Below are positions 1 to 64,000 of a stretch of DNA of 64,000 nucleotides, piece by piece (positions within the stretch are counted from its first letter, which is position 1; every line of letters starts with the position of its first letter). This stretch comes from Candidatus Omnitrophota bacterium (GTDB taxonomy: Bacteria > Omnitrophota > Gorgyraeia > Zapsychrales > Zapsychraceae). The DNA lies in contig JAIORP010000135.1 of NCBI GenBank assembly GCA_021108075.1, positions 23,938-87,937 of the forward strand, in the 5' to 3' direction. Both the position numbers and the translations under genes were made by a program. The notes under the pieces were generated by a model that had not been told where the DNA came from, did no database searches, and saw only the letters and a program-made list of their open reading frames with translations.

Positions 1-1089
1 AATAAAATAGACATCAACCAAACTCCGCCCGCGAATGTAAGCCAGGGGAGAAATAATCAGGTTTTGTTCTTCGAGTAATTTGACAATTTTCCGATGTTTC
101 TTTTCTTGCTCCAAAGGCGAATGTTGAATAACCCCAAGGTTGTCATACAAGGGTTGCATATACGGGCCAAGCTTATCATGCACATCTCCGGGCAGATATC
201 CGAGGTCTTTGTCGCTTAAGGGCACAACCGGACGAGCCAAATAAATCTGGCGATAATTTTCTCTCTGCTCTAAAGCGGCGGCTAAGGCAAGCAATGTCTT
301 GCCGGTTCCAGCTTTTCCAGACATGGTGACCAACTTGACATTTGGATTTAAGAGGGCATCAAGGGCAAAAACTTGCTCCACATTGCGAGGTTCAATGTCG
401 GATGCGGTCGTTTTCTTGATCAAAGTAATCATTTTGCATTCAGGATCAAATCGTCCCAAGACGGAATTCTTATCATTACGCATAACAATGTATTCATTGG
501 GTAAGAGCTTTTTTTTGATCTTTAACCATGCAATCGGAATATCAGACTCGGAATCAAGAATTTTTTTCATCAAAATTTTGGATACATTTTCTTCAAAACG
601 ATACCCCGTATATAAGTCTGATATATTGGCTACACGATCTTTCGTGTAATCTTCAGACTTTAATCCCAAAGCTTTGGCTTTAACCCGCAGGTTAACGTCC
701 TTTGTCACTAAAATAACTTCCGCCCGAGAACGTTTTTTAGAAAGACAATACGCCGTATTAAGAATCCGGTGATCGATCTTATCCTCAATGAAATTATACC
801 CGAGGTCACGGTGGAATTCTTGATCCAACTTGATGACCAATCGTCCTAAACCCTGACCAATATCAATGCCTTTGCTAAAGAGCTGTTCGTCACTAATCGT
901 GTCAATGGAGCGTAAAAAATTCCTGGCATGGTAATTCAAGGACTCATGGCCTTTCTTAAAACGGTCTAACTCTTCAAGCACAAAGATAGGAATAACCACA
1001 TCATTATTGCCAAATTGATTAATACATTCACTGTCATGTAAAATAACGTTTGTATCTAGGACAAAAATCTTTCTTCTATTATCGGACAT
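1..1089 (-). CDS. PhoH2-type protein (N-terminal PIN domain fused to PhoH-like P-loop ATPase); 3' end truncated by window start
   Basis: Reverse-strand translation from ATG (complement of 1087-1089) gives MSDNRRKIFVLDTNVILHD... (PIN-like acidic N-terminus), then Walker A GKAGTGKT and PhoH-like ARPVVPLS/LGYLPGD motifs; the frame is open to position 1. Not in the ORF track because there is no stop in the window. Confidence 0.8.
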   Translation of the reverse strand, partial: MSDNRRKIFVLDTNVILHDSECINQFGNNDVVIPIFVLEELDRFKKGHESLNYHARNFLRSIDTISDEQLFSKGIDIGQGLGRLVIKLDQEFHRDLGYNFIEDKIDHRILNTAYCLSKKRSRAEVILVTKDVNLRVKAKALGLKSEDYTKDRVANISDLYTGYRFEENVSKILMKKILDSESDIPIAWLKIKKKLLPNEYIVMRNDKNSVLGRFDPECKMITLIKKTTASDIEPRNVEQVFALDALLNPNVKLVTMSGKAGTGKTLLALAAALEQRENYRQIYLARPVVPLSDKDLGYLPGDVHDKLGPYMQPLYDNLGVIQHSPLEQEKKHRKIVKLLEEQNLIISPLAYIRGRSLVDVYFI

Positions 1090-1449
1090 ATTACCACTCC
1101 ATTTTTAACCGTTAACGGGTTCATGTTTCAAGTATAAATGTATTTCATACCCGACGCAATAGAGGCTTCAGTATCTAATGAAAGTGTTTTATCTTACGCA
1201 GCAAAGACAACTCTCTAAATATATAAATATTCAACAATAATAACGCCAATGGCATTGGTATAAATAACCTAAATAAGGGCAAATATTACTACAAATAGAA
1301 CGGAGAGTCCAAAAGCAAAGCTAAAATAGTTTCAGGGATATTGTGTTTGAGCACGATCCAGCGCAGATAAAATACAGACAGAATATTGAGAATATTAAAC
1401 TGATTTGCTAAATCATATAAAAACCAGGAAGGAACGGAAAAGGAAATCA

Positions 1450-2307
1450 TCAATCGTTGCGGGCAACAGTCGTCTTCGATAACAGATGGGCGGTATAAGG
1501 TTGCAGAATAAAATGTTTAATAGCCATGCCAACATTTCTGTCCTTTTTATGTATTTTAAAAATCATCGGGCGCAGTTCTTCAAGGATATAAGATTTTTGG
1601 ATGGCATAATCGGCAGATGATAAACTGCGCATATGATCCATCATTCGATCTAAAGTATTGTATTGTTTTCTTGCGTCAAAGTCATACCCTATCGGCATAC
1701 GATATTGTATCCTTGTCATCAACTTACTGATCATTTGATCTTTCATCCGATTAGACTGTTTGTCCTTCATCTTATATATGATATCCAACTTTTTAGTCAT
1801 TCCTTTGAGATTGTCGGCTTGTCCAATCCGCCCAGATGAGCGATGAGGGATGACACAGGGTTTGTATGTTTCCAGTATATATATCTGTTCTGGATTTAAT
1901 GTTCTTTTGATAATATCAATCACTTTTTGTATTTTTTTCTGATATACGATTTCTGTATTTTCAATTTCATGCTGATAATGACGAAAACGTCTTTGGATAT
2001 GCGGGGAGATCGTCAATTTCCCTGTTTGCACCTCTCTTAAAATATATTGGAATGTTTGTTTCTGATCCACATAATGTTGCTGGATCGTCCGGTCATATTG
2101 CCGTTCAAATATCGCTGCTTTATGGACCTGAGCGATTAAAATTGTTTTCTGAGAAGGGGTTAATTCTAAAGCGTTCATCAAATTGGTAATAACGATCTGT
2201 TTCTTCAATGCTTTTACGTCTGTTTGATATTTTGTTTGTGGGAAGCAGGGGCAAGCCAAAATGCCGATAACAATAAAAGACAACAAACAACAAATAATAT
2301 TTTTCAT
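1450..2307 (-). CDS. hypothetical secreted protein (N-terminal signal peptide)
   Basis: 285-aa ORF; N-terminus MKNIICCLLSFIVIGILACPCFPQ is hydrophobic and signal-like; no recognisable catalytic motif. Confidence 0.5.
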   Translation of the reverse strand: MKNIICCLLSFIVIGILACPCFPQTKYQTDVKALKKQIVITNLMNALELTPSQKTILIAQVHKAAIFERQYDRTIQQHYVDQKQTFQYILREVQTGKLTISPHIQRRFRHYQHEIENTEIVYQKKIQKVIDIIKRTLNPEQIYILETYKPCVIPHRSSGRIGQADNLKGMTKKLDIIYKMKDKQSNRMKDQMISKLMTRIQYRMPIGYDFDARKQYNTLDRMMDHMRSLSSADYAIQKSYILEELRPMIFKIHKKDRNVGMAIKHFILQPYTAHLLSKTTVARND

Positions 2308-2538
2308 ATCGCAATCCTCCTTCGATCTCTGAACCCATCTGAGGCGAAGAAGTTCTGCATAAAACAGCGCAAATAATATTTTTATTTTTCGTTGATTTTA
2401 TATCATCCAAATATAGAATAATTAAGAGACCTCAATAATATACATCTGTCAACAGATTAAAAAGATGAATTCGTTCATTTTTTATGCTCTGACACAAACA
2501 AAGAAAGACATTCGTCGTTCTGGTTTAAGGAGAATAAA

Positions 2539-2916
2539 ATGAAAAAAATTCTGGTCATTGATGATGATTTAACCGACTTAAGAATTATCGATAAAAATAT
2601 TTCCTCCCATAATTATGAAGTCATCACAGCCGCTACTCCTCAAGATGGCCTGAATAAAGCAAAAGAAATAAAACCTGATCTCATTATTCTGGATATTATC
2701 ATGCCGGATATCGATGGTGCGGAGGTTTATAGTCTGCTGAAAAAAGAACCTGAAACACACAATATCCCTGTCATTTTTTTGACAGCAGCTTTAGATAAAG
2801 AGAAAAATGAACAAGTATTAGGGCCCGACATAGAGGAAGACTTTTTTAATATCATTGCCAAACCATTCAACGAAAAAGAAGTGATTGATCGCATTAAAAG
2901 CATTATTGGCGAATAA
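2539..2916 (+). CDS. single-domain response regulator (CheY-like receiver)
   Basis: MKKILVIDDD...PDLIILDIIMPDIDG...FLTA...KPF: canonical REC acidic pocket, phospho-Asp, Thr and Lys positions. Confidence 0.85.
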   Translation: MKKILVIDDDLTDLRIIDKNISSHNYEVITAATPQDGLNKAKEIKPDLIILDIIMPDIDGAEVYSLLKKEPETHNIPVIFLTAALDKEKNEQVLGPDIEEDFFNIIAKPFNEKEVIDRIKSIIGE

Positions 2917-3194
2917 ATCTTTCTTTAAACCCACAATACGCACTTAAAACACCCATCTACACACGAAATAAGTGCAGCATGAACACCCGTTGGTTCGCAA
3001 ATCCTGTTGTAGCGCCCGTTTCAAATCTAAAACGCAACACAACTATCTATTTTGCTCCTTGTCATGTCATTATTCCGCCTGATGACTTGATCATCTGAAA
3101 AAAATAATTTAAAACAAACCTTTTCATTGTAAAAAAAATAATGATAATAATAAATAGAAGCCACAGGGATAGCAAAACAGGGATAGACATTATA

Positions 3195-3277
3195 ATACCA
3201 AATCCATTAATAAATTGTTCTATCTTAATTCTGAAAAGCAGAATTGGTTTTGGTCATTATTTAATGGAATTGGTATA
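3195..3277. repeat. copy 1 of an ~82-nt imperfect-palindromic intergenic repeat family (ATACCAAATCCATTAATAAATTG...CATTATTTAATGGAATTGGTAT)
   Basis: Near-identical sequence recurs at 15955-16036 (same orientation) and, as reverse complement, at 18669-18750 and 48421-48502. The two arms are mutually complementary, with AATTCTG-AAAAG-CAGAATT at the centre. Confidence 0.85.
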
Positions 3278-3345
3278 ACGACACAAAAATGACAGATTAA
3301 CGCATGATCAAATTGTCGTTGATGACCATTTAAAATCATTAAGAA

Positions 3346-4110
3346 ATGAATATCTTTAAACGACCAATAAAAAAATTACTCAATTATATCAAAGTGATAA
3401 AATCAACGTTAATGACAAAAATCATTACGATGACCACTGTCTTAATTCTTTTAATTGCCCTTGAGCACCTTTTTTTTGTGCTCCACATGAAAAAAGAATT
3501 ACTACTCTTTCATGCTCATTCAAGCCATTCTTTTGTTGAACTTGTCAAAAAAGAATTATTAACAGTCGCCTTACCTGGTCAGGACCCGACAAAGAATGTC
3601 AGTGATCTTGAGCACAAAATTCATCAATATCACAAAGAACAATGCACCGAATACGAACGCCATGTGAATGAATCAATCCGCACTAATATTTTCCGAGATT
3701 TAGTCATCCTCATTATTTTTATGAGCATCCTCTTATCTTTAACTTATCACGCGTTAAAGCCTATCAACACCCTGACTAAAGCGATTTCTGAAATTAACAC
3801 CGGAAACTTTGATTATGATTGGAGCATCCAGACGACAGATGAGCTTGCATTTATGAGTGAATCCATAAACATAATGAGACGAAACCTCAAACGCATAGCG
3901 TTATCAAGGCAGGAACTAAACAAAGAAATTGCTGAACGAAAAAAAATAGAGCAGATATTAATCGAAGAAAAACACAACTTAGAAGTTTTTCAAAAAGCGG
4001 CAGTCGACCAAGAAATGCACATTATCAAACTTAAAAAGACGATAAACAACTTTATGACCAAAAAAGGACTCACACCCAAATATCGGATGAGTGAAAATAT
4101 TGAATTATGA
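3346..4110 (+). CDS. membrane protein with two TM segments, HAMP-like linker and coiled coil (sensor input module)
   Basis: Hydrophobic segments IITMTTVLILLIALEHLFFVL and LVILIIFMSILLSLTY, followed by a HAMP-like region (PINTLTKAISEINTGNFDYDWSIQTTDELAFMSESINIMRRNL) and a heptad-rich tail. Same frame as the downstream kinase gene but separated by stops. Confidence 0.6.
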   Translation: MNIFKRPIKKLLNYIKVIKSTLMTKIITMTTVLILLIALEHLFFVLHMKKELLLFHAHSSHSFVELVKKELLTVALPGQDPTKNVSDLEHKIHQYHKEQCTEYERHVNESIRTNIFRDLVILIIFMSILLSLTYHALKPINTLTKAISEINTGNFDYDWSIQTTDELAFMSESINIMRRNLKRIALSRQELNKEIAERKKIEQILIEEKHNLEVFQKAAVDQEMHIIKLKKTINNFMTKKGLTPKYRMSENIEL

Positions 4111-4173
4111 CCTTCAATGTTAAATCTCTCATAAAATATCATTCCGGATCACATTAATAAAGCACCAATCTTT

Positions 4174-6690
4174 ATGTCTAATAACGCGCGATATGAAATC
4201 GACACGATCATCCAAACGGCAATAGACGGGTTTTGGATAAACGATTTGGATGGAAACTTCAAAAAAGTCAACAACAAGTTCTGTGAGATGATCGGTTATG
4301 CTGAGGAAGAACTATTATTAATGTCTCTGGCAGACATTGAAGCGGTCGAAAAGCCTTCAGAAACAAAGGAACATATTCAAAAAATTATGAGCAATGGCTC
4401 AGACCAATATGAATCATGTTTAAAATGCAAAAACGGACAAATTATTGATGTTGAAATTAAAATCTCACATTTAGAACCCGATAATATCCAAATTGCGTTT
4501 GCCAAAGATATTACAGAAAAAAACATAGCCAACAAATCAATCAAAGAAAGCGAAGCATTATTTAGCGCGCTTTATGAACATTCGAGCGATTCGATTATGT
4601 TGTTGGATAACCGCGGTTTTTTTGACTGTAATCCGGCGGCATTACATACTTTTGGTTACCCGGCTAAAAAAGCATTCTGCCAACTGCACCCTAAAGATTT
4701 ATCTCCTCCAAAGCAACCGAATGGAAAAAATTCAATGAACCAAATGAATAACTATATCGGTGAGGCCATCAAACACTCAATTTGCCGATATGAATGGACA
4801 TTTAAAAAAAAGGATGAATCTGTTTTTCCGGCTGAGGTTATCCTCAACACGATCGAGATGCATGGAAAAATCATTATTCAAAATGTCGTTCGAAATATTG
4901 CAAATCGAAAAAAGGCTGAAGATGACCTCATCACCGCTAAAACTCAAGCAGAAAAAAACGAAATTAAGGCGTATAAAGCCCTCGTCGAAGTCGAAAGGAC
5001 CCAAAAGGCCAATATCAGCATGATGGAGAACGCGATCCTGGCTAAAGAAAAATTAGAACATCAATCTCATCAATTGAAAAAAGCGCGATTAAAAGCTGAA
5101 CAAGCCTCAAAAGCAAAGAGTGATTTCCTTTCAAACATGAGCCATGAGATTAGAACCCCCATGAACACAATTTTAGGTTTCAGCAAGCTTTTAAAACGCT
5201 CTGAATTAACGTCAAAACAATCTCATTATTTAAACCTCGTATTATCCAGTGGGGATTATCTGCTTGAACTGATTAATAACATCTTAGACCTGTCCAAGTC
5301 AGAAGCTGAACGAACCCAACTTGAACAGATCGATTTTAATATTGAAAAACTTGCTGATAATGTTCTTAAAATCGGGCAATCAAAAATCGACAAAAAAAAT
5401 ATTGAATTTTATCTCTACATTCACCCGGATGTTCCGGAAGAATTAAATGGAGACCCAACACGCCTGCGACAAATGTTGATCAATTTGATTGGTAATGCCA
5501 TCAAATTCACGGATCAAGGGCACGTTGGGCTGATCATCCAAAAAGAAACAGTAAATAAAGTCAATGTCCCTGACTGGACAGAAAATGAAGACCAATGTTT
5601 CTTACGATTTTGTGTTGAAGACTCAGGAATCGGTGTGCCAAAAGAAAAAAACGAATTCATATTTGATGTCTTTTCTCAAGCAGACACATCAACCACAAGA
5701 CAATACGGAGGAACAGGATTAGGTCTTGCCATATGTAAAAATTACGCCCAATTGATGAAAGGAAAAATATGGGTCGAATCCGAAGGAAACAACGGCAGTA
5801 AGTTTATCTTTAACGCCCTCTTATTTAAATCCAAAAAGCGGGTCCAAAAAGCACTGCCGGAAGCCTTCAGGGACCTAATAACAAGCAAAACAATCCATAT
5901 CATTGATGATAACTTTACGATCAGTCAGCATTTAAAACATATCTGTACAGACATTGGGTTCAAAAACATCAAATGTGACAACACTCCCGAATATTTATAT
6001 GAAACAAAAAACGCCAATGACAATATCCCGGATATCATATTGATAGATATTCTTCTTGAGAACGATAAATCTTTTCAATTGGTCCATCAGGCCTCAAAGC
6101 AAGACCATCTGAAATCCATAAAAATAATTGGAATGACATCCAGCATGGACGATCTTGAGCCTGAAAACATAAAAAAAGAAGGTTTTTTAGGACTCCTAAC
6201 GAAACCTGTAACAAAAAATGATTTGTTACACATTTTGGCTAGCAATTATGATTTTAAAGACATATTCAGTGCTGATGAGCTTCAGCAAGAAAAAAATGAG
6301 ATGACATGCAAAGGACTTAAAATCCTTGTCGTCGATGACAATATTCCCAATCAAGCCCTGATCAAATCCTATTTCCGCGTTCTCGGCTGCATCGGAGATT
6401 ATGCCGGCAATGGCCAAGAGGCTGTTGAAAAAATAAAAAAAAACAACTATGACGTTTGCTTAATGGACTTACAAATGCCGGTAATGGGGGGGCAGGAAGC
6501 GACCACAATAATCAGAAAAGGCATTAACAAAAATATTCCCATACTAGCCCTTACGGCTGACGTCGTACAGGAAGATAAAGAAAAAGCGCTCGCGACAGGA
6601 ATGAACGATTATTTAACGAAACCCATCACCTTATCCCGACTAAAAGAAAAAATCCTTAAATACAGTCAAAAAAAAATCGACTCAAAATAA
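4174..6690 (+). CDS. hybrid sensor histidine kinase (PAS-PAS-HisKA-HATPase_c-pseudoREC-REC)
   Basis: PAS-like N-terminal repeats; H-box SHEIRTPMNTILGF; N, G1 and G2 boxes (IGNAIKFT, DSGIGV, GGTGLGLAI); C-terminal receiver KILVVDDN...VCLMDLQMPVMGG...LALTA...KP. Confidence 0.85.
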   Translation: MSNNARYEIDTIIQTAIDGFWINDLDGNFKKVNNKFCEMIGYAEEELLLMSLADIEAVEKPSETKEHIQKIMSNGSDQYESCLKCKNGQIIDVEIKISHLEPDNIQIAFAKDITEKNIANKSIKESEALFSALYEHSSDSIMLLDNRGFFDCNPAALHTFGYPAKKAFCQLHPKDLSPPKQPNGKNSMNQMNNYIGEAIKHSICRYEWTFKKKDESVFPAEVILNTIEMHGKIIIQNVVRNIANRKKAEDDLITAKTQAEKNEIKAYKALVEVERTQKANISMMENAILAKEKLEHQSHQLKKARLKAEQASKAKSDFLSNMSHEIRTPMNTILGFSKLLKRSELTSKQSHYLNLVLSSGDYLLELINNILDLSKSEAERTQLEQIDFNIEKLADNVLKIGQSKIDKKNIEFYLYIHPDVPEELNGDPTRLRQMLINLIGNAIKFTDQGHVGLIIQKETVNKVNVPDWTENEDQCFLRFCVEDSGIGVPKEKNEFIFDVFSQADTSTTRQYGGTGLGLAICKNYAQLMKGKIWVESEGNNGSKFIFNALLFKSKKRVQKALPEAFRDLITSKTIHIIDDNFTISQHLKHICTDIGFKNIKCDNTPEYLYETKNANDNIPDIILIDILLENDKSFQLVHQASKQDHLKSIKIIGMTSSMDDLEPENIKKEGFLGLLTKPVTKNDLLHILASNYDFKDIFSADELQQEKNEMTCKGLKILVVDDNIPNQALIKSYFRVLGCIGDYAGNGQEAVEKIKKNNYDVCLMDLQMPVMGGQEATTIIRKGINKNIPILALTADVVQEDKEKALATGMNDYLTKPITLSRLKEKILKYSQKKIDSK

Positions 6691-6738
6691 ATCATATTCC
6701 TATTCATTAAAAATCTAATCAATGCTAATATATCGACA

Positions 6739-7074
6739 GTGGAAAAATTAGATATTAATTTTCTTAATTGCGCCAATCAACTTGGTCTTAGCTTGGAAGA
6801 CTATAAAGAATTATTAACGATATCACTCGCGGATGCCAATCAAGATATCATGCGGTTGGAAACAATTATTGAAAATAAACAAGAAGATCAATATTTTCAA
6901 GTCATCCATCATCTCAAGGGTACTCTTTGTTCACTGATGATTAAAAGCGTGACAGATACGATTTCGACAATGAATGATCTTGCCCAAAAAAAACAAAATT
7001 TAAACCAAATTCCAAAATTATATTCCGTCCTTAAACAAAGGATAAATCAACTCAATATCAATTTAAATGAATAA
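6739..7074 (+). CDS. histidine phosphotransfer (Hpt) domain protein
   Basis: Hpt signature HHLKGTLCSLMI (HxxKG); small all-helical protein between the kinase and receiver genes. The start is a GTG with no RBS, so the true start is uncertain. Confidence 0.6.
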   Translation: MEKLDINFLNCANQLGLSLEDYKELLTISLADANQDIMRLETIIENKQEDQYFQVIHHLKGTLCSLMIKSVTDTISTMNDLAQKKQNLNQIPKLYSVLKQRINQLNINLNE

Positions 7075-7104
7075 TTTAATATTTTCAGAAGGAGGATGTG
7101 CGTG

Positions 7105-7497
7105 ATGTGGAAAATTTTAGTTGTTGATGATAATGAAAGAAATGTCGAACTTATCGTTGAGACACTCGAAGGCATTGCTAAATGCCAAACAGCTAAAAAT
7201 GGAGAAGAAGCTCTGACCGCTTATAATACCGCCATTACAGGCCAAAACGCTTTTGATGTTGCCTTATTGGATGTCGCCATGCCTGGTATTGATGGAATAG
7301 ATGTATTGAAGGCCATTCGAGCGAAGGAGGAAGAGCGGGGGATCCCATTTGGTGAAGGCATGCCGATTATTATGGTCACGGCAAACAAAGAACCGTTTAT
7401 CAAGGCCTATCGTACCGGTTGTGACGACTACATCTTAAAGCCAATCGATCCAGAGAAACTCATCACAATGATTGAAGAAAAGCTTTCTAACAAATAG
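7105..7497 (+). CDS. single-domain response regulator (CheY-like)
   Basis: MWKILVVDDNERN...LLDVAMPGIDG...IIMVTA...LKP; GGAGG RBS 9 nt upstream of ATG 7105 (the track ORF starts at 7096). Confidence 0.85.
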   Translation: MWKILVVDDNERNVELIVETLEGIAKCQTAKNGEEALTAYNTAITGQNAFDVALLDVAMPGIDGIDVLKAIRAKEEERGIPFGEGMPIIMVTANKEPFIKAYRTGCDDYILKPIDPEKLITMIEEKLSNK

Positions 7498-7550
7498 TAT
7501 TTGCCTTCGAGGTACGATGTTATTATACACCCGGTTTTCCATAAAGACAT

Positions 7551-10500
7551 ATGTCTAAGAGCAAAATCACATTACCCCAAACTGTTTATGTCGATAAAGA
7601 TAAATGCATTAACTGTCATGCCTGTATTTCCGCCTGTCCTGTAAAATATTGCAATGATGGAAGTGGTACGGTTGTCAGTATCAACTCCGATCTCTGCATT
7701 GCCTGCGGAAAATGTATCCAAACCTGCTCTCATCAGGCCCGTTTTTATACCGACGATTTGCCGGCCCTCCAACGGGCCATTCACCGACAAGAAAGAATCA
7801 TTGCTGTCGTCGATCCGTCTATCGCTGCAAATTTCCAACATCAATTCTTAAACTTAAATGGATGGTTAAAAAGTTTCGGTGTTCATGCCGTTTTTGATAT
7901 CAGTTTTGGTGCTGAACTATGTGTCAAAAGCTATGTCGAATATATTCAGAAACAATCACCTCCCATTATCATCATACAATCTTGCGCCGCTATCGTCAGT
8001 TATATCGAAATGTATCAGCCGGAACTGCTACCTTATCTAGCGCCTATTGACAGCCCGATGATACATACAATCAAGATGATACGAAAATACTATCCTCAAT
8101 ACTCCGACCACAAAATCGCGGTGCTTTCACCTTGTCTCGCAAAAAAGAGAGAACTTCATGAAACAAATATGGGAGACTTTTACATTGCCGATCTTTCCCT
8201 CAAGCAATATATCAAAGACAACAATGTTGAACTATCCAGCTTTCCTGCCATTGATTATGATGATCCATCGGACGAAAGGGCTGTCGTTTTTCCATCTCCA
8301 GGGGAATTACTTCGTACCTTAAAACGTTGGATTCCGAATATGAGCTATCTGGCCCGCGAGATTGAAGGAACAGAAACGATCTATGATTATCTAAAAAAAC
8401 TTCCGGCTATTTTAAACAAGGAAAAAATCAACACACCGCTTTTGATTGATTGTTTAAATTGTGAACTAGAATGTACCGGAGAACCCCTCACCTTAAACAA
8501 AAATAAATCTGTTGAAAAAATTGAATATTGGATGCAACAAAAAAACAAAGCCATGCAAATAATACATCGACAGGATCAATCAAATCAAGACATAAACATC
8601 AATGACATCGTATCAAAACATTGGTGTGAACAGCTATATCACAGGAGTTATCTTGATCTATCAGATTCCGTGCAGATTAAAAACCCCACGCTAGCAGAAC
8701 TGCAGGCAATTTTTGAAACCATGCATAAGTATTCAGAAAAGGATATCATCAATTGCAGCTCTTGCGGTTATGGCAAGTGCGAAAACATGGCAAAAGCCAT
8801 CTATAACAAGCTGAATCGGCCTGAAAATTGTCATCATTATCTCGCCCAAAAATCTGATATCAGGAAGAATAAAATTCAGTTAAACGAAAAACGTTTGAAA
8901 CACATCCTGGATACAACTCTCGAAGGTTTTGTCCAGGTCAATAAATCAGGATACATTCAAATGGCCAATGAAGCCATGGCGAATATATTGGGGGCCACAC
9001 CAGATAAAATCATCAATCATCCGATATCGAAGTTTATTTCGCCGCTTCAAGACATCGACTTTGGGAACATTATAAACCTCAAAAATCTTACGAAACATAA
9101 ACTCGAAGTTACGCTTTCCAAATTAGATGGATCGACAATATACAGTTTATTCCACATAAATATTTTGACAGATGAAAACAACCAACCTATTGGCTATTTT
9201 GCTTTGGTCAGTGATATTACAAATCTTAAAAACACGGAAAAAGAATTAAAAAAATTCCAGGATCATTTGCAGCAGCTCGTTGAAGAACGAACGCAGGAAT
9301 TACAAAAAATAAATTTCCAGCTTGAAGAAGAAGTTACTCAGCGAAGAAAAGAGCAAAATAAAATTCAAGAAAGTGAACAGGAAATCCGCCGAATTATGAA
9401 TACGATTCCTCATGCGGTCCTAGAATTAAAAAATCGTCAAATCGTCTTTGCCAACGCTGCCGTTGTCGGCGTATTTGGCTGGCAAGCCAATGAACTCATT
9501 GGAAAAACGACACAAATTCTGTATTTGGATGATAACGAATTCGATAAAATCGGTCAATATTTTTATCCCGTACTAGCCAAACAGGGGATTCATCATGGTG
9601 AATTCAATATAAAGAAAAAAAACGGACGCAATATTATTTGTATGATCAGTGCATCGTTCGTAGGCAAAGAAACGGATAACGAGAGAGTGATCGCTGTTTA
9701 TGAAGACATAACAGAACGCAAACGGGCAGAAACAGCCCTCCATCTGGCTAAAGAGGCGGCAGAAGAAGCCAATCGCTTGAAATCTCAATTTGTTTCAAAT
9801 GTGTCACATGAAATCAGAACACCCCTCAATTGCATTATTGGTTTTGCTGATGTCATCTTGCAATCCGAAGACCTAAACAGCATCCACCAACAGGCTGAAA
9901 TCATATTAAATGAATCTGAGACACTCCTCAATCTCATTAACGACCTTTTAGATCATGCTAAAATTGAGGCTGGTAAATTGAATATCGATCAACATGGTTT
10001 CGACCTCTATGGCCTTATCAATCAAATTGTGCAAACCATGCGGATCCATGCCAATAAAAAAAATTTGCAATTTTATGCTTCCATTGAGAAAACTGTTCCT
10101 CAATATGTGATTGGTGACAGTTTGCGAATCCATCAAATCATTATAAACCTACTCAGTAATGCCCTAAAATTCACCCATGTAGGATCCATCACATTACTCA
10201 TTGAATCCTTTGATAAAAAAAAGGATCAAGTCACTCTTCGCTTTTCCATTATTGATACAGGAATAGGAATATCCAGAGAACAACAAAACAAAATATTTGA
10301 AAGTTTTACGCAAGCGGATGGAAGCACAACCAGAAAATATGGGGGAACAGGACTAGGTACAACCATTGCCAAAGATCTTGTACAGATTATGCACGGACAA
10401 ATGGGGGTCTCAAGTGAACAAGGTAAAGGAAGCACTTTTTGGTTCTCCTTACAGTTTGAACGATGCACAGACCTAAGCAAGGTTAAAAAATTTCATCAAA

Positions 10501-11312
10501 AGAAACAAAAACAGTTGGGAGACAACAGGATAAAAAAAAATACTCAATTTAATATTCTGGTTGCTGAAGACTACACACCCAATCAAGAATTAATAAAACT
10601 CCTCCTAAGTAGCGCAGGTTTTCAGTTCTCTATCGTCTCGAACGGCCTTGAAGTGATTGATATCTGCCGCCAGTCAACTTTCGATATCATCTTGATGGAC
10701 GTTCAAATGCCGGAATTAGACGGCATCGCCACCGCCTTGCATATCCGAAATAATATGGAGGCATTAAAAACGATCCCCATCATTGCCCTAACCGCCCACG
10801 CCAACAAGGCAATTGTCGAAAAATGTTTTAAAGCAGGGATGAATGATATTCTAAATAAACCAATTAGGAAGGAAGAACTGCTGCAGGTCCTGGATAAATA
10901 TCTGAAGAACAAACCTGGCCAAGCAACGAATAACGGTCAAAATACGGCTTTTGACAGAGATACTATGCCGCTGCATTATAATGAAATCATAAAAGAATTT
11001 GGTGGTAATAAAATTTTGCTGGATACCGTCACGAATCAATTCATCACCAATGTTGGCGGCCAAATTCTGATTATGCAGGACGCGATCAAAAATAAACAAT
11101 TTGAGATACTTAGAAAGGAAATACATAAAATTAGGGGCGGCGCAGCCAACCTAACAGCCCAATCTTTGGCTGATATTGCCGAAGAAATTGAATCTTTAGC
11201 AAAACAAAAAAATTATATAAACCTCAATAATCTCATGAAAAACTTCGTATCTGAATATAAGCGCCTAAAAGAATATGTAGGGAGTGGATATAAAAATATT
11301 GGCAAAAACTAA
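7551..11312 (+). CDS. multidomain hybrid histidine kinase with N-terminal 2x[4Fe-4S] ferredoxin and [FeFe]-hydrogenase H-domain-like (HydS-like sensory) module, then PAS-PAS-HisKA-HATPase_c-REC-Hpt
   Basis: Ferredoxin motifs CINCHACISACP and CIACGKCIQTCS. H-domain-like region: FDISFGAE, SPCLAKKRE (cf. MPCxxKKxE), degenerate L1 QSCAAIV (cf. TSCCPxW), L3-like IDCLNCELECTGEP. Cx2Cx4Cx16C motif: CSSCGYGKCENMAKAIYNKLNRPENC. H-box SHEIRTPLNCIIGF; ATP-lid GGTGLGTTI. Receiver ILVAEDYTPN...ILMDVQMPELDG...ALTA...KP. C-terminal Hpt HKIRGGAANL. Confidence 0.85.
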   Translation: MSKSKITLPQTVYVDKDKCINCHACISACPVKYCNDGSGTVVSINSDLCIACGKCIQTCSHQARFYTDDLPALQRAIHRQERIIAVVDPSIAANFQHQFLNLNGWLKSFGVHAVFDISFGAELCVKSYVEYIQKQSPPIIIIQSCAAIVSYIEMYQPELLPYLAPIDSPMIHTIKMIRKYYPQYSDHKIAVLSPCLAKKRELHETNMGDFYIADLSLKQYIKDNNVELSSFPAIDYDDPSDERAVVFPSPGELLRTLKRWIPNMSYLAREIEGTETIYDYLKKLPAILNKEKINTPLLIDCLNCELECTGEPLTLNKNKSVEKIEYWMQQKNKAMQIIHRQDQSNQDININDIVSKHWCEQLYHRSYLDLSDSVQIKNPTLAELQAIFETMHKYSEKDIINCSSCGYGKCENMAKAIYNKLNRPENCHHYLAQKSDIRKNKIQLNEKRLKHILDTTLEGFVQVNKSGYIQMANEAMANILGATPDKIINHPISKFISPLQDIDFGNIINLKNLTKHKLEVTLSKLDGSTIYSLFHINILTDENNQPIGYFALVSDITNLKNTEKELKKFQDHLQQLVEERTQELQKINFQLEEEVTQRRKEQNKIQESEQEIRRIMNTIPHAVLELKNRQIVFANAAVVGVFGWQANELIGKTTQILYLDDNEFDKIGQYFYPVLAKQGIHHGEFNIKKKNGRNIICMISASFVGKETDNERVIAVYEDITERKRAETALHLAKEAAEEANRLKSQFVSNVSHEIRTPLNCIIGFADVILQSEDLNSIHQQAEIILNESETLLNLINDLLDHAKIEAGKLNIDQHGFDLYGLINQIVQTMRIHANKKNLQFYASIEKTVPQYVIGDSLRIHQIIINLLSNALKFTHVGSITLLIESFDKKKDQVTLRFSIIDTGIGISREQQNKIFESFTQADGSTTRKYGGTGLGTTIAKDLVQIMHGQMGVSSEQGKGSTFWFSLQFERCTDLSKVKKFHQKKQKQLGDNRIKKNTQFNILVAEDYTPNQELIKLLLSSAGFQFSIVSNGLEVIDICRQSTFDIILMDVQMPELDGIATALHIRNNMEALKTIPIIALTAHANKAIVEKCFKAGMNDILNKPIRKEELLQVLDKYLKNKPGQATNNGQNTAFDRDTMPLHYNEIIKEFGGNKILLDTVTNQFITNVGGQILIMQDAIKNKQFEILRKEIHKIRGGAANLTAQSLADIAEEIESLAKQKNYINLNNLMKNFVSEYKRLKEYVGSGYKNIGKN

Positions 11313-11358
11313 AAATATAGTATATAAATGTAATATATCTAAAAAAGGAGTTCTTCCT

Positions 11359-11760
11359 ATGCGTATTTTAATCGTTGATGATGATTATGTCAGCCGAACC
11401 AAGTTGAAAGCGTTATTGTCGATGTACGGGGACTGTGACACAGTTCCAAATGGAGAACTTGCTTTAGAATTTTTTAATAATGCTCATTCTGAAAGCGTAC
11501 CTTATGATCTTATAACTTTGGACATAGATATGCCGGGCATGAATGGTCATGAAGTGATTGACAAAATGTCAGAATGGGAAATGGCAAATGAGATTGATGC
11601 CACAAAATCAGCTAAGCTACTGATGATAACTATCAAACAGAACTCGGAAGACATTATGTCTTCTTTTAGAAAGGGGTGTCACGATTATATAAAAAAACCC
11701 GTAACACAATCCAATATTCAAGTTGCCCTTGAAAATATTGGGCTTATGAAGAACCTTTAG
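11359..11760 (+). CDS. single-domain response regulator
   Basis: AAAAAAGGAG RBS then ATG 11359; MRILIVDDDYVSR...LITLDIDMPGMNG...LMIT...KKP. Confidence 0.8.
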   Translation: MRILIVDDDYVSRTKLKALLSMYGDCDTVPNGELALEFFNNAHSESVPYDLITLDIDMPGMNGHEVIDKMSEWEMANEIDATKSAKLLMITIKQNSEDIMSSFRKGCHDYIKKPVTQSNIQVALENIGLMKNL

Positions 11761-11802
11761 AATAATATCAATCAAGCAGTTTAAACGAAAGGATGCTGGA
11801 CC

Positions 11803-12651
11803 ATGTTGTTAAGATTTCTGATTATTTTAATTTGTCTGATATGTTTGCCAATGTCTGTAGTACATGCCCAAGTTGACCAAGAAAATTCAGACGACTTATA
11901 TGAATGGCAACTACGTGAATATCCAAACATTCATGGACAATATAATGCGGGAAGAGAACGTTACAATGAAGCATTAGCAGAAAAACACCTAAGACTAAAA
12001 AACACAAAGAAAAAATTGCTCAAAGAAAACAGCATGATGAAAGTTGACATTAAAGAGCAAAAATCTTTACTCCACCTTCAAGACAAAAGAATTAAAGAGC
12101 TACAAAAATTCAATGAAAGGCTTCGCGAAGAATGGGAAGCGTTAGACACGGCGAATAAAGCTAAAGAAGCGGACAAACAAAGATTGGTGGAAGACACTTT
12201 AGCTAAAAAGGCTGAAATTGAATTGCAGAAAGCAAATAACATAACACTGTCTGAAGAAGCTGAAATCCTAAAAGAAGAATTCGCTCTAAAAAATTCTGAA
12301 TATGCTGAACTCAATTCATTCTATGAAGAAAAAGAAATGGAAGTGGCTCAGGCGCAAGATAGCGTTGATCGTAAACAAAAAGAATATGATGAGTTGAAAT
12401 CGAACAACGAAATGTTATCTAGTGAATATGAAGAAAAGCAACGAGAATACAGTGAATTAGAAGAACTCGTTCTCATGCAAAAAGAAGAAAATGAGCGCAT
12501 TGAAAAAGAACTGGATCAAGACTTAGAATCCTTTTACAGCAAGTTATTGCGTTTCTATGAACAAGAAGGCACAGAACTTCGTGAAAAGCTCGAAGACTAT
12601 AAAGGAAGAAAAGTAGAAGTTGAAAGCAAGCTAGAAGATGAGCAATTGTGA
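11803..12651 (+). CDS. secreted coiled-coil protein
   Basis: Signal peptide MLLRFLIILICLICLPMSVVHAQ; remainder is E/K/L-rich heptad sequence. Confidence 0.6.
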   Translation: MLLRFLIILICLICLPMSVVHAQVDQENSDDLYEWQLREYPNIHGQYNAGRERYNEALAEKHLRLKNTKKKLLKENSMMKVDIKEQKSLLHLQDKRIKELQKFNERLREEWEALDTANKAKEADKQRLVEDTLAKKAEIELQKANNITLSEEAEILKEEFALKNSEYAELNSFYEEKEMEVAQAQDSVDRKQKEYDELKSNNEMLSSEYEEKQREYSELEELVLMQKEENERIEKELDQDLESFYSKLLRFYEQEGTELREKLEDYKGRKVEVESKLEDEQL

Positions 12652-12740
12652 TTCAGATGACTATTGTGACGAACCACAACGATACCATCAACATCAAATT
12701 TCCTTTAATTACATTATATGAACATTGGGAAAGCAACTGT

Positions 12741-12803
12741 TTGAATTTAAGGTGCTTGCTGCGGAGTCAAAAACAATGCCCCGTGCAAGCACCTTAAATT
12801 CAA
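12741..12803. promoter_or_regulatory. 19-bp perfect inverted repeat (TTGAATTTAAGGTGCTTGC / GCAAGCACCTTAAATTCAA) with 25-nt spacer; strong stem-loop
   Basis: Read directly: positions 12741-12759 are the exact reverse complement of 12785-12803. GCGG/CCGT in the loop can extend the stem. About 90 nt downstream of the 11803-12651 gene; no U-tract follows. Confidence 0.6.
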
Positions 12804-13218
12804 CAACGGCAAACACTTTTGATCCATCCAGAAAGACATTCTCGGTCAAAAAAACCATTCATGGCCAGTCATTCCAATACATCCCTATCCGAAACATATC
12901 AAACCAAATCCTGGCCCGGCTGTCATAAATGCACTTATCAAATGCATTATCGTGACAACAACTTATTGTCTTAAACCTCTATATTTCAATCAGTTTCAAC
13001 CTTAAAATAAAGTACTAGATTTTTTTTTCATTTTGTAGTATATTTATGTCTATCGAATGTTGTCCGCATTTACTGCATAAAATATGATTATTGGAGGTGA
13101 TTGCACGTGGGGGAATGGAAAGAAGATAAATTAATCAAGTCTACAAATAAAGACAGAGATATTTTCCCTTGGGACGAAGCGGATATATACTTTTAGGATG
13201 TTATCGCAACAAACAGTC

Positions 13219-13260
13219 AAAACCCTATCTTGCATTGTGACAAGATAGGGTTTTCTGTTT
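13219..13260 (+). terminator. rho-independent terminator-like hairpin
   Basis: AAAACCCTATCTTG-cattgtga-CAAGATAGGGTTTT (14-bp stem, 8-nt loop) followed by CTGTTT; directly downstream of a 29-codon ORF at 13105-13194. Confidence 0.6.
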
Positions 13261-13823
13261 AAATGGCCTTGCGATATACAGCACATGAACAAAAACATAT
13301 TAATTTTTTTAATTCACAACCAGCCATTATTATCTCAACAATGAGATCATACGGGTACGATTTAAAAAACGTTACTATCAGGCCATCAGGAAAAATTTTC
13401 ATCTTTGTTTTTTTACAGGCCAAACGTACTAAAATTTAATAATAAATCCTCAAATCAGTGTAACCGTTGTTAACTTTGAGCAATTTACCGGCTACACCAT
13501 CCAAGGCAAAACACACATCATCCCCAAAAATAAAAGGATCTGTTCCATATTGACAAATGGGAAAATAAAATTACCCAACCCATTTCAGAACCTTTAGTAC
13601 AAAATGTTCAAAAAGAAACGAAAGGCTCCTTTAATTACGAAACTCACCTGCCATAAAATCCTAAATACATGATTGAAGTATCTGTTTCCAGCAAAAATTT
13701 ATCCCCCATATTGCCACAAGATTAAATCCTCTGAATCAAATAGTCATTATGGTTGCAAAATAAAAATAATACGATATAATTTTAAATATCAAAATTTTCA
13801 TTTATAAACCATCAGGAGCAAAT

Positions 13824-15350
13824 ATGAACAAAGAAGATTTTTTAGCCATCCTGCATAAAGGAACTGAATTAGAGGCATCCGATGTTCATCTTTCCGCAAA
13901 CAAACCACCGATTTTTCGTCTTTATGGCAATTTACAATACTCGAAGCAGGCATCCATATCAAATTCACAGTTAAAGAGTATGCTCTATGATTTATTATTA
14001 CCTGAACAAATTGCTAAATTCGAAGAAGAAAAAGAGCTTGATTTTTCTTATAGAGAAATGGCGGAATATCAATTTCGAATCAACGCCGGACTTGATCGTG
14101 GAAATATTGCAATCACAGCACGCATCACTCCCGCAAAAATAAAGTCTTTGGAAGAATTAAATCTTCCAAAAGTTGTTCAGGACATCGCTTATGAACGAAA
14201 AGGGCTGGTTCTGATTGCCGGGGTAGCAGGATGCGGAAAGAGTACAACATTAACATATCTTATCGATTTGATTAATCGCAATAGACAGTGTAAAATTGTT
14301 ACCATTGAAGACCCGATCGAATATATCCACGAATCAAATAAGTCTTTAATTATGCAAAGAGAAGTCGGCGCGGATACCCATACTTTTGCGGATGCCATCA
14401 AACACGCCCTCCGCCAGGACCCGGATGTTATCGTCATTGGAGAAATGCGTGACTTGGAATCGATGTCCATGGCAATTACAGCTGCAGAAACAGGCCACCT
14501 CGTATTAACAACTGTTCACGCTCCGAATGCGACCGAAACCATCAACCGTATCATTGATGTTTTTCCCCAGGCAAATCGTGACCAAATCAATATTCAGTTA
14601 GCTGAGAACTTCTTAGCTGTTATGGCACAAATGCTCATTCCCCGTGCAGACAGCAAAGAACGCATACTGGCCACAGAGGTTATTTATACAAACATTGCTA
14701 TCCGCAACCTGCTCCGGAGAGGATCACTCGTCGAACTTCGTGGACAAATTGACGCCGATGAAAATCCTAAAGTTCAATCATTTGAGGTTTGTCTTTCTAA
14801 ACTCTATCTCAAGAACCTCATCACGAAAGAGACAGCCATCGACTATTCAAAATTCCCGGAAAAACTAAAGTTCACAAATCCGAATGATTTTAAAAGTGTT
14901 TTTGGGACAAAAAAGAAAACTAAGGACAAAAAAAGTTCCAAATACGAGCCCGATGAAATGAATACGTTCGAAAAAGCCTTAATTATTGAACAAGACGAAG
15001 ACGATCGCGGTAAAATGGGAGAAATATGTAAACATGAAGGGATCCCGACGATTTATCTCGCTCCGTCCGGAGAGCAAGGACTCATCATTGCCAATAAAGT
15101 CAAGCCTGATTTAATCATTATTGACATGCTAATCGTTGATATTGATCTGGAAAAACTTTGTGAGCATTTCAAAGAAATCGTTGGAGACGGAATCAAAATT
15201 ATTATGATTACCGGAAGATTTAGGCCGGAAGACCCCCAAAAAGTATCCGATTTAGGTGCTATTGATTTGGTTGTCAAAACTGCTGATCTGCGGTTACTAT
15301 CTAAATCACTGCAAAAGCTTCAAGGAACATATAATCCCGAAAATAAATAA
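13824..15350 (+). CDS. PilT/PilU-family type IV pilus retraction ATPase fused to a C-terminal receiver (REC) domain
   Basis: PilT N-terminus (ASDVHLSANKPPIFRLYG), Walker A GVAGCGKSTTL, IVTIEDPIEY, Walker B/His-box IVIGEMRD...TGHLVLTTVHA. After ~aa 380 a receiver-like domain: ALIIEQDEDD / KPDLIIIDMLIVDID / IKIIMITG / DLVVKTAD (D, D, T, K positions present). Confidence 0.85.
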   Translation: MNKEDFLAILHKGTELEASDVHLSANKPPIFRLYGNLQYSKQASISNSQLKSMLYDLLLPEQIAKFEEEKELDFSYREMAEYQFRINAGLDRGNIAITARITPAKIKSLEELNLPKVVQDIAYERKGLVLIAGVAGCGKSTTLTYLIDLINRNRQCKIVTIEDPIEYIHESNKSLIMQREVGADTHTFADAIKHALRQDPDVIVIGEMRDLESMSMAITAAETGHLVLTTVHAPNATETINRIIDVFPQANRDQINIQLAENFLAVMAQMLIPRADSKERILATEVIYTNIAIRNLLRRGSLVELRGQIDADENPKVQSFEVCLSKLYLKNLITKETAIDYSKFPEKLKFTNPNDFKSVFGTKKKTKDKKSSKYEPDEMNTFEKALIIEQDEDDRGKMGEICKHEGIPTIYLAPSGEQGLIIANKVKPDLIIIDMLIVDIDLEKLCEHFKEIVGDGIKIIMITGRFRPEDPQKVSDLGAIDLVVKTADLRLLSKSLQKLQGTYNPENK

Positions 15351-15383
15351 TAATAACGTCGATTTTACAAAAATTAACTGATT

Positions 15384-15938
15384 TTATTTTTCTCCCATCA
15401 ATTTATTCAGTCGATCAAAAGCTCTACTCCGGGCATTTTTCTTTTTCTGTTCTAACTCATTCTTATCTTCGCGCAACTTATATATCAATGAAAGAGAAAA
15501 CACGATATCTTCAAAACAATAGTGAAATGAAATCCTGTGCGTATTCGAAAAGTCCGAAAGAATGACCATTCGGTTCCCTTTAATTGTTGTAGGGATACTG
15601 ATCTCAAAACTATGCTCCGTTTCTTTCATCAACTTCATCTTAACACCACCGGCAATCATATTAATCTGCTCAGCGATCCCGTCAATCACTTCACGATTAG
15701 CGTCATCCAGTGTTGAATGAATCATCCTGGATACGATTTGACAGGCACTGCTGTTAGGTAAGCAAATCGCAATACTCCCTTCAATACTGCCGATAAAACC
15801 GATCGAACTGATAATGCATTCGTCGTCTAACATAACCTCATTTTCAATCTGCTTTGGGACTAACGATATCGTCGCAAGAAACGCGTCGGAAACAGACTCC
15901 TCCAATAACTTGCTTAAATGCTCTGATAATTCATTCAT
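15384..15938 (-). CDS. CheX/CheC-like chemotaxis phosphatase family protein
   Basis: 184 aa; segment DDANREVIDGIAEQINMIAGGVK resembles the CheX active-site region (E...N...G); low-complexity C-terminal tail. Confidence 0.55.
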   Translation of the reverse strand: MNELSEHLSKLLEESVSDAFLATISLVPKQIENEVMLDDECIISSIGFIGSIEGSIAICLPNSSACQIVSRMIHSTLDDANREVIDGIAEQINMIAGGVKMKLMKETEHSFEISIPTTIKGNRMVILSDFSNTHRISFHYCFEDIVFSLSLIYKLREDKNELEQKKKNARSRAFDRLNKLMGEK

Positions 15939-15954
15939 ATCTCATCTCCAAATT

Positions 15955-16036
15955 ATACCAAATCCATTAATAAATTGTTCTATCTTAATTCTGAAAAGCA
16001 GAATTGGTTTTGGTCATTATTTAATGGAATTGGTAT
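15955..16036. repeat. copy 2 of the ~82-nt palindromic repeat family
   Basis: Identical to 3195-3277 over about 82 nt; lies in the divergent region between the CheX-like gene and the first PEP-CTERM gene. Confidence 0.85.
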
Positions 16037-16321
16037 TAGTATCAAATTCAACCATTTTAAAACAATATAATTTATTGCTGATAGCATGTACAGCAAAAAC
16101 TCATCTTTTTAACAAAAATAATAAAAGTTCGGTCATGCTTATATATATAAAATTATACACTCAACTCATTAGTTGTTGCTTTTTTTGAACATTCAAATAT
16201 AATAGTAATACGAACAATAAGAAAAATAAGAAAATATGAGCCAATATAAGCCAAATAGAGATAATTAAACGTAGCATGGCACATTTATTGCTTATATATA
16301 TCAACGAGAGGAGTATACACT

Positions 16322-16705
16322 ATGAAAAAAATGTTTTTAATCATTATTTTATTAATGACTTGCATTTCCCTTCAAGGATGCAAAGGCGGCGGAAGTGGAT
16401 CAGGAAGTGGGATAACATCCGGCGGTGTTTTTCTAGATCCCATGGCTTTACTGAATGAAGACGGAACTGGCGATGATCCATTACCATGGACAACTGACGA
16501 ACCAGATGAAGAAAGCGAGGATAATTCCGGAGGAGAAGATCCAGACCCGATAGTATTGCCTGACTTATGTGAAGATAGCGAACATAATGTTGTTCCTTGT
16601 ATTGAAGGACCGGGAACTGAAGCACACTCAACACCAGAGCCTGCGACATTTTTCTTGTTGTTCAATAGCCTGTTAGGATTTGCTTTTTTTAAAAGAAAAA
16701 AATAG
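16322..16705 (+). CDS. PEP-CTERM sorting-domain lipoprotein (Gly/Ser-rich, acidic)
   Basis: GAGGAG RBS; lipobox-like LQGC after the signal peptide; C-terminus STPEPATFFLLFNSLLGFAFFKRKK is a PEP motif plus TM helix plus basic tail. Confidence 0.75.
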   Translation: MKKMFLIIILLMTCISLQGCKGGGSGSGSGITSGGVFLDPMALLNEDGTGDDPLPWTTDEPDEESEDNSGGEDPDPIVLPDLCEDSEHNVVPCIEGPGTEAHSTPEPATFFLLFNSLLGFAFFKRKK

Positions 16706-16767
16706 TCCTTTTGAGATGAAATGGGGGAGAAGAACCAAACCATTTTATTGAAAAGGAGACTGTTATT

Positions 16768-17529
16768 TTGAAAACTAAAATATGTACATTGACTACTCTA
16801 ATTTTGTTGAGTACAACCGTCTATTCCTATGCCTTTTATAACATTGATGGAGATTTAAATGACTGGGGAATAGACCTCACCGATCCTCAAGCTCAAAACA
16901 AACACTATCTAGACAATCACACGCCCATAGGGTCAAACATTGATTTCTTCACAGAAGACAATACTGACAAATTCCAGGGCAGTCAATACGTTGGCCCCGG
17001 ATATTCAAACGGGAACCGGTACGACGCTGAGGCCATCTATTTTGACAATGACGCTCAATATGCCTATATCGCGATCGTAACAGGTGTATCTTCCTCAGAA
17101 AATTCTTTCCCCGCAGGCGATATTTTCCTTGATTCAATCGACCCAACAGGCAATCAACAATACCATTATGGCATCGATATCATCACTGGAGAGTTCTATT
17201 TCGTTGATAGTTGGATTGATGTTGATTATTCTGATCATCAAAGCGCCTCACCATGGAAAATCGGAGATAATAAAACACTTCTGGGACAAGCAGATTTATT
17301 TTATACAACCCAGGACATTAATTCACACTATGTCATCGAGGCCAGGGTTCCTTTAGCCTGGATGGGGATAGGAACATCGTCAAGCACAGACATTTGGCTC
17401 CACTGGACAATGCGCTGTGGCAATGATACCGTCGATCTGAAAGGGACGGTTCATTCTACCCCCGAACCAGCGACATTTTTTCTTCTTCTGAACGGATTCT
17501 GGGGCTTCTTTTTCCTCCGAAAAAAATAA
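16768..17529 (+). CDS. PEP-CTERM sorting-domain secreted protein
   Basis: TTG start 9 nt after AAAGGAG; signal peptide; C-terminus STPEPATFFLLLNGFWGFFFLRKK. Confidence 0.75.
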   Translation: MKTKICTLTTLILLSTTVYSYAFYNIDGDLNDWGIDLTDPQAQNKHYLDNHTPIGSNIDFFTEDNTDKFQGSQYVGPGYSNGNRYDAEAIYFDNDAQYAYIAIVTGVSSSENSFPAGDIFLDSIDPTGNQQYHYGIDIITGEFYFVDSWIDVDYSDHQSASPWKIGDNKTLLGQADLFYTTQDINSHYVIEARVPLAWMGIGTSSSTDIWLHWTMRCGNDTVDLKGTVHSTPEPATFFLLLNGFWGFFFLRKK

Positions 17530-17694
17530 CCTTATTACTGTAACAAGCTAAAAAGGCAGCTTATTAAAGAATAAGTTGCCTTTCTTGTTTATTTGAATAG
17601 AATGTTAATATGCATCATACTAGAAGCATGCATTTTGGGATTATATGTATTATAATTAAGTATAGCAAAAATCACTAAAATCAGGACTCACGAA

Positions 17695-18336
17695 ATGAAA
17701 AAAATACTTCTTCTTACCATTTTTTGTTTACTGGCTACCCGGACTCAACCAGCCGAAAGTTTGTCAATTAAGGAACGACTACGAAAAGCCCGCGAAAAAG
17801 AAAACACTCAATCCAGTCAAACCGGCACAGTCAATGAACCGGCCCAGGATCAAAACGACGCTGCGCAAGAACCATCGGCACCGGAAACTGAAAAGCCTAA
17901 AAGCACAATCAGCAAACCCGAAGGTAAAAGATGCTCTTCATCCCAATGTGGCGGCGAAACACAAACAAAGTACCCCCCCCCTGATCAACCATATCAACAA
18001 CAAGACACCCCAATAGGAATAGTTGGAGAAGACGGAAACCTGCGTGGAGAAATGATAAAAAATAGCATCTATAATCCTCCCACAAAAAAAGCCTTATCCC
18101 AAGTATTAAACAATACATCATTACCCGCGGCAGCTTATAATGATGGGGAATTTATCTCATATTTTAATAATGGGCGCATCATTTATCGGCGTTACACAAT
18201 GAAAGATCGAGTACTCGTTGGAGAATTTCAAGAATACCATATCAATGGTGCGCTTAAAAGGGAACTTTTCTTCAAAAATGGCTATATCTTAAAAGAATTT
18301 TCATACCAACCGGCATCATGGCCTGGCAGCTTTTAA
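17695..18336 (+). CDS. secreted hypothetical protein with Q/P-rich linker and MORN-like C-terminal repeats
   Basis: Signal peptide MKKILLLTIFCLLATRTQPAES; C-terminal YFNNGRIIYRRYTMKDRVLVGEFQEYHINGALKRELFFKNGYILKEF resembles MORN/YwqK-type repeats. Confidence 0.5.
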   Translation: MKKILLLTIFCLLATRTQPAESLSIKERLRKAREKENTQSSQTGTVNEPAQDQNDAAQEPSAPETEKPKSTISKPEGKRCSSSQCGGETQTKYPPPDQPYQQQDTPIGIVGEDGNLRGEMIKNSIYNPPTKKALSQVLNNTSLPAAAYNDGEFISYFNNGRIIYRRYTMKDRVLVGEFQEYHINGALKRELFFKNGYILKEFSYQPASWPGSF

Positions 18337-18668
18337 ACTCGTTTCGGTTGATATTTTTTTTTGAAAAAGCTAGATATCCTTTCCGATTAATATTACCATA
18401 AAAACAATTTAAACTTACGGTAAACATATGAACAGTCTGAAGGGATGCTCACCCACAACATTTGACAATATCTCTAAATCTTCAACCCCATCCCAAAGAA
18501 GGCGGGTTCTTTATTGAAACCTGCCGATCAGATGAATCTCTACAGGGAAACCTGCTTCACAAAAAATAAACAAAAAAAGAGGCCTGAAGTCAATCCTCTG
18601 ACGAACTTTTAATAATATTCTTGATTTAAAAACGGGAACGAAGTAGAATATACCGCATTAAGATAATA

Positions 18669-18750
18669 ATACCAATTCCATTAAATAATGACCAAACCCA
18701 ATTCTGCTTTTCAGAATTAAAATAGAACAATTTATTAATGGATTTGGTAT
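18669..18750. repeat. copy 3 (inverted orientation) of the ~82-nt palindromic repeat family
   Basis: Reverse complement matches copies 1 and 2 with two substitutions in the internal region; immediately upstream of the PilZ gene. Confidence 0.85.
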
Positions 18751-18765
18751 AAAGGAATAGCAACG

Positions 18766-19146
18766 ATGAAAAAAATGAAAGAAAAAAGAAAATTTATTCG
18801 AACTAAATGGAAATATCCCGTTGTTATCTTTGGACCAAACAATGAAATTCTCAACGGACAAATCAGCAATATTTCTCTAACAGGAGCCTACATTACCCGT
18901 GTTTTCCCTTGCATACTCCGCGTGGGCGATATATTCAGTTTTAATATCATCCTTTCCGATATTGACCTCGACCTCCGTATCGAAGGTGATGCTATCGTCC
19001 TTCGACAAGAATCAACCATCGGAATAGGAGTCAAATTCACAAAATTCAACGCAGACGCGCTCATGCACCTTCGCAAAATTGTTACGTACAATCATGAGGA
19101 CACAGAAAGCACACCCGGTAAACCTAAAATCTTTTCAGACAATTAA
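18766..19146 (+). CDS. PilZ domain protein (putative c-di-GMP receptor)
   Basis: RKFIRTKWK (RxxxR) and NISLTGAYI (D/NxSxxG) motifs, about 20 aa apart. Confidence 0.7.
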   Translation: MKKMKEKRKFIRTKWKYPVVIFGPNNEILNGQISNISLTGAYITRVFPCILRVGDIFSFNIILSDIDLDLRIEGDAIVLRQESTIGIGVKFTKFNADALMHLRKIVTYNHEDTESTPGKPKIFSDN

Positions 19147-19390
19147 TCCTTCCCAGGCTCATCGAAAAAACTAAAATTTTGCAGTAGCAGAATTTGCCGG
19201 AAGAACCGACTGAGTGAATCTCAACCTGATGTTATCATGATAATCACAGGGAGTTCCCCTGACAGACATAAAACCAATAATTCAATCAAGATCCTAACAT
19301 AATGAGTCAGGCACCTGATGGATAACGGATCCTGTTTTTTGAACAAAAGGTTACTTATACAGCAGTATATTCATAACAGAGGAGGAAAAA

Positions 19391-21139
19391 ATGGCAAGAC
19401 CGGTTGTTAATGAAGGAATTGACAGTATCAGAAAAGGTGGTAGCAATATATTTAGAGAAGGAACCCACATGCTTCCAAGCATTTCTTTGATGATGGCTGA
19501 AGGCGTATTAAAAACAATCAAGGATGTTAAAAAACCGTTTGTCACAATCATCAACTCCCACACTACGCAAATACCTGGTCATGCTCATTTGGATCAAATA
19601 GGAGCGGTCCTAAAAAAGGAACTGGAAGCCCAAAACATAAATGTTTGGTACACGAATATCGGGGGAGCAATATGTGACGGTATCGCAATGGGGCATTTTG
19701 GAATGAAATACTCGTTGCCATCGCGGGAACTGATTACGGATCAAATTGAAACAATTATTGGCGCCCATCCCTGTGATGCCTGGATCGGTATCGGCAATTG
19801 CGACAAAATCGTGCCCGCGATGTACAACGCCATGGTGAGAATCAATATTCCATCCATCTATGTCAGTGGTGGACCGATGCTGGCGGGTTGCGATCATCAA
19901 GACCTCATATCTGTTTTCGAGGGGGTTGGAAAACATAGCGTTGGAAAAATGTCAACGAAAGCCCTTGAAGAAATCACGAAATATGCTTGTCCTGGTTATG
20001 GTAGCTGCTCGGGCATGTTTACGGCAAATTCCATGAATTGCATGGGAGAGGTCCTTGGGCTCGCCCTGCCAGGAAATGGCACCATACCCGCAACCAAAAG
20101 GATTCCCGGGCAAACCAGGCAATTCCAGCTAAACCCGGATCGATTGGAACTCGTTAAAAAGGCCGGACACACATTACTCAATTTGCTCAAGAAAAAAATT
20201 CGCCCACTGGATATTCTGTCCAAACAATCCATTGACAATGCCTTCATACTGGATATGGCCATGGGGGGGTCGACAAATACCGTCTTACACGTCCTGGCAT
20301 TAGCCCATGAGGCTGGGATTAAATACAACCTCAAACGTTTAAACAAATTGTCCAAAACAACCGCGAACGTGGCCAAGATAGCCCCATCCAGACCAGAGGT
20401 CCATATTGAAGATGTCCATAAAGTCGGAGGAATGGGAGCTATTCTTAAATCCGTTTATGACGGTGGTCAGACAATGCTGGATCTAAAAACCCCAACAGTC
20501 TACGGCACACTTGGGAAATACGTCAAAGAATCACCTGAACCCGATGGGGATATCATTCGTCCGGCAGCGAACCCGTTTTCTCAAGAAGGGGGATTGTCCG
20601 TATTATATGGTAACATTGCGCCAAACGGTTCAGTGGTCAAAACATGTGGAGTGGAAGATGACATGCTCGTTTTTAAAGGGCCAGCCAAAATCTATGAGTC
20701 GCAAGAAGCGGCCTTAGAAGGCATCCTTGGAGGAAAGGTCAAAGAGGGGGATGTTGTTGTCATCCGTTATGAAGGTCCGAAAGGCGGTCCGGGGATGCAG
20801 GAAATGCTATCGCCGACAGCAGCGATCAAAGGGGCAGGGATACGAGCAGCCTTGATCACCGACGGAAGATTCTCCGGCGGGACCAGAGGCCTCTGCATCG
20901 GCCATGTCTCGCCAGAAGCGGCCTCTGGAGGAGCTATCGCCCTCCTGCGTAACGGCGATATAATCTCAATTGATGTCCTTAAAAAAAAATTAGATACGTG
21001 TGTCTCAAAGGCGGAACTGCAAAAACGACGCAAAAAACTCAAACCGTTCAAATCAAAAGTTCGCGGGGGGTGGTTGAAACGGTATTCCGCCAGAGTGACC
21101 AGTGCAGATACCGGGGCATGGCTCAGTGATGACTTCTAA
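19391..21139 (+). CDS. ilvD: dihydroxy-acid dehydratase
   Basis: GGAGGA RBS; IlvD/EDD hallmark motifs [56 protein letters not shown]. Confidence 0.95.
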
Positions 21140-21294
21140 AAAAAATCATAAATTCTGTTGCAATTCCCCCCCCAAACAATTATATTCCTTGAATAAGTTG
21201 AAATCGAGCGTTTGTTCCCGGGAATTTCACATGTTTTCCAGGCAAACGAATCTATAGATCAATATTTTTTAATCTGTATTAACGGAGGGTGAAA

Positions 21295-21819
21295 ATGAGA
21301 AAAGTTTTATTTGCAAGCATTTTCATGTTATGTGTGGCTTTATCCGCACAAACAATTTATGCCGAAGACTTAACTCCTCAACTCTGTAAAAAAAAAGCAA
21401 TCGCAGCGGCTAAATTGATTGAAGCAGAAGGCGCTGCAGCACTAGAAAAAATAAAAGCTGAAGATGGTGAATTTCGTTTCGCAGATGGTAAAGGGTATGT
21501 CTGGGTCCATAACTTAGACAATATCATGCTTATGCATCCGATTGAGCCATCGCTGGAAGGAAAAGGCCTAGGCGACAAGCGTGACGTTAACGGCGTCTAT
21601 CTGTTTGTTGCCATGAATGAAATCGCTGAAGAAAATGGTGCTGGATGGGTTCCCTATTCATGGCCAAAACCGGGCGAAGAAGCCAGTTCACCAAAAGCAT
21701 CCTATGTTGTCTTAGTTGAAAAAGATGGTGAAAGCTACGTGGCTGGCAGCGGGATGTACGATATCACGGGTGACGATATTAAAAAAATGTTCCCGGACGA
21801 TTCTGTTTACGAAGAATAG
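21295..21819 (+). CDS. secreted single-Cache(sCache_2)-like ligand-binding domain protein
   Basis: Signal peptide; GKGYVWVHNLDNIMLMHP matches the GY(F/V)xV...HP core typical of sCache_2 sensor domains; there is no transmitter domain. Confidence 0.5.
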   Translation: MRKVLFASIFMLCVALSAQTIYAEDLTPQLCKKKAIAAAKLIEAEGAAALEKIKAEDGEFRFADGKGYVWVHNLDNIMLMHPIEPSLEGKGLGDKRDVNGVYLFVAMNEIAEENGAGWVPYSWPKPGEEASSPKASYVVLVEKDGESYVAGSGMYDITGDDIKKMFPDDSVYEE

Positions 21820-21842
21820 TTTCCACTGTTATTAAGTCGTCT

Positions 21843-21882
21843 AAAAAAAAGCGTGCTTATTTATTTAAGCACGCTTTTTTTT
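21843..21882. terminator. rho-independent terminator (A-tract/stem/T-tract, potentially bidirectional)
   Basis: AAAAAAAA-GCGTGCTTA-tttatt-TAAGCACGC-TTTTTTTT. Confidence 0.85.
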
Positions 21883-22017
21883 AAAATTTATCAAATACCC
21901 CGCAGCAGAGCTACATGGTATTTGACTACGATTAATTTTAAATTCCGTCAAACATTTCCATTTGACCTCGATAAATTTGGTGGAAGAAGGCTTACATATT
22001 GAATATATAAACCTTAT

Positions 22018-22818
22018 TTATGGTTTGGTCTCGTCAAGACGCACTGTTATGTCATGATTGATCTTTTTGCAAATATCCCTAACGGCCGCTGTATCAGGTA
22101 AGACGCGGAAAATCGTATCTAAATATTTTTTTTCATGAATGACCTTCAGGGCTACAACAAAATTAATATCATAAACCCATCCAATCTGCAATAATTTGAA
22201 GTCATTCAATGTCCGTAAATCCTTTATCGCAACCTGACGTTCTTCCATAATTGCCGCCATGACGGCAGGATTGATCCGGGGAAGATCCGGCAAATCCAAA
22301 ACAACTTTCTTTCCCTGCCCAATCGCGTCCTGTTGATAATGGATATGGACGAAATAAAAAATATCTATCTTATCAACATCCCGCAGGAATTGAGCAAAAA
22401 TGATAAAACGCGGATCACTATGATTTTCAATTGAATAACGGTTATGATTCAAAATGGCGAAATTAATCAAATCAATCGTATTAGAATCGAAATCCTGTAG
22501 AACTTTTAACCTCGATAAAACCTGTTGCGCTAACCAAGCATGGTCAACTGTATCCCGGTCAGCAAATGAACCATACGTATGATATTGTTCAAAGCGCCCA
22601 ATATCATGGATTAATCCGATATAAGCGGCTAAAATGACATCTTGAGAGTCAGAAAAAATGAAAGGGGCTAACTCTTCCGCCAAGTCGCAGACTCGCAGGG
22701 AATGCTGGGCCTTGAGCGAAAAGGCAGCTTGAACATCTTTATCCAAAGATCCAAATTGGCGAAGATATTCCCTGAACCAACTTTTTTTCTCTTTTAAGTA
22801 TTTTTCATCTAAAATCAT
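22018..22818 (-). CDS. HD-domain phosphohydrolase
   Basis: LIHDIGRFEQY contains the H...HD metal-binding signature; 266 aa. Confidence 0.65.
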   Translation of the reverse strand: MILDEKYLKEKKSWFREYLRQFGSLDKDVQAAFSLKAQHSLRVCDLAEELAPFIFSDSQDVILAAYIGLIHDIGRFEQYHTYGSFADRDTVDHAWLAQQVLSRLKVLQDFDSNTIDLINFAILNHNRYSIENHSDPRFIIFAQFLRDVDKIDIFYFVHIHYQQDAIGQGKKVVLDLPDLPRINPAVMAAIMEERQVAIKDLRTLNDFKLLQIGWVYDINFVVALKVIHEKKYLDTIFRVLPDTAAVRDICKKINHDITVRLDETKP

Positions 22819-22995
22819 CGTTACCCTATATATTTATTACTATAATTAAAATAGCACATAGAATATTTAAATAGAATATTATAACAAATAATAATAAAAT
22901 TTCGTTGACAACAAACATAATCAATGTCAATATTGACATTATTAAATACTTTATAATCTATTCGCCAAGAATACTTTAAGCAAAATCAATGACAT

Positions 22996-23394
22996 ATGGG
23001 GAGAAAAATTAAAATGACATTGATCAAAAATTTTCAAGTATCGCGACCTACTGTAAAATCAATTAAAACTTTTCTATCCAACTTCCTAGCTCATGTAAGG
23101 TCGCAACAGGGCAACCTATGCTTACGCACATTAACAAAAAAAATTTTATTTGAATTGAACGATAAAAACGTAAATACCGTTTCTCTGACAGGCAACTTTA
23201 CAGATTGGGACACCAAGGGCATCCCGCTTAAAAAGAATTGGCGTGGTATTTGGCGAATACAAATAAAATTGAACCCCGGAAAATATGAATATAAATTCAT
23301 AATCAATAAAAATGACTGGATTACTGATCCGACTAATCCAGAGACAGTCATAAATTCATTTGGAACCAGAAATTCAATAAGGATCGTTACTTAA
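22996..23394 (+). CDS. CBM48/AMPK-beta-type glycogen-binding domain protein
   Basis: VSLTGNFTDWDTKGIPLKKNWRGIWRIQIKLNPGKYEYKFIINKNDWITDP, typical of the CBM48 glycogen-binding module; alternative start at ATG 23014. Confidence 0.65.
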   Translation: MGRKIKMTLIKNFQVSRPTVKSIKTFLSNFLAHVRSQQGNLCLRTLTKKILFELNDKNVNTVSLTGNFTDWDTKGIPLKKNWRGIWRIQIKLNPGKYEYKFIINKNDWITDPTNPETVINSFGTRNSIRIVT

Positions 23395-23395
23395 T

Positions 23396-24562
23396 ATGAA
23401 AATAGCTATTTTATCTTGGGAATCAGCTCATTCAATTTATGTTGGTGGCGTTGCTATTCATGTTACAGAATTAGCCTGTTCATTAGAAAGAATCGGCCAC
23501 GAAGTTCATGTTTTTACCCGCATGGGACGTCATGACCACCCCCTTTATGAAAATATCCACGGAGTCCATTACCATCGCTGTCCTTTCAATTCGCATCCTG
23601 ATTTTATTGAAGAAGTTAACAATATGTGTCGAGCAATGGTCGATGCCGTTTTTCACACAGAAGATTATATGGGTGATCATTTTGATGTCGTCCATGCACA
23701 TGATTGGTTAACAGCCAATGCCATGATCTGGATAAAACGGGGGCGTGGCCGAAGAACAATCTTTACGATACATTCCACAGAATATGGCCGTTGCGGAAAT
23801 AATTTTTACGGTGGTGGTTCTGACCGCATTCGCGGAATAGAATGGCAGGGAGCTTATGAAGCCGACCGCGTTGTAACAGTTTCAGGCGCGCTTAAGAATG
23901 AAGTGCAATGGATATATAATATTCCTGAATGGAAAGTCGATATCATATATAATGGTATTAGTTGTCAAAATTATGATGGCTATATTGACCCTGGTGAAGT
24001 GCGTTCCCGCGTCCAGATCGGACCGGTTGATCCCATGGTGCTGTTTGCCGGGCGCATGTCCTCACAAAAGGGACCTGATATTCTTATGGAAGCCATCCCC
24101 AGTATTCTCCATTTTCATAACAACGCGAAGTTTGTTTTTGCCGGAGATGGAGACATGCGCGGACAGGTTGAACAACGCGCGCATCAGCTGGGAGTTGCCC
24201 ATGCAACTCGTTTTCTGGGACATCAATCGAGTTGGGCCTTAACAGATTTATTCAAAGCAACCGACTGCGTCTGCGTTCCGAGCCGCAATGAACCTTTCGG
24301 CATTGTTATTCTTGAAGCTTGGAGTGCGGGTAAGCCAGTTGTCGCCTCAGTTAACGGAGGCCCTTCAGAAATTATTTGGCACGATGTTACAGGTTTTAAA
24401 ATTAACGCTCATCCTGAGTCCGTCGCCTGGGGTGTCGGTTCACTTTTTGCTGATTTTGAACATGGACGCTGGATGGGAAGAAATGGAAGGATTGCCGCCG
24501 AGACTATATTTTCTTGGGATACTATAGCGGATCAAACTCTATCCGTTTATAATTGGTGGTAA
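23396..24562 (+). CDS. glycosyltransferase, glycogen/starch-synthase-like (GT4/GT5 fold)
   Basis: N-terminal KIAILSWESAHSIYVGGVAIHV (glycogen-synthase-like G-rich loop); C-terminal EPFGIVILEAWSAGKPVVAS (EX7E motif); genomic context with CBM48 and GH57 genes. Confidence 0.75.
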   Translation: MKIAILSWESAHSIYVGGVAIHVTELACSLERIGHEVHVFTRMGRHDHPLYENIHGVHYHRCPFNSHPDFIEEVNNMCRAMVDAVFHTEDYMGDHFDVVHAHDWLTANAMIWIKRGRGRRTIFTIHSTEYGRCGNNFYGGGSDRIRGIEWQGAYEADRVVTVSGALKNEVQWIYNIPEWKVDIIYNGISCQNYDGYIDPGEVRSRVQIGPVDPMVLFAGRMSSQKGPDILMEAIPSILHFHNNAKFVFAGDGDMRGQVEQRAHQLGVAHATRFLGHQSSWALTDLFKATDCVCVPSRNEPFGIVILEAWSAGKPVVASVNGGPSEIIWHDVTGFKINAHPESVAWGVGSLFADFEHGRWMGRNGRIAAETIFSWDTIADQTLSVYNWW

Positions 24563-24571
24563 TAAATTACA

Positions 24572-25702
24572 ATGGTACCGCAGAGTAAAAAAATAAAAAA
24601 ACATAATGATTCACAAATTCAGCACATCAATGATGAAAATTATGTCTTGCCAACTGATTACGGCATAAGCCAGATAACCCTTCTAACCCGCGATCCTTTT
24701 TGGATCTACGCCTACTGGGAAATTAATCCTAAGAGCTTGAAAGAGAATCAAACAATATCCATGCATGTCAAGAAACATGGATGTTTTACGGTTCGCATTT
24801 ATGATGTTTCACAGATCCACTTCAACGGCCAAAACGCCAATCATACATTTGACGTCGATATCGATGTCTCGCATGAGAATGAAAAATACATCCAGGTCTG
24901 GGGTGATAACGCTAATTATTGTGCGGAGATTGGCTATCGAACCGCATCTGATGATTTCTTAGCCTTGGCGCGCTCAAATGTTATTCAAACACAACGATCA
25001 AGCCTTGCGGAACAGAATACTGTCACGTTAATGCAAACAAAAGAACATAACGGATCCTTTTTATTAGAGAACGTTAAGGATTACAGAAAAGACACGAAAA
25101 ATCTCACACCTGAAGTTAAACGATACCCTGTACCAGAACCCAATAAAAAACCAAAAAGTCCTTACGGCGATCAGACGCCATTATCGATTGACCATATTTG
25201 GAATTATTACAGCAAACTGACACCGTTGCTTCAAAAGGTCCGCCCAGGCAGGGAAGAAAAATTTCTGCGTCGTTTTAATCCTGAAGATTTAGAATTAAAT
25301 TCCTATGAGCTTGGTGAACCTTTAATTTCTCGACAATTCAAAATTAAAGCCTTGCGGGGCAGTTCCGACAACATCCATATACAGCAAGCAAGCAGTTCCG
25401 ATATACACGCTGAGGGATCACATTCTCTCGGGGCGAGTGAGAATAACAGCAATCAATCCAGACGACCGTTCTTTTTCGAAATAGGAACGGAATTAATTGT
25501 TTACGGAAGAACTGAACCGAATGCGAGTGTTTACTTTGATAACAGAAAAATACCGCTACGATCTGACGGCACATTCTCGATGAGATTATCCCTGCATGAA
25601 GGGACAATACCTCTTAACTTTATGGCCCAATCACATGATAAACTTGATAAACGTTCAATCTATACAGAAGCAACACGCTCAAAAACAACATATAAGCCAT
25701 AA
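24572..25702 (+). CDS. hypothetical protein within the alpha-glucan cluster
   Basis: 376-aa ORF; N-terminal LTRDPFWIYAYWEINPKSL; no catalytic motif recognised; lies in the same direction between the GT and GH57 genes. Confidence 0.5.
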   Translation: MVPQSKKIKKHNDSQIQHINDENYVLPTDYGISQITLLTRDPFWIYAYWEINPKSLKENQTISMHVKKHGCFTVRIYDVSQIHFNGQNANHTFDVDIDVSHENEKYIQVWGDNANYCAEIGYRTASDDFLALARSNVIQTQRSSLAEQNTVTLMQTKEHNGSFLLENVKDYRKDTKNLTPEVKRYPVPEPNKKPKSPYGDQTPLSIDHIWNYYSKLTPLLQKVRPGREEKFLRRFNPEDLELNSYELGEPLISRQFKIKALRGSSDNIHIQQASSSDIHAEGSHSLGASENNSNQSRRPFFFEIGTELIVYGRTEPNASVYFDNRKIPLRSDGTFSMRLSLHEGTIPLNFMAQSHDKLDKRSIYTEATRSKTTYKP

Positions 25703-25941
25703 ACCGAGATCTTGCCTGCCCTGATACGCGGGCACAGGAACCTTTGCTCGATATAAAACAGTGGAAAAAATTTCTACAAAATCGATCGCTTCATCCAATC
25801 TTAACGGTCAGATAAGCGGTGGTTCAGGCCAGATTCGCATTTCCCATTAATAATCTGGGAGAAATCAATTCGTTGCATCATTCAAACTAAATATTTTGCA
25901 GCAATATCACAATCATCAATATTTATAAAGGAGCATGATCA

Positions 25942-27660
25942 ATGCCAAAGGGTTTTCTTTGTTTAGTCTTACACGCCCATTTGCCATTTGTGCGCCACCC
26001 GGAAGAAGAATATTTTTTAGAAGAAAATTGGCTTTATGAAGCGATCACAGAGACTTATATCCCCATTATCAACATCTGTGAAAACTTACTAAAAGACCGC
26101 ATCTTTTTCCGTTTCACGATGTCCTTGACGCCACCTTTAATTGAAATGCTCCAGGATCCTTTATTACAAGATCGTTATATCCGTCATCTTGATAAATTAA
26201 TCGAACTGTCAGAAAAAGAAATCTATCGAACACAATTTGAGCCTCATTATCACCAGTTGGCAAACAATTATCATAAACAATTCAAAGACTACAAGGATCT
26301 TTTTGTCCATAAATATCACAAAAACATCATCGAAGCCTTTAAATCCTTTCAGGAGAAAGGCTGCCTAGAAATTATTACATGTTCGGCGACACATGGATTC
26401 CTGCCCCTTTTAAACATCAACCCGTCAAGCGTAAAAGCGCAACTAAATATTGGGATAGACCATTATAAAAAAACGTTCCAAAGAAAACCGGAAGGAATAT
26501 GGCTTCCCGAATGCGGTTATGAATACCAAATTGATGAACACTTAAAGAACAAAGGCATCCGCTATTTCTTCGTTGATACGCATGGAATTATTCATGCGAA
26601 CCCGACACCTGAATACGGAGTATATACTCCGATCTATTGTCCATCAGGGGTTGCCGCTTTTGGCCGTGACACAGAATCATCAAAACAGGTCTGGAGTGCG
26701 CATGAAGGATACCCTGGAGATGTAGATTACCGTGAATACTATCGGGATATCGGTCATGACCTTGACTATGAATACATTAAACCTTATATTCATCCCGACG
26801 GCATCAGAATCAACACTGGAATTAAATATTGGCGCATAACAGGGCGAACCGATTACAAAGAAGTTTATCGCCCTGAATGGGCCAGTGAAAAAGCGGCCCA
26901 ACACGCCGGCAATTTTATGTTCAACAGAGAAAAACAAATTGAACACTTAGCCAACCACATGAAGCGCGTACCAATCATCGTTTCACCTTATGACGCAGAA
27001 CTTTTCGGCCATTGGTGGCATGAAGGACCCCTTTGGTTGGACTATTTCATGCGCAAGGCGGGTCAAAATCAAGATATCATGCGATTAATAACGCCTTCCG
27101 AATATCTTCGAAAATACCCCATTCAACAAATGAGTACGCCATCTCCGTCAAGTTGGGGATACAAAGGATACAACGAATTCTGGTTGGACAAAGTCAATTC
27201 CTGGGTTTACCGGCATGTCCACATGGCCGGTAAACGCATGAATGAAATCGCAAACACGTTCGCGAAAAATATTTGCGGTAAAAATAATAGTCGCCTAAAA
27301 AGAGCATTAAATCAAGCCGCACGTGAACTATTATTAGCCGAGGCAAGTGATTGGACTTTTATCATGAAAGCAGGAACGATGGTCCCGTATGCCGAAAAAA
27401 GGATCAAACAACACATCGGTCGATTCAATAAGCTTTACAATGATATTATAAACAAAAACATTGATCCCCAATGGTTATCACTTATAGAAGAGCATGATAA
27501 CATCTTCAAGGACATAAACTGCGCCCAGTACTATATTGACGAAGAAATTTTCAATGACGCTAAAAAAACACAACCTCAACAAAATAAAATAACAATAAAA
27601 AACGGCTCAAACAGAAATACAGCCGTCAATGACGAGGAGGCACTTGATGGACATCATTAA
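25942..27660 (+). CDS. GH57-family 1,4-alpha-glucan branching enzyme-like protein
   Basis: N-terminal CLVLHAHLPFVRHPE (HxHLPxV hallmark of GH57 branching enzymes); 572 aa with a C-terminal helical domain. Confidence 0.8.
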   Translation: MPKGFLCLVLHAHLPFVRHPEEEYFLEENWLYEAITETYIPIINICENLLKDRIFFRFTMSLTPPLIEMLQDPLLQDRYIRHLDKLIELSEKEIYRTQFEPHYHQLANNYHKQFKDYKDLFVHKYHKNIIEAFKSFQEKGCLEIITCSATHGFLPLLNINPSSVKAQLNIGIDHYKKTFQRKPEGIWLPECGYEYQIDEHLKNKGIRYFFVDTHGIIHANPTPEYGVYTPIYCPSGVAAFGRDTESSKQVWSAHEGYPGDVDYREYYRDIGHDLDYEYIKPYIHPDGIRINTGIKYWRITGRTDYKEVYRPEWASEKAAQHAGNFMFNREKQIEHLANHMKRVPIIVSPYDAELFGHWWHEGPLWLDYFMRKAGQNQDIMRLITPSEYLRKYPIQQMSTPSPSSWGYKGYNEFWLDKVNSWVYRHVHMAGKRMNEIANTFAKNICGKNNSRLKRALNQAARELLLAEASDWTFIMKAGTMVPYAEKRIKQHIGRFNKLYNDIINKNIDPQWLSLIEEHDNIFKDINCAQYYIDEEIFNDAKKTQPQQNKITIKNGSNRNTAVNDEEALDGHH

Positions 27661-29074
27661 TGGTTTACCCAATATTTTTTATAATAACTCTGATGAGCAG
27701 GATCTCGCACCCTTAAAAAAAGACATCTATTTACCAGGGATCAAAACAAACACAAACAACATTCAGGCCTGTTTCAGCATAGCCTTACATATGCATCAAC
27801 CAACCATTCCGGCCGGGCATGACAATCTACAAACGGCCGGGCTCATTTCAAATTTAGAACATATGATGAACAATCAACATACCGGAGACAATCACAATGC
27901 GCCTGTTTTTCTCAACTGCTATTCCCGCATATCTGATATAATCCGAGAACATGTCGACCAGGGTCATAATCCACGGGTCATGCTCGATTATTCCGGGAAC
28001 TTATTATGGGGACTACGTCAAATAGAAGGCGGCAGAGTTTTAGACAACTTAAAGTATATTACTTGCGATGAAAAATACTTTCCTTACGTTGAGTGGTTAG
28101 GAACGATGTGGTCGCATGCTGTCGCCTCATCAACACCCATTCCAGACATTAAACTGCATTTAATGGCCTGGCGTAAACACTTTGCTTCCATTTTCGGTAA
28201 AGATGCTGTCCGACGAGTCAAAGGGTTCTCCCCGCCTGAGATGCATTTACCGATCCATCCGGATGTCTGTTATGAATACATTAAAGCCCTTAAAGAATGC
28301 GGGTACACCTGGTTAATGGTCCAGGAACACACGATTGAACTCACCGACGGTACAGGACTCCGGAATCCTTATCTTCCACATAAACTTGTTGCAAAAAATT
28401 CTCTGGGCAAAATCGAAGAGATCACAATTCTCATCAAAACGCAAGGCTCAGACACTAAACTTGTCGCACAAATGCAACCGTATTATGAAGCTAAAACAAA
28501 ACATCCCGAAAATTTTTGTCAAAAACAAATTCCACCTATTGTCCTGCAAATTGGTGATGGTGAAAATGGAGGGGTGATGATGAATGAATTTCCTTCAGCC
28601 TTTCACCAGGCATTCAATGAGATAGGATTTGACGGTGTCGTAGCCATGAATGGCACAGAATACCTGGAACTCGTAGTGGCTAAAGGGATTAAAGAAAAAG
28701 ATTTTCCTGGCGCGCAACCCGCATCGCAACATTTAATCTGGGAAAACATCAAAAAATTTGAACCGCACGCAAGTGATAAGGCTATTGACAAAATTCACGA
28801 TAAAGACCCAAACTATAATCTCGATAAAGGGTCATGGACAAGTGACCGAAGTTGGATAAAGGGGTATGAAAGTGTCCTGGATCCCATGAACAAACTCAGT
28901 GTCGCTTTTCATAGTAAATACGATAAAAAAGGTCCATCATCCGACCCTCAATACAATGAAGCCCTGCTCTATCTACTGCTTTCTCAAACAAGCTGTTTTC
29001 GTTATTGGGGTGAAGGTGTTTGGATAGAGTACGCCAAAGAATTATGCCGCAGAGGAAATGAACGTTCCGCATAA
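27647..29074 (+). CDS. GH57-family glycoside hydrolase (alpha-amylase/4-alpha-glucanotransferase-like)
   Basis: HMHQP motif (GH57 region I); GAGGAGG RBS before ATG 27647; 14-nt overlap with the upstream gene. Confidence 0.7.
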   Translation: MDIINGLPNIFYNNSDEQDLAPLKKDIYLPGIKTNTNNIQACFSIALHMHQPTIPAGHDNLQTAGLISNLEHMMNNQHTGDNHNAPVFLNCYSRISDIIREHVDQGHNPRVMLDYSGNLLWGLRQIEGGRVLDNLKYITCDEKYFPYVEWLGTMWSHAVASSTPIPDIKLHLMAWRKHFASIFGKDAVRRVKGFSPPEMHLPIHPDVCYEYIKALKECGYTWLMVQEHTIELTDGTGLRNPYLPHKLVAKNSLGKIEEITILIKTQGSDTKLVAQMQPYYEAKTKHPENFCQKQIPPIVLQIGDGENGGVMMNEFPSAFHQAFNEIGFDGVVAMNGTEYLELVVAKGIKEKDFPGAQPASQHLIWENIKKFEPHASDKAIDKIHDKDPNYNLDKGSWTSDRSWIKGYESVLDPMNKLSVAFHSKYDKKGPSSDPQYNEALLYLLLSQTSCFRYWGEGVWIEYAKELCRRGNERSA

Positions 29075-29257
29075 CTTTATAGAAATATCAATTGACAAAT
29101 ATATCATTGCGCTTCATACTTTTACATAAAGTAAATAAAGGTTTAATCATATTAATTCTGTTTATCTCGTCATCACACAATGTTCCAATCGCTTTCTTGA
29201 TTAATACGACATTGCCGTTATTTACTGATCGTCAAACAAGAAAGGAGGAGGTAAATA

Positions 29258-29458
29258 ATGGTCAAAGGTAAGGTCAAATGGTTTAACAACCAAAAAGGTT
29301 ATGGATTCATTACACCAGAGTCTGGAGATGATATCTTTGTCCATTTCTCTGCGATCCAAAGTGATGGCTACAAAACCCTGACTGAAGGACACGACGTGGA
29401 TTTTGAAGTAGAGAAAGGTCCAAAAGGTGAACACGCCAAGAATGTTACTGCGGCATGA
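29258..29458 (+). CDS. cold-shock protein (CspA family)
   Basis: [34 protein letters not shown] has the RNP1/RNP2 motifs; AAAGGAGGAGG RBS. Confidence 0.95.
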
Positions 29459-29473
29459 TTTATATATCCATAG

Positions 29474-29501
29474 AGCCCGACTTATAGGTCGGGCTTTTTT
29501 C
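29474..29501 (+). terminator. rho-independent terminator of the csp gene
   Basis: AGCCCGAC-ttatag-GTCGGGCT followed by TTTTTT. Confidence 0.85.
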
Positions 29502-29547
29502 ATTTATATTGCTAAAAAAGATTGTTTGTTAGGTAAAGGAGCCGGTT

Positions 29548-29940
29548 GTGAAAGTAGCGGATTTAATGTTATCCGATTATGCAACTGTTAACGATAAAGG
29601 GAAATACACCCTCGTCGGAGCTGGTTTCACAGAAATTCTGACAAAAAAAGTGCCTTTCCGTTATCCGTTAATGTTCATTTTTATTCGTTTACGAATAACT
29701 TCAAAAGACATCGGACGCAATCGAATCCGTGTCCAAATCGTGGGGGAAAAAGGTGCCATTTTTAAAGCCGATATTAACATTGACATCGCCAAAAATCACA
29801 CTGGGGTTCGGTTTATCCCAATCCCAACCCAAATTTCAAACTTAAGGTTTCCAAATGTAGGCTCATATGACATTGAGGTCTGTATTAACGGAGAACTTAA
29901 AGAATGTCAGTCCTTAAGAATTATCCTCAAGAATAATTAA
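29548..29940 (+). CDS. hypothetical protein
   Basis: 130-aa ORF with GTG start after AAAGGAG; no recognisable motifs. Confidence 0.45.
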   Translation: MKVADLMLSDYATVNDKGKYTLVGAGFTEILTKKVPFRYPLMFIFIRLRITSKDIGRNRIRVQIVGEKGAIFKADINIDIAKNHTGVRFIPIPTQISNLRFPNVGSYDIEVCINGELKECQSLRIILKNN

Positions 29941-29968
29941 TCCAGAAATCACTGAAGGAAAGGTCATT

Positions 29969-30748
29969 ATGCAATTGAAACACCCACTTGTTGTCCTTGA
30001 TCTTGAGACAACGGGAACATGGATTGAAAAAGATAAAATCATTGAGATCGCCATGATAAAATGTTTTCCAGATGGACAACAACTTGATTACGTTAAAAGA
30101 ATAAATCCAGGTATCCCTATCCCCAAACAGGTATCGGATCTGGTAGGAATTACCGATAGCGACGTGTATGACGCTCCGCCGTTTAATAATTTAGCCCGAG
30201 AGATCCTTGATTTTATTGACGATTCAGACTTAGCGGGTTTTAATGTCATCCGGTTTGACCTCCCGGTCTTAGAACGAGAATTTTCTGTTTGTAACATGAA
30301 ATTTTATTGGAGAGACAGAAAAATTTATGATGCGCAAAAAGTTTTTCATCTAAAAGAAAAACGGGACTTAACGGCCGCCTATAAATTTTATTGCCGGAAA
30401 GACCTGGTTGGGGCGCATTCGGCTTTGGTGGATACTCAAGCCACATTAGAGGTACTTAAAGAGCAGACGATGCTCTATTCCGATGATAAAGGTGTTCAAG
30501 AATTGTTAAAGTTCGAGTATCAGACGACCGATGATTTCTATGATCACGAAAGAAGATTTCGATGGTGGAACGGCGAATTATATATGACATTCGGTAAACA
30601 CGCGAGAAAATCTTCTTTACAAGATGTCGCAAAAAAAGACCGCAAATATTTAGACTGGATATTATCAGCAAATTTTAATCCTGAGGTCAAATCGATTGTC
30701 TCAAATGCGCTCAACGGCTATTTCCCGGTGAAGGATAAAAAAGACTAA
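29969..30748 (+). CDS. DEDDh 3'-5' exonuclease (DnaQ-like) with DUF3820-like C-terminal domain
   Basis: Exo I VVLDLETTG, Exo II FNVIRFDLPVL, Exo III HSALVDTQATLEVL; C-terminal MTFGKHARKSSLQDVAKKDRKYLDWIL resembles the FGK(Y/H)xGxxL...YLxWL motif. Confidence 0.8.
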   Translation: MQLKHPLVVLDLETTGTWIEKDKIIEIAMIKCFPDGQQLDYVKRINPGIPIPKQVSDLVGITDSDVYDAPPFNNLAREILDFIDDSDLAGFNVIRFDLPVLEREFSVCNMKFYWRDRKIYDAQKVFHLKEKRDLTAAYKFYCRKDLVGAHSALVDTQATLEVLKEQTMLYSDDKGVQELLKFEYQTTDDFYDHERRFRWWNGELYMTFGKHARKSSLQDVAKKDRKYLDWILSANFNPEVKSIVSNALNGYFPVKDKKD

Positions 30749-30764
30749 AATTGAAAAACTTATT

Positions 30765-31268
30765 ATGATTGACTGGACCCTTGTTGATTTACTCGGACGT
30801 TTCATCTTAATTAATATTGTTCCTTTTGTCTTTTTTTTTCAATTAATTATGAAAAGACGCGAGCAATGGTTAGGGTCAAAGCATAGTGAGATTATCTTAG
30901 TCGCAGGCGAACTCCAGACTGTTGGTTTTTTAGGATACTATATTATTTTATCTATTTTTTTCTACTCGATACCGGTACTAAAATATATCAATAAAGATGA
31001 ATTTTATATTTTCTTAATCGAACCTGAAGATTACACAGTCGCCACGATTGCCATTATCTCGTTTACTTTGGTCGTCTGCGCAATCTTTATGCGACATCGA
31101 TTCTTATGGGCTTACCGCTTAGCTGTTGTTATCATCAATTTGTTGCTGATCTATTCATTTTTTCATATTCTAGAAATTGGACCGGTTTGTATCGTACCTA
31201 TTATTGTGTTTGGATACTTATTGTATCGATTAACCAAACCCACATTTTTAAAGGAATTATTAGAATAA
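30765..31268 (+). CDS. hypothetical integral membrane protein
   Basis: Four or five hydrophobic segments; no motifs. Confidence 0.45.
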   Translation: MIDWTLVDLLGRFILINIVPFVFFFQLIMKRREQWLGSKHSEIILVAGELQTVGFLGYYIILSIFFYSIPVLKYINKDEFYIFLIEPEDYTVATIAIISFTLVVCAIFMRHRFLWAYRLAVVIINLLLIYSFFHILEIGPVCIVPIIVFGYLLYRLTKPTFLKELLE

Positions 31269-31294
31269 TTAATTTTATTCAATAGGTTAATGCC

Positions 31295-32206
31295 ATGAAT
31301 ATCGACGAAACCTGCTATAAGAAAATCCATGTGGTCATCAATCCCACCTCTGGAAGTCCTCGTCCGGTCTTACGCACAATTAATGATGTCTTTCATCCAC
31401 TGAATATTGATTGGTCGGTATCCATCACCAAAAACCCTGGTGATGCGCATCTTTTTGCTGAAAAAGCGCTTGAGACAGATATTGATTGTCTCGCCGTATG
31501 CGGAGGAGACGGAACCATTTCTGAAGCGGCCACAAGCCTTATTGGCTCAGACATCCCCTTGGCCATTCTACCTGGCGGCACGGCTAATATCATGTCCGTT
31601 GAATTAGGCATTCCCAACGATTTGAGTCGTGCCTGTAAACTCATCCTAAATAAAAGGCAATATATTAAAAAAATTGATGTCGGACAGGTCGGGGACAAGC
31701 ATTTTATTCTCCGTGTGAGTGCAGGATTTGAAGCCGAAGTCGTTCGGATAACAGGTAAAAAACTTAAATCTAATGTCGGACTCCTGGCTTATGCTTTATC
31801 TGGTTTTGGAGCTCTGCTCAAAACAAAGTCAACTCATTACAACATAACCATCGACGGCAAGAAAATCGAATGCTACGGCTTATCTTATGTCATTGCTAAC
31901 AGCGGGAACCTTGGAATACCCGGAGTCACGCTCTCGCCTAAAATCAATCTTTGTGACGGGCTTCTTGATCTGATCATCATCAGGGCAGGAGACCTCAAAA
32001 CGTTGTTTTATTTGGGATCACACCCGCATCCCGGAGATATCATCGCCGAATTCTTTCAGCATTGGCAGGCAAAAGACATTCAGATTGAGGCTCAACCCGC
32101 GCATCATGTCCAAAAGGATGGTGAGATGTGGGGGAAACGGACCGTATCCGCAAAAGTCATTCCGCAGGCCCTGAGCATCATCACTCCACCTAAAAAATCC
32201 AGGTAG
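31295..32206 (+). CDS. YegS/BmrU-type lipid kinase (diacylglycerol-kinase catalytic domain)
   Basis: IHVVINPTSGS, LAVCGGDGTISEAA, LAILPGGTANIMSVELGIP: the DAGK_cat signature. Confidence 0.8.
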   Translation: MNIDETCYKKIHVVINPTSGSPRPVLRTINDVFHPLNIDWSVSITKNPGDAHLFAEKALETDIDCLAVCGGDGTISEAATSLIGSDIPLAILPGGTANIMSVELGIPNDLSRACKLILNKRQYIKKIDVGQVGDKHFILRVSAGFEAEVVRITGKKLKSNVGLLAYALSGFGALLKTKSTHYNITIDGKKIECYGLSYVIANSGNLGIPGVTLSPKINLCDGLLDLIIIRAGDLKTLFYLGSHPHPGDIIAEFFQHWQAKDIQIEAQPAHHVQKDGEMWGKRTVSAKVIPQALSIITPPKKSR

Positions 32207-32215
32207 GATACATTT

Positions 32216-32983
32216 TTAAACAAAGGAAGCTATCAGTTCAAATATATAACCTACGGCTTCCGGCTTCTTTTCCACTAAAGCAGAAGAGACAGAATAAAAC
32301 GGTTTCTCTTGGACAATATCACTAATAAACATTAGCCCGACAGCTTTTTTTCCAATATGCGTTGCCGAGGCATAAAATGACGCACATTCCATATCCAGGA
32401 CTTGAATCTGATGATCCTTAAAAAAGGAGAGATAGTCTTCCTCTAAAATCAAAGAGGCGAAAGACGCACCCTTAACAGAATGGATCCATTGACGTTGTGT
32501 TTTGTCCCGGTCTCTGACTTGATCGGCTAGGAAAGGATCCGGTCTTGTCAGACTGATTGGGGGATCAGATTCCAGCCCTAAAACGATAGAAAGACTATCT
32601 AAGGATAATTGCTGGTCAGGAAGAACGATCGAACAAAGATCTAAGACCTTGGATGGAAAAGACAATCCCGCAGATCCGACAAAAAAAAGTGATGTGACAG
32701 GAGAATGCCGCAAGGATAAGACAGCGTCTGCGACAAAAATTGACCCAATGAAAGTCTGGATAACCGTCATCCCCTGACATTGGTAAGCCATCCCCAACTT
32801 CCCTTGAGATTTGCTTTTAACAACATCCTTATCGCCTGACTGAGATAAACCTAAACGGAGAGGGGAAATCAGGCAGACCTCTTTGATGTCGGCTTCTGAA
32901 ATCCCATAAAAATATTGACAATAATCCATCATCATTTCACTTGTAATTGTATTGAAATTATACCTAAAATTATCTATTGACAA
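32216..32983 (-). CDS. PNP_UDP_1-family nucleosidase (MTA/SAH nucleosidase or futalosine-hydrolase-like)
   Basis: FFVGSAGLS (cf. the GxAGG loop), VLDMECASF (cf. DMEGAA) and LMFISD (cf. IRxISD) motifs, in the order found in MTAN-like enzymes. Confidence 0.6.
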   Translation of the reverse strand: MSIDNFRYNFNTITSEMMMDYCQYFYGISEADIKEVCLISPLRLGLSQSGDKDVVKSKSQGKLGMAYQCQGMTVIQTFIGSIFVADAVLSLRHSPVTSLFFVGSAGLSFPSKVLDLCSIVLPDQQLSLDSLSIVLGLESDPPISLTRPDPFLADQVRDRDKTQRQWIHSVKGASFASLILEEDYLSFFKDHQIQVLDMECASFYASATHIGKKAVGLMFISDIVQEKPFYSVSSALVEKKPEAVGYIFELIASFV

Positions 32984-33150
32984 ACCTATTAAGTTTATAC
33001 ACTAAACCATATTTAAACAAGACAAAAAATATAAAATCGTTCTCATTTTTTTGAACAACGGTGCTAAAATATTTTTGTTGATATATTTGCTATTAATTGG
33101 ATATCCATATATATATATAGTATGCAATTTCCTGATAGGAGAAGGAATGA

Positions 33151-34026
33151 ATGAAAAAGATACTGATCAAATTTAGTGATTTCTCTCAACCATTTCTATT
33201 TATCTTATGTTTATTATTAACACTCGTCATCGGAAGTATCCGCTATCTCACAGGTACTGAATGGGAATTTTCCCTATTTTACTTATTCCCTATCTGTATT
33301 GCGACCTGGTTCATTACCCGTTGGGCCGGGGTTGTCCTCTCTATAACAAGTGCGTTATCCTGGTTCGTTGCTGATATGTTTCTTATCAATAGGTTTTCCC
33401 ATTACCTGGTTCCCTGTATCAATGAATTACTTCGTTCCATTGTCTTTCTGGCTGCAACCTTCACCCTGTCAGAATTAAAAAATCTCATATTCCGGCAAGA
33501 AAAACTGGCATTAACAGATACCCTGACAGGTATTGCGAATAGACGGGCTTTCTTTAAATATGCAGAGATAGAACTTATGCGCGCCCAAAGATTTGAACGC
33601 CCCTTTACGATCGCGTATATGGATATCGATAATTTTAAATCAATAAATGACAAATGCGGCCATAATATCGGAGATGTCCTGTTGCGTTCAATTGGTGGAA
33701 CATTAAAGCGGGCCATTCGAAACGTGGACATTGTCGCGCGCATAGGCGGAGATGAATTTGTGCTATTTTTGCCGGAAACGGATGAAAAAGTGGCCTGCGC
33801 GATCATCAGACGAATAGATAAAAAATTAAATGATTTTGTTCACATGCATGAGTGGCCCATTTCGTTCAGTTTCGGAGTTGTGACATTCAGCAATATTCCT
33901 AAAAACATCGATGACATCATAAACAAAGCCGATCAATTACTACTAGAGGCTAAAAAAATGGGTAAGGCTAAAATCCGTCACAAAATTATTACTGATGTCA
34001 TCGGCATTGAAAAAAATCATAAATAA
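33151..34026 (+). CDS. membrane-anchored diguanylate cyclase (GGDEF)
   Basis: Three N-terminal TM segments; LTGIANRRAF...DIDNFKSINDKCGH...RIGGDEFVLFL (A-site GGDEF intact). Confidence 0.85.
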   Translation: MKKILIKFSDFSQPFLFILCLLLTLVIGSIRYLTGTEWEFSLFYLFPICIATWFITRWAGVVLSITSALSWFVADMFLINRFSHYLVPCINELLRSIVFLAATFTLSELKNLIFRQEKLALTDTLTGIANRRAFFKYAEIELMRAQRFERPFTIAYMDIDNFKSINDKCGHNIGDVLLRSIGGTLKRAIRNVDIVARIGGDEFVLFLPETDEKVACAIIRRIDKKLNDFVHMHEWPISFSFGVVTFSNIPKNIDDIINKADQLLLEAKKMGKAKIRHKIITDVIGIEKNHK

Positions 34027-34028
34027 TT

Positions 34029-34973
34029 ATGAAACTATCTCCTTTTGATACGACTACGGATTCTTCGGCATTGATATGCCTCGGCAGTTGGGTCTTCGGC
34101 GGACAATTCTGGCAGGGGAATAAAGAAATCGACAGTTTCAATGTTTTATCAGAAGCTCCTGATCTTGGTATCAATGTCATCGATACAGCGCCCATATATG
34201 GAAATGGTCAGGCAGAACGAATCATTGGTAAATACCTTAAAAAAAACCGTTCAAAATACTTTGTCGCAACCAAATGCGGCCTCATAAAAAACCAACGTCA
34301 AGTCTCACATAACCTATCAGCCAACTCTATTCACAAAGAAATCAACGATAGTCTGCAACGACTATGCACAGACCATGTTGACCTTTATCAATGTCACTGG
34401 CCTGATCCTCAAACTCCAATTGAAGAAACCTTAAACGCTCTTTTGCAATTAAAGAGGGAAGGTAAAATAAGACACATTGGTCTTTCAAACTACGATAAAC
34501 AAGAACTGACAAAGGCTTTGGAAATAACCGGGGATATTGTAAGCCTTCAAAGTCCTTATTCATTCTTAAATCGATCTATTGAAAAGAAAATTATGCCCTT
34601 AGTTCAAAACCGGCAGCTGAATCTTATGATTTATGGCGCTTTGGCTGGAGGAATTTTGACGGGAAAATACCGGGAATCCCCGCAATTTAATGGACCGGAT
34701 GCACGCAATTTCTTTTATAAATATTACGACACGGATAGCCATCGTATTATTACGGACTTCCTCAAAAAAATCGAGACAATCCAAAAACCCTTAAATCAAA
34801 TTGCTATCAATTGGGTCAGACAGAACCCGACGGTCAAAACCGTTATCTTAGGCTGCCGAAACCTGGACCAATTAAAATCAAATGCTGCCGCTCTTCAATG
34901 GGAATTATCCTGTGAAGAAATAAGTCTGATCAATAAAAATCTCCCGTTTTTGGATAACCTACAGCCTAATTGA
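34029..34973 (+). CDS. aldo/keto reductase
   Basis: GINVIDTAPIYGNGQAERIIGK and overall AKR (Tas/YajO-like) pattern. Confidence 0.8.
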   Translation: MKLSPFDTTTDSSALICLGSWVFGGQFWQGNKEIDSFNVLSEAPDLGINVIDTAPIYGNGQAERIIGKYLKKNRSKYFVATKCGLIKNQRQVSHNLSANSIHKEINDSLQRLCTDHVDLYQCHWPDPQTPIEETLNALLQLKREGKIRHIGLSNYDKQELTKALEITGDIVSLQSPYSFLNRSIEKKIMPLVQNRQLNLMIYGALAGGILTGKYRESPQFNGPDARNFFYKYYDTDSHRIITDFLKKIETIQKPLNQIAINWVRQNPTVKTVILGCRNLDQLKSNAAALQWELSCEEISLINKNLPFLDNLQPN

Positions 34974-36322
34974 CGGTCACTATGAATTTGTCTGAAATTG
35001 AAATTTTCACGGCTCATACCTACCCCCGTTTTGGTCAAAACAAAAAAAACGAAATCGTTCGTTTATTATATGAAACCATAAAACGTGAAAAATGTTCTCT
35101 CAAAGAAATAATACCCGTTCTTCCTCAGACCAAACACTTTTCAACAATCAAAAACTTTTTGTTGAAAATCAGATATCCCCACCTATCAAAAAAAGAACGC
35201 TTCACGAATGTCTTGTTAACACCTATCAAAATGCACCCGGAATACGTGTTCAAACCTCATCCGTATTTTCATTTCACGCCTAATCATATTTATATTGAAA
35301 AAGCCGTTATTCGATCATCCCTAAGCTTACGTGTTCAATCTTTATTTCCTCATGCTGAGGCGCATGAAATCACAACCTATAAAGACCACGTCTCCAAACA
35401 AGCATATTCAGTCCTTAATTATAATAAACGCAGAGAAGATATTTTCATTATTAAAGAAAACTTCTCTTATCATCTAAACTGCCCATGCTCCACTGATGCG
35501 GTATGTTGCCAATATGACATACTTAATATCGGGTATGGTTGCCCTTACGATTGCAGTTATTGCTTTCTGCAGGGATATACAAATTCCCCGGGCATCCTGC
35601 TTCCAGCGAATATTCATGCGTTCTTTAATGAGCTCAATATGATTCGAGGTTATCGGCGTTTTGGATCCGGGCAATTCACCGATTCACTCGCCCTTGACCA
35701 TATCTCATCTTATAGCCAAGATATCATTGATTATTTCAAGAACAAACCGGAATTCATCTTCGAATTCAAAACAAAAAGTGATAATGTCAATCTGCTTCTA
35801 AAAAAACAACCGTCTAAAAATATCATTGTTTCCTGGAGCCTTAATCCAGAAAACATCATCAATCAAAGTGAATGGTACACTGCCCCATTGAAGAATCGCT
35901 TCTCAGCCGCTCAAGCCTGCCAGGAAAAGGGGTACGGACTTGGATTTCATTTTGACCCCATTATTCACTACCCGAACTGGGATCGTGACTACCACGAAGT
36001 CATTCAATTATTAAGTGAAAAAATTGACCCGGAACAAATCCGCTGGATTAGTCTAGGTTGCCTGCGCATGCCTGTTAAATTAAAATCCGTGATCGAGAAT
36101 CGATTTCCTCAAGACCCAATTTTAAATGGGGAACTCCTCACCGATTTTGATGAAAAATTAAGATATCACCCCCGTTTAAGAAAAATGATTTATGAAAAAA
36201 TGGTTATTTGGTTAAAAAACCTTTTGCCTGATGTTAAAATATATTTATGTATGGAAAGCCATCAAATGTACAAAGAATGCGGTATTCCATTACCTGAAAA
36301 TTTATACTTTTTTCTCAGGTAA
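34970..36322 (+). CDS. SPL-family radical SAM protein (spore-photoproduct-lyase-like DNA repair enzyme)
   Basis: GYGCPYDCSYCFLQGYTN: Cx3Cx2C radical-SAM cluster motif in the SplB-like context (CxxDCxYCxLQ); the start may lie at a downstream Met. Confidence 0.65.
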   Translation: MTVTMNLSEIEIFTAHTYPRFGQNKKNEIVRLLYETIKREKCSLKEIIPVLPQTKHFSTIKNFLLKIRYPHLSKKERFTNVLLTPIKMHPEYVFKPHPYFHFTPNHIYIEKAVIRSSLSLRVQSLFPHAEAHEITTYKDHVSKQAYSVLNYNKRREDIFIIKENFSYHLNCPCSTDAVCCQYDILNIGYGCPYDCSYCFLQGYTNSPGILLPANIHAFFNELNMIRGYRRFGSGQFTDSLALDHISSYSQDIIDYFKNKPEFIFEFKTKSDNVNLLLKKQPSKNIIVSWSLNPENIINQSEWYTAPLKNRFSAAQACQEKGYGLGFHFDPIIHYPNWDRDYHEVIQLLSEKIDPEQIRWISLGCLRMPVKLKSVIENRFPQDPILNGELLTDFDEKLRYHPRLRKMIYEKMVIWLKNLLPDVKIYLCMESHQMYKECGIPLPENLYFFLR

Positions 36323-36468
36323 AATCTATTGCGTATCTCCCATTAAACCAATAATAAAAATCATTGCAGTTTACGGAACTTATGCCTATAATTTTAATGC
36401 TTTTCGATATTAACTTTGTTAATCGACCCAATTAAAAAATAACAAATTGACCAATAATTGAGGAATGT

Positions 36469-36975
36469 ATGTCTTTAAACTATTATAAAAGTGACGAAGA
36501 TAACACGCATCAAAAGCTCCGCCTCAAACCTTTTATTATCTTTTGGCTTTTATTAGTGACCCTTCCGTTTATATACGACCTTGTTGTTATCGGACCCGAA
36601 TTAATTTACGATACTCTTAAAACATGCCAGGCTGTTTATGTCGTGTTCATATTCTTCTGCATCTTCGGATTTCTCTTAAGAAAAGATTGGGGGCGCAGGC
36701 AAATTCGGTCAATCTTTTTTGTGCACCTCATTTTCATTTTGTACAGCATCTTTTATATCAGTCAAATCCCATACGTTTACGGGTTAAAAACATTATCTTT
36801 TTTTGAAGAAATGGAGACGGACAAGATCAAACAGATTGTTGTAACCGTCTCTATCATTGCTGTTGCATTTCCATTCTATATCGTTTTTTATTTAAGTCAT
36901 CCGAATGTCCGAAGATACTTTCAAGAAAAACCAAAAAAGAAAGAGGAAGGGGAAGACGAGGAAGAGGAGAATTAA
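36469..36975 (+). CDS. hypothetical membrane protein with acidic C-terminal tail
   Basis: Four hydrophobic segments; ends KKKEEGEDEEEEN. Confidence 0.45.
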   Translation: MSLNYYKSDEDNTHQKLRLKPFIIFWLLLVTLPFIYDLVVIGPELIYDTLKTCQAVYVVFIFFCIFGFLLRKDWGRRQIRSIFFVHLIFILYSIFYISQIPYVYGLKTLSFFEEMETDKIKQIVVTVSIIAVAFPFYIVFYLSHPNVRRYFQEKPKKKEEGEDEEEEN

Positions 36976-37030
36976 ACAAAGGACTAATATCATGAATATT
37001 CCGATATCGACAATTAAGCGGGAGGAAAAT

Positions 37031-37423
37031 ATGCCATCTTTATTCACAAAAATAATCAACGGGGAAATTCCTTGCCATAAAATTTATGAAGATGATCAAT
37101 GTTTAGCCTTTTTAGATATCCGGCCGATAAAGGAAGGGCACACATTAGTCATCCCCAAGAAGGAAATTGATTATATCTTTGACTTAGAAGATCCTGATCT
37201 CGCGAACTTAATGTTGTGTGCAAAAAAGATCGCTTCCGCGATAAAACAAACAATTGAATGTGACCGCATCGGAATTATGGTCGCTGGCCTGGAAGTTCCG
37301 CATACCCACGTTCATCTTATTCCCATCAAATCTGTTAGTGACCTGAATTTTTCATTAGCTGAGAATGCTGATAACGAAAATTTAGCTCAGACAGCTCAAA
37401 AAATTCGCAATAATTTTAGTTGA
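37031..37423 (+). CDS. HIT-family (histidine triad) hydrolase
   Basis: GGAGGA RBS; CHKIYEDDQCLAFLDIRP...EVPHTHVHLIP (HxHxHxx triad). Confidence 0.8.
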   Translation: MPSLFTKIINGEIPCHKIYEDDQCLAFLDIRPIKEGHTLVIPKKEIDYIFDLEDPDLANLMLCAKKIASAIKQTIECDRIGIMVAGLEVPHTHVHLIPIKSVSDLNFSLAENADNENLAQTAQKIRNNFS

Positions 37424-37573
37424 GGCGCGGGGATTGACACTCTTCAGGAATATAAATAGACCTGAGATACTATCCCTTAAATAAAAGACTCCGCATGCAA
37501 AAAAGTATATTTTATATTGCCTCCTTGCTGTTTCGTCCATATAATGAAAGAAAATAAAAACCATGGGGGTCAT

Positions 37574-38713
37574 ATGAATACCAAATTACTCAAACTTACA
37601 CTTAACTTTCTTTTTATATCGCTAGCCGTGCAAATAAACCTAACAACACTGCAAGCCCAACAAAACTTGCCAAATGATGAGCGAATGTCCATCATTGATC
37701 GGGAAATGCATTGCATCCAAGAAAAAATAAATAAGCAGGAAGATCTGCAATGGAGCGATGTTTGCTACACAAACAACCTCAATGCCCAAACCGAAAATGA
37801 TAAAAACGCATATCAACAAAATGTTTCCACCCACATCGAAGAGAGCATCCAATTAGCTCAAGCGACAGGTACTGCCCTCATTTTTACTGAAGAGGATATT
37901 GATACAATTCCCATGGCCGACTTCTCGCAAAAAGAAAATATCATTGAAATCGGTTTTGAAGGCTCTAAGTTTGACTATGAAGAACCCGGGTTAATGACTG
38001 ACAAAGGAAATATGTACGGCATTTTCATCAATTACACCCACCGCTCCAGAAAAAACAAACAAATTAATCATATTAAACAAATCTTTCACGACACCCAGAA
38101 AATTAATGTCTATAAACTCGAAGGTAAATTCAGTGGCGGAGAACTTGACTATGACTCACAGGGAACAGGTTCAAGCACGGGGGCTAAAAATTACATTTTT
38201 GAGGTACGTGGCATGGTCGGATACGACCTTAATTTTAGTGATCGGACGCGATTCACACCCTATATGGGAGTAGGATACCGTTATCTTAAAGATGATGGTG
38301 GCGGAGAGACCACAACCACCGGACATTGGTCCTATGACCGTGAAGCTAATTACTTTTACGCACCGATCGGTGTTGAAGCACATCGCGTTCTTACCCCGGG
38401 ATGGATTTTAGATGTCGTCCTGGAATATAATTGGTTTATCAGTGGTAAACAAAAAAGTCATCTCGGTGATGTCAGTACCAGCTATGAAACACTGACAAAT
38501 GACCAAAGCAGGGGATACGGCCTGCGCGGATCTTTTAAAATAACAAAAGAAATGGAAGGAATGAATTTCTTTATTGAACCATTCTTTCGCTATTGGAATA
38601 TCGAAGATTCAGAGGTCAGCCCTGTCGTTTACAGCGGGGTCGTCGTAGGTGCGGGATTAGAGCCGGAAAACAATTCCACTGAATGCGGAGTAAAATTTGG
38701 AGTCCAGTTTTAG
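37574..38713 (+). CDS. outer-membrane beta-barrel protein
   Basis: Signal peptide ending LQAQQ; alternating aromatic/hydrophobic pattern; C-terminal ...KFGVQF with terminal Phe (OMP sorting signature). Confidence 0.55.
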   Translation: MNTKLLKLTLNFLFISLAVQINLTTLQAQQNLPNDERMSIIDREMHCIQEKINKQEDLQWSDVCYTNNLNAQTENDKNAYQQNVSTHIEESIQLAQATGTALIFTEEDIDTIPMADFSQKENIIEIGFEGSKFDYEEPGLMTDKGNMYGIFINYTHRSRKNKQINHIKQIFHDTQKINVYKLEGKFSGGELDYDSQGTGSSTGAKNYIFEVRGMVGYDLNFSDRTRFTPYMGVGYRYLKDDGGGETTTTGHWSYDREANYFYAPIGVEAHRVLTPGWILDVVLEYNWFISGKQKSHLGDVSTSYETLTNDQSRGYGLRGSFKITKEMEGMNFFIEPFFRYWNIEDSEVSPVVYSGVVVGAGLEPENNSTECGVKFGVQF

Positions 38714-38769
38714 GCCTCTCAGGCACTTGTCATCTTATGTTGTTTATTTATCAAAAAGATTAAAAATAG

Positions 38770-39966
38770 ATGGTTGATCAATTCGCAATCCAATATCAGA
38801 GTCCTTTACGTGTCCTTGTCGTTGAAGACAATCCCGTTGATCTAACAGTCATCAAATCCATGTTAACGGGAACAACCGACAATTACACATTCCTGAAGAC
38901 AGCGTCCACGATCAAAACCGCACTTGAAATTATTGAAGAGTACCCTATCGATGTTGTCATCCTCGATCTCAACCTTCCGGATAGTCAAGGAGAAAAAACA
39001 CTGCAAACCGTTCATAACCGCTTCAATGACCTGACCATTGTTGTCAACACCGGGGCTTACGAGGAAGAACTCGGTTTGCACACATTGAGCAACGGGGCGC
39101 AAGATTTTCTTGTCAAAGGAAGGTATACCGCTTACACCCTGAACAAAGTCCTCCATTTTGCCATAAAACGCAAAAAACTTGAGACAGAACTGACCAGGAC
39201 CGTACAACAAGTCAAAGATGCCCAAGAACAACTCCTTCAAGCAGAAAAAATGAATGTGGTCGGCATACTCGCTAGTGGAATAGCCCATGAAGTACGAAAC
39301 CCATTAGCAACGATCTTATATGGGATCACCTACCTTCATGAAAATATCCGGGTCGAAGATAAAAATTATCACCATGTCCTGAAGAATATTAAAGAAGCGA
39401 CAAAACGGGCCAATGATATTATTTCTGACTTGCTTGATTTCTCAAAATTTAAAAAACTGCAACTCGATGAGACAAATATACATCACGTTATTAAAAAAGC
39501 GTTATCATTGATCCAATATGAAATTGATAAAAAAACTCTTCAAATCGTCAATGACTTCCAAAACAGCATCCCACCTATTAAAATTGATCAAAACCGCATT
39601 GAACAGGTTATCGTCAACCTTTTGCTCAATGCCATTCATGCGACGGAAGAGGGCAAAATTTCGATCAGGACTTACACACGCACACTATCAAATGATTTAA
39701 CGGAAATACCTCAAATATCCAGAAAAAATTTCACCCCAGGACAACAAGCTCTGTTTTGCTCGATAGATGATTCCGGCAGCGGGATTCCAGCAGAAGACAT
39801 CGATCAGGTTTTCTATCCGTTTTTCACTTCCCGCCGAGCTAAAGGCGGAATTGGTCTAGGGCTATACGTCGCTCGAAACATTATTGATATTCACAAAGGT
39901 GCCTTAATCTTAAAAAATAACGAGGATAAGGGAGCCCAAGCCATAGTTGTATTACCATATCGTTAA
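38770..39966 (+). CDS. receiver-histidine kinase (N-terminal REC, then HisKA-HATPase_c)
   Basis: LRVLVVEDNPVDL...VILDLNLPDSQG; H-box GIAHEVRNPLATI; G-boxes DDSGSGIP, GGIGLGLYVARNII. Confidence 0.8.
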   Translation: MVDQFAIQYQSPLRVLVVEDNPVDLTVIKSMLTGTTDNYTFLKTASTIKTALEIIEEYPIDVVILDLNLPDSQGEKTLQTVHNRFNDLTIVVNTGAYEEELGLHTLSNGAQDFLVKGRYTAYTLNKVLHFAIKRKKLETELTRTVQQVKDAQEQLLQAEKMNVVGILASGIAHEVRNPLATILYGITYLHENIRVEDKNYHHVLKNIKEATKRANDIISDLLDFSKFKKLQLDETNIHHVIKKALSLIQYEIDKKTLQIVNDFQNSIPPIKIDQNRIEQVIVNLLLNAIHATEEGKISIRTYTRTLSNDLTEIPQISRKNFTPGQQALFCSIDDSGSGIPAEDIDQVFYPFFTSRRAKGGIGLGLYVARNIIDIHKGALILKNNEDKGAQAIVVLPYR

Positions 39967-39984
39967 TCTAAGGGAGTTTAAGTC

Positions 39985-40368
39985 ATGAAAAAAAAAATTT
40001 TATTAATTGATGATGAAGCGGCTTTTACTTCAATGTTGAAACTATTCTTAGAATCAACGGGTGAATATAATGTGGCGGTTGAAAACAATCCACACAGAGC
40101 TGTTAATGCGGCAGAAATACATACACCTCATCTCATTTTACTAGATGTCATTATGCCGGAGCTTGAAGGATCGGATGTTGCGGATCGCATACGTCAACAT
40201 CCAAACCTGAATAAAACACCAATTATCTTTTTAACAGCAACGATACGGGAGGATGAAATGCAAGAATCGCAGGGAGTTATCGCCGACCAACAATTTATTG
40301 CCAAATTAAGCAATACAGACTTTCTCATTGATTCCATAGAAAAAAAAATCGCCTTAACACATTCATGA
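39985..40368 (+). CDS. single-domain response regulator
   Basis: KKILLIDDEAAF...LILLDVIMPELEGSDV...FLTA. Confidence 0.8.
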   Translation: MKKKILLIDDEAAFTSMLKLFLESTGEYNVAVENNPHRAVNAAEIHTPHLILLDVIMPELEGSDVADRIRQHPNLNKTPIIFLTATIREDEMQESQGVIADQQFIAKLSNTDFLIDSIEKKIALTHS

Positions 40369-40498
40369 TATTTCCCGCCCAAGACCCTTCAAATTTTCAT
40401 AAAAATTGAATAATACAATAATTCCAGATATATATCTTTATTTTAAATATTAATTATAGTATGATATTTCCTCAGTGTTATAAATGAGGAACTAACAA

Positions 40499-41026
40499 AT
40501 GGCTCAAAAGAAAAAAAATAAAATGAAAGTCTCAAAATCCAAAAGTCCCTACATCATTGTTAGAGGTTCTGATATCCACAATAAAGGCGTTTTTTCCAAA
40601 AAAAATATTCCGGGCGGAACGCGCATCATAGAATACATTGGTGAAAAAATCACCAAGAAAGAATCTGAACGGCGAGCTGATCTGCCCCTACAAAAAAACA
40701 AACAAAACCCGGAGTACGGGGCGGTCTACATCTTTGAACTCAACAAACGTTATGACATAGATGGTTATGTTACCTACAACACCGCTCGATACATCAACCA
40801 TTCTTGCTCTCCTAACTGTGAAACTCAAAATATTCGTGGACACATATGGATTATCGCCATAAAAGACATTCCCCGGGGGGGAGAATTAACATACAACTAC
40901 GGTTATGACATGGAAAACTATGAAGATCACCCCTGCCGTTGCCAATCTGATAATTGTATGGGCTATATTCTGGCAGAGGAACACTGGAAAAAACTAAAAA
41001 ACCGGAAACTTTCACTCAAGTCGTAA
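40499..41026 (+). CDS. SET-domain protein (putative protein-lysine methyltransferase) with post-SET Cys motif
   Basis: RYINHSCSPNC (NHSCxPN), GELTYNYGYD (ELTxDY-like), post-SET CRCQSDNC. Confidence 0.8.
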   Translation: MAQKKKNKMKVSKSKSPYIIVRGSDIHNKGVFSKKNIPGGTRIIEYIGEKITKKESERRADLPLQKNKQNPEYGAVYIFELNKRYDIDGYVTYNTARYINHSCSPNCETQNIRGHIWIIAIKDIPRGGELTYNYGYDMENYEDHPCRCQSDNCMGYILAEEHWKKLKNRKLSLKS

Positions 41027-41167
41027 TTACTATCCCAAAACATTAATGCATTCACTCACCGCTTTATCGGCAAATACGTATTTAAGCGTATAAAATAAAT
41101 TCTCAGGAAACATTGCTTAGAATTGTTCTTTTGATATAATACTATAAATATTTTTAATTATATTTAT

Positions 41168-42601
41168 ATGCCCATGCAGAAAAATATCCAAATTCTATTT
41201 ATATGTTCACTTCTCTTGATACCAGTCAAGTCTGCCTTTGCTCATAATAACAAATTGGTTCACAGTTTTGTCAAACAGGGCATATTATTATATGAACAGG
41301 GCGAAATCAACAGTGCCATAGACGACTTTAGCCGGGCCCTGTTATTAGATCCCCACAACTCTCAAGCCCAATCACAACTGGTCAAAATCATTTCTCACCC
41401 AAGTCTAGATGCCAGAGGAAGAATAAACCTGCTTGTTTTTGAGGATCTGATCGACTACACAAAAAAACTTAAAGGGAAAATAGACTATGTCCAATTCAAA
41501 AATAATCTGTTAAAAAAAGAACTCTATAGAAAAGGCTACACCAAAGAATCATTAACCAAAGAAATGACCCGCAGAAAAATTTACATCCTTGATGCCCAGA
41601 AAAAAACACAACTCAAAGACAGGGAGATTCTAAAAAATCACGATATCCCCTTAGAAATCGTCAACGCAAACCTTAATTATGAAAAAAAAGAATTAAACAA
41701 CAAACTCATTTCTTTACAAAATACATATAATTTCTTTAGAGAATTGGACAAAGAAATCCCTCTTGATCTTTCTGACTTTGAATTGATTCAAAATGATCAG
41801 ACAACAAAGGCACTAAAAAGCTATTATTCCACACAAAAAGAAGGACTAGAAACCCGGAAACAAGATATCAATGCATTCACACAAGATCTAAAAAATCTCA
41901 AAATGAAATTACGGGCACAAAAAAGATCACACACCCCGGACGACAAAAAAATTACTGACCTGACAGAAGAAATTGTTGATCTATCTTTAAAATTAGCAGA
42001 AAAAGAAAGGGCCCTGACCGATAAGGTCGAAGAAATTTCTTGTTTGAATCAAGAATTTTTGGATCTTCAAGAACGCTTCAAGCTTGAACAAAAAATTATT
42101 AAAGAAAAAAATCTTCACATCAACACATTGCAGTCCGAGATCCAAACGGCGCATGAAAAAACAAACGAATGGCGCGCAGAATTTGATAAAGTCCTGTCGC
42201 AAAGAACAATAAAGCTGTCAGAATTAAATGGAATCATTAAAATTTACAAACAAAAATTAACGTCTACAAATAGCAATATCAAAACACAATCCGCGGATAT
42301 TACCACGCTTGAAGAACAAATAAACACGATTCAACAAGAATTATATGATAAAGATAAATTTATTGAAAGAACCAAAAACGATTTAGCCTATTTTGAAACT
42401 GAACTCATTAGTATTAAAAAAGGAATCCTCAACCTCAAAAGCTATCCCCGGAAAGCCGGGTATTATAATCCTGAAGTCGTCGAAAAAAACATTTTAGAAT
42501 TATATGCTCAAATCCGAGATGCCCAAAAATATTTGTTAAAGCAATTACAGGACTTTGAAAAATTCAAAAATCAAGAAAATCTAACCACAAATAATGAATA
42601 A
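41168..42601 (+). CDS. secreted TPR plus long coiled-coil protein
   Basis: Signal peptide; TPR-like helix pairs (LYEQGEINSAIDDFSRALLLDPHNSQA), then about 350 aa of heptad-rich sequence. Confidence 0.55.
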   Translation: MPMQKNIQILFICSLLLIPVKSAFAHNNKLVHSFVKQGILLYEQGEINSAIDDFSRALLLDPHNSQAQSQLVKIISHPSLDARGRINLLVFEDLIDYTKKLKGKIDYVQFKNNLLKKELYRKGYTKESLTKEMTRRKIYILDAQKKTQLKDREILKNHDIPLEIVNANLNYEKKELNNKLISLQNTYNFFRELDKEIPLDLSDFELIQNDQTTKALKSYYSTQKEGLETRKQDINAFTQDLKNLKMKLRAQKRSHTPDDKKITDLTEEIVDLSLKLAEKERALTDKVEEISCLNQEFLDLQERFKLEQKIIKEKNLHINTLQSEIQTAHEKTNEWRAEFDKVLSQRTIKLSELNGIIKIYKQKLTSTNSNIKTQSADITTLEEQINTIQQELYDKDKFIERTKNDLAYFETELISIKKGILNLKSYPRKAGYYNPEVVEKNILELYAQIRDAQKYLLKQLQDFEKFKNQENLTTNNE

Positions 42602-42664
42602 AATCTCATCTTTTTCTTCATACCCGGATACATAATTCAACTTTATTTCTAAAAGGATTTTGCC

Positions 42665-44203
42665 ATGAAACCAAAATTAATTATCTCAATATTTTTCTTT
42701 ATCATTTTTTTAAATGGAATGTCCGCTCTGCCGGTCAGGGCAGAAGGACTGGCGTCTGCCGTTGTCAAAATATTTGTAACCTCAAGCCCCATCGATTACT
42801 ACCGCCCCTGGCAATCGCGCGGAATCACAAAATCCTTTGGATCAGGCGTCATTCTTCCCGACAACACAATCCTGACAAACGCGCATGTCGTCGCACATCA
42901 CACCTTCATTCAGGTAAAAAAATACAATGATGCAAAAAAATACACAGCCCAAGTTATTGCGATTGGCACAGATTGTGATTTAGCTCTTATTAAAGTTGAT
43001 AATCCGGATTTCTATAAAAATATTCCTACAGTTGAGATTGGAGAACTGCCTCAAGTCCAAGATACGGTAACGGTATTAGGTTATCCCAGGGGAGGAGACA
43101 AATTGTCCATTACTGAAGGTGTCGTTTCAAGAATTGAAATAACGGCCTACGCCCTTAGTTCCCGTCGATTATTAACCGTACAAATCGATGCGGCGATCAA
43201 CCCGGGGAATAGCGGCGGCCCTGTTTTTCAAAACGGTAAACTTGTCGGTATCGCCATGCAGAAATTATCAACTGGTCAAAATATCGGCTACATGATACCT
43301 CCACCAATTATCAATCATTTTTTCAATGACCTTAAAGATGGTCAATATGATGGGTTCCCTTACCTGGGCATTGAGTTCGAAATCACTGAGAATAAAAACT
43401 TACGAGCATACTTTAATATTGACAATGTTACAGGGGGTGTTATTGTTGAGTCCGTCATCCCGTTTGCTCCAGCTGACAAAAAACTTCAATCCGGCGATAT
43501 CATCACTCAAATCAATAATATCATCATCGACGAAGATGCGACATATCTGTTCAGAGATAATGAACGCTTAATCCTGACCCATCTGATCTCACAACAACAA
43601 ATCAAAGACAATATCTCCGTTCATTTTATCCGTGAGGGGGAAGCAGCTTCTGTCAATATCCCGCTAAAAAAAATGCCCTTTTTAGTGCCCCCGCCTCAAT
43701 TCTATGATAAACCGCCCTATTACATTTATGGAGGAATCGTCTTCACGGTATTAAGCAATGATCTGCTTTTATCGTGGGGAAGACGATGGTGGGAGAAAGC
43801 ACCGAACGAATTAAATTATTACATGATCGGTAATGGCCGTAAAAATGCATCTCTGCGAGAAAACCTGGTCGTCCTGCTAGACATCTTGTCCGATGACGTT
43901 AATGTCGGTTACCACAACCACAAAAATCAAATCATTAAAAAAATTAACGGAATAAAGATCACATCATTTCAAAATTTTGTTCAAACGATAAATTCAGTGA
44001 AAAGGTCAAAGAAATATACCAAGATCGAAACGGAAAACAACGCTATCATTATTCTTAAGAATGAAAATATTGATGAAATTAATTCTGCGATATTGAGCCG
44101 CAACAACATTCCTTTTGCATACTCAAAAGACGTTAAAAAATGGATCGACGCTGATCAAGAAAAGAAAAAGGATAAGGAACCGGAGGAACCGGATGACCCA
44201 TGA
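42665..44203 (+). CDS. HtrA/DegP-family periplasmic serine protease with PDZ domain(s)
   Basis: Catalytic triad contexts TNAHVV (His), DCDLALIKV (Asp), GNSGGPVF (Ser); downstream PDZ-like region. Confidence 0.8.
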   Translation: MKPKLIISIFFFIIFLNGMSALPVRAEGLASAVVKIFVTSSPIDYYRPWQSRGITKSFGSGVILPDNTILTNAHVVAHHTFIQVKKYNDAKKYTAQVIAIGTDCDLALIKVDNPDFYKNIPTVEIGELPQVQDTVTVLGYPRGGDKLSITEGVVSRIEITAYALSSRRLLTVQIDAAINPGNSGGPVFQNGKLVGIAMQKLSTGQNIGYMIPPPIINHFFNDLKDGQYDGFPYLGIEFEITENKNLRAYFNIDNVTGGVIVESVIPFAPADKKLQSGDIITQINNIIIDEDATYLFRDNERLILTHLISQQQIKDNISVHFIREGEAASVNIPLKKMPFLVPPPQFYDKPPYYIYGGIVFTVLSNDLLLSWGRRWWEKAPNELNYYMIGNGRKNASLRENLVVLLDILSDDVNVGYHNHKNQIIKKINGIKITSFQNFVQTINSVKRSKKYTKIETENNAIIILKNENIDEINSAILSRNNIPFAYSKDVKKWIDADQEKKKDKEPEEPDDP

Positions 44204-45122
44204 AATAGATCAAAAATATAACCTGAACAAAACCCGGAAACTCTTTATCAAAGGGTTTGTGATCGGATTGGCCAACGCAATACCCGGGGTGTCAGGGGGA
44301 ACAATCGCCTTCATGTTTGGAATTTATAATGACTTGATTCTGTCGATTAAGTCTGTCAACCTTCGACTCCTAAAAACATTGTTGCAATTTAAATTCAAAG
44401 AGGCATCAGATCTAATCCCGTGGCGTTTTCTGGCGACTGTTTTTCTTGGTGCAGGCTGTGCGATCATCACTTTATCAAAAGTGCTCGCGTTTTTATTTAT
44501 ACATAATCCCGTCTTGATCCTGTCATTTTTCTTTGGTCTGATTCTCGCCACAATACCCATCATGACCTCGGTGATAAAAAAATGGACCATCACAAAATAC
44601 ATAATCATGTTCCTGTCCACAATAGCAACCTACCATCTTGTTGGTATGGTTCCTCTTCAGACACCAAATGCTTTGTGGTTCATTTTTCTTTGTGGTGTTT
44701 TTGCGATGGCGACAATGATTTTACCTGGGATTTCCGGTTCATTTGTTCTTTTGCTCCTGGGCAAATATCTATTTATATTACAAGCTGTCAATGAAAGAAA
44801 TCTGATCATTATCTGTGTGTTTGGGCTAGGGGCGATGATCGGCGTTGTCTCCATTGCTCAGTTACTCAGCCGACTCTTAAAAAACCACCATGACCGCACG
44901 ATGATTATCCTAACCGCTTTTGTGGTAGGATCGCTTCGAAAAATATGGCCCTGGAAGGAAACCCTAAGTTCAATCACAAATATGAAGGGGGAGGTCATTC
45001 CAACCCATCAGGTTAATACGTTACCACAGGCTTTCACTCCCGAACTAATCTGGGCGATCGTACTAATGGTCATTGGATTTCTCTTCGCTTTGTTGATCAA
45101 TTCAACAACGAAAGACGTATAA
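44193..45122 (+). CDS. DUF368-family integral membrane protein
   Basis: Duplicated NAIPGVSGGTIAF and ILPGISGSFVLLLLG motifs; GGAGGA RBS; overlaps the htrA-like 3' end. Confidence 0.65.
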   Translation: MTHEIDQKYNLNKTRKLFIKGFVIGLANAIPGVSGGTIAFMFGIYNDLILSIKSVNLRLLKTLLQFKFKEASDLIPWRFLATVFLGAGCAIITLSKVLAFLFIHNPVLILSFFFGLILATIPIMTSVIKKWTITKYIIMFLSTIATYHLVGMVPLQTPNALWFIFLCGVFAMATMILPGISGSFVLLLLGKYLFILQAVNERNLIIICVFGLGAMIGVVSIAQLLSRLLKNHHDRTMIILTAFVVGSLRKIWPWKETLSSITNMKGEVIPTHQVNTLPQAFTPELIWAIVLMVIGFLFALLINSTTKDV

Positions 45123-45217
45123 AACAGGCATATTATGGAAAAGACTAAAACTTGCAGTATTCATATATTATAGTATAATTAAAGTAATCATAAAATTTAT
45201 ATTAGAAGGTGCCTTTG

Positions 45218-45700
45218 ATGAAAATAATATTTAAAATCATTCTTATTTCCATAACCGTCCTCGTTGTTAATCCATGCCACTCGTCTGAGATAGATCTTAT
45301 TAATGAAGCGCCCTTATCTCTACGCTATAAATTCCTTCATTCCAGAGGGAAACCATGGAAGAATGCAGCCATAGAAGAAAAACGGGCATTCTTGCGCGAC
45401 TACTTAAAAGGAGAACGAACTTACTTCAAAGCACTTCAACAACAAAAGAAAAATCGCTCAGCAGAAATCAAGAATCAAAAAAAGAAAATCAAAGAACAAA
45501 AAAAGGCCATTGCAAGAATAAAAAACGCTCGATTAAAAGCTGAATATGTAAAACAACGTAAACGAATTAAGGAAAGAAATAGAATTACTAAACAACGCCA
45601 ACAAGCCAGAAAAAGGATGCAGGATCTTAAACGACAATCCAAGAAAAAAAATAACGAACGTAAAAAGAGAGCCGCGAAAAGAAACAAAAAGAGACGCTAA
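45218..45700 (+). CDS. secreted, extremely Lys/Arg-rich helical protein
   Basis: Signal peptide, then about 100 aa that are more than 50 percent K/R (…KKKIKEQKKAIARIKNARLKAEYVKQRKRIKERNRITKQRQQARKRMQDLKRQSKKKNNERKKRAAKRNKKRR). Confidence 0.45.
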   Translation: MKIIFKIILISITVLVVNPCHSSEIDLINEAPLSLRYKFLHSRGKPWKNAAIEEKRAFLRDYLKGERTYFKALQQQKKNRSAEIKNQKKKIKEQKKAIARIKNARLKAEYVKQRKRIKERNRITKQRQQARKRMQDLKRQSKKKNNERKKRAAKRNKKRR

Positions 45701-45779
45701 ACACCATTGGCCATCAGACATCGCTTTTTAACCTTTAATCTCCCACTTAACCCTTTCTAAAATAATATACAATCCAAAA

Positions 45780-46445
45780 ATGTTAAAAGAATACTCTGTC
45801 AATTCAATCCTATTTGATATGGATGGTGTCATCACAAATACTATGCCGGATCATTTTAAAGCCTGGAAAATAACGCTCAGGGCAATCGGAGTAAACGTGA
45901 CTCATCTGGACATTTACGCCAGAGAAGGACAAAGAGGGATGAACAGCATTCGAGAACTGCTACAGTCAAAAAAAATACAGTTTACAGACCGACAACTGCT
46001 TGATATTTTATCTGCGAAAGAGGCTATCTTTAAAAAAATAGTTTCAGTTCGATATATCCCCGGAGCACGAACACTGCTAAAATCATGTCACAAAAAGGGA
46101 CTGCAATTAGGACTTGTTACGGGAACGTCCTATCCGGAAACAAAAAAAATATTGCCCGATAAGTATTTCGATTTATTTTCGTGCGTCATTACTGGAGATA
46201 TTGTTAAGCTAGGCAAACCAAACCCTGAACCTTATCTGCTTGCTTTAAAAATGTTACAGGTGTCCGCGAAAGACACAATCGTCATCGAGAATGCACCCCT
46301 GGGTATCCGGTCAGCCAAACAAGCTGGTATCAGATGCTTCGCGCTTGAAACATCTCTGCCGATGAAATATTTGAAAGAAGCGGATATGATATTTAAATCT
46401 TTTAAAGAATTCAATCAAAACGTTCATTTAAAAAAATTGCCGTAA
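45780..46445 (+). CDS. HAD-superfamily hydrolase (beta-phosphoglucomutase/phosphatase-like)
   Basis: Motif I ILFDMDGVITNT; motif II LVTGTS; motif IV region ...IENAPLGIRSAKQAG. Confidence 0.75.
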   Translation: MLKEYSVNSILFDMDGVITNTMPDHFKAWKITLRAIGVNVTHLDIYAREGQRGMNSIRELLQSKKIQFTDRQLLDILSAKEAIFKKIVSVRYIPGARTLLKSCHKKGLQLGLVTGTSYPETKKILPDKYFDLFSCVITGDIVKLGKPNPEPYLLALKMLQVSAKDTIVIENAPLGIRSAKQAGIRCFALETSLPMKYLKEADMIFKSFKEFNQNVHLKKLP

Positions 46446-46446
46446 T

Positions 46447-47334
46447 ATGTTATGCTCTAAAAAAATGAAAATTAAAAACATTTTATTATTTTACAAAAAA
46501 AGCACATACGATTTATATTTCATCAAGCATAAAGACGTATTCCAGCCATGTTCACAAATCTTGAAAAAACGCATGGATATTTTACGACAAGCGCATGAAG
46601 AACATTATCAATCTTTGAAGAAAGTGGAACGTTTATTAAAAAAATATCATATTCCCTATGTGAAACGTCAACGTGGGACTAAAAGCGATATCACCAAATT
46701 TAATTTAATCCTTTCTTTTGGTGGAGATGGAACTTTTCTAGAAGCTGCCCGCGTATCGCCTGGAAGTTTCATTGTGGGCATCAACTCAGCACCAAACTTT
46801 AGCGTAGGCTGTCTCTGCACAATGACTCCGCAAAATGCTGAAAATTTTTTTATAGGCTTATCGACCGGCCAATATGCTGAAAAAACATTCCACAAAATCA
46901 ATGTTCTCCTCCCAGGTCACAAAAATCTCAACGCTATTAATGACGTATTAATCGCGCACAAAAACCCGGCAGCTACAAGTCGATATCTCATAAAGATTGA
47001 CAAAACAAGTGAGGAACAGCGTAGTTCAGGAATATGGATATCAACACCTATAGGCAGCACAGCCGGCATTATGTCTGCCGGGGGAAAACAAATAGAGAAG
47101 CATCAAAACAAATTTCAATACATGCCCCGGGAGATTTATGTCTACAAGAATATAAAATACAAACTAACTGGTTCAATCCTTAAATCAACCCAACAACTCC
47201 ATATCACGTCTTTTATGCGTCAAGGAATGATTTTTATCGATGGCAGTCATTGCCTCCACCCATTTCCTTATGGAGCAAGAATTCGGATATCCTTATCTGC
47301 AACTCCTTTAAAAACGATCATTTTAAAAAAATAA
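46447..47334 (+). CDS. nadK: NAD(+) kinase
   Basis: ILSFGGDGTFLEAAR (GGDGT) and TPIGSTAGIMSAGGKQ (cf. TPTGSTAYSxSAGGP). Confidence 0.7.
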   Translation: MLCSKKMKIKNILLFYKKSTYDLYFIKHKDVFQPCSQILKKRMDILRQAHEEHYQSLKKVERLLKKYHIPYVKRQRGTKSDITKFNLILSFGGDGTFLEAARVSPGSFIVGINSAPNFSVGCLCTMTPQNAENFFIGLSTGQYAEKTFHKINVLLPGHKNLNAINDVLIAHKNPAATSRYLIKIDKTSEEQRSSGIWISTPIGSTAGIMSAGGKQIEKHQNKFQYMPREIYVYKNIKYKLTGSILKSTQQLHITSFMRQGMIFIDGSHCLHPFPYGARIRISLSATPLKTIILKK

Positions 47335-47341
47335 CTTCGGA

Positions 47342-48391
47342 ATGAATTCATCTCCAAATTTCTCAAAAAAATTGCTTTTCTGGTATAAAAAAACCGCTCG
47401 AACATTGCCCTGGAGGGAAACCAACGACCCTTACTTGATTTGGATTTCAGAAATCATGTTACAGCAAACAACTGTCAAGGCTGTCATTCCTTATTTCAAA
47501 AATTGGTTAAACAAATATCCCACGATTAAAATTCTGGCCCGAGCTAAGACAGATGAAATATTAAAAATATGGCAAGGACTGGGCTATTACCAACGTGCTA
47601 AAAACATCTTAAAAACAGCAAAAGTTGTGTCTACCCGATATCATGGGCAACTGCCGATGAATTATCAGCAATTACTCCATCTTCCCGGAATAGGACCCTA
47701 CACGGCCGGGGCGATTTTAAGCATCGCGTTTGACAAACCCCTGCCGATTATTGATGCAAATATTCGCAGAGTCATCCTGCGCTTCATCAACAAAAAACTA
47801 AAGACAAAAACAAATTCTGATAAAATTATCTATCAATTTTTAAAACAGCATATGCCAAAAAAGAATTGCAGCCATTTTAATCAATCCCTGATGGAACTGG
47901 GAGCCCTCATTTGCGTTAGTCGCAATCCGTTATGCTTGCAATGTCCGTTAATAAAAGAATGCCTCAGCTTCAAGAATGGGACTCAAGAAATCATCATCCG
48001 CCCGACTAAAAAAACGATCACAACATTACATGTGGCTATTGCAGTAATACGATACCAAAAAAAATTCTACCTGCAAAAACGCGCCTCAACAGGTATTCTT
48101 GCAGACTTATGGGAGTTTCCCGGAGGAAAAATCGAAAAAGGGGAGTCGCCCCTGCAGGCTGTCAAACGGGAAGTTTTAGAAGAATTGGATCTAGCATTGC
48201 ATAAAATCAAGTATCTCACAAAAATTATTCATTTTTATACCCGTTATCGCGTTGTGCTTTATGTGTTTATCTGTGATATAAAAAATATGATAGAAACTAA
48301 TGAACGTTTAAAATTGCTATCTTCACGCGATCTCAAAAATTACCCAATGCCTTCTGGGACTGCAAAAATAGTTTCCTTGCTCAAAAAATAA
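47342..48391 (+). CDS. mutY: A/G-specific adenine DNA glycosylase
   Basis: HhH-GPD LPGIGPYTAGAI; Fe-S loop CVSRNPLCLQCPLIKEC; C-terminal NUDIX-like EFPGGKIEKGESPLQAVKREVLEEL. Confidence 0.85.
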   Translation: MNSSPNFSKKLLFWYKKTARTLPWRETNDPYLIWISEIMLQQTTVKAVIPYFKNWLNKYPTIKILARAKTDEILKIWQGLGYYQRAKNILKTAKVVSTRYHGQLPMNYQQLLHLPGIGPYTAGAILSIAFDKPLPIIDANIRRVILRFINKKLKTKTNSDKIIYQFLKQHMPKKNCSHFNQSLMELGALICVSRNPLCLQCPLIKECLSFKNGTQEIIIRPTKKTITTLHVAIAVIRYQKKFYLQKRASTGILADLWEFPGGKIEKGESPLQAVKREVLEELDLALHKIKYLTKIIHFYTRYRVVLYVFICDIKNMIETNERLKLLSSRDLKNYPMPSGTAKIVSLLKK

Positions 48392-48420
48392 TAGTATGAT
48401 TATACAAAACTCAATAGATA

Positions 48421-48502
48421 ATACCAATTCCATTAAATAATGACCGGAACCAATTCTGCTTTTCAGAATTAAGATAGAACAATTTATTAATAGATTTGGT
48501 AT
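48421..48502. repeat. copy 4 (inverted orientation) of the ~82-nt palindromic repeat family
   Basis: Reverse complement matches copy 1 with substitutions (CCGG for TTTG in the internal loop, T for C once); lies between mutY and surE. Confidence 0.85.
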
Positions 48503-48662
48503 AATTATCCTATTTAAATGCTAGTATTTTCGTTTGAACATCAATAATATCATAATGACCTTGGTGATTATTTAATAAATTTAGTATAATTGTCTGTTTG
48601 TGCAAAATAATGACGAACGGTCTTTCATCAAAACAAACTAATTCTAAATAAGAGGAGTTCTT

Positions 48663-49412
48663 ATGCGCATATTATTAACTAACGATGATGGCATTGGGGC
48701 CGAAGGATTATTGGCTGTTTATTCAAGTTTAAAAAAAATTGCTGATGTCGATGTGGTCGCGCCATTAGATCAAAAAAGCTCCATTGGACATGCCATCACG
48801 CTTTCCCAACCGCTATTCGCAAAAAATATTTTTAAAAATAAAAAAAAATTCGGAACAGCTATTTCCGGCACGCCAGCTGATTGTGTTAAATTCGCTATCG
48901 GTGTTTTAAAAATAAAACCTGATCTGATTATTTCAGGCATTAATCTCGGGCACAATGACGGATGCAGTGTCTTTTATTCCGGCACTGTAGCCGGAGCCAG
49001 GGAAGCTGCCCTTCTAGGATACCCTGCAATGGCCGTATCACTGGCAACTTTCCAACAACCCGACTACTCATATGCCGCAAAACTCAGCTCAAGACTGGCG
49101 AAAAAAATGATTGAGTTCAAATTCCCTTATGGAAAATTCTTAAATGTCAATATTCCAAACCTAAAGCAAAAAGAAATTAAAGGAGTACGCATAACACGTC
49201 AGTGTACAGATCCGATCCATGGGCTCTTTTATAAAAATATAAATCCTCATGGCGACGAATACTATTGGATGAGTGGAAAGATTCCATCGCCTCAAAAAGA
49301 TGTCAACATCGACACCTATGCCCTCCAACAAAAATACGTCACGGTCACACCGATTCAAAATGATTTAACCGACGCGTCGTTATTAGAAGAAATTAAAAAT
49401 TGGGATTTATAA
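48663..49412 (+). CDS. surE: 5'/3'-nucleotidase SurE
   Basis: MRILLTNDDGIGAEGL N-terminal DD(G) metal site and overall SurE pattern; GAGGAG RBS. Confidence 0.9.
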   Translation: MRILLTNDDGIGAEGLLAVYSSLKKIADVDVVAPLDQKSSIGHAITLSQPLFAKNIFKNKKKFGTAISGTPADCVKFAIGVLKIKPDLIISGINLGHNDGCSVFYSGTVAGAREAALLGYPAMAVSLATFQQPDYSYAAKLSSRLAKKMIEFKFPYGKFLNVNIPNLKQKEIKGVRITRQCTDPIHGLFYKNINPHGDEYYWMSGKIPSPQKDVNIDTYALQQKYVTVTPIQNDLTDASLLEEIKNWDL

Positions 49413-49786
49413 TGTCACTTCATCTATTTTTTTATTCATTGATGGAGGAAAAAGCCATCCTCATCATGAAATCCGAAAAGACAAATAGACAGCAATCTAT
49501 CGCACAAATTTGTATCCATTGAAAAAATATGTTCCGGTCCACATTATTTCTATCAGGGCACAAAACCATTGTTACGACTAGAATGACGTCTTTATTTCAT
49601 TTTTTCTGCGTCCATCTATGTCAGTGAAAAATGGCATGATACTTCGTGAGAATCAGACCGTTATCACTCAAAGGGAAAGTGATAAAATAATTCCGAAATA
49701 TATTGATTTAAATATGTATCAGTTGTATTATTTTTTTATCTATCAATATATATAAATAATAATACTTAACAAAAAATGCGAAAAAT

Positions 49787-50578
49787 ATGAAAAAAATATT
49801 TCATTTTCTGACCATTATTACCTTTATTACCCTATCCGATCATTATGCTTCAGCACAAAAGGTGATCATGGGAGAAATTATTAATGTCAACTATCGATAT
49901 TTAACCGCCTTTTCAGACCTCAGCCGACCATATGTTCAGCCCGGTGACATTGTCGAAATATACAGTGACGGCATGTTCGTAACTTATTTAAAAGTATCCG
50001 AAACTTCAACAGCGATCTCAAAACTCATTCCGATAAAAAGAAAAGGACCATATAAAACGCAGATCAACTTCAAAAAAATCAGCATTGGATTTCAAGTTAA
50101 AAAAATCGATGAAGAGGATGCTTCTTTGTTTATCGAAAAAACAACTGAACAATTACCTCGCGCTATGGAACAACTGCCAGATACGATATCAGAAAACACT
50201 CTTCTCCTTGATGATTCAAACACGACCTTCTCTGATGATTCCTTTAATCAACTCCAGGAAGATTATAATATTCTTAACATTAAATATTCATCTTCTTTAG
50301 AAAGCGCATCCAAATTACAACAAAATTTACAGACTCAAACTCAAAAAATATTTACTTTGCGTGCAGACCTGACAACGTCTCAAGAAAAAATTGAACGACT
50401 GATAAAAAAAAATCAAGAGTTGGAGAGAAAAAATTTAAATAAAGATTTCAGCCAGCAAAAATTATTATATGAAACATGCCAGGACGACCTAACCAATCTC
50501 AATAAAAAAATGTTAATCATTCGGAAAAAACTTCAATATATTTTTAATATCTTAAAAAGAAAGATGGGCAATTTATGA
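49787..50578 (+). CDS. secreted coiled-coil protein, translationally coupled to the giant ORF
   Basis: Signal peptide MKKIFHFLTIITFITLSDHYASAQ; C-terminal half is heptad-rich; its TGA stop overlaps the ATG of the next ORF (ATGA at 50575-50578). Confidence 0.5.
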   Translation: MKKIFHFLTIITFITLSDHYASAQKVIMGEIINVNYRYLTAFSDLSRPYVQPGDIVEIYSDGMFVTYLKVSETSTAISKLIPIKRKGPYKTQINFKKISIGFQVKKIDEEDASLFIEKTTEQLPRAMEQLPDTISENTLLLDDSNTTFSDDSFNQLQEDYNILNIKYSSSLESASKLQQNLQTQTQKIFTLRADLTTSQEKIERLIKKNQELERKNLNKDFSQQKLLYETCQDDLTNLNKKMLIIRKKLQYIFNILKRKMGNL

Positions 50579-53500
50579 GAACACACATAAGATTACTTTC
50601 TGTACTCCTATTACTATTAACGTTTCCTTCCACAACAATTCTCGCGGACACAAACACAGATACGATTAAGTTGTTAAGGACATCCATACAAAGTAAAGAC
50701 ACCCTCATTGAAGACTTAATGGATGAGAAGGATACATTGTCAAAACAACTTGAAATCCAGCGCGAAGAAAAGAAAAAATTTGAAAAAGAACTTATCCTTC
50801 TGCAAAAAAACATTGGAAAACTTGATGATGCATCACGTTCCGGTCAAGATGATGCTGCAAATTTGCGTCTTCAAAAAGAATCTTTAATGCGCCAGCTTAA
50901 TAAAGTCAGGAAAGAAAAAGTCAGGCTGGAAGACACGATATCCAAGTTGAATAAAAGTATGGATATTACCGACTCGAACGTTAACAGCAAGGTCGACGCA
51001 GCAACCTCGGCATTAAAAACCCGTGTACAAGAATTAAAATTACAACTTATCTCTTTGGAAGAAAAAATCGAAAACTCAAACACCAAACAATCAAAACTAC
51101 AAAAAGAAATCCACAAATTAGAAAACGAAAAAGCGTCCTTAACAAAAAAAATTACGCTCCGTGACAAGAATATAAGCACCCTTAAAAGACAACTCGTTGA
51201 TAAAATCAACGCGGTCCGTAAGCCGCTACAAAATGAACTCAGACAAACGAATGCTGCTTTAGCGATATCCAACAATGTCGTAAGGGACAAACAACTCGAG
51301 GTCTCGGAACTGAACCGGAAATACGAATTGACCTTAGTGAACATTAGAGAACTCAATAATAAGCTGGATAAAAAAGACATCGAAATTGAAGAACTCAACA
51401 ACAAAATTAAATCCATTCAAATACAGACTTCAGAAAAAATTTCATCGATCAGCGATCAAGCTAAAAAAGACATTGAAACGCAACGCGGCAAAGTCCAGTC
51501 CAAAAATAAAACACTCCAGGAAGAAATCTCCGATTTAAGTACTGACAAAAAAGATCTGCAGAAACAAATTTCAGACAAAAAAGAAGCCGTACGATTGATC
51601 AGGCGAGACAGAAAAACACTACAAACAAAATTAGACCAATTACTAATCCGCAATAAAGATTTGTTAAATAAGACAGCCAAACTTCAAAATGACATTAATG
51701 CCATTGAAGATTCCATAAAGGACAAAATTTCTGAGGCGAAACAACCCCTTTTAGGAGAAATAAAAAAATTAGAAGACAACATAAAGACTTTAAGTCGGCA
51801 CATGAATAACAAACATGAAAAAATCGACCTGGTCCTTGAAGAAAACAAAAGGCTGAAAACCCAGCTTGATAAAATTGTCACAATTAAAAATAATTATTCA
51901 AAAGATAATGCGTTATTAAAAACCCAGCTTAAACTAAACTCCGATAAAGTTGCCGTTCAAATTTCTTCCGTTAAAAAACCACTTGAAAAATCCATCCAAT
52001 CACTTCAAGAAGAATTAAATTCATTGCGAAAAACGAATGAAGTCAAAGGGCAAGAGATCAAGGCTCTGGAACAAAAAAAATCAAAATTAAAAACAGATCT
52101 CGATAGATTATCAACGGGAAATACAACCCTCAGTCAAAAAGTTAACAAATTAGAACTTTCGCTAAAACAAGAAAAAAAATTGCAGTCCGAAAACATCGAA
52201 GATATACAAAGTTCCTTACTAGATAAAATAATAACAATGGAGAAACAATCCAACGCCCTAAAAGCAACGGTTAAGGAGAAGGGATCATATAACCTGAAAA
52301 TTGTCGGTCAAAATAAATCCCTCACAAAAAAAGTCGCGAAGCTGGTAGAAGAAAAAACCGGAGCGTTTGAAAACCTTAAAAACATTCAAGTTCGATATAA
52401 CGAGATCAAATCAACATTAGACAAACGCATCAAAGTTGCAACCAAAGCATTAACTGAAGAAGTTCAACAATTAACAGTGCAACTGAAAAGTGCCCAATCC
52501 GGCCTTGAAGGAACAGACACTAAAATCATTCGTTTAAACAACGAAAAGAACAAACTGCAGGTCGAATTATCCAGGGAAGAAAACCAGCGACGTCAACTTG
52601 AAGCAAACATCACCGAACTGAAAAATCAACTGATACAAGTTCAAAAAGAACTGCCCAAAAAAATCAGCAGTGTCCGAAGCTCATTAGGCAAGAAAATTAA
52701 AGAACTCGAAGCTGAATTAAACACTCTGAATAAAGGAATCGCCGAACAGAAGACGAAAGTCTCAAATTTGTCGGCCGATAAATCTTTACTCCAAAATAAT
52801 TTGAAAAAAATAACGACAGAAAAGGGAATCATAGAACAAGAACTCCGACAACTTCAAGTTAGATTTAAAGGCCTGAACGACACTCTGCCACAAAAACTAT
52901 CTAAAATTGAACAACCACTCAAAACTGAAATCAATAAGGCGAATAAAAAAATAACCGAGCAAGAGGAAACAATCGCGAGCTTGTCATCCAAAAAATCTTT
53001 GCTCCAGAATGATTTAAAAAAGACAGAGACGGGAAAGAAAATCATAGAGCAAGAACTTTTGAGAATCAAAAATCAATTAAAAGGCCTGAATGACACCCTG
53101 CCGCAAAAAATATCTAAAGCCGAACAACCACTCAAAACTGAAATTAATACGGCGAAAAAAAGAATAACGGAGCAAAAAAAGACCATCTCTACTTTGACAT
53201 CCGAAAAAATCATGCTTAAAAATAATTTAAAAAATATAGAAACAGAAAAAGGATTCATAGAGCTAGAACTCCGGCAACTCAAAAATAAATTTAAAGGCTT
53301 GAACGACACTCTGCCACAGACGATATCTAAAGCCGAACAACCACTCAAAGAGCAGTTAAATACAGCGAACAAAAGGATAATGGAGCTAAAAAGAATCATC
53401 GCGAATTTGTCATCCGAGCAATCTTTCTTCCAGAATGATATAAAAAAAATAGAGACAGAAAAAGAACTCGTAAAAAATGAGCTCCAACAACTCAAAAACA

Positions 53501-56500
53501 AGTTAAAAGGATTAAAAAACGCTCTTCCTCAGAAAATATCATCAGTCCAGAAACCCCTAAAAGAAGAAGCCTCAAGACTAAAGGAACAATTATCAAACAC
53601 AGAAAATTCTTTGCATATAAAACAAGAACGAATTAATAATTTGACGATTCAGAAAAAAAATTTAGACAATAACATTACCCGCCTCAACACGGAAAACAGC
53701 AAGTTAAAAAGTGACATCATCAATCTTCGCAGACAGTTGGCCGGTCTAGAAGACAGTATCCCACTAAAGATTGAATCGGCAAAAACTCCCTTTGAAAAAG
53801 ACCTCTCCGACTTAAAAAATCAATTGCGGGAGGTTAATAATACAGTTACACGTAAAAACAAAAAAATTAAGACATTAAGTCGAGAACATCAATATTTACA
53901 GAATCGAATAGCGGATAAAGAAAAAATCATCAGCGCGCTGGAGCAGGATGTCGTTTCTTATAAAGATGAAGTCCTCAGCACTCAAAACTCATTGGATTCT
54001 AAAGTAAAGCAAGAAAGAATCCCTCTTGAAGCAAAAATCACGCAATTAAAGACAGAACGTCAACAAGCCGAACTAAAAATCGAAGAATATACCATTCTCA
54101 TAAAAACATTACATGAAAGAATAGAAGAGAACGCTTTAAAATCAAAAGAAATCACTACGGAAAAAAAAGACCTGGAAATAAATTTATCTAAAGTCACCGA
54201 AGAGTTCAACAACAATAAAAAAATTGTCGCTGATAAGATCAAAAACGCAAAAGATCCGCTCAAGAAAACAATCGCCATTTTAAACAAAAAAATCATCGCG
54301 ATTGAGAATGCTATCCAATCCAAGCAAACAACCATCAACAAAGTCACCCAAAAAAATGAAACATTAACGCGCCAGTTTGAAGATATCAAAAAAACAAAGA
54401 ACTCCATATCTCTTGATCTCCTGAAAATACAAAAAGAATTTGATTCGCTTCACGTATCCATTCCCCAAAAAATGATAGCTGCCAGGAAGCCACTGGAGTT
54501 GGAGATTGAGCAACTCACACAAAGGCTGAAAAAAGCGTCTACGTCTGTCAAGGCGAAACAACAGGAACTTAATCAGACGACCAAAGATAAATCACAACTG
54601 CAGATCAATCTGTCCAGAACAAAATCTACGGCCGATAAATTAGAATACGAATTAAAAAATATTCAGAATGCACTTAAAAGCTCAAAGAATGATATACCGA
54701 TAAAAATTTCTGAAGCCCTTGCGCCGCTAAATACTAAGATCAATGCGTTAGAAAAAGACTTAGCACTGTCAAAAAGCAAACTGCAATCAAAAAAAGAAAC
54801 GATAAAAAACCTTCAAAATGAAATGCTTTCATTGAACAAAAAACTTTCGCAAACACAGACTGAAAAAACCAATTTAGCCTCGAAAAACACAGCTTTAAAC
54901 GATGAAATAAAAGCTCTCGAAGAGGCCATCGTAGCAGAAGTCAAACAAGTGCAAATACCATTGGAAAAAACGATAAAATCATTGCAGGTCGCCCTGAAAA
55001 GCATGCAAAATAAACTATCGGACAATAATACTAATTTAAATAGAATTAATAAAGAAAAAGAAACCGTCACGAATAATCTAAACCAGCAACAACAGAACAA
55101 AGCGTCTTTACAAAAAAAAATTGACGGGCTTAAAACTACAATTGATAATCTAAAAAAAACGTTGCCAACTCAAATTGACCAGGCCAAGTCTCCGTTATTA
55201 AATGATATCAACAAACTTCAACAAAAATTATCCCAGGCAAATAGTACCATTTCACATAAATCTGACAAAATATCCGCACTTAAGCGGGACCACCATATTA
55301 TTAATGTTCAATTAAACAATTTACAAAGCGAAAAAGCTGAATTAAATAAACAGATAGAGAATATGCTTGAACGCGTCAAGCAAGCAGAACTGTCGGTGCC
55401 TCAAAAAATTCAAAAAGTTGAAAAACCGTTGAATAATGAAATCCGTGAGCTAACCGAACAGGTTCTGAAGACAAAAACCCTTATTCAAGTGAAAAATGAG
55501 GCCTTAGAAGTCTTATCAAAAAACAAAAACGCATTGGAATCATCACTCAAAAAAGTCCGGCAAGAAAAAAAACAATTGGCCCAAAAAATAACGGAATCTG
55601 AAGAACTCATTAAAGAGAAGCAGCGTTCCATTGGCAGCTTGAAACAGAACAACTACCAATTAAACAGCAAAGTAAGCAAATTAAATAGAAACCATGAATC
55701 CCTGCAAGCCAATTATGACAAAATACAAAAAGAGCTAAGACGAGCTAAAGCATCCACACCCAAAGAAATCTCTTCTGCCATCCAACCCCTGAACAAAAAA
55801 ATTGAAAGTCTCCGGAACGAACTGGACAAAGCCAAAGAAGATCTAAAAGAAAATCATGGCGCAATATCTTCAACCCATCAAGAAAAATCCTCAATGTTAA
55901 CCAAAATCAATGTATTGAACCGTGATAACAAAATCTTATCCCAGGAAATAAACAATGTAAAAACTAAGCTGCAAGAAGCCAACAATAGCATTTCCAATCA
56001 AATTTCCAGAGCGACGATTCCCTTAGAAGAAAGTATAAACAACATGACCGAAAAGCTGGCAAAAACTGGAGACGCCCTATCTAAAAAGCAAAATGAAATT
56101 GACGAACTTATTCAGGACAAAAACCAGCTTAACCACAAACTGAAACAGCTTCGAATGGAAAGAGAAGACGCAGGAAAAAGGCTGACGAGACTGCAGGATA
56201 AATTCGCAATAGCACACACGTCCAGTCAACAAGAAACGATAAAAGCGCAAAAGAAGCATCGAGAAAAGATAAAAAAGTTGGAGCATGAATTATTGGAAAT
56301 GAATGCTGCTGTTCTGGCGAAAGAAAAAAAACTCGCATCTTTGGAACAAAACAATCAAAATCTCAATCTCCTATTACGCAATTTAAGAAAAGAGAAGTCA
56401 ACCCTGAATAAGGAGACCGTTAATCTTCTGAACAAAATTAAACTTACTGAAGCGGCAGTCCCTCAAATGATTCAAATGACCAAAAGGCCTTTGAAAGAAA

Positions 56501-59500
56501 GAATCCAGACATTGACGGCGAAAGTGAAACAAACAAATGATTTAATCAATCAAAAAGAAGATTTGCTTAAACAAACTACAAAAGAAAAATTATTATTATC
56601 ACAAAATTTGACCAAGGCTCAAGAAACACAAAAGAATTTATCACAGGAAATCATTACCTCAAATAAACTCGCTCTCAAACATAAAGCGGATCTAATAAAA
56701 ATTGAGCAAGAAAACCTTGGACTGAAAAACGAAATAAGGTCCACACAGGAAACATCCGGAAATCTGGAGAAAAAAATTGAAAGAATCACGCAAGAGCTGC
56801 TTAACAGCAGAAATAACACAGCGAAAATTACCGCGAAAGAGATCTCTAAACTAACCGATCAAATCACCGCATTTAAAGACCAGTTGAAAAATTCATCGGT
56901 TAAATTGAAACAAAAATCGGAAAATATCCTTGCGGTCCAGCGCGAGAAGGAAGGCCTGACAACAAAAGTCGAGTCACTGACGGATGAAAAAAACTCCTTG
57001 GAACAAAACATCTCTGTCTTAAAATCAAAAATCGCACACACGAATACGGATCTTGAAAAAAAGGCGGAAACAATAAATCTGTTTAACAACAACAAAGACG
57101 CACTCGAATCTAAACTAAATACCGCTATAAATGAAAAAAATAAACTGAAACAAGAGGTTAAAGTTCTACGAACAGAAATTTTCCAAATAAAAAAGCAAAC
57201 CCCTATGCAAGTTGAAGAAGCGAGGCAGCCATTGAAAAAAGCCCTCAGGCATAAAGAGAAAGCAATCGCAGATGCCAATCGGGCTACAAAAGAAAAACAA
57301 ACGCGTATTAATCAGCTGTTACAAAACGACCAAGACCTAACGCAAGAAGTCCAACGCTTGAAACAAATACAGGTCACATTAAACGATAGCAACGCAAAAC
57401 TGAAAAAAAGCATGGACAAGGTCTCTAAGTCTATTCCAGCAAAAATATCAGAAGCCAAATTCCCCTTAGAGCAAGCCATTAAAATGCTTAAAAATAAATT
57501 ATTGAATATCGAAAACGAGTTAGTCAATAGACAAAAAAAGATTGACGCTCTGAATAAAGAACGTTCAGGAACTCAGACAAACCTCCAACAACAGATTAAG
57601 GTAAAACAAAATCTGTCAAAACAGATTGATGCGTTAAATAAGCAATACGCGTCTGTCCAAAAATCTATACCGGACAAGATTAAAACAGCTAAACGGCCTT
57701 TAGAGAAAAAAATTGAATCGCTTAATAAACAAATGATTGAACAGTCTGAAATCATCCGTCAACAAGAAAATAAACTCGCAGGGTTATCATCAAAAAATCA
57801 AAACATGACAGATTCTCTAAGCGTGATCAAAAATGAAAAATTGTCGCTGGAGAACCAAATAAACCAATTATTAAGCGCTAACAAAAAATTAAACACTGTC
57901 CTTCCAGAAAAAATCCGTCAAGCCAAACAACCCCTTGATAAAAGGATCAAAGACCTCAACCTCCAACTTGGGCAGTCACATAAATCTTTAACTGTTAAAG
58001 AGCAGGAAATAGTTAAATATAAAAATAAATCGCAACAGCTATCAACCCAAATCTCTAAATTGCAAAACGAACATAATCAACTGTTAACTCTCAACAAAGA
58101 CCTCAACATAAAGCTCGTCAGCCTCCAAAAAGAATTGCCTGATAAAATCGCCAGGATTAAAACGCCGTTGGAAGCCAATATCGCACAAATTTCTCAAAAG
58201 CTTTCTAACGCTCAAACACTAGTCAAAAAACAACAGGCGAGCATTGACCTGTTAACCAAACAACGCGACATTACCAGCTCAAATCTCAACAAGCTCAAAG
58301 ACCAGGAACATCAAACCCAAAAAGGATTAAAAGCTAAACAGGAACTATTAAGCCAGAAAAACAATTCGCTTAAGTTGCTCTCACAGGAAAACGCCCGGCT
58401 CCAGGATAAAATCGCTTCCATCAACAACGAAAAAGACCTTCTTGGAAAAAAACTGTCTCAAGTAGAACAAAAAATTCTTGAAACACAAAAAAAGATACCT
58501 GAAAAAGTCAATTTAGCCACAGCACCATTGAAACAAAAAATACAAAAACTCATCAACGAATTGGAACAAACGCAAACCTCCATTAAACTAAAAGATAATA
58601 AAATAACACAGCTCACACAAAAAAGTAAAGACATTTCACAACGGCTTGAAGAAACGCAGCGCCAAAAACAGGCTGCAGATAAAAACTTAACTCGGTTAGC
58701 TCAAGACAAAGAAAACCTTGAAAAAGTTGCGATGCCTAAAGCTCTTATTCTAGCAAAAATACCTTTTCAGGATAAAATTAAACAATTATCAGAAGACATT
58801 CAAAACAGTCAGGATACAATGACTGATAGAGAACGCACAATCGCCCAGTTAAGAAAGGAAAAAGCGGCGATTAACTCCAAGTTAAAAGGAATATCTGACG
58901 ATAAAAAGAATCTCCTCGCTACAATTAATAACTTGCAGAATGAACTAATTAACTATAAAAAATCCATGCCCCAACAATTATCGAAAGCCCGTGATCCTTT
59001 GGAGAAAAAAATAACATTTCTTCAAAATCAAATCGACAATACTTTTGACGAATTACAAGACAAACTCTTAATCATAGCGGAACTTGATGACGACATTGAT
59101 TATCTGAAGAAATCTTTAAACAACTCTACAAATCAAAATATCCAGGATAAAAAGTCCATTGAGGCCTTAAAGAGAGATCTTATTCGTAACAAAGAAAAAA
59201 TGGCAAATGAATTGCATAACACAGTCAGCCCTTTAAATGCCAGTTTAAACATCTTAGAAAAAAAACTGATTACCACCGAAGCGGCAGTTATTAAAACACA
59301 AAAAAACAACAAAAATCTGATTGTTGCAAATAACACGCTTCAGAATGAAATCAAAAATTCTGTCCAAAAGATAACGGAATTATCTGACAAACTTAAATCT
59401 GAGAAACAAAAAATCACAAAACTGCAAAGTGAAATTCCTAACCGAATCAAAGAAAAAACAAACCCATTGACCGAGCAAATATCAACTTTAAACAAATCAA

Positions 59501-62500
59501 TCGCTTCATATAAAAAGAATATCGAAAAGCAATCCATCGACAATCAAAAACTCCGTGAAATCAACAACCACACGAAAACAGCGCTCGAAAAAGAAATTGA
59601 GTTTAAAAAGAAAATTCAAACAAATTATGGTAATTTGAAAAAAACGATAAACGAACTTGAACAGAAACAACCTGAAGAGATAATAGCCGCTACAACCCCC
59701 CTAAACAACAGAATTAAAGAAATACGAAAAAAATTATCCGCATCCAGCCAAAATATTGCCAGTAAAGATAAAACAATTGAAGAACTGCGCATCACAAATA
59801 AAAAACTCGCAAATGATTTAAACTCATCGCAAAAGAACAATATTCTTTTAAATAAAAATATAGTTATGTTTGAAGAACAAATTGACAAAATAAATAATGA
59901 GATTCCTTCCAAACTATCGACTGCGACCAAACCTTTGAAGAAAAGGATCCTTGACCAAAAGAATACACTCACAGAGCTTTCAACGTCGGTCGACAGACTC
60001 AACCAGGATTTAAGCGACACTCAAAAACAAAGAAACCAATTGACATCAGACTTTGTTCAGTTAAAAGAGAAAAATCAAGAACTGCTTAAATTAATTGATG
60101 AATTAAGAAGCACCTTGTCGTTAACCAAGGCATCGATCCCGAAACAATTAGAATCCGCGCAAAACCCCTTAAAAAAAGAAATCAAAAAACTTCAGGAACA
60201 ATTCCAATCAACACAATCCGAGTTCCATAAAACACGGGATAACTACGGAAAGTTGAAAATTGAAAATAAAAAATTATCTCAGACATTATCCCGAACTGAA
60301 TCACAAAACAACGCCTTAGCCGGCCAGCTTCAAGACATCACACAAAAGTTAACCGTATTACAAAAAGTGCTCCCTAAAAGAGTGTTTGAAGCGAAGCTTC
60401 CTCTCGAAGAAAAATTGAAGAATTGGAAGGATAATTTCGCTAAAATGGAAACGGAATTAAAGGACACACTGGCCTTATTGCAAAAAGACCGTGACAGTAA
60501 CAATAAACTGAAAAAGGAATTCACAGCGTTGTCCAACAACAATAATAATCTCGAACAAGTGAATGCAAGTCTCAAAAATAAATTAGCTCAACTGCAAGGT
60601 TCACTCCCTAAAAAAATTAACGATGCACAGAAAACACTTAAGGTTAAACTTCAAAATCTAACAGAAACCTTGCAGGACCGCGATACGCAACTCAACCAGA
60701 AATCAAAAAAAATCACAGCACTAAATAATCAAATCAAAGCACTCACCCAGGACAACACTGACCATTCAACCATCGTCCGATCCCTGGAAGAAAAAAATAA
60801 AAAAATCATAAAAAATAACAATATCCTCAGTCTGCAGATTGAACAATGGCAAAAAGACTACCCAAACAAGATCAAACAGGCCCAGAGGCCATTAGAGGGC
60901 CAAGTTGAACAATTAAAGCAGCAATTTGCAAATGAGGCCGAAAAGAACAAACGAAATCAGGAACTCATTGCAAAATTAGAACAGGATGTCACCAACTCAC
61001 GAAATAATATTGTGCAAAACGAAGCAACGATCAAAATCCTAACATCCGAGAAACGAAACTTAGAAAACAGATATGCCAGTTTAAACGACTCTATCCCTCA
61101 AAGGATATCGAAATCCAAAACTTCTCTAGAGCAAATGATCCATAAACTAAAGCAATCCAACGACGAGTTGAACACAACGGCTAAAAGAAAAGACCGAACG
61201 ATCAATCAACTGACCGATCAATCAAAGGAACAAAGCCAAAAAATTGATTCTTTTAGATCTAAAAACTCTGAATTGCAAAAACAGCTCAATAATAAAATTA
61301 CTGAATACGCGACAAAAAGATCTGAACTTTCCAAAAAATTAACAGCAGCTGAAGCCACTGTCAAAGAGCAAACAGATAAAGAGAAAAAATTAAAAACACG
61401 GCTCCAAGCTTTAAAAAACATTAATGTGGAAACGCAGAAAAAATTCTCAACAACAATCAAGGAAAAAACACAAATAGATCAAAAGTTTGCCGAGATCAGC
61501 AAGAACCTGTCTATCAAAAATAATGCCATTAACCAATATAAGACTACGGTCAGTAAACTTAGGGATTCCTTACGTAATTTAGAAACCAACAAAGAGAATC
61601 TAGCACGGCGGGTGACAGAACTAGAAAAGCTAAATGACACCATCAAAACATCATTGCCTGAAAAAGTTGAAAGTGTAAAAGCCCCGCTTCTTTCAAAAAT
61701 CAATCAACTCGAGACTGCGATAGAAGAAAACACAAATGAACTATCAAGGGCAAAGACAACCCTGAAAACTTTGAAAGATGAAAATAAAGCCCTCAACAAA
61801 ATCCTCGAAAGCGTTAAGAGAGACAATTCTCTCTTGTCACAAAAAACAGATTCATTTAGAAAAGAAATCGACAAATCCAAAACCCAGGGCGAACTCGAGA
61901 TCAACCAAATAACAAGCGATCTCAGAAATAAAATTCAAATCATCCAGGAAAAAGAAAAACTAATTAAGCAGCTTCAATCTGACTTCAGAAACCTTAAAAA
62001 CGACCACGACCAGTTGGAAAAAAAATACCGCAACACAATTCGTGAGTTTGACGGCGCGCGAATTAAATTAGAACAGTATAAAGAAAAAATTTCGATGGAG
62101 ATAGAAAAGGCACGTAACCCCATATTAAATCAACTCAATCAAGTTAAAAGCGAACTTATATCCACGATGAGCGCCTTAAAAGAAAAAGATGAAAATATGA
62201 CAAGCATGAATAGAAATTTATCTTCATTGAACACAAAATACGATCAACTCAATAAAAAAAAAATCGCTTTTGAGGATCAACTCAGCCAATCAATCACCCG
62301 TTACCAAAAACTAGAAAGTGAAACACAAAACACGATTGACCGGACAAAAAGCACGCTCCATTCAGATATCAACAAGTTAGAAAAAGCCCTGGTAGTTAAA
62401 AGAGCCGAAATATCGGCAAAACAGAATAATATTCTTGAAAACGAAAAACAAATCAGCTATTTAAAGAAGGATCTTCAATCACTCAACGATAAAAATCAGA

Positions 62501-64000
62501 CACTCCTGTCAAAGATCAACGGGCTCAACGAATCTCTTAGAGAGAGCGGAACCTCACATAAACTTGACATAAAAAAAATTCAATCTAAATATCAATCCGA
62601 ACTTCAAAAGATCACCCGTAACCTCCAACTTTCCCAGGATACTGTTTCCCATAAGGACAACCAAATAGCTCAGCTTAATCGCACACTTAACGATCTGAAG
62701 AAAACTGTTTCAACAACACAGAAAAAAATTAAAGATTCTTCCGAAACCATATCCATGATTGAAAATCAGTATAAAAAAGATAACCAAAAAATTCAAAACC
62801 AATTCAACGAAAAAATTAACAGGCTACAGAATGACTTAAAGGAACATAATAATAAAATCAGCCTTACCAATAAAAAACATACTGGTCAAATTTCTGAATT
62901 AAAGACAACAATCAGTAAAAAAGACGATCAAATCAATTCTGTTACAAAATCGCTCAATCAATTAAACACAGAACTCACCGAGAACCGGAACAAAACTAAG
63001 CAATTTGGCCTGGACATACAAAAATGGGAACGAAAATATCAAGAATTGCAGAATTCCACAAAAGCCCAGGTTCAACAGTCAAGAATGCCGTTTGAACGTG
63101 AAATTCGAAATCATAAAAACAAACAAATGGAATGGGAACGGACCGCAAAGAAAAAAGAATCTGAGATCAATTCCATCAATAACCAACTAAAAGAGTTATC
63201 CTCTAAATTCGAATCCGAACAAAAACAAAACCAACTATTATCGGCTCAAATAGCACAATGGCAATCTCAATACAACAAGCTCACCAAGCACACGACACAA
63301 AAGATGACCAATTTTAAAAACGATCTCCAGAACGAATACAATTCATTGAAAAACGACCTGACCCTTAAGGAAAATAGTTTAAAAAAATACTTAAAACAGC
63401 TTTCAACGCTCAAAAATGACAAAAAAAAACTTACGGCTCAGTTTGCAGAAGCAAACAAAAACTCTATAGATTTCCAAAATAAATTAAATAAAGCCGAGCA
63501 GACACTGTTTTCTAAAACGAAAAAATATGAGGATCAACTATCTAAAATTAAGTCGCAATTTAAACAACAACTCAGCCAGTCCTCACGGTCGTTACAAGAA
63601 GAAATCAGCGCTCTTAACGATCAAGTCTGCCAGTATAAAAAAGAAATTAAAAAAAACAACGGGCAGTCCGGAGAACTATCCGCCTTAAACAACAAATTGA
63701 CATCTCAAATCAACAAACTAATAAAAGAGAACAAATCGGTAACAGACCTCATAGCAAAACTCAAGACAGAAAAAATTAATACCGAACAGTCCATAAAAAA
63801 GAAATTGTTCCAATCAGAATCTGCATTACAAAAAGAGATATCCAAACTTAAATTAGAACTGTCCAAATATCATGATCAATTGCAACACAAAAAATCTTCC
63901 ATCAGCAAACTCGATGGTCATTTCCAGGAGACAGAAAATCGACTACATGCAGCTATGCGTGAAAAGAAGCTTCTGCAACAACAGATCAAAGAACTGATAC
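50575..64000 (+). CDS. giant secreted periodic coiled-coil protein (more than 4475 aa within the window; 3' end beyond window)
   Basis: Reading triplets from ATG 50575, I found no stop through 64000. N-terminal signal peptide MRTHIRLLSVLLLLLTFPSTTILA. The rest is K/E/Q/L/N-rich with a recurring Pro-containing linker [LIV]PxK[IL]xxAxxPLxxxI roughly every 234 nt. The track shows no + strand ORF over this 13 kb because there is no stop; only short antisense ORFs appear. Confidence 0.8.
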   Translation, partial: MRTHIRLLSVLLLLLTFPSTTILADTNTDTIKLLRTSIQSKDTLIEDLMDEKDTLSKQLEIQREEKKKFEKELILLQKNIGKLDDASRSGQDDAANLRLQKESLMRQLNKVRKEKVRLEDTISKLNKSMDITDSNVNSKVDAATSALKTRVQELKLQLISLEEKIENSNTKQSKLQKEIHKLENEKASLTKKITLRDKNISTLKRQLVDKINAVRKPLQNELRQTNAALAISNNVVRDKQLEVSELNRKYELTLVNIRELNNKLDKKDIEIEELNNKIKSIQIQTSEKISSISDQAKKDIETQRGKVQSKNKTLQEEISDLSTDKKDLQKQISDKKEAVRLIRRDRKTLQTKLDQLLIRNKDLLNKTAKLQNDINAIEDSIKDKISEAKQPLLGEIKKLEDNIKTLSRHMNNKHEKIDLVLEENKRLKTQLDKIVTIKNNYSKDNALLKTQLKLNSDKVAVQISSVKKPLEKSIQSLQEELNSLRKTNEVKGQEIKALEQKKSKLKTDLDRLSTGNTTLSQKVNKLELSLKQEKKLQSENIEDIQSSLLDKIITMEKQSNALKATVKEKGSYNLKIVGQNKSLTKKVAKLVEEKTGAFENLKNIQVRYNEIKSTLDKRIKVATKALTEEVQQLTVQLKSAQSGLEGTDTKIIRLNNEKNKLQVELSREENQRRQLEANITELKNQLIQVQKELPKKISSVRSSLGKKIKELEAELNTLNKGIAEQKTKVSNLSADKSLLQNNLKKITTEKGIIEQELRQLQVRFKGLNDTLPQKLSKIEQPLKTEINKANKKITEQEETIASLSSKKSLLQNDLKKTETGKKIIEQELLRIKNQLKGLNDTLPQKISKAEQPLKTEINTAKKRITEQKKTISTLTSEKIMLKNNLKNIETEKGFIELELRQLKNKFKGLNDTLPQTISKAEQPLKEQLNTANKRIMELKRIIANLSSEQSFFQNDIKKIETEKELVKNELQQLKNKLKGLKNALPQKISSVQKPLKEEASRLKEQLSNTENSLHIKQERINNLTIQKKNLDNNITRLNTENSKLKSDIINLRRQLAGLEDSIPLKIESAKTPFEKDLSDLKNQLREVNNTVTRKNKKIKTLSREHQYLQNRIADKEKIISALEQDVVSYKDEVLSTQNSLDSKVKQERIPLEAKITQLKTERQQAELKIEEYTILIKTLHERIEENALKSKEITTEKKDLEINLSKVTEEFNNNKKIVADKIKNAKDPLKKTIAILNKKIIAIENAIQSKQTTINKVTQKNETLTRQFEDIKKTKNSISLDLLKIQKEFDSLHVSIPQKMIAARKPLELEIEQLTQRLKKASTSVKAKQQELNQTTKDKSQLQINLSRTKSTADKLEYELKNIQNALKSSKNDIPIKISEALAPLNTKINALEKDLALSKSKLQSKKETIKNLQNEMLSLNKKLSQTQTEKTNLASKNTALNDEIKALEEAIVAEVKQVQIPLEKTIKSLQVALKSMQNKLSDNNTNLNRINKEKETVTNNLNQQQQNKASLQKKIDGLKTTIDNLKKTLPTQIDQAKSPLLNDINKLQQKLSQANSTISHKSDKISALKRDHHIINVQLNNLQSEKAELNKQIENMLERVKQAELSVPQKIQKVEKPLNNEIRELTEQVLKTKTLIQVKNEALEVLSKNKNALESSLKKVRQEKKQLAQKITESEELIKEKQRSIGSLKQNNYQLNSKVSKLNRNHESLQANYDKIQKELRRAKASTPKEISSAIQPLNKKIESLRNELDKAKEDLKENHGAISSTHQEKSSMLTKINVLNRDNKILSQEINNVKTKLQEANNSISNQISRATIPLEESINNMTEKLAKTGDALSKKQNEIDELIQDKNQLNHKLKQLRMEREDAGKRLTRLQDKFAIAHTSSQQETIKAQKKHREKIKKLEHELLEMNAAVLAKEKKLASLEQNNQNLNLLLRNLRKEKSTLNKETVNLLNKIKLTEAAVPQMIQMTKRPLKERIQTLTAKVKQTNDLINQKEDLLKQTTKEKLLLSQNLTKAQETQKNLSQEIITSNKLALKHKADLIKIEQENLGLKNEIRSTQETSGNLEKKIERITQELLNSRNNTAKITAKEISKLTDQITAFKDQLKNSSVKLKQKSENILAVQREKEGLTTKVESLTDEKNSLEQNISVLKSKIAHTNTDLEKKAETINLFNNNKDALESKLNTAINEKNKLKQEVKVLRTEIFQIKKQTPMQVEEARQPLKKALRHKEKAIADANRATKEKQTRINQLLQNDQDLTQEVQRLKQIQVTLNDSNAKLKKSMDKVSKSIPAKISEAKFPLEQAIKMLKNKLLNIENELVNRQKKIDALNKERSGTQTNLQQQIKVKQNLSKQIDALNKQYASVQKSIPDKIKTAKRPLEKKIESLNKQMIEQSEIIRQQENKLAGLSSKNQNMTDSLSVIKNEKLSLENQINQLLSANKKLNTVLPEKIRQAKQPLDKRIKDLNLQLGQSHKSLTVKEQEIVKYKNKSQQLSTQISKLQNEHNQLLTLNKDLNIKLVSLQKELPDKIARIKTPLEANIAQISQKLSNAQTLVKKQQASIDLLTKQRDITSSNLNKLKDQEHQTQKGLKAKQELLSQKNNSLKLLSQENARLQDKIASINNEKDLLGKKLSQVEQKILETQKKIPEKVNLATAPLKQKIQKLINELEQTQTSIKLKDNKITQLTQKSKDISQRLEETQRQKQAADKNLTRLAQDKENLEKVAMPKALILAKIPFQDKIKQLSEDIQNSQDTMTDRERTIAQLRKEKAAINSKLKGISDDKKNLLATINNLQNELINYKKSMPQQLSKARDPLEKKITFLQNQIDNTFDELQDKLLIIAELDDDIDYLKKSLNNSTNQNIQDKKSIEALKRDLIRNKEKMANELHNTVSPLNASLNILEKKLITTEAAVIKTQKNNKNLIVANNTLQNEIKNSVQKITELSDKLKSEKQKITKLQSEIPNRIKEKTNPLTEQISTLNKSIASYKKNIEKQSIDNQKLREINNHTKTALEKEIEFKKKIQTNYGNLKKTINELEQKQPEEIIAATTPLNNRIKEIRKKLSASSQNIASKDKTIEELRITNKKLANDLNSSQKNNILLNKNIVMFEEQIDKINNEIPSKLSTATKPLKKRILDQKNTLTELSTSVDRLNQDLSDTQKQRNQLTSDFVQLKEKNQELLKLIDELRSTLSLTKASIPKQLESAQNPLKKEIKKLQEQFQSTQSEFHKTRDNYGKLKIENKKLSQTLSRTESQNNALAGQLQDITQKLTVLQKVLPKRVFEAKLPLEEKLKNWKDNFAKMETELKDTLALLQKDRDSNNKLKKEFTALSNNNNNLEQVNASLKNKLAQLQGSLPKKINDAQKTLKVKLQNLTETLQDRDTQLNQKSKKITALNNQIKALTQDNTDHSTIVRSLEEKNKKIIKNNNILSLQIEQWQKDYPNKIKQAQRPLEGQVEQLKQQFANEAEKNKRNQELIAKLEQDVTNSRNNIVQNEATIKILTSEKRNLENRYASLNDSIPQRISKSKTSLEQMIHKLKQSNDELNTTAKRKDRTINQLTDQSKEQSQKIDSFRSKNSELQKQLNNKITEYATKRSELSKKLTAAEATVKEQTDKEKKLKTRLQALKNINVETQKKFSTTIKEKTQIDQKFAEISKNLSIKNNAINQYKTTVSKLRDSLRNLETNKENLARRVTELEKLNDTIKTSLPEKVESVKAPLLSKINQLETAIEENTNELSRAKTTLKTLKDENKALNKILESVKRDNSLLSQKTDSFRKEIDKSKTQGELEINQITSDLRNKIQIIQEKEKLIKQLQSDFRNLKNDHDQLEKKYRNTIREFDGARIKLEQYKEKISMEIEKARNPILNQLNQVKSELISTMSALKEKDENMTSMNRNLSSLNTKYDQLNKKKIAFEDQLSQSITRYQKLESETQNTIDRTKSTLHSDINKLEKALVVKRAEISAKQNNILENEKQISYLKKDLQSLNDKNQTLLSKINGLNESLRESGTSHKLDIKKIQSKYQSELQKITRNLQLSQDTVSHKDNQIAQLNRTLNDLKKTVSTTQKKIKDSSETISMIENQYKKDNQKIQNQFNEKINRLQNDLKEHNNKISLTNKKHTGQISELKTTISKKDDQINSVTKSLNQLNTELTENRNKTKQFGLDIQKWERKYQELQNSTKAQVQQSRMPFEREIRNHKNKQMEWERTAKKKESEINSINNQLKELSSKFESEQKQNQLLSAQIAQWQSQYNKLTKHTTQKMTNFKNDLQNEYNSLKNDLTLKENSLKKYLKQLSTLKNDKKKLTAQFAEANKNSIDFQNKLNKAEQTLFSKTKKYEDQLSKIKSQFKQQLSQSSRSLQEEISALNDQVCQYKKEIKKNNGQSGELSALNNKLTSQINKLIKENKSVTDLIAKLKTEKINTEQSIKKKLFQSESALQKEISKLKLELSKYHDQLQHKKSSISKLDGHFQETENRLHAAMREKKLLQQQIKELI
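52840..53691 (+). repeat. four tandem 213-nt (71-codon) repeats inside the giant ORF, the first three nearly identical at DNA level
   Basis: Units begin at 52840, 53053, 53266 and 53479 (…ELRQLQVRFKGLNDTLPQKLSKIEQPLKTEINKANKKITEQ…). Confidence 0.8.

Follow-up and report, generated by a model that had tools for sequence, protein, structure and literature searches.

An 80-bp intergenic repeat in an Omnitrophota genome is very probably a MITE of a TNA-duplicating IS630 subgroup

A repeat that recurs between genes in a 64-kb stretch of DNA from a Candidatus Omnitrophota bacterium (the window, 64,000 nucleotides) is very probably an 80-bp non-coding MITE, derived by internal deletion from an insertion sequence (IS) of the IS630 family (Tc1/mariner-type, DDE_3). 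Judging from sequence comparison, we put the probability of this reading at about 0.9. We observe the copies themselves, their TIRs, the target-site duplications around them, the identity of these TIRs with the ends of IS630-family ISs, and an intergenic bias. Elements of this kind are already well known; the family itself, in an uncultured phylum, is previously undescribed. A full-text literature search combining Omnitroph* with MITEs found no paper, and a search for the TIR string gave no matches. A sequence-only reading of the window had offered three candidates for the repeat: a REP/MITE-like element, a family of structured small RNAs and a protein-binding palindrome. The MITE part of that list stands, on the strength of 20-bp TIRs, 3-bp duplications, dispersed copies and ends that are those of IS630-family ISs, and the REP, small-RNA and regulator-site parts are not supported.

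An 82-mer pattern matches the window four times, at 3195-3276 and 15955-16036 on the forward strand (0 mismatches each) and at 18669-18750 (2 mismatches) and 48421-48502 (3 mismatches) on the reverse strand. None of 100 shuffled controls matched the pattern, and an independent repeat search of the window recovered the same copy pairs, so the four-copy repeat in both orientations that had been described is real. Its unit, given as about 82 nt, is slightly too long: the element proper is 80 nt, runs from TACC to GGTA, and occupies 3196-3275, 15956-16035, 18670-18749 and 48422-48501, and the 82-mer pattern of copy 1 ends at 3276 rather than 3277. When the four copies are aligned with 60 nt of flank, likeness ends sharply at the element edges and the flanks are unrelated, which rules out segmental duplication, the origin that had been set against a dispersed family. 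The bases directly outside ATACC...GGTAT in this alignment are not complementary and instead form direct repeats; read on the forward strand, the 3-mer is TAA/TAA at copies 1, 3 and 4 and TTA/TTA at copy 2. Terminal direct repeats had been reported as absent, yet an identical 3-mer flanks every window copy (4 of 4).

With its duplication, copy 1 spans 3193-3278 (forward strand), and TAA lies at 3193-3195 and 3276-3278. Its TIRs are at 3196-3215 and 3256-3275, and an inner hairpin pairs AATTCTG (3227-3233) with CAGAATT (3239-3245); the neighbours are a response-regulator gene (2539-2916) and a HAMP-domain gene (3346-4110). Copy 2 (15953-16038, forward; TTA at 15953-15955 and 16036-16038) is identical in sequence to copy 1. 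The start codon of the minus-strand CheX gene (15384-15938) is 17 nt downstream of this copy, with a GGAG ribosome-binding site between them. Copy 3 (18667-18752, reverse; TAA at 18667-18669 and 18750-18752) carries two substitutions and lies 16 nt upstream of a PilZ-domain gene (18766-19146). Copy 4 (48419-48504, reverse; TAA at 48419-48421 and 48502-48504), between mutY (47342-48391) and surE (48663-49412), has three substitutions. One of these is a C>T change in the outer arm, contrary to the earlier statement of invariant paired ends. A SurE protein identical to that of the window is listed by NCBI under a Candidatus Omnitrophica MAG. All four copies are intergenic, as had been said, and the neighbours named at that time (a response regulator, a divergent region, PilZ and mutY/surE) are the right ones, to which the HAMP protein and CheX can be added.

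A fifth, decayed copy of a longer form of the element (about 103 nt) lies at about 48505-48589 on the forward strand, and was recognized from an nhmmer match (E 0.039) together with a pairwise alignment to the 103-nt element of locus L004 and a weak arm match at 48567-48586. The left TIR is mostly lost, and TAA follows the right arm, TTGGTGATTATTTAATAAATTTAGTA. The left edge of this remnant is where copy 4 sits, in a nested or adjacent arrangement.

The two arms of the window element, TACCAAATCCATTAATAAAT and TACCAATTCCATTAAATAAT, are complementary at 17 of 20 positions, and at 20 of 20 in many relatives. A long hairpin is predicted on both strands (z about -3.5 to -4.3 for RNA and -4.7 for DNA), in agreement with the folding first proposed. 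The only ORF over any copy, 15814-16188, is a chance ORF across copy 2, and the claim that the repeat has no ORF of its own holds to that extent.

Elsewhere in the window, an ORF of at least 4554 aa (source-contig gene call) starts near 50575 and runs off the end. The region 50575-64000 has a very strong A-over-T skew (about 0.4), and three tandem repeat copies spaced 213 nt apart lie at 52704-53429. The orthologue of this ORF in a relative gives only faint or weak Pfam matches of coiled-coil and filament type.

We gathered relatives of the element with a degenerate both-arm pattern over species-representative genomes and a conserved-arm scan of JGI metagenomes, and examined the 43 distinct elements, 75-120 nt long, for which both flanks were present; they come from the window, from two MAGs and from metagenomes. 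Identical 3-mers flank 31 of the 43 (TAA in 18, TTA in 11, TGA in 1 and TCA in 1); in 100,000 permutations of the right flanks, the mean was 14.4 identical 3-mers and the maximum 25. Duplication lengths of 1, 2, 4, 5 and 6 nt fit none of the 43 elements, and the arrangement TAA...TTA, expected were the flanks simply part of the palindrome, occurs in only two cases. We conclude from these three results that the element makes a 3-bp TNA target-site duplication, with TWA preferred. Insertion at TA with a 2-bp TA duplication, the canonical IS630 pattern, is found at 0 of 43 elements, compared to 31 of 43 for 3-bp TNA, and the family therefore belongs with a TNA-duplicating IS630 subgroup and not with the canonical TA type. 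An IS5/PIF-Harbinger-type parent, which was first guessed from the TWA duplication alone, was dropped because the TIR ends IS630-family elements.

The link to this family comes from ISs that end in the same TIRs. The 20-bp TIR TACCAATTCCATTAAATAAT also terminates ISs encoding IS630-family transposases. In the metagenome contig L043, a perfect TIR is preceded by TAA, and 3 nt inward of it a 107-aa ORF, which has the motif DRASWH...LPPYSPELNPMEQVW, reaches its stop codon; no partner arm appears before the contig ends. This ORF is a DDE_3 domain (PF13358, E 2.8e-15), and its homologues carry IS630-family transposase annotation. After TAA, the L043 IS end begins with 24 nt, TACCAATTCCATTAAATAATGACC, that match one MITE arm exactly. 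The 1540-nt contig L060, on which one of the transposase homologues lies, carries a complete IS about 1.14 kb long. This IS is bounded by perfect 31-bp TIRs (TACCAATTACGTTAAATAATTGAGGTTTTTT), and the initial 20 nt of the TIR, TACCAATTACGTTAAATAAT, recur unchanged as the arms of MITE copies in L004, L005 and L016. Its orfA (243 aa) bears an HTH, and its orfB (107 aa) is a DDE_3 ORF. Against the NCBIfam model NF033545, 'IS630 family transposase', orfA scores 111.6 bits (cutoff 100) over model positions 4-180 and orfB 79.9 bits over positions 210-298, so that the two jointly span positions 4-298; P0121 scores 137 bits against the same model.

Directly before the IS in L060, at 381-420, is a second, diverged TIR-like sequence (TACCAATTGCTTAAAATAA|TACCAATTACG...), which suggests that the IS inserted beside an older element end, in the manner of the tandem MITEs in L002 and L003.

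Related full-length ISs of 1410-1412 bp, with similar ends (TACCATTTCC... and TACCAATTAC...), recur in one long-read genome (L055-L058). Three of these (L055:1833-3243, L056:1830-3241 and L058:1831-3240) have TWA on both sides (TTA/TAA, TAA/TAA and TAA/TTA, respectively), and the middle base agrees in one of the three. The mismatches may reflect recombination among IS copies, or a target preference without a strict 3-bp duplication; the 3-bp duplication is thus demonstrated for the MITEs and not directly for the full-length IS copies examined. Within the 64-kb window we saw no full-length parent IS. Solo arms in L012, L017 and L020 have ordinary genes and no transposase beside them, and their partner arms have probably diverged. 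A scan of viral contigs with the 20-mer TIR returned 0 matches, a plasmid-database BLAST with the window element returned only chance-level matches, and BLAST with an Alteromonas TIR found no IS.

Taken together, the element has several defining traits of prokaryotic MITEs: it is non-coding and shorter than 500 bp, it has TIRs and a target-site duplication, its copies are dispersed and mostly intergenic, and its TIRs are shared with ISs, here through the L043 end and the complete L060 IS, both from outside the window. In the mechanism that we infer, which covers mobilization in trans, the cutting geometry and current activity of the MITE, a transposase supplied by a full-length IS would bind both 20-bp TIRs (TACCAAWTCCATTAAWWAAT), excise the element and insert it at TNA (TAA or TTA in most cases) through cuts staggered by 3 nt. 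The 3-bp duplication would arise when this stagger is repaired. The palindromic hairpin shape would simply follow from the TIRs and the palindromic interior. AT-rich spacers offer many TWA targets, and selection acts against insertions within genes. Copies would therefore collect in intergenic DNA, in many cases a few to tens of bases before a start codon.

Several lines of evidence bear on how widely the element has spread. Two other MAGs carry family members on many contigs, at numerous sites that are not orthologous. In another sample of the same population, one contig (L032:1-1400, compared with window positions 16036-16340) is identical to the window through CheX and copy 2 and then runs on into a uvrB flank that the window does not contain. 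Either the assembly is chimeric at the repeat, or two MITE copies have really recombined; in both cases it follows from the uvrB flank that the 80-nt form has a further copy next to uvrB, beyond the window. Short-read contigs with the neighboring genes start inside or right after the element in L023, L024, L033, L034 and L035 and, by coordinates, in L027 and L028; all assemblies of the same organism either contain the element or break within it. The uvrB copy, the contig breaks and the non-orthologous sites in other genomes indicate a dispersed family. Some insertions are in tandem or share a duplication (L002 and L003), and clustered or nested insertions are known in other bacterial MITEs (PMC10969869).

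The sequence around 45 elements shows how strongly they favor intergenic positions. ATG-ORFs of at least 120 aa span 72% of the bases there, and 44 of the 45 elements lie outside them; the one ORF that contains an element is spurious. Among elements within 200 nt of a gene start, one arm faces the gene in 13 cases and the other in 11, which shows no orientation bias. At the mutY-surE locus of a relative, L029 (84% SurE identity), there is no element, and the spacer is too diverged for alignment base by base. We found no clean empty site, either in this diverged spacer or in the JGI metagenomes; the empty site predicted for copy 2, CATCTCCAAATTAGTATCAAATTC, is absent from the JGI metagenomes, which may lack this organism.

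Longer forms of the element suggest where the 80-nt form came from. A MAG labelled 'uncultured Planctomycetales' (CAZIRV01) has elements of 102-104 nt on many of its contigs, and more copies of the family occur in the Omnitrophota MAG OFTM38 and in several metagenomes. Compared to these relatives, the window form is missing about 23 nt of interior: the long forms read ...CTGCTTTCTCG-loop-CGAGAAAAGCAG AATT..., and the window form reads AATTCTG AAAAG CAGAATT. By inspection, the inner hairpin seems to have lost its tip. Minimum-energy folds predicted for two long forms have interiors that differ from each other. Among 60 loci, the 19-nt core AATTCTGAAAAGCAGAATT occurs only in those of the same organism. 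The decayed copy beside copy 4 means that the long form was once present in the window lineage, and the identity of copies 1 and 2 points to recent amplification of the 80-nt form in this Omnitrophota lineage.

One relative, at L013:3459-3670, is a 212-nt MITE copy with an extra insert of about 100 nt. The insert holds a different near-perfect palindrome of about 60 nt (CGTGTCATTGCGAGTATGCAA...TTGCATACTCGCAATGACACG), and it appears that a second family of repeats has nested within the MITE.

Elements of 177-280 nt with the same or a similar TIR (TACCAAT...) and TWA flanks occur in Alteromonadales: in Paraglaciecola (L022:3071-3333 and L010:3412-3588, the latter on the reverse strand), Pseudoalteromonas (L030:2974-3244) and Alteromonas (L031:2948-3222). 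Their interior differs from that of the window element, is richer in G+C and contains a conserved loop, AATGGTTGYTCCCTTTCAAA. In a consensus fold built from only four sequences, compensatory double changes affect 26 of the 57 pairs. Searched against Rfam, these elements gave no match at E<1, and Paraglaciecola relatives gave only sub-threshold chance matches. The Alteromonadales element may be a MITE that carries a structured RNA.

The window element can be placed among well-studied systems. Correia elements (CREE) of Neisseria have the Neisseria-type 26-bp TIR, a TA duplication and an optional IHF site. The window TIR, TACCAATTCC..., is presumably unrelated to the Correia TIR, and we take the resemblance to be functional only. 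The two families presumably have unrelated sequences, and Correia elements duplicate TA and can carry an IHF site, whereas the window family duplicates TNA. Both are nonetheless MITEs with long TIRs that often lie just upstream of genes, those of Neisseria being about 100-150 bp (PMC10969869). Long hairpins form in Correia transcripts and are predicted for those of the window element, and in both the ends plus the duplicated target can make -10-like boxes (PMC10969869). The promoter and RNase III effects of Correia elements have been shown experimentally, whereas those of the window element are putative.

The closest known analogue is RUP, a 107-bp MITE of Streptococcus pneumoniae attributed to IS630-Spn1 (PMC2229807). 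Both are intergenic multi-copy MITEs of about 100 bp whose copies are highly similar and whose TIRs match an IS630-family IS, and in both, insertions are clustered or nested and movement in trans is presumed (PMC2229807, PMC10969869). They share no sequence similarity, however; RUP belongs to Firmicutes and duplicates TA, whereas the window family belongs to Omnitrophota and duplicates TNA. Another close system is ISDrpg7 and ISDrpg8, IS630-family elements of Deinococcus radiopugnans that have the TIR TACGGACTCCGATTAA and are flanked by 3-nt direct repeats, TGA, TAA or TCA (PMC10017437). A 3-nt TNA duplication and the terminal motif TAC..A.TCC.ATTAA are common to these ISs and the window family, and the transposase gene is in either case a short DDE_3 ORF, about 107-187 aa long (PMC10017437). 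The Deinococcus elements are autonomous, unlike the non-coding 80-bp window derivative, and the TIRs match at about 10 of 16 positions by eye. Given the TNA repeats and the shared terminal motif, the window repeat is best read as a MITE of the TNA-duplicating IS630 subgroup. The canonical IS630/Tc1/mariner duplication is TA, as demonstrated in vitro with ISY100, which inserts almost exclusively at TA (PMC2170065). Its transposase is of the same family as the parent of the window element (NF033545, DDE_3), and the expected mechanism is the same, with an N-terminal HTH that binds the TIRs and a transposase that suffices alone for cut-and-paste transposition (PMC2170065). The difference lies in the cut, which for ISY100 leaves a 2-bp duplication and for the window elements implies a 3-nt stagger at TNA.

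Copies 2 and 3 lie directly outside the ribosome-binding sites of CheX and PilZ, and one rival reading is that some copies of the MITE have been co-opted, for example to control these genes as a 5'-UTR hairpin or through an outward-facing -10 box. Both copies have the same arm facing the gene at spacings of 17 and 16 nt, and at copy 2 the element end and the duplication together spell TGGTATAAT, similar to an extended -10. Correia elements, moreover, supply promoters and RNase III sites (PMC10969869). Against this, a scan for consensus promoters does not single out these sites, a transcript started from the -10-like box at copy 2 would begin downstream of the ribosome-binding site, and the family as a whole lacks an orientation bias. 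Co-option is therefore unlikely in our judgment. If the promoters lie further upstream, an 80-nt hairpin would be present in the 5' UTRs of CheX and PilZ. As a transposed MITE, the element would exert any influence on a neighboring gene, whether by such a hairpin or by the -10-like TATAAT that the element end and the duplication create together, as a putative side effect. A broader proposal, which we likewise regard as doubtful, is that a TACCAAT-ended, TNA-duplicating IS630 subgroup seeded a cross-phylum MITE superfamily with selected structured cargo or co-opted members, in which the CheX and PilZ copies would be 5'-UTR hairpin or promoter modules and the 177-280-nt Alteromonadales relatives would carry a conserved, covarying RNA.

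A role for RNA structure itself, as independently transcribed small RNAs or cis-regulatory hairpins retained for their fold, would account for the stable predicted hairpin (z about -4) and for the two copies that lie 16-17 nt upstream of start codons. Pairing in the interior is also kept across subfamilies (TTGCT/AGCAA versus TTACT/AGTAA). However, both strands fold equally well, as they would for any DNA palindrome, and the orientation to the adjacent gene is random, where a strand-specific RNA or an oriented module would show a bias. A search of the whole window against Rfam 15 at gathering score found no match, leaving the small-RNA candidate unsupported. Scans for sigma-70 and terminator consensus sequences around the copies showed nothing specific, and there is no consistent promoter or terminator. 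When 39 long-form elements were analyzed with RNAalifold, only the TIR stem was recovered, and the interior alignment was inconsistent. Changes in the TIRs do occur in pairs (TTCCAT/ATGGAA versus TTACGT/ACGTAA), but they track TIR variants of the parent ISs, and transposase recognition would explain such concordant changes better than RNA structure. Since the target-site duplications and IS630 ends explain the shape without any RNA function, we consider an RNA origin of the family very improbable.

Equally remote is a palindrome selected by the host as a protein-binding site, such as a nucleoid-protein site or a regulator operator common to signaling genes. Three of the four copies do adjoin chemotaxis or second-messenger genes (response regulator/HAMP, CheX and PilZ), but the whole window is rich in signaling genes, and the same ends are found in unrelated genomes beside unrelated genes. 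The outer arms are strongly conserved, as an operator might be, yet binding by a transposase accounts for this conservation, and neither a 3-bp duplication nor IS-identical ends would be expected of an 80-bp operator. The mutY-surE locus of L029, which is without the element, also speaks against a selected site. Finally, REP/REPIN-type extragenic palindromes spread by a RAYT (IS200/IS605-like tyrosine) transposase are likewise short, intergenic and found in both orientations, but REPs have neither 20-bp TIRs matching a DDE IS nor target-site duplications, the 31 of 43 elements with a 3-bp duplication and the IS630-family ends exclude that identity, no RAYT-like gene was seen beside the copies inspected, and the probability that we attach to it is close to nil.

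As a MITE, the repeat gains a concrete identity, and the Omnitrophota family is tied to an IS630 subgroup in which the duplication is TNA and not the TA of textbooks. Short-read assemblies of this organism break in the element, which may also give rise to chimeric contigs (L032 may be one). It also lengthens intergenic spacers and would put 80-bp hairpins between the promoters and the ribosome-binding sites of signaling genes. Beyond these points, its biology is that of an ordinary mobile element.

Follow-up and report, generated by a model that had tools for sequence, protein, structure and literature searches.

Gene Organization of the Locus

The window, as the whole 64,000-nucleotide stretch of Candidatus Omnitrophota DNA analyzed here is called, contains an ORF with an ATG start whose product is deposited at NCBI as MCD4780836.1 and labeled there only as a "PAS domain S-box protein." The product contains, in this order, two [4Fe-4S] ferredoxin motifs, an H-domain, a Cx2Cx4Cx16C motif, two PAS domains, HisKA, HATPase_c, a receiver (REC), and an Hpt domain (Table 1). 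The ORF is part of a tight two-component operon with intergenic gaps of 21-63 bp across positions 3346-12651. Annotation of the neighboring genes agreed with the first-pass annotation, which had described an island of three further receivers, a second hybrid kinase, a HAMP protein, and a stand-alone Hpt. No hydrogenase gene and no hydE, hydF, or hydG was detected from about -7.5 kb to +50 kb (~57 kb, covering the window annotation plus 7.5 kb upstream), a span that says little about the whole genome. An Rfam scan of the window yielded zero matches. The DNA was 100% identical in independent assemblies, which rules out an assembly or sequencing artifact and at the same time precluded any dN/dS or SNP test.

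Table 1. Features of the fusion ORF and of neighboring genes (window coordinates; aa numbering of the ORF product)
Feature	Position	Strand	Details and basis
Stand-alone receiver	2539..2916	+	Window annotation
HAMP-domain protein	3346..4110	+	Opens the tight cluster; window annotation
Second hybrid kinase	4174..6690	+	PAS-PAS-HisKA-HATPase_c-REC-REC; window annotation
Stand-alone Hpt protein	6739..7074	+	Window annotation
Stand-alone receiver	7096..7497	+	Directly upstream of the fusion ORF; window annotation
Whole fusion ORF	7551..11312	+	1253 aa; sensor resembling group C hydrogenases, joined to a hybrid histidine kinase
Two ferredoxin-type [4Fe-4S] motifs	7584..7739	+	C19/22/25/29 and C49/52/55/59; Pfam Fer4/Fer4_10
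H-domain	7794..8498	+	aa 82-316; Pfam PF02906, alignment to solved hydrogenases, AF2 and Foldseek
C-terminal Cx2Cx4Cx16C cluster motif	8754..8831	+	C402, C405, C410, C427; motif and family alignment
PAS domain 1	8922..9221	+	aa 458-557; Pfam PAS_9
PAS domain 2	9381..9707	+	aa 611-719, coiled-coil linker ahead; Pfam PAS and sequence
HisKA and HATPase_c	9780..10460	+	H753 in SHEIRTPL; N, G1 (DTGIG), G2 (GTGLG); Pfam and motifs
Receiver domain	10554..10892	+	aa 1002-1114; E1006/D1007, phospho-acceptor D1050, T1081, K1103; Pfam and residues
Hpt domain	11037..11210	+	aa 1163-1220; H1192 in HKIRGG; Pfam and residues
Stand-alone receiver	11359..11760	+	Directly downstream of the fusion ORF, 133 aa; GTG start at 11284 in the ORF list; window annotation
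PilT/PilU-type ATPase with C-terminal receiver	13824..15350	+	Candidate relay output; window annotation
CheX-type phosphatase	15384..15938	-	Candidate modulator; window annotation

Both ferredoxin motifs proposed for the N terminus were matched by Pfam as Fer4 (aa 12-63), and 8 of their 8 cysteines are invariant in the alignment of relatives. Every motif quoted in the first-pass annotation was located in the ORF product: CINCHACISACP, CIACGKCIQTCS, FDISFGAE, QSCAAIV, SPCLAKKRE, IDCLNCELECTGEP, and CSSCGYGKCENMAKAIYNKLNRPENC. CSSCGYGKCENMAKAIYNKLNRPENC has the Cx2Cx4Cx16C spacing; this part of the earlier description was exact, although the motif begins ~90 aa past L3 and not 75. Relatives share its cysteines with few or no exceptions, and PF04060 ("FeS") matched aa 400-427 below threshold (19.6 vs 23 bits). 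All 16 of 16 cluster cysteines are retained (eight ferredoxin-type, four at the H-site, four C-terminal). Pfam also recovered the predicted two PAS domains, HisKA (aa 744-808), HATPase_c (aa 855-970; N box NLLSNALKF), receiver, and Hpt. The phosphorelay residues are all intact: H753, the N, G1, and G2 boxes, D1050, K1103, and H1192.

The H-domain and Its Family

The proposed [FeFe]-hydrogenase H-domain was borne out by profile search and structure prediction. Fe_hyd_lg_C (PF02906) matched aa 82-310 with E=1e-24 and 88 bits (cut-off, 22.1), covering model positions 2-243 of 245. The AF2 model has a hydrogenase fold (pLDDT 92, pTM 0.91), and the top 50 Foldseek matches in the PDB are all [FeFe]-hydrogenases (TM 0.57-0.66, E down to 2e-17). 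Ligands were mapped by gap-free alignment to 225 relatives and by profile alignment to solved structures. The H-cluster ligands of CpI correspond to C145 (C300), C195 (C355, the cluster cysteine of L2), C304 (C499), and C308 (C503), and K198 corresponds to K358. In L1, S144 lies at C299, C145 at C300, and A146 at P301. The family consensus of this loop is QPCPAIV, with Pro usual at positions 144 and 146, and together with the profile alignment it sets C145 on C300 and rules out the lost L1 cluster ligand implied by the first-pass annotation. The earlier reading of QSCAAIV, with Ala in place of one of two cysteines, was one residue off: the missing cysteine is that of the proton relay, replaced by Ser144, and Ala146 stands in place of Pro.

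This fold and these ligands would also suit a catalytic hydrogenase with an incidental kinase fusion. However, the proton-relay cysteine (C299) is replaced by Ser and both pocket methionines are absent (S193 at M353, L302 at M497). Scores lie far under the cut-offs of the catalytic group A/B models (NCBIfam TIGR02512 and TIGR04105; 82.6 vs 405.95 and 119.5 vs 450 bits), and partner subunits are absent nearby. We regard a catalytic role as extremely improbable.

[quoted passage not shown] It has the Cx2Cx4Cx16C motif with a PAS domain downstream, a residue other than Cys at C299, and Ser at M353, and its close relatives all show group C-type architectures with MCP, PP2C, PAS, or HK outputs. A PAS domain past the C-terminal cluster belongs to the definition of group C. 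In group C/D enzymes, the motif of the C-terminal cluster is Cx2Cx4Cx16C (PMC8163306), which confirms the assignment of this spacing in the first-pass annotation. Variation at C299, M353, and M497 is wide in group C enzymes, which still bind the cofactor. Published group C frequencies are ~10% each for Ser and Pro at C299 and ~32% for Ser at M353, and Leu at the M497 position is shared with the active TamHydS. The L1 loop, singled out earlier as degenerate, is thus ordinary for group C; the oddity of this protein lies elsewhere in the pocket.

Acidic Substitutions around the Metal Pocket

In the sequence alignment, the loops next to the H-cluster ligands have acidic residues at four positions where small ones are usual: A88D, G252E, G307E, and G311E (CpI A230, G422, G502, and G507). 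The atypical residues of the H-domain are D88, S144, A146, E252, E307, T309, and E311. All 225 relatives and every solved enzyme aligned have Gly at positions 252, 307, and 311. The TGG loop and L3 thus lack their conserved glycines here, and E307 and E311 flank the bridging Cys308. Seven of 29 conserved motif columns deviate, compared with a median of 0 and a maximum of 7 among the 225 relatives; the pocket count thus ties with the family maximum. Among the other conserved columns, 5 of 92 deviate. The enrichment in motif columns (Fisher p=0.008) refers to windows picked from the classical motifs after the deviations had already been seen.

Overall, the ORF product is about as similar to the relatives as they are to one another (identity within 1 SD). 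No sub-region departs from normal identity, and the C-terminal cluster region equals or exceeds the family average. The normal overall identity indicates a pocket-specific change and not general decay; together with the low count outside the pocket, it rules out a globally degenerate or fast-evolving module. The same data bear on a non-sensing relic, in which the PAS domains would be the true inputs and the N-terminal part only a scaffold or dimerization unit. The tie for the family maximum, the NCBI label naming only PAS, and a locus without a link to hydrogen metabolism would suit such a relic. However, a decaying domain is not expected to hold the complete set of cluster cysteines, normal sub-region identities, and few deviations outside the pocket across ~50% sequence divergence. 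We consider a relic unlikely.

Distribution of the Fusion

In more than 2142 relatives (~50% identity), the fused outputs are MCP, PP2C, PAS, or HisKA/HATPase. A full-length search found Fe_hyd_lg_C together with HisKA/HATPase in at least 120 protein clusters from several phyla, and ~40 of the best 120 clusters have the full set of Fer4, H-domain, PAS, HisKA, HATPase, REC, and Hpt at 34-52% identity. A unique fusion is ruled out by this search, which shows the same architecture across many phyla. In a scan of the genome collection, the best match had 46% identity. HydDB defines a C1 class as "histidine kinase-linked," and fusions to HATPase or His-kinase domains have been reported for Elusimicrobia and Hydrogenedentota. 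The covalent HydS-like kinase is therefore neither new nor unusual as an architecture. The first-pass annotation had called it biochemically undescribed, and this part stands: no kinase fusion of this kind has been characterized biochemically, TmHydS and TamHydS being the only members studied in this way. The ORF product is the first kinase-fused group C hydrogenase that we can tie to Omnitrophota, and it extends the HK-fused class to this phylum.

Beside three relatives of the same architecture (P0130, P0133, and P0168), the partners are REC or REC-HD proteins, and genes for a hydrogenase, a maturase, or pili are absent from their surroundings.

What the Module May Sense

We tentatively favor, at somewhat less than even confidence, an Fe-S redox sensor that would rely on its [4Fe-4S] clusters and whose [2Fe] subcluster would be missing or strongly altered. 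We consider this likelier than H2 binding at a canonical H-cluster. The four acidic residues together with Ser and Ala at the usual Pro positions 144 and 146 favor the sensing of cellular redox or electron-donor state over canonical H2 binding. Against such a redox sensor, the [2Fe]-contact residues are mostly kept (the P89-S90 APS loop, S168-P169, K198 (K358), E201, F247 (F417), and L302), which fits a site still selected to hold the cofactor. The new carboxylates could also act as a proton path instead of a block, because Asp can replace the proton-relay cysteine in CpI; the C299D variant has been studied, and Asp alone among the substitutions leaves activity intact.

Both points, the C299D precedent included, speak for a genuine H2 sensor, which we rate as less probable and still a serious candidate. 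A complete H-cluster would be matured by HydEFG encoded elsewhere, slow sensory-type H2 oxidation would reduce the clusters and switch the kinase, and the acidic residues would tune the potential or provide the proton path. The four cysteine ligands and K358 are conserved, as are F417 and both the PS and SP loops, group C enzymes keep the cofactor despite variable C299, M353, and M497, and the module overall is not fast-evolving. Maturases do occur in the phylum, given that group A3 [FeFe]-hydrogenases are present in some Omnitrophota. However, three glycines invariant in relatives and solved enzymes are Glu, two of them beside the bridging Cys308, A88 is Asp, and the ~57 kb around the locus contain neither a hydrogenase nor hydEFG.

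For the favored redox sensor, we infer cofactor content, sensed signal, and output as follows. The N-terminal 440 aa would form the iron-sulfur module, and the two PAS domains with their coiled-coil linkers connect it to an intact hybrid kinase of the "unorthodox" type. A change in redox or ligand state at the metal module may shift the conformation of PAS and linker and so set autophosphorylation of H753; this cluster-to-PAS step is putative, here as in the whole family. The phosphoryl group would then pass from H753 to D1050, to H1192 of the Hpt domain, and on to the single-domain receivers of the flanking genes. The relay may extend to the PilT-REC ATPase 2.5 kb downstream.

Omnitrophota is a phylum of putative epibionts and predators dependent on type IV pili. 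A more speculative and rather improbable proposal is that the pocket has kept its cysteines, acquired a new lining of four carboxylates (D88, E252, E307, and E311), and been repurposed for, e.g., a metal ion, O2/ROS, or a redox partner. The relay would feed the PilT-REC retraction ATPase, so that the signal would be coupled to pilus-driven behavior. The surroundings of the three same-architecture relatives, with no pilus genes, leave the PilT-REC output without comparative support.

For group C [FeFe]-hydrogenases as a whole, H2 sensing and the route of signal transfer are putative. Kinase-fused members offer a built-in readout through autophosphorylation with and without H2, a property of the whole, already recognized class. 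Relatives with a canonical pocket make better first subjects, and the ORF product is mainly of use as a natural variant. If its [2Fe] site is lost, it would show the drift of an H2 sensor into a plain Fe-S redox sensor.

Comparison with Known Systems

A precedent for an H-domain that keeps its Fe-S cysteines without a [2Fe] subcluster is provided by eukaryotic Nar1/NARFL; these are Fe-S assembly factors without signaling domains.

TmHydS from Thermotoga maritima (group C / M2f) shares with the ORF product the two N-terminal [4Fe-4S] motifs, the four-Cys H-domain, the downstream PAS domain, a non-Cys residue at C299 and a small one at M353, and the C-terminal Cx2Cx4Cx16C. TmHydS stops after one PAS domain and has separate signaling partners, whereas the ORF product runs on into PAS-HisKA-HATPase-REC-Hpt. 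By published residues, the TmHydS pocket has A131, G177, S267, and Y223 in place of S144, S193, L302, and F247, and the ORF product differs further by Glu or Asp at four small-residue positions. The HK-fused group C proteins (HydDB C1, Elusimicrobia, Hydrogenedentota) likewise have an N-terminal hydrogenase module followed by Cx2Cx4Cx16C and then an H-box. In contrast to the ORF product, they keep the family-invariant Gly and Ala, with a median of 0 pocket deviations.

The regulatory [NiFe]-hydrogenase HoxBC with its kinase HoxJ (HydDB group 2b) is similar in principle, with a PAS-containing histidine kinase that receives the H2 signal from a slow hydrogenase. Its metal site and fold are unrelated, sensor and kinase are separate polypeptides, and the system is experimentally proven, whereas the ORF product is a predicted sensor. 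On the output side, the unorthodox kinases ArcB, BarA, and TorS have the same one-chain HisKA-HATPase-REC-Hpt arrangement for a His-Asp-His-Asp relay, for which the key residues are all present here. These kinases sit in the membrane and take their input from the periplasm or through quinones, whereas the ORF product is soluble and has an Fe-S input module.

Domain Organization and Gene Neighborhood

The sensor-kinase gene lies in a Candidatus Omnitrophota metagenome-assembled genome, and its product is annotated at NCBI (MCD4780836.1) merely as "PAS domain S-box protein." Identical DNA, with zero differences, is present in independent assemblies. The first-pass annotation had identified the parts of the protein correctly. 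All motifs that it quoted were found in the sequence, including Cx2Cx4Cx16C, and its list of neighbors (receivers, HAMP protein, second hybrid kinase, and Hpt) agrees with the annotation of the window. Its assignment of the C-terminal spacing to group C was also right, because Land et al. (PMC8163306) give the identical spacing for the cluster motif at the C terminus of group C and D enzymes. Intergenic gaps measure 21-63 bp throughout 3346-12651, and this run of genes looks like one operon. The protein encoded by its last gene had no Pfam match. In the 1.17-kb stretch 12652-13823, between the operon and the gene for the PilT/PilU-type ATPase with receiver (PilT-REC), neither an ORF of ≥70 aa nor an Rfam match was found.

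Features of the sensor-kinase and its neighborhood (nucleotides of the window unless marked aa)
Feature	Position	Strand	Remarks
Stand-alone receiver	2539-2916		
HAMP protein	3346-4110		
Second hybrid kinase	4174-6690		
Stand-alone Hpt	6739-7074		
Receiver before sensor-kinase	7096-7497		
Sensor-kinase ORF	7551-11312	+	1253 aa
Two Fer4 motifs	aa 12-63		Pfam
Fe_hyd_lg_C	aa 82-310		Pfam, E = 1e-24, 88 bits (gathering score 22.1)
"FeS" match	aa 400-427		Pfam, sub-threshold
Cx2Cx4Cx16C	C402, C405, C410, C427		Sequence motif
Two PAS domains	aa 458-557, 611-719		Pfam
HisKA	aa 744-808		Pfam
HATPase_c	aa 855-970		Pfam
Receiver	aa 1002-1114		Pfam
Hpt	aa 1163-1220		Pfam
Receiver after sensor-kinase	11359-11760		
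Last gene of tight cluster	11803-12651	+	282 aa, hydrophobic N terminus, long Glu/Lys-rich coiled-coil
PilT/PilU-type ATPase	13824-15350	+	C-terminal receiver
CheX phosphatase	15384-15938	-	
PilZ protein	18766-19146	+	

The Hydrogenase Module and Its H-cluster Residues

The N-terminal part of the protein is a genuine hydrogenase module. The H-domain reading of the first-pass annotation was borne out by a significant Fe_hyd_lg_C match and by structure prediction. Solved [FeFe]-hydrogenases were matched both by phmmer and by the family profile (profile E down to 1e-31). An AlphaFold2 model built from 66 sequences (mean pLDDT 92, pTM 0.91) had the [FeFe]-hydrogenase fold, and in a Foldseek comparison with the PDB all 50 best matches were [FeFe]-hydrogenases (TM 0.57-0.66). 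The score against the NCBIfam models of catalytic groups A and B was far under their cut-offs, as expected for a sensory-type protein, and very little weight is given to a catalytic role. We are highly confident in assigning the protein to the group C-type kinase fusions.

Residue equivalences with CpI, the reference [FeFe]-hydrogenase, were taken from a gap-free alignment with 225 relatives and a profile alignment with solved enzymes. The four cysteine ligands were all found at the expected positions, as was the lysine that binds CN. The first-pass annotation had described one L1 cysteine as replaced by Ala. The loss of one cysteine was correct, but the register was one residue off; the cysteine lost is the proton-relay one, and Ser takes its place. 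Ser is ordinary at the C299 position, since sensory enzymes carry Ala (~43%), Cys (17%), Pro (~10%), or Ser (~10%) there (Chongdar et al.). At the M353 position they have Gly, Ser, or Thr (Chongdar et al.).

Residues of the sensor-kinase aligned with H-cluster residues of CpI
Residue	CpI	Remarks
D88	A230	Acidic substitution
P89-S90	P231-S232	Retained
S144	C299	Proton relay in CpI
C145	C300	Cluster ligand
A146	P301	
S168-P169	S323-P324	Retained
S193	M353	
C195	C355	Cluster ligand
K198	K358	Retained
E201	E361	Retained
F247	F417	Retained
E252	G422	Acidic substitution
L302	M497	
C304	C499	Cluster ligand
E307	G502	Acidic substitution
C308	C503	Bridging Cys
T309	N505	
E311	G507	Acidic substitution

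A further cysteine, C301 (window 8451-8453, first Cys of DCLNC, CpI position 496), does not vary in the 66-sequence alignment and is conserved throughout the 225 group C relatives, and group A enzymes have no counterpart. It might stand in as proton relay or as ligand. HMMER alignments also placed Ser in the ligand Cys300 column of PDB 7q4v_A, the HydA1 chain of a solved HydABC complex (L1 TSCSPGW), which is either native or an alignment quirk.

Pocket Substitutions and the Signal Sensed

The family has 121 columns that are ≥90% conserved, and this protein deviates at 12 of them. Seven deviations (A88D, P144S, P146A, G252E, G307E, N309T, and G311E) fall within the 29 columns that make up the classical motif loops, which bear or flank H-cluster ligands and contact residues. 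Across the 225 relatives the median number of motif deviations is 0, and the count in this protein equals the highest among them. The excess of deviations in motif over non-motif columns had a Fisher p of 0.008, with motif windows that were set after the data had been seen. The columns of the three Glu substitutions hold Gly in 225 of 225 relatives and in all solved group A enzymes of the alignment, so that the Gly-to-Glu changes were found in none of these relatives. Two of the three substituted glycines flank the bridging cysteine, and all three Glu codons are GAA. The A-to-D change was also seen in one further divergent lineage of kinase-fused proteins (P0172, P0196, and P0206). These have Asp in the CpI A230 column and deviate at 6-7 pocket-motif positions, with the invariant glycines kept, and drift of the pocket may have occurred repeatedly among group C proteins fused to kinases.

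In every sub-region, identity of the module to its relatives was within one standard deviation of their mutual identity, which rules out a long branch; in the C-terminal cluster region it was at or above the family average. Because identity is normal and all 16 cluster cysteines are kept, the change is specific to the pocket and not general decay, and the remodeling of the metal pocket is probably lineage-specific. That the module is a relic and the PAS domains are the real inputs is thought improbable. Our tentative preference is an Fe-S redox sensor in which the [2Fe] site has been lost or strongly altered. The strongest point against such a redox sensor is that most direct [2Fe] contacts are kept (CpI K358, the PS and SP loops, and F417). 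A true H2 sensor is held to be somewhat less likely than the redox sensor. Neither radical-SAM HydE/HydG, the GTPase HydF, nor any other hydrogenase gene was found from about -7.5 kb to about +50 kb, where the annotated genes end. Some Omnitrophota carry group A3 [FeFe]-hydrogenases, and maturases thus exist in the phylum. Among the species-representative genomes scanned, the best match to the protein had 46% identity.

Phosphorelay and Possible Output

The Fe-S module is of group C type by sequence, and the kinase is intact (H753 and the N, G1, and G2 boxes), as are D1050 and K1103 of the receiver and H1192 of the Hpt domain. Partner Hpt and receiver genes are found within the same operon. 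The state of the metal module would be passed through the PAS/coiled-coil region to the kinase, the cluster-to-PAS step being a proposal for the family too, and phosphate would then move from H753 to D1050, H1192, and the neighboring receivers.

In PilT-REC a pilus motor ATPase is fused directly to a two-component receiver, which is unusual; the PilT-REC gene adjoins that of the CheX phosphatase, with PilZ nearby. Because these three genes lie just downstream, control of type IV pilus activity, perhaps via PilT-REC, is suggested as the output of the relay, but this is only a guess. Type IV pili are prominent in Omnitrophota biology. The neighbors of three same-architecture relatives (P0130, P0133, and P0168) encode REC-HD or REC proteins and include no pilus or hydrogenase genes. 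The P0133 gene has a REC-HD(GYP-type) gene on one side and genes for rubrerythrin and nitroreductase on the other (neighbors at L006, 12048-13215), a setting that hints that some members of the class act in oxidative or redox stress.

Other Features of the Window

An open frame (50548-64000, +, frame 1) spans at least 4484 aa and continues past the 3' end of the window. The strand is strongly A-rich there (AT skew ~0.4), and the sole Pfam match is a sub-threshold coiled-coil "Filament." The frame fits the giant ORFs reported for Omnitrophota. A glycogen-type cluster (22996-29074, +) encodes a CBM48 protein, a GT4/GT5 synthase, DUF4912, a GH57 branching enzyme, and a second GH57, in agreement with published glycogen synthesis in Omnitrophota. 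At 40499-41026 (+), this bacterial genome encodes a protein with a SET domain, similar to lysine methyltransferases.

Frequency of the Fusion and Comparison with Known Enzymes

The N-terminal 440 aa had >2142 relatives at ~50% identity. Their C-terminal outputs are MCP signaling domains (most), PP2C/SpoIIE phosphatases, lone PAS, or HisKA plus HATPase, the outputs that HydDB names for groups C1 ("histidine kinase-linked"), C2 ("chemotactic"), and C3 ("phosphatase-linked"). A search with the full-length protein gave at least 1309 matches below 1e-30. Among the matches listed, Fe_hyd_lg_C occurs together with HisKA and/or HATPase_c in 120 of 120 clusters; most also have a receiver, and ~40 an Hpt domain as well and with it the full architecture of this protein. 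The sources named included Kapabacteria, Phycisphaerae, Smithellaceae, Anaerohalosphaeraceae, Hydrogenedentes, and Desulfobacterales. In the 106 listed clusters that could be aligned, the hydrogenase anchor lies in the N-terminal part (median residue 115) and is always followed by Cx2Cx4Cx14-18C, with an H-box further on in 98.

Hydrogenase-kinase fusions are already on record in the literature. A study of Hydrogenedentota described group C1 and C3 proteins with HATPase_C or His-kinase domains and noted that canonical P1-P3 motifs were difficult to locate in C1. Given these matches and reports, the covalent sensor-kinase belongs to a known, widespread class that is biochemically uncharacterized. 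The first-pass annotation, which called such a kinase biochemically undescribed, had taken the fusion for more unusual than it is. This protein is apparently the first member noted in Omnitrophota.

With the kinase-fused class as a whole, the hypothesis of H2 sensing could be tested directly. Relatives with a canonical pocket suit such tests better, and this protein offers a useful natural contrast to them. As of 2026, biochemical studies of sensory [FeFe]-hydrogenases cover TmHydS and TamHydS only, with no kinase-fused member, and active TamHydS likewise has Leu at the M497 position.

Follow-up and report, generated by a model that had tools for sequence, protein, structure and literature searches.

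The locus described here lies within a 64-kb window (that is, the whole stretch of DNA that was analysed) and is centred on a gene, referred to as PilT-REC, whose product joins a PilT-family ATPase core to a CheY-like receiver domain by way of a lysine-rich linker. The coordinates of the gene are exact, its reading frame begins with ATG, and an AGGAG sequence is found 5 nt upstream of that start. The encoded protein is identical to MCD4780839.1, from a Candidatus Omnitrophica metagenome-assembled genome, for which the NCBI name is only ‘PilT/PilU family’, and 3 contigs carry a record of this same protein. The gene and the features that surround it are as follows:

2539..11760, + strand: two-component cluster (REC, HAMP protein, hybrid kinase, Hpt, REC, hybrid kinase, REC)
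13219..13254: terminator-like hairpin, with a 15-bp perfect stem and then a T-rich tract
13753..13780, + strand: promoter-like site TTGCAA-16-TATAAT (consensus match only)
13814..13818, + strand: Shine-Dalgarno sequence AGGAG, after the promoter-like site
13824..15350, + strand: PilT-REC gene, 508 aa
15384..15938, - strand: CheX-family phosphatase gene, convergent with PilT-REC across a 33-nt gap
18766..19146, + strand: PilZ-domain protein with RxxxR and NxSxxG motifs (context only)
38770..40368: REC-HisKA-HATPase and REC pair, the REC-kinase occupying 38770..39966

Within the PilT-REC gene, the following elements were assigned to the core, the linker and the receiver:

13824..14138, + strand: N-terminal (PAS-like) PilT domain, residues 1-105
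14220..14246, + strand: Walker A, GVAGCGKST, residues 133-141
14304..14321, + strand: Asp box, IEDPIE, residues 161-166
14430..14453, + strand: Walker B, IVIGEMRD, residues 203-210
14496..14519, + strand: His box, HLVLTTVH, residues 225-232
14697..14720, + strand: AIRNLIRE-type helix, AIRNLLRR, residues 292-299, a PilT signature motif
14871..14972, + strand: flexible Lys-rich linker, residues 350-383
14973..15323, + strand: receiver (CheY-like) domain, residues 384-500
14988..14993, + strand: E389-Q390, where receivers canonically have an acidic pair (CheY D12-D13); only the first acid is present here
15123..15125, + strand: D434, predicted phospho-acceptor Asp in the context DLIIID
15210..15212, + strand: T463, conserved Thr/Ser position in the context IMITG
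15276..15281, + strand: K485-T486, conserved Lys in the context VVKTAD, with Thr where most receivers have Pro

The core of PilT-REC is a PilT-family ATPase, as a preliminary description of the locus had held for residues 1-350. Residues 7-345 match positions 3-341 of the 343 in the TIGR01420 pilT_fam profile with a score of 384.3 bits, above the curated cutoff of 319.1, the Pfam T2SSE profile matches the core with E = 6e-43, and every quoted motif was found, including all of the catalytic boxes and the AIRNLIRE-type C-terminal helix that marks PilT as opposed to PilU. Across 44 relatives, the key residues of the Walker A, Asp, Walker B and His boxes are invariant, and in the helix N295 is invariant and L296, I297 and R299 almost so. 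An AlphaFold2 (AF2) model of the protein displays a mean pLDDT of 87.5 (approximately 90 in the core), and its core superimposes on chains of Geobacter metallireducens PilT4 with TM-scores of 0.88-0.92 and an rmsd of about 2 Å over approximately 345 columns; the corresponding PilT4 sequence match scores 276 bits. None of the solved structures that were compared spans both the ATPase and the receiver domains.

The linker that follows the core, which had been correctly described as rich in lysine (8 of its 34 residues), is in frame and contains no stop. It is modelled as disordered, with pLDDT below 50 at residues 355-378, and its counterparts in the family range from 12 to 40 residues in length and are not conserved in sequence. 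Beyond it, the Response_reg profile (Pfam PF00072) matches residues 386-496 across profile positions 2-110 of 111 with a score of 44.1 bits (against a GA threshold of 30.2), such that both of the domains for which a profile search had been suggested, T2SSE and Response_reg, are found in the protein. Structure prediction had likewise been suggested for the C-terminal region, and the AF2 model displays five strands alternating with five helices, in a (beta-alpha)5 fold with pLDDT of 91-97. Alignment with Spo0F places its D54, T82 and K104 against D434, T463 and K485, in agreement with the three signatures originally noted (DLIIID, IMITG and VVKTAD). The preliminary description had named a failure of the domain to score as a receiver, or the lack of a conserved Asp, as grounds for abandoning the assignment, and neither occurred. 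Its reading of EQDEDD as the acidic pair did not survive, since the pair positions are occupied by E389 and Q390 and only a single acid is therefore present.

The active site of the receiver is, as judged from its aligned residues, atypical. The acceptor Asp, the Thr/Ser, the Lys, the (beta-alpha)5 fold and the profile score that characterize receiver domains are all found in PilT-REC, and the two-acid Mg2+ pair is not. Mg2+-dependent phosphorylation normally requires the residue at the position of CheY D13, and is blocked in mutants with Lys or Arg there. In the family the pair consists of D followed by R, N, T, Q or other residues (E-Q in the query); the second of these residues is acidic in just 4 of the 44 members, and is an Arg in 16. 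Position 463 is T or S in 32 of the 44 and Ala in 11, one subclade carrying that Ala, and the combination of D/E389, D434, T/S463 and K485 is retained intact in 28. A conserved Cys446 (43/44) was considered as a redox site and rejected; it aligns to a buried hydrophobic position in helix 3 of Spo0F, and nothing further supports such a role.

These substitutions bear upon a rival explanation, which is credited with a real but distinctly minority share of the probability, in which the domain is a pseudo-receiver: a non-phosphorylated docking, localisation or oligomerisation module of the motor, similar to the receiver-like domains of FrzS, FimX and TadZ/CpaE that are not phosphorylated, with D434 and K485 kept for structural reasons. 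The incompleteness of the acidic pair in 40 members, the frequent Arg at the D13-equivalent position, the Ala in place of Thr, the K-T in place of K-P and the loss of the acceptor Asp from two members would all agree with that role, as would the fact that the stand-alone receivers in the window all keep a canonical DD pair, from which the fused receiver stands out. Classical pseudo-receivers usually lose both the acceptor Asp and the Lys, however, and here the acceptor Asp persists in 42 of 44 members and the Lys in 38, despite receiver identities to the query of only 20-34%; furthermore, the beta1-alpha1 loop of the query receiver is strongly acidic (E-Q-D-E-D-D) and could still bind a cation. 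A precedent for function after loss of the acceptor is provided by the REC domain of FimX, which lacks that Asp and still matters for localisation (PMC11656802). Of the original proposal that the motor is gated by phosphorylation, the fused receiver with its acceptor Asp stands; because the metal-binding pair is incomplete and K-P has become K-T, phosphorylation of the receiver, and gating by it, are considered plausible and not established.

A search for the same fusion in relatives, also suggested at the outset, recovered at least 44 sequence clusters that share the T2SSE and Response_reg architecture; a precomputed PF00072 match is present in 43 of 44 relatives, and every cluster with a source name is from Omnitrophota. 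In a tree of ATPase cores that also included 77 canonical PilTs (three of them from Omnitrophota) and tandem PilTs, the PilT-REC cores form one clade with bootstrap support of 30/30, and all of these other sequences fall outside it. Identity is 50-57% within the clade, versus 41-43% to the canonical 348-aa PilT of Omnitrophota. Since the cores are monophyletic and stand apart from canonical PilTs, even from those of the same phylum, these analyses point to one old fusion from which the receiver has occasionally been lost, four close relatives (350-369 aa) being without it. The monophyly of the family and its size also indicate that the two-domain architecture is under selection, and PilT-REC appears, as far as sampled, to be an Omnitrophota-restricted PilT paralog.

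The derivation of the sequence from a metagenome-assembled genome, together with the existence of those four shorter relatives, might suggest that an error of assembly, frameshift or gene calling had joined PilT to a separate response regulator. That explanation is so improbable as to be negligible. It is refuted because at least 44 independent clusters, which trace back to many different samples and assemblers, show this one uninterrupted open frame; the record of one identical protein on separate contigs, the uninterrupted linker and the monophyly of the cores stand against it as well. The fusion itself is real, and it is conserved across Omnitrophota.

Searches with the receiver alone were far less selective. 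An exhaustive HMMER search with a receiver-only profile returned 638 matches at E <= 1e-30, a number that is an upper bound and includes unrelated multi-receiver proteins; among the best 150 of these, most are proteins with three to six receivers and only one family protein (P0047) was recognisable. When the same profile was applied to a set of 5.8 billion proteins, no family members were found among the 1142 word-sharing candidates that were scored, and the other receivers found by that search are approximately 20-34% identical. A scan of species genomes using the full-length alignment placed a PilT-REC locus (L007) among the matches listed.

The preliminary description had coupled PilT-REC to the upstream phosphorelay, the genes of which are real: the Hpt gene at 6739..7074 and the Hpt domain of the hybrid kinase encoded at 7551..11312 were confirmed, and this second hybrid kinase of the cluster combines an Fe-hydrogenase-like domain with PAS, kinase, REC and Hpt domains. 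The coupling itself is weakened, because 1.17 kb containing the terminator-like hairpin parts the cluster from the PilT-REC gene, which has its own promoter-like site, and the proximity is seen in one genome only. The cluster is thus a possible signal source, for which proximity is the sole evidence. An Rfam search of the window, including that 1.17-kb gap, gave no match.

On the downstream side, the CheX-like phosphatase that had been reported on the opposite strand was verified by a CheX (PF13690) score of 63 bits, against 27, and by an intact D-x3-E-x2-N-x22-P motif (DGIAEQIN...P, residues 86-116). It is a member of the family and not an ortholog of the Thermotogales protein, since its score of 48.6 falls far below the equivalog cutoff of 280. 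A functional tie to PilT-REC was not borne out: the two genes are convergent and therefore not co-transcribed, and they are adjacent in none of 11 relatives, leaving CheX as a possible partner or reset component by proximity alone. The PilZ protein is also real (35.9 bits against 22.5), although it begins 3416 nt past the PilT-REC gene and not, as first described, within 3 kb. The two PEP-CTERM proteins scored 18.2 and 16.2 bits, under the Pfam threshold of 20.7, although both of them do terminate in the identical HSTPEPATFFLL...K/R anchor. A 91-nt inverted repeat found upstream of CheX and PilZ was examined as a tie to PilT-REC and rejected, as none of its four copies in the window lies upstream of that gene. 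No pilus genes were found in the 64-kb window, and no CheA, CheW or MCP genes; because pilus genes are absent there, any tie of PilT-REC to a particular pilus machine would be by homology only.

Analyses of the loci of 11 relatives demonstrated that the link to the signalling genes of the window is not conserved. CheX, PilZ, Hpt-kinase and pilus genes were not directly adjacent to PilT-REC in these loci, and no kinase, Hpt or phosphatase gene was conserved beside it, the lack of a nearby partner kinase being a further point in favour of the pseudo-receiver. Two of the loci (L001 and L003) carry, adjoining PilT-REC, the same RNase_T-HIT-porin-kinase-SET string as the window, and the REC-HisKA-HATPase and REC pair at 38770..40368 was considered as a conserved partner; the kinase is absent from six further relatives with sufficient flanks (a 3-kb contig, L092, was too short to judge), and the candidate was rejected. 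As the genes common to PilT-REC loci are housekeeping genes (cold-shock protein, RNase_T, HIT and glycogen enzymes) and the kinase is missing from those relatives, the shared string is read as backbone synteny.

The presence of housekeeping rather than pilus genes at every locus examined, and the divergence of the core from canonical Omnitrophota PilT, could also indicate that PilT-REC is a PilT-like ATPase acting outside retraction: a signalling-controlled hexameric ATPase, similar to some PilT paralogs that have no retraction phenotype. This alternative is regarded as improbable. Canonical Omnitrophota PilT is likewise solitary among housekeeping genes, which renders the location of PilT-REC uninformative, and in one relative a PilB-like MshEN-T2SSE gene is found 7 kb from it; in addition, the core scores above a cutoff of PilT/PilU equivalog level and keeps the AIRNLIRE-type helix.

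In the most likely interpretation, to which the analysis gives about even credence, PilT-REC is an Omnitrophota PilT paralog that acts as a retraction motor under cis control of the receiver tethered to it in the old fusion. The protein would assemble into a hexamer of the PilT type, seated at the foot of the pilus machine, and its six tethered receivers would constitute a built-in switch, the state of which would alter either ATPase turnover or engagement of the motor with the pilus platform. That state would most likely be set when an unlinked (‘orphan’) histidine kinase or Hpt protein phosphorylates D434, with the nearby phosphorelay and CheX as possible input and reset components in this genome, based on proximity. 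It is proposed, more tentatively, that a two-component signal would thereby pass straight to the PilT hexamer with no diffusible CheY-like intermediary.

PilT is the strongest molecular motor known in bacteria, and debate continues over how it is switched; the regulators described so far (PilG/PilH, DrdR, PixG-type proteins and c-di-GMP effectors) work in trans, with PilB, the extension motor, as their main target. Omnitrophota, for their part, are an uncultured phylum whose members are thought to be attached to, or to prey on, other cells. Type-4a pilus genes are present in nearly all Omnitrophota classes (PMC10066038). PilT-REC points to signal-controlled pilus retraction in this phylum, and a phospho-switch of the proposed type, if correct, would time that retraction in ultra-small and probably host-attached cells. 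A phylum-wide receiver-PilT fusion also argues that direct contact between the two is a workable regulatory design and, if the interpretation is correct, would serve as ‘Rosetta-stone’ evidence for such contact in other bacteria. The single acid, the frequent Arg and the K-T would then define a variant receiver in which the dependence on metal or the lifetime of the phosphoryl group is altered; natural receivers that lack the second metal-binding Asp and keep the acceptor are useful for the question of what constitutes a minimal phosphorylation site. Finally, PilT-REC offers one polypeptide in which receiver-motor coupling may be measured (through ATPase activity, hexamer symmetry and structure, with or without BeF3- or phospho-donors).

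Among the papers searched, none describes a PilT-receiver fusion, in keeping with the earlier statement that no characterised example was known. The canonical PilTs of Pseudomonas aeruginosa (3JVV), Aquifex aeolicus (2EWV) and G. metallireducens (PilT4, 6OJX) possess the same N-terminal domain and RecA-like ATPase core, share the Walker A and B, Asp and His boxes and the AIRNLIRE helix, and are 40-42% identical to PilT-REC (with a TM-score of 0.9 to PilT4). They stop at approximately residue 345-370, without a regulatory domain, whereas PilT-REC adds its 34-residue linker and a 117-residue receiver, and has a core that falls in a distinct clade specific to Omnitrophota.

The regulatory logic proposed for PilT-REC has a parallel in a receiver protein that contacts PilT: the tandem-REC orphan response regulator DrdR of Xanthomonas campestris binds both PilT and PilB and raises PilT ATPase activity approximately 4.8-fold (PMC13507683). 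DrdR acts in trans, as a protein in its own right, and its receiver pocket is canonical (Asp148, Asp198, Thr231 and Lys253), whereas PilT-REC would rely on a single tethered receiver in which the metal-binding pair is incomplete. PilG/PilH (of the Pil-Chp system) and PixG/PATAN-REC proteins are likewise CheY-like receivers that link chemosensory or two-component input to extension and retraction motors; these stand alone, their genes lying in chemosensory operons that also encode CheA-type kinases, and the receiver of PilT-REC is instead fused to the motor.

Receiver folds with degenerate active sites serve localisation or interaction roles in pilus systems in the FimX REC domain, FrzS and TadZ/CpaE, the last of which likewise combines a receiver-like domain with an ATPase. 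Those domains are N-terminal, lack the acceptor Asp or another of the core residues and are not carried on a PilT-type motor; the receiver of PilT-REC, unlike them, mostly keeps the Asp, Thr and Lys. PilB and MshE proteins with an N-terminal MshEN domain resemble PilT-REC in being pilus motor ATPases of the same superfamily that carry a signal domain in cis, and differ from it in that the motor is one of extension, the domain is N-terminal and of another fold, and the signal is c-di-GMP rather than a phosphoryl group.

The window derives from an uncultured Omnitrophota bacterium. The open reading frame at 13824..15350 (+), preceded by an AGGAG sequence upstream of its start codon, encodes a 508-residue protein (here termed PilT-REC) that is 100% identical to NCBI entry MCD4780839.1, recorded as 'PilT/PilU family type 4a pilus ATPase [Candidatus Omnitrophica bacterium]'. 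The preliminary description of this DNA had assigned the product a PilT core with four quoted motifs and a C-terminal receiver, and both assignments were borne out by domain profiles: TIGR01420 (NCBIfam PilT/PilU) matched residues 7-345 with 384 bits (cutoff 319), the Walker A, Asp, Walker B and His boxes all lying in the positions described, and Pfam Response_reg matched residues 386-496, approximately its entire profile, with 44.1 bits (gathering score 30.2). The core further carries a helix of the AIRNLIRE type, which is a mark of PilT proper:

Residues 292-299: AIRNLLRR, match to the AIRNLIRE-type helix

An AlphaFold2 model computed with 44 relatives as input (a monomer, and without inter-domain confidence) displayed a mean pLDDT of 87.5, with the PilT core at about 90, residues 355-378 disordered (below 50), and residues 384-500 forming a receiver fold of five strands and five helices (91-97), in agreement with the domain first proposed. 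The modelled core superimposed on Geobacter metallireducens PilT4 with a TM score of about 0.9; no solved structure spanning both domains was found.

Alignment to Spo0F and to the Pfam profile provided the following correspondences for the receiver active site:

D434 (context DLIIID): predicted phospho-acceptor aspartate, equivalent to Spo0F D54
T463 (context IMITG): threonine position, equivalent to Spo0F T82
K485 (context VVKT): lysine position, equivalent to Spo0F K104
E389-Q390 (context LIIEQ): acidic pair position, equivalent to Spo0F D10-D11

While the aspartate, threonine and lysine signatures read initially from the sequence were upheld, the 'acidic pair EQDEDD' was not: E389-Q390 is non-canonical, and glutamine occupies the equivalent of CheY D13, a position that as a rule holds the Mg2+ ion. 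This incomplete pair is a trait of the whole family, in which (among 44 relatives in a full-length alignment, A1) position 389 is Asp in 41, and position 390 is acidic in only four and Arg in 16. D434 is retained in 42 of the 44 and K485 in 38, position 463 is Thr or Ser in 32 (and Ala in one subclade), and the residue after the lysine, usually Pro in receivers, is Thr or Ser in 43. Stand-alone receivers in the window display the canonical DD pair in four of four cases and K-P in three of four. The receivers of the relatives share only 20-34% identity with that of PilT-REC, and the persistence of the acceptor aspartate and lysine despite such divergence is an argument that the phosphorylation site is under selection, in keeping with a phospho-switch, a reading that we regard as evenly poised. 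The missing second acid argues for unusual or lost phosphorylation chemistry, as would suit a non-phosphorylated interaction or localisation module, which we consider possible, if somewhat doubtful. Separately, Cys446 (window 15159..15161), in receiver helix 3, is present in 43 of 44 family members in A1; it probably lies buried in the domain core, its conservation striking nonetheless.

That relatives carry the same fusion, a point the preliminary description had left to a search, was established among the best 120 matches from 5.8 billion proteins: approximately 45 clusters of 480-520 residues combined T2SSE with Response_reg, and all those with a named source were from Omnitrophica/Omnitrophota. 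A neighbour-joining tree was built from 131 ATPase cores, with sampled outgroups; in all 30 bootstrap replicates, the cores of the fusion proteins grouped as a single clade, outside of which fell 77 canonical PilTs representing many phyla, three canonical PilTs (348-349 residues) from other Omnitrophota, and each half of the tandem PilTs. The query core shares 50-57% identity with members of the clade, versus 41-43% with canonical Omnitrophota PilTs. The single clade and its recurrence in many clusters indicate that the fusion is old and maintained. Four receiver-less proteins (350-369 residues, one from a 400-kb contig) are nested within the clade, and we read them as secondary losses of the receiver. 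Linker length ranges between 12 and 40 residues, with no conservation of sequence, which fits a flexible tether. An assembly artefact as the source of the fusion is excluded by the existence of this conserved, one-clade family. The same search recovered many tandem PilT-PilT fusions of 710-770 residues (for example, proteins P0013 and P0041), with two complete PilT units per polypeptide, from Lentisphaerota, Verrucomicrobiota and unclassified bacteria, annotated simply as PilT/PilU.

The PilT-REC gene looks monocistronic. A 1.17-kb ORF-poor gap (12652..13823), which matched no RNA family, separates it from an upstream two-component cluster containing an Hpt gene, two hybrid kinases and several single receivers, and harbors two signal-like features:

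13219..13254: terminator-like hairpin, 15-bp perfect
13753..13780: promoter-like site, upstream of PilT-REC

A 29-residue mini-ORF (13107..13196; GTG start, ribosome-binding site GGAGGTG) directly precedes the hairpin. In one of the hybrid histidine kinases (7551..11312 (+), 1253 residues), 4Fe-4S ferredoxin motifs and a large-subunit domain of [FeFe]-hydrogenase occupy the N-terminus, ahead of two PAS domains, HisKA/HATPase, a receiver and Hpt; judged from its domains, the protein may be a hydrogenase-like sensor of H2 or redox state that feeds a phosphorelay. Downstream, across a 33-nt gap and convergent with PilT-REC, lies the CheX gene on the opposite strand; its product scored above the Pfam threshold with its catalytic motif intact, and the PilZ protein possesses both c-di-GMP-binding motifs, so that the identities initially given to these neighbours hold. 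The two presumed PEP-CTERM proteins fell just under the Pfam threshold, but share an identical C-terminal anchor: both secreted products (16322..16705 and 16768..17529 (+)) end in HSTPEPATFFLL...(K/R), a PEP-CTERM-type sorting signal. Among the genes of the window, none was seen for an exosortase.

A palindromic element of approximately 85 nt occurs in four near-identical copies in the window:

~3193..3278 (-): repeat copy
15953..16043 (-): repeat copy
18662..18752 (+): repeat copy
~48418..48504 (+): repeat copy

The element is bounded by inverted ends, with a TTCTG-CTTTT-CAGAA hairpin at its centre; as a whole it folds into one long hairpin (z about -5), and Rfam gave no match. Two copies constitute a 91-nt inverted repeat (97%) that brackets the PEP-CTERM/MORN segment and ends 14-15 nt before the CheX and PilZ start codons; the element could be MITE/REP-like or a shared leader or promoter. 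At the far end of the window, a single open frame (50548..64000 (+), at least 4484 residues) fills the last 13.5 kb and continues past the 3' end. Its A-over-T skew is strong (0.3-0.4), and its only Pfam matches are sub-threshold ones of coiled-coil type (Filament, ATG16); it resembles the giant genes that have been reported for Omnitrophota (PMC10066038).

The suggestive neighbourhood of PilT-REC fails to hold up on comparison. In the loci of 11 relatives (L001/L002, L003-L006 and L087-L092, including the closest relative, P0022), no CheX, PilZ or pilus gene lies directly beside PilT-REC, and the recurring neighbours are housekeeping backbone genes: a cold-shock gene immediately downstream in three relatives, and RNase_T, HIT and glycogen-metabolism genes nearby in several (8-23 kb downstream in the window). 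As a weak trend, the window, L004 and L091 each have stand-alone receiver genes no more than about 2 kb upstream of PilT-REC, and in L088 a PilB-like MshEN-T2SSE gene lies 7 kb away. The coupling to phosphorelay and CheX proposed at the outset involves real genes, but has no comparative support; these genes are reasonable first candidates for in vitro tests in the present organism. Loose backbone synteny joins window 29969..41026 to L001, L003, L089 and L090, as a string of RNase_T, HIT, outer-membrane beta-barrel, REC-HisKA-HATPase, REC and SET genes that adjoins PilT-REC in some relatives and lies 14-25 kb off in the window, beyond CheX, PEP-CTERM, PilZ, ilvD and glycogen genes.

A non-pilus function for PilT-REC would suit such solitude, and we consider it unlikely: in other Omnitrophota, the gene for canonical PilT also stands alone amid metabolic genes, so that a solitary place is no argument against a pilus role. 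Type-4a pilus genes are reported from nearly all Omnitrophota classes (PMC10066038). In two loci of other Omnitrophota, L013 (6702..10603) and L016 (6679..10584), a canonical 348-residue pilT sits between genes for aconitase-family (LeuC/LeuD-like) large and small subunits, with an isopropylmalate/isocitrate dehydrogenase gene next, an odd and conserved placement.

Because its ATPase has every catalytic element and resembles PilT in all testable respects, PilT-REC is taken, by homology, to be a hexameric retraction motor, in which each subunit would carry one receiver at its C-terminus on a flexible tether. Most economically, that receiver would serve as a switch in cis, acting on ATPase turnover, on the conformation of the hexamer or on docking to the pilus platform, its state possibly set by phosphorylation of D434. 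The sequences are public under generic annotation. Since precomputed Pfam hits show both domains, databases can be said to 'know' the architecture; it is apparently absent from the searched literature, where a full-text search returned no PilT-receiver fusion (as initially supposed) and the known cases of receiver control all operate in trans. Type-4a pili are mentioned in the main genomics paper on Omnitrophota, but neither PilT nor response regulators are (PMC10066038). PilT-REC offers a clean, testable natural experiment in receiver control of PilT, for which a mechanism is only proposed. As a non-phosphorylated module, its receiver would resemble the receiver-like domains of FimX, FrzS or TadZ. 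For a receiver acting directly on PilT, the receiver-only Xanthomonas protein DrdR, which binds both motors, PilT and PilB, and stimulates the ATPase of PilT approximately 4.8-fold (PMC13507683), provides experimental precedent, with the difference that DrdR acts in trans, whereas the receiver of PilT-REC is fused to its motor.

Follow-up and report, generated by a model that had tools for sequence, protein, structure and literature searches.

On balance, we read the giant open reading frame at the end of the window (the 64,000 nucleotides of Candidatus Omnitrophota DNA analysed here) as encoding a Sec-exported, extended alpha-helical coiled-coil rod, which is a member of a giant fibrous-protein family not described before and is associated with the cell envelope together with a small partner. 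An earlier note on this DNA had described a very long gene whose product is exported, alpha-helical and highly periodic, and the open frame, the predicted signal peptide and 61 matches to the repeat unit bear this out. The features to which we refer are as follows.

49787..50578, + strand: partner gene, 263 aa; its TGA overlaps the start of the giant gene as ATGA
50575..64000, + strand: giant ORF, 5' part; open for 4,475 codons within the window (4,554 on the parent contig), stop not reached
50575..50646, + strand: predicted signal peptide, aa 1–24, MRTHIRLLSVLLLLLTFPSTTILA, predicted cleavage before D25; read from the sequence, sole hydrophobic segment
50647..51264, + strand: family-conserved N-terminal block, aa ~25–230, to the first PL anchor at aa 217; from the alignment with relatives
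52885..53523, + strand: three 71-aa units (10 heptads plus 1 residue each); the only DNA-level repeat, copy number variable
53524..60369, + strand: regular 78-aa lattice, aa 984–3265 (IPxKIxxAxxPLxxxI, then heptads), with occasional units of 120, 156, 247 or 79 aa
59227..59280, + strand: single-copy landmark, aa 2885–2902, SPLNASLNILEKKLITTE, equivalent to PLQASIRFLEKRLL in relatives
60370..64000, + strand: C-ward region, aa 3266–4475; heptad pattern and matches to the unit HMM, proline anchors sparse and irregular

Repeat unit, family and fold

The 78-aa unit comprises eight heptads and two consecutive hendecads, with one proline per hendecad. These prolines lie just beside a core position, and an alanine occupies the middle core position of the second hendecad. 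Self-identity along the chain peaks at lags of 78, 156, 71 and 234 aa, and the motif [LIVMAT]P-x8-P[LFI] occurs 24 times, against 0.07 expected from shuffles. The matches to the unit HMM cover 95% of the chain, and the number of 78-residue modules is about 57–61. The unit lengths, the linker motif and the DNA spacings reported previously (213, 234, 360, 468 and 702 nt) agree with the spacings of the proline anchors in the protein (71, 78, 120, 156 aa and so on), and the unit-length variants in the regular part differ by whole heptads (71, 78, 85 and 120, all 7n + 1). In some units, a glycine is found ~40 residues past the PL anchor, in the giant protein and its relatives alike.

A search with a profile of the unit, of the kind that the earlier note had proposed, recovered an unnamed family, of which 17 representatives pass E ≤ 1e-30 and the richest has 50 unit matches. 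It has neither a Pfam nor an NCBIfam model, the literature that we searched does not mention it, and we regard it as undescribed. The named members are all from Omnitrophota, the phylum to which the same note had pointed, and the others lie on unclassified metagenome contigs. Among them are VAX34868.1 (4,143 aa, from a hydrothermal vent metagenome and auto-labelled 'Exonuclease SbcC'), MBF0331236.1 (a hypothetical protein of Candidatus Omnitrophica) and a 3,115-aa ORF on Ga0209211_10000691. Complete members, which measure 1,774–4,143 aa and come from contigs of up to 218 kb, carry a predicted signal peptide, the N-terminal block, one copy of the landmark and a C-terminal amphipathic helix.

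Several parts of this architecture can be aligned across the family. The N-terminal block aligns with those of P0002, P0005, P0007, P0017, P0008, P0027 and P0011 (MAFFT, first 260 aa of 11 members), in an alignment that is too divergent for pattern scanning. The landmark, PL[QE]xS[ILV]x[FI]LEK[RK]L[LIV], the alignment of which was the anchor that retrieved loci L087–L090, occurs once in the giant protein (at aa 2891), once each in P0003, P0005, P0011, P0015, P0017 and P0027, and in L089 too (APLEKSVRFLEKRLL). The C-terminal helix, ...E[ILV]xxA[LM][DE]L[IL]..., ends the protein in 12 relatives. Within the unit, 152 copies from 11 other members have Pro at column 10 in 82%, Leu at column 11 in 88%, Ala/Val at column 7 in 77% and Lys/Arg at column 32 in 62%. 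The ortholog P0002 is 63% identical with zero gaps over 1,444 residues, and its sole difference is three extra whole 71-aa units, giving six in that block as opposed to three in the window. With the remaining members, the giant protein shares ~23–27% identity, at the level of the repeat. A word-index protein search, which is blind to this low-complexity family, returned a truncated copy of the protein itself for the N-terminal 983 aa and nothing for the unit alignment; queried with the N-terminus of P0007, it missed even P0007.

The best reading of the fold is a continuous coiled-coil rod, not an array of Ebh- or spectrin-like bundles, because AlphaFold2 models three units (aa 2287–2540) as one unbroken helix (residues 2–253, pLDDT 88.5). 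This was a monomer run with a 5-row paralog alignment, and such runs tend toward a single helix for any coiled-coil sequence; the model is thus supportive rather than decisive. The alternative, to which the earlier note had likened the protein, is that the 78-aa units fold into two- or three-helix bundles stacked head to tail as in Ebh (FIVAR-GA) or spectrin, making a much shorter and thicker single-chain rod. Regular units separated by a proline-containing 'linker' do look superficially like bundle repeats, and the glycine halfway along some of them would fit. We nevertheless consider such a fibre unlikely. First, the core spacing runs unbroken through the linker (...3,4,4,3,4,4,3...), whose motif itself contains hydrophobic residues, and no conserved loop positions were found within the unit. 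Second, length variants of whole heptads would mismatch the helices of a bundle. Third, the hydrophobic residues, ~31% of the chain, sit almost all on a 22/78 seam, a stripe of ~28% of positions that is too narrow for bundle cores. Finally, the giant protein has no Spectrin, FIVAR or GA match in Pfam.

Returning to the continuous rod, two chains probably run parallel to each other, in register, and form a two-stranded coiled coil, because Ile/Leu is found at 'a', Leu at 'd', conserved Asn/Lys at fixed core columns and Ala in the hendecad core; the oligomer state is read solely by textbook residue rules. Heptads make a left-handed supercoil, while hendecads are essentially unsupercoiled. Alanine is the expected signature of dimeric hendecad cores (PMC9858780). 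Charge analysis gave no long-range periodicity suggestive of myosin-like staggered packing. Sequence searches of the PDB returned generic coiled coils only, and Pfam and NCBIfam revealed no enzymatic or head domain in the giant protein or its complete relatives; the complete ORFs of L087 and L089 have no Pfam match at all and end in the amphipathic helix.

Export, partner and possible role

The N-terminus of the giant protein has the classic n-h-c organisation (MRTHIR, LLSVLLLLLTF and PSTTILA/D). By Kyte-Doolittle hydropathy (KD19 ≥ 1.6), aa 5–26 form the only hydrophobic segment, and the scan showed no TM segment beyond the signal peptide. The N-terminal segment is likewise the only hydrophobic one in five of the six complete relatives scanned (P0005, P0007, P0011, P0027 and P0151); the sixth, the L089 ORF, falls below the threshold even though it starts MKNSQRLFYVSLGFIFLLSF. 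For the giant protein and the relatives alike, the signal peptide was called by eye and from hydropathy. Small residues at −3/−1 of this signal-peptide-like N-terminus are kept across the family and are present on the partner as well. Export through Sec is the best reading of these N-termini.

It is also conceivable, albeit improbable in our view, that the protein is a cytoplasmic or inner-membrane-tethered coiled coil, resembling SMC/Rad50/SbcC or intermediate filaments, whose N-terminal segment is irrelevant or serves as an uncleaved anchor. The cleavage is a prediction, the source record of P0005 reads 'Exonuclease SbcC', and there are sub-threshold matches to NCBIfam SMC and Rad50 models and to the Pfam Filament model. 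These matches, however, are limited to coiled-coil arms and stay below the curated cut-offs (403 vs 567 bits for TIGR02168, at most 125 vs at least 700 for the Rad50 models, and 26.4 vs 40 for PF00038, in one stretch). The ATPase head, hinge and zinc-hook are absent from the giant protein and its complete relatives, and the former has no SMC_N or AAA match in Pfam. The family-wide N-terminus with its small residues, shared with the partner, argues in the same direction. Thus, SMC/Rad50/SbcC proteins were rejected as relatives, as were intermediate-filament-like proteins (crescentin, FilP and Scy), given the family-conserved signal peptide. TIGR04523, a 'helix-rich protein' model (Mycoplasma subfamily), scored 281.5 bits against a cut-off of 270, summed over nine partial stretches of a protein six times the model length, and 179 in the complete relative L089; we judged this match to be compositional.

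The ATGA overlap with the upstream ORF and the pairing with a small secreted coiled-coil partner, both claimed previously, hold on re-examination. The partner consists of a signal-peptide-like N-terminus, a beta-rich domain of ~85 aa, a linker and a C-terminal helix of ~90 residues. AlphaFold2, run on the single sequence, is confident for the helix only (171–261), with pLDDT below 50 for the beta domain. The partner has no relative in Pfam, NCBIfam or the PDB, and no family match was obtained for its beta-rich domain. It is, however, 36% identical over its full length (E 1e-34) to a 278-aa protein that, in locus L087, occupies the same place upstream of the distant 4,143-aa relative, has the identical ATGA junction and also adjoins surE. 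Judging from this overlap, the partner is translationally coupled to the giant gene. In L089, the complete 3,115-aa member has no full partner, but its start is overlapped by a 49-aa ORF similar to the tail of the partner; the upstream-partner feature is known from few loci, namely the window and L087, with the tail-like ORF alone in L089. Upstream of the gene pair, the window has surE, mutY and the genes for NAD kinase, HAD and htrA. The nearest named Omnitrophota genomes have ordinary genes and no giant gene downstream of surE, and, apart from the partner, no conserved gene neighbourhood emerged among the loci compared.

As for what the rod might do, we infer both its location and its function from sequence. 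After export, it would remain with the envelope, serving as a structural fibre or a tether that lies inside or around the periplasm or is displayed on the surface. Because the 78-aa units would pair in register, the rod would have a structural period of ~11.6 nm, each including a brief straight stretch, marked by proline, at which the chains might be held in register, bend or dock with another molecule. At full extension, it would measure at least 0.66 µm, or two- to threefold the width of a typical Omnitrophota cell, which is 0.2–0.3 µm (PMC10066038). The partner's long helix might pair with one conserved end of the rod, leaving the beta domain to anchor, cap or chaperone it. Since we found no determinant for crossing the outer membrane or for anchoring, exposure on the surface would be unexplained. 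Nor does the periplasm readily accommodate a rod that exceeds the cell in length.

A different use of the same sequence pattern would be an apolipoprotein-like amphipathic helix, whose proline-punctuated 11-mer segments would not pair but wrap around a hydrophobic surface, a vesicle or a membrane. Exchangeable apolipoproteins, like other repeat proteins that bind lipid, are typically punctuated by proline and periodic over 11 residues, and the giant protein is strongly basic (net charge +274). We regard this as very improbable, since hendecad spacing accounts for only 22 of the 78 residues in a unit, the rest following canonical heptads (Ile/Leu at 'a', Leu at 'd'), the stripe of hydrophobic residues is narrow, and there is no Apolipoprotein match in Pfam. 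The charge, moreover, ranges from −59 to +274 in the family and hence is not conserved.

A bolder version of the coiled-coil rod, which we find possible but doubtful as a whole, is a new kind of envelope fibre: a Sec-exported, two-stranded cable with an 11.6-nm proline-marked period that is longer than its nanobacterium. Omnitrophota are ultra-small, uncultivated and probably host-dependent bacteria, in which very long proteins are thought to mediate contact with other cells. Were the proposal true, the fibre could form an 'exoskeletal' hoop around the circumference of the periplasm, giving the ultra-small cell its shape or stiffness, or a long surface tether that captures and holds host cells, with the small partner as its dedicated anchor or cap. 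For Omnitrophota biology, the locus provides a concrete candidate for an envelope scaffold, fibre or tether, and one that is easy to recognise.

Extent and assembly of the gene

On re-reading, the frame is open from ATG 50575 to the end of the window, as reported earlier, with no in-frame stop in its 4,475 codons; from the base composition of the region, the chance of this is ~1e-134. An in-frame stop lies nine codons upstream of the ATG, and no other possible start comes between the two. The antisense ORFs, which are Ser/Leu/Phe-rich, merely shadow the purine-rich coding strand. On the parent contig (ENA ERZ26872899 NODE_29, 88,176 bp), the gene extends ~237 nt past the window and was called as 4,554 aa, or at least 13.66 kb, running off the contig end, so that its length is a lower bound.

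Two statements on size are not borne out. The mass of a single chain is 515 kDa as far as the window reaches and ~524 kDa (~0.52 MDa) at its length on the contig; 'megadalton-scale' would hold only for an oligomer. Likewise, nothing points to the gene being 'very much larger': with at least 4,554 aa, this copy, whose contig ends before the stop, is already the longest in the family, ahead of every complete relative. Tiling the giant protein on the complete relatives gives repeat-level similarity only, too little to estimate the missing length; none of the family representatives retrieved overlaps the 3' part of the gene at high identity.

Mis-assembly had been named as one of the things that would overturn the gene; wholesale collapse is unlikely because TRF detects one DNA-level tandem array only (52765–53510, 213 nt × 3.5 copies, 74% match). 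Within this array, the copy number of the 71-aa block is uncertain, since other assemblies break in or near it (the Logan contigs stop within it and two ENA contigs end just upstream) and the ortholog has twice as many units. A 652-aa 'complete' version in L003 was rejected as having no real end, as this 3.7x contig switches at 52530 to unrelated metallophosphoesterase-like sequence. That several shorter genes with repeats were wrongly joined or collapsed into the long ORF is therefore hardly credible: the contig end inside the gene, the breaks at the array and the L003 junction would allow it, but the repeats are diverged in DNA outside this one 746-nt array, five other, independent assemblies match at most the first 2.4 kb of the gene at 99.95–100% identity, the ortholog is collinear, and complete relatives of 1.8–4.1 kaa share the architecture.

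Comparison with known systems

Ebh of Staphylococcus aureus and spectrin rods resemble the giant protein in being giant, alpha-helical, built from many tandem units, presumably fibre-like and, for Ebh, exported. Their units are discrete three-helix bundles of ~106–126 aa, whereas the helix and core seam of the giant protein are continuous and AlphaFold2 shows no fold-back.

Another comparison is with exported parallel coiled-coil fibres of the surface or spanning the periplasm, namely streptococcal M proteins, Thermotoga Omp-alpha, the stalks of trimeric autotransporters (such as BadA) and archaeal tetrabrachion. These too are rods with non-heptad irregularities, and they serve as spacers, stalks and adhesins. 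With the exception of BadA, they are 10–100 times shorter than the giant protein, and each has a defined anchor (LPXTG, SLH/TM or beta-barrel), none of which was found in complete members of the family. To our knowledge, none has a 78-aa proline-marked module. A trimeric autotransporter adhesin was considered and rejected for the complete relatives (L087 and L089), which have no Pfam match and end in the amphipathic helix, with no YadA-type beta-barrel anchor and no head or neck domain.

Scy and FilP, DivIVA-related cytoskeletal proteins of Streptomyces, are likewise bacterial rods in which the coiled coil deviates from heptads in a regular way. Both form dimers, have long hendecad stretches and are rich in Ala in the hendecad cores (PMC9858780), and the unit described here also places Ala at a hendecad core position. 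Unlike the giant protein, they are cytoplasmic, lack a signal peptide, have a DivIVA-like N-terminus, consist almost entirely of hendecads without proline punctuation and reach ~1,300 aa at most. Pfam and NCBIfam gave no sequence relationship between the two.

The published Omnitrophota giants come from the same phylum, are very long and are mostly exported or membrane-associated, and a comparison with them had been suggested earlier. Their architecture was ruled out for this locus. They are TM-rich, multi-domain proteins of 10–147 kaa ('Archaeovorin'/dockerin type, multi-enzyme, and Pfam tandem-repeat scaffolds), with C39/S8 peptidase, dockerin, TSP3, lectin or enzyme domains and beta-rich novel folds, and their genes are preceded by T2SS-like loci and followed by PilZ genes. 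The giant protein, in contrast, is all-alpha, signal-peptide-only and ~4.6 kaa long, has no TM segment or Pfam domain, and is flanked by surE and the partner. The threshold for a giant gene was set at an ORF above 20 kb or at least 10 kaa (Seymour 2023; West-Roberts 2023; 2026 complete-genome catalogue), as compared with at least 13.66 kb and 4,554 aa here, with the end missing, and at most 4,143 aa in complete relatives. The word 'coiled' is absent from both Omnitrophota giant-gene papers. To the TM-rich, multi-domain giants described so far in the phylum, the locus would thus add a class of domain-free, all-helical rods with a dedicated partner. For the coiled-coil field, it offers a natural, proline-marked alternation of heptads and hendecads, with ~60 repeats of a strictly length-conserved 78-residue module, and the rod, as predicted, would rank among the longest continuous bacterial coiled coils.

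The open frame and its assembly support

The genes under study lie at the 3′ end of the window:
49787–50578 (+), partner gene, 263 aa
50575–64000 (+), giant gene, open to the end of the window

An earlier note claimed that the frame beginning at ATG 50575 stays open to the last base. Translation bore this out, with 4,475 codons and zero stops; the chance of so long an open frame, given the local base composition, is ~1e-134. An in-frame stop lies nine codons 5′ of ATG 50575, which is the first possible start thereafter, and this ATG does share bases with the TGA of the upstream ORF, forming the ATGA junction claimed earlier. The antisense ORFs flagged at the same time, on the minus strand, are Ser/Leu/Phe-rich and shadow the coding strand, which is very purine-rich (AT skew ~+0.4).

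In ENA, the source contig is NODE_29 of assembly ERZ26872899 (88,176 bp, 13x coverage), where the gene call for the giant protein reads 4,554 aa and is cut off by the end of the contig ~237 nt beyond the window, no stop being reached. Because NODE_29 ends inside the gene, the stop lies outside the available sequence. The 5′ end, up to the first 2.4 kb, was recovered in five other assemblies (two from ENA and three from Logan) at 99.95–100% identity.

Independent short-read assemblies break or mis-join inside or just 5′ of a tandem block of 71-aa units, with contigs L004 and L005 ending at window 52938–52967. In the low-coverage contig L003, the ORF ends at 652 aa, the sequence passing at window 52530 into an unrelated metallophosphoesterase-like sequence (L003 4647–5745); this shorter version is most likely a chimera. 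The spurious 652-aa ‘complete’ protein from this mis-join (P0001) is present in public protein collections. The 71-aa block is the sole part of the gene repeated at the DNA level too, and the number of copies seen in the window is to be taken cautiously, given these breaks in other assemblies at or close to the block. The reading of the gene as a whole as an assembly artefact is contradicted.

The close ortholog P0002 (1,870 aa, truncated) carries the same signal peptide and shares 63% identity with the giant protein with zero gaps over 770 + 674 residues, the sole difference being in the number of 71-aa units, six versus three. The gapless alignment points to strong constraint on length and register, and this comparison of sequences indicates that the 71-aa block grows and shrinks by whole units.

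Repeat lattice and predicted structure

The window-encoded part of the protein (515 kDa, pI 9.8) is abundant in Lys, Leu, Asn, Gln and Glu, with 1.5% Pro and one Cys. As had been proposed, residues 1–24 (MRTHIR / LLSVLLLLLTF / PSTTILA) resemble a Sec signal peptide; they are the sole hydrophobic segment of the chain. Self-identity is maximal at lags of 78, 156, 71 and 234 residues. There are 66 prolines, with 26 pairs spaced exactly nine residues, and the proline linker motif recognized earlier, written as [LIVMAT]P-x8-P[LFI], was counted 24 times, where shuffles give 0.07. A unit HMM built from 21 clean 78-aa units (A1) yields 61 matches covering 95% of the chain. Thus, the whole chain rests on a 78-aa lattice, which is sharpest at aa 771–3,428 and degenerate towards both ends. 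In the regular part, units of 71, 85 and 120 residues (all 7n+1), plus a single one of 79, also occur; the 7n+1 variants mean that unit length changes by whole heptads.

The core positions of a unit fall on columns 0, 4, 7, 11, 15, 18, 22 ... 71, 74, with spacings of 4,3,4,4,3,4,3,...,3,4, so that a unit is made up of eight heptads plus two hendecads in succession. These 22 core positions per 78 residues account for the sharp hydrophobic Fourier peak at 3.543. The two hendecads are the ‘linker’ IPxKIxxAxxPLxxxI, in each of which one proline sits beside a core residue, and the hydrophobic seam is unbroken throughout the units.

The earlier note likened the protein to the helical bundles of Ebh or spectrin. 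This analogy does not hold, and the bundle-repeat model is contradicted by the unbroken seam and by AlphaFold2: aa 2287–2540 (three units and the motif that follows, run with an alignment of five paralog rows) are modeled as a single helix over residues 2–253, with a mean pLDDT of 88.5 and the lowest values (~88) at the motifs. The model argues for an extended rod, with no array of folded-back bundles.

Core ‘a’ positions are Ile (35%) or Leu (32%), and ‘d’ positions Leu (44%). Polar residues are conserved at three core columns, namely Lys at 32, Asn/Lys at 43 and Lys/Asn at 57. In 16 of 21 units, Ala occupies the central core position of the second hendecad. Under the usual rules for coiled coils, a core of beta-branched ‘a’ residues, Leu at ‘d’ and buried Asn/Lys favours dimers that are parallel and in register. 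In addition, dimeric hendecad cores need small residues (PMC9858780). The core pattern and the Ala in the hendecad core together point to a parallel two-stranded coiled coil, which we infer from these residue rules. At 0.1485 nm per residue, the calculated length is 11.6 nm for a unit and 665 nm for the window-encoded part, if extended.

A conserved family and its partner gene

When the unit profile was compared with 1.84 billion representatives in a full HMMER search, 1,413 proteins scored E ≤ 1e-3; of these, 123 reached ≤ 1e-10 and 17 reached ≤ 1e-30. Generic coiled coils fill the lower ranks, and the top proteins have 10–50 unit matches each. Defined by sequence inspection, together with two ORFs recovered from metagenome contigs, the top relatives form a coherent family.

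Complete family members and their lengths
P0151, 1,774 aa
P0027, 2,529 aa
P0011, 3,097 aa
L089 ORF, 3,115 aa
P0007, 3,913 aa
P0005 (VAX34868.1; contig L087), 4,143 aa

In the complete members, the signal peptide is the sole hydrophobic segment (above the hydropathy threshold in five of six, L089 being just below), an N-terminal block is alignable, and the chain ends in an amphipathic helix, ...E[ILV]xxA[LM][DE]L[IL]..., after a short stretch that is not helical. Unit spacings in the relatives are 78 aa, and also others such as 29, 71, 120 and 127 (likewise 7n+1). The key columns hold across 152 near-complete units of 11 other members: column 10 is Pro in 82%, column 11 Leu in 88%, column 1 Pro in 61%, column 7 Ala/Val in 77% and column 32 Lys/Arg in 62%.

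The best conserved stretch in the family is a single-copy landmark:
59227–59280 (+), landmark, aa 2885–2902 of the giant protein

Its common form is PLQASIRFLEKRLL, and that of the giant protein, at aa 2885, is SPLNASLNILEKKLI. It occurs once per protein, also in P0003, P0005, P0011, P0015, P0017, P0027 and L089, at varying distances from either protein end, and could serve as a unique site for docking or as the trigger site at which the coiled coil nucleates.

No Pfam matches were obtained for the complete members. In NCBIfam, the SMC and Rad50 models match coiled-coil arms only, below threshold; a Mycoplasma ‘helix-rich’ model is passed by the giant protein only through nine partial stretches summed, and failed by L089, this match being compositional. 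Such sub-threshold or compositional coiled-coil matches explain the ‘Exonuclease SbcC’ label on VAX34868.1; the only other named member is MBF0331236.1, a hypothetical protein of Candidatus Omnitrophica. Our analysis shows a domain-free, continuous alpha-helical repeat protein of a conserved family, predicted to be exported. Models of a cytoplasmic SMC/IF-like protein and of an apolipoprotein-like one are both contradicted.

The giant gene also has a translationally coupled partner, whose product has an N-terminus like a signal peptide, a beta-rich domain of ~85 aa for which no relatives were detected, and a helix of ~90 residues. In L087, the gene order is surE, a 278-aa gene and the giant gene; its SurE is 55% identical to that of the window, the 278-aa protein is 36% identical to the partner over its full length (E 1e-34), and the stop/start junction is again ATGA. 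In L089, a 49-aa ORF (3436–3585) overlaps the start of the complete 3,115-aa member by 11 nt and resembles the C-terminal tail of the partner only (…KLEIMTNLMEG…), being either a minimal or a decayed partner. The remaining neighbours vary by locus (HD-GYP regulator, GHMP kinase, epimerase, GT4, ExeA-like ATPase). Those in the window are housekeeping genes: htrA, a DUF368-type undecaprenyl phosphate translocase, HAD, NAD kinase, mutY and surE. Among 185,579 species representatives, the window SurE is closest to those of four Omnitrophota MAGs (57–60% identity; next ≤45%), none of which has a giant gene downstream of surE.

Other features of the window were also noted:
3189–3276 (−), 15951–16038 (−), 18663–18752 (+) and 48419–48506 (+), four copies of a ~88-nt intergenic element, 93–97% identical
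7551–11312 (+), hybrid sensor kinase, 1,253 aa, whose N-terminal 4Fe-4S and [FeFe]-hydrogenase large-subunit-like part is joined to PAS, HisKA, HATPase, receiver and Hpt domains; possibly a sensor of redox state or H2
13824–15350 (+), T2SS/T4P-type ATPase (T2SSE) core with a C-terminal response-regulator receiver domain fused
23396–29074 (+), glycogen-type cluster of a GT4/GT5 glucosyltransferase, DUF4912 protein, GH57 branching enzyme and second GH57-like protein
37517–38713 (+), 398-aa protein with a weak autotransporter beta-domain match (35 bits)
40499–41026 (+), SET-domain protein, 175 aa, unusual in bacteria
41168–42601 (+), second exported coiled-coil protein, 477 aa, with a signal peptide, TPR-like N-terminal region and ~250 aa of coiled coil, adjoining htrA 8 kb upstream of the giant gene

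The ~88-nt element forms an imperfect palindrome (ATACCAATTCCATTAAATAA ... TTATTAATGGATTTGGTAT) around a central hairpin, ends in an extended -10-like TGGTATAAT, and has no Rfam match. One copy lies ~150 nt 5′ of surE, which itself precedes the partner and giant genes. The element may act as a shared promoter/operator cassette, or else be a small mobile element.

Proposed arrangement and known systems

We propose that two parallel chains would form a coiled-coil rod. Its heptad segments would be left-handed, and between them, every 11.6 nm, would come a short proline-marked stretch without supercoiling. Once exported by Sec, the rod might stay envelope-associated as a structural or tethering fibre, with the partner helix binding one conserved rod end and the partner beta domain anchoring, capping or chaperoning the rod. 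No outer-membrane anchor or secretion determinant was found. Most Omnitrophota cells are 0.2–0.3 µm across (PMC10066038); a rod of at least 0.66 µm, if extended, could therefore fit only by running tangentially, over about one cell circumference, or by extending well past the cell.

The giant protein is real, unannotated, and unusual in scale and regularity. We rate it as belonging to a new family of fibrous coiled coils whose repeat architecture is also new, its function being inferential. It is distinct from the published Omnitrophota giant proteins, multi-domain chains of 10–147 kaa with abundant TM helices; coiled coils go unmentioned in the papers on those proteins. In function and structure, the nearest analogues among bacterial rods with regular non-heptad periodicity are Scy and FilP. 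Among exported spacers or stalks made of coiled coil, they are M protein, Omp-alpha, trimeric autotransporter stalks and tetrabrachion. The giant protein falls outside the families of all of these.
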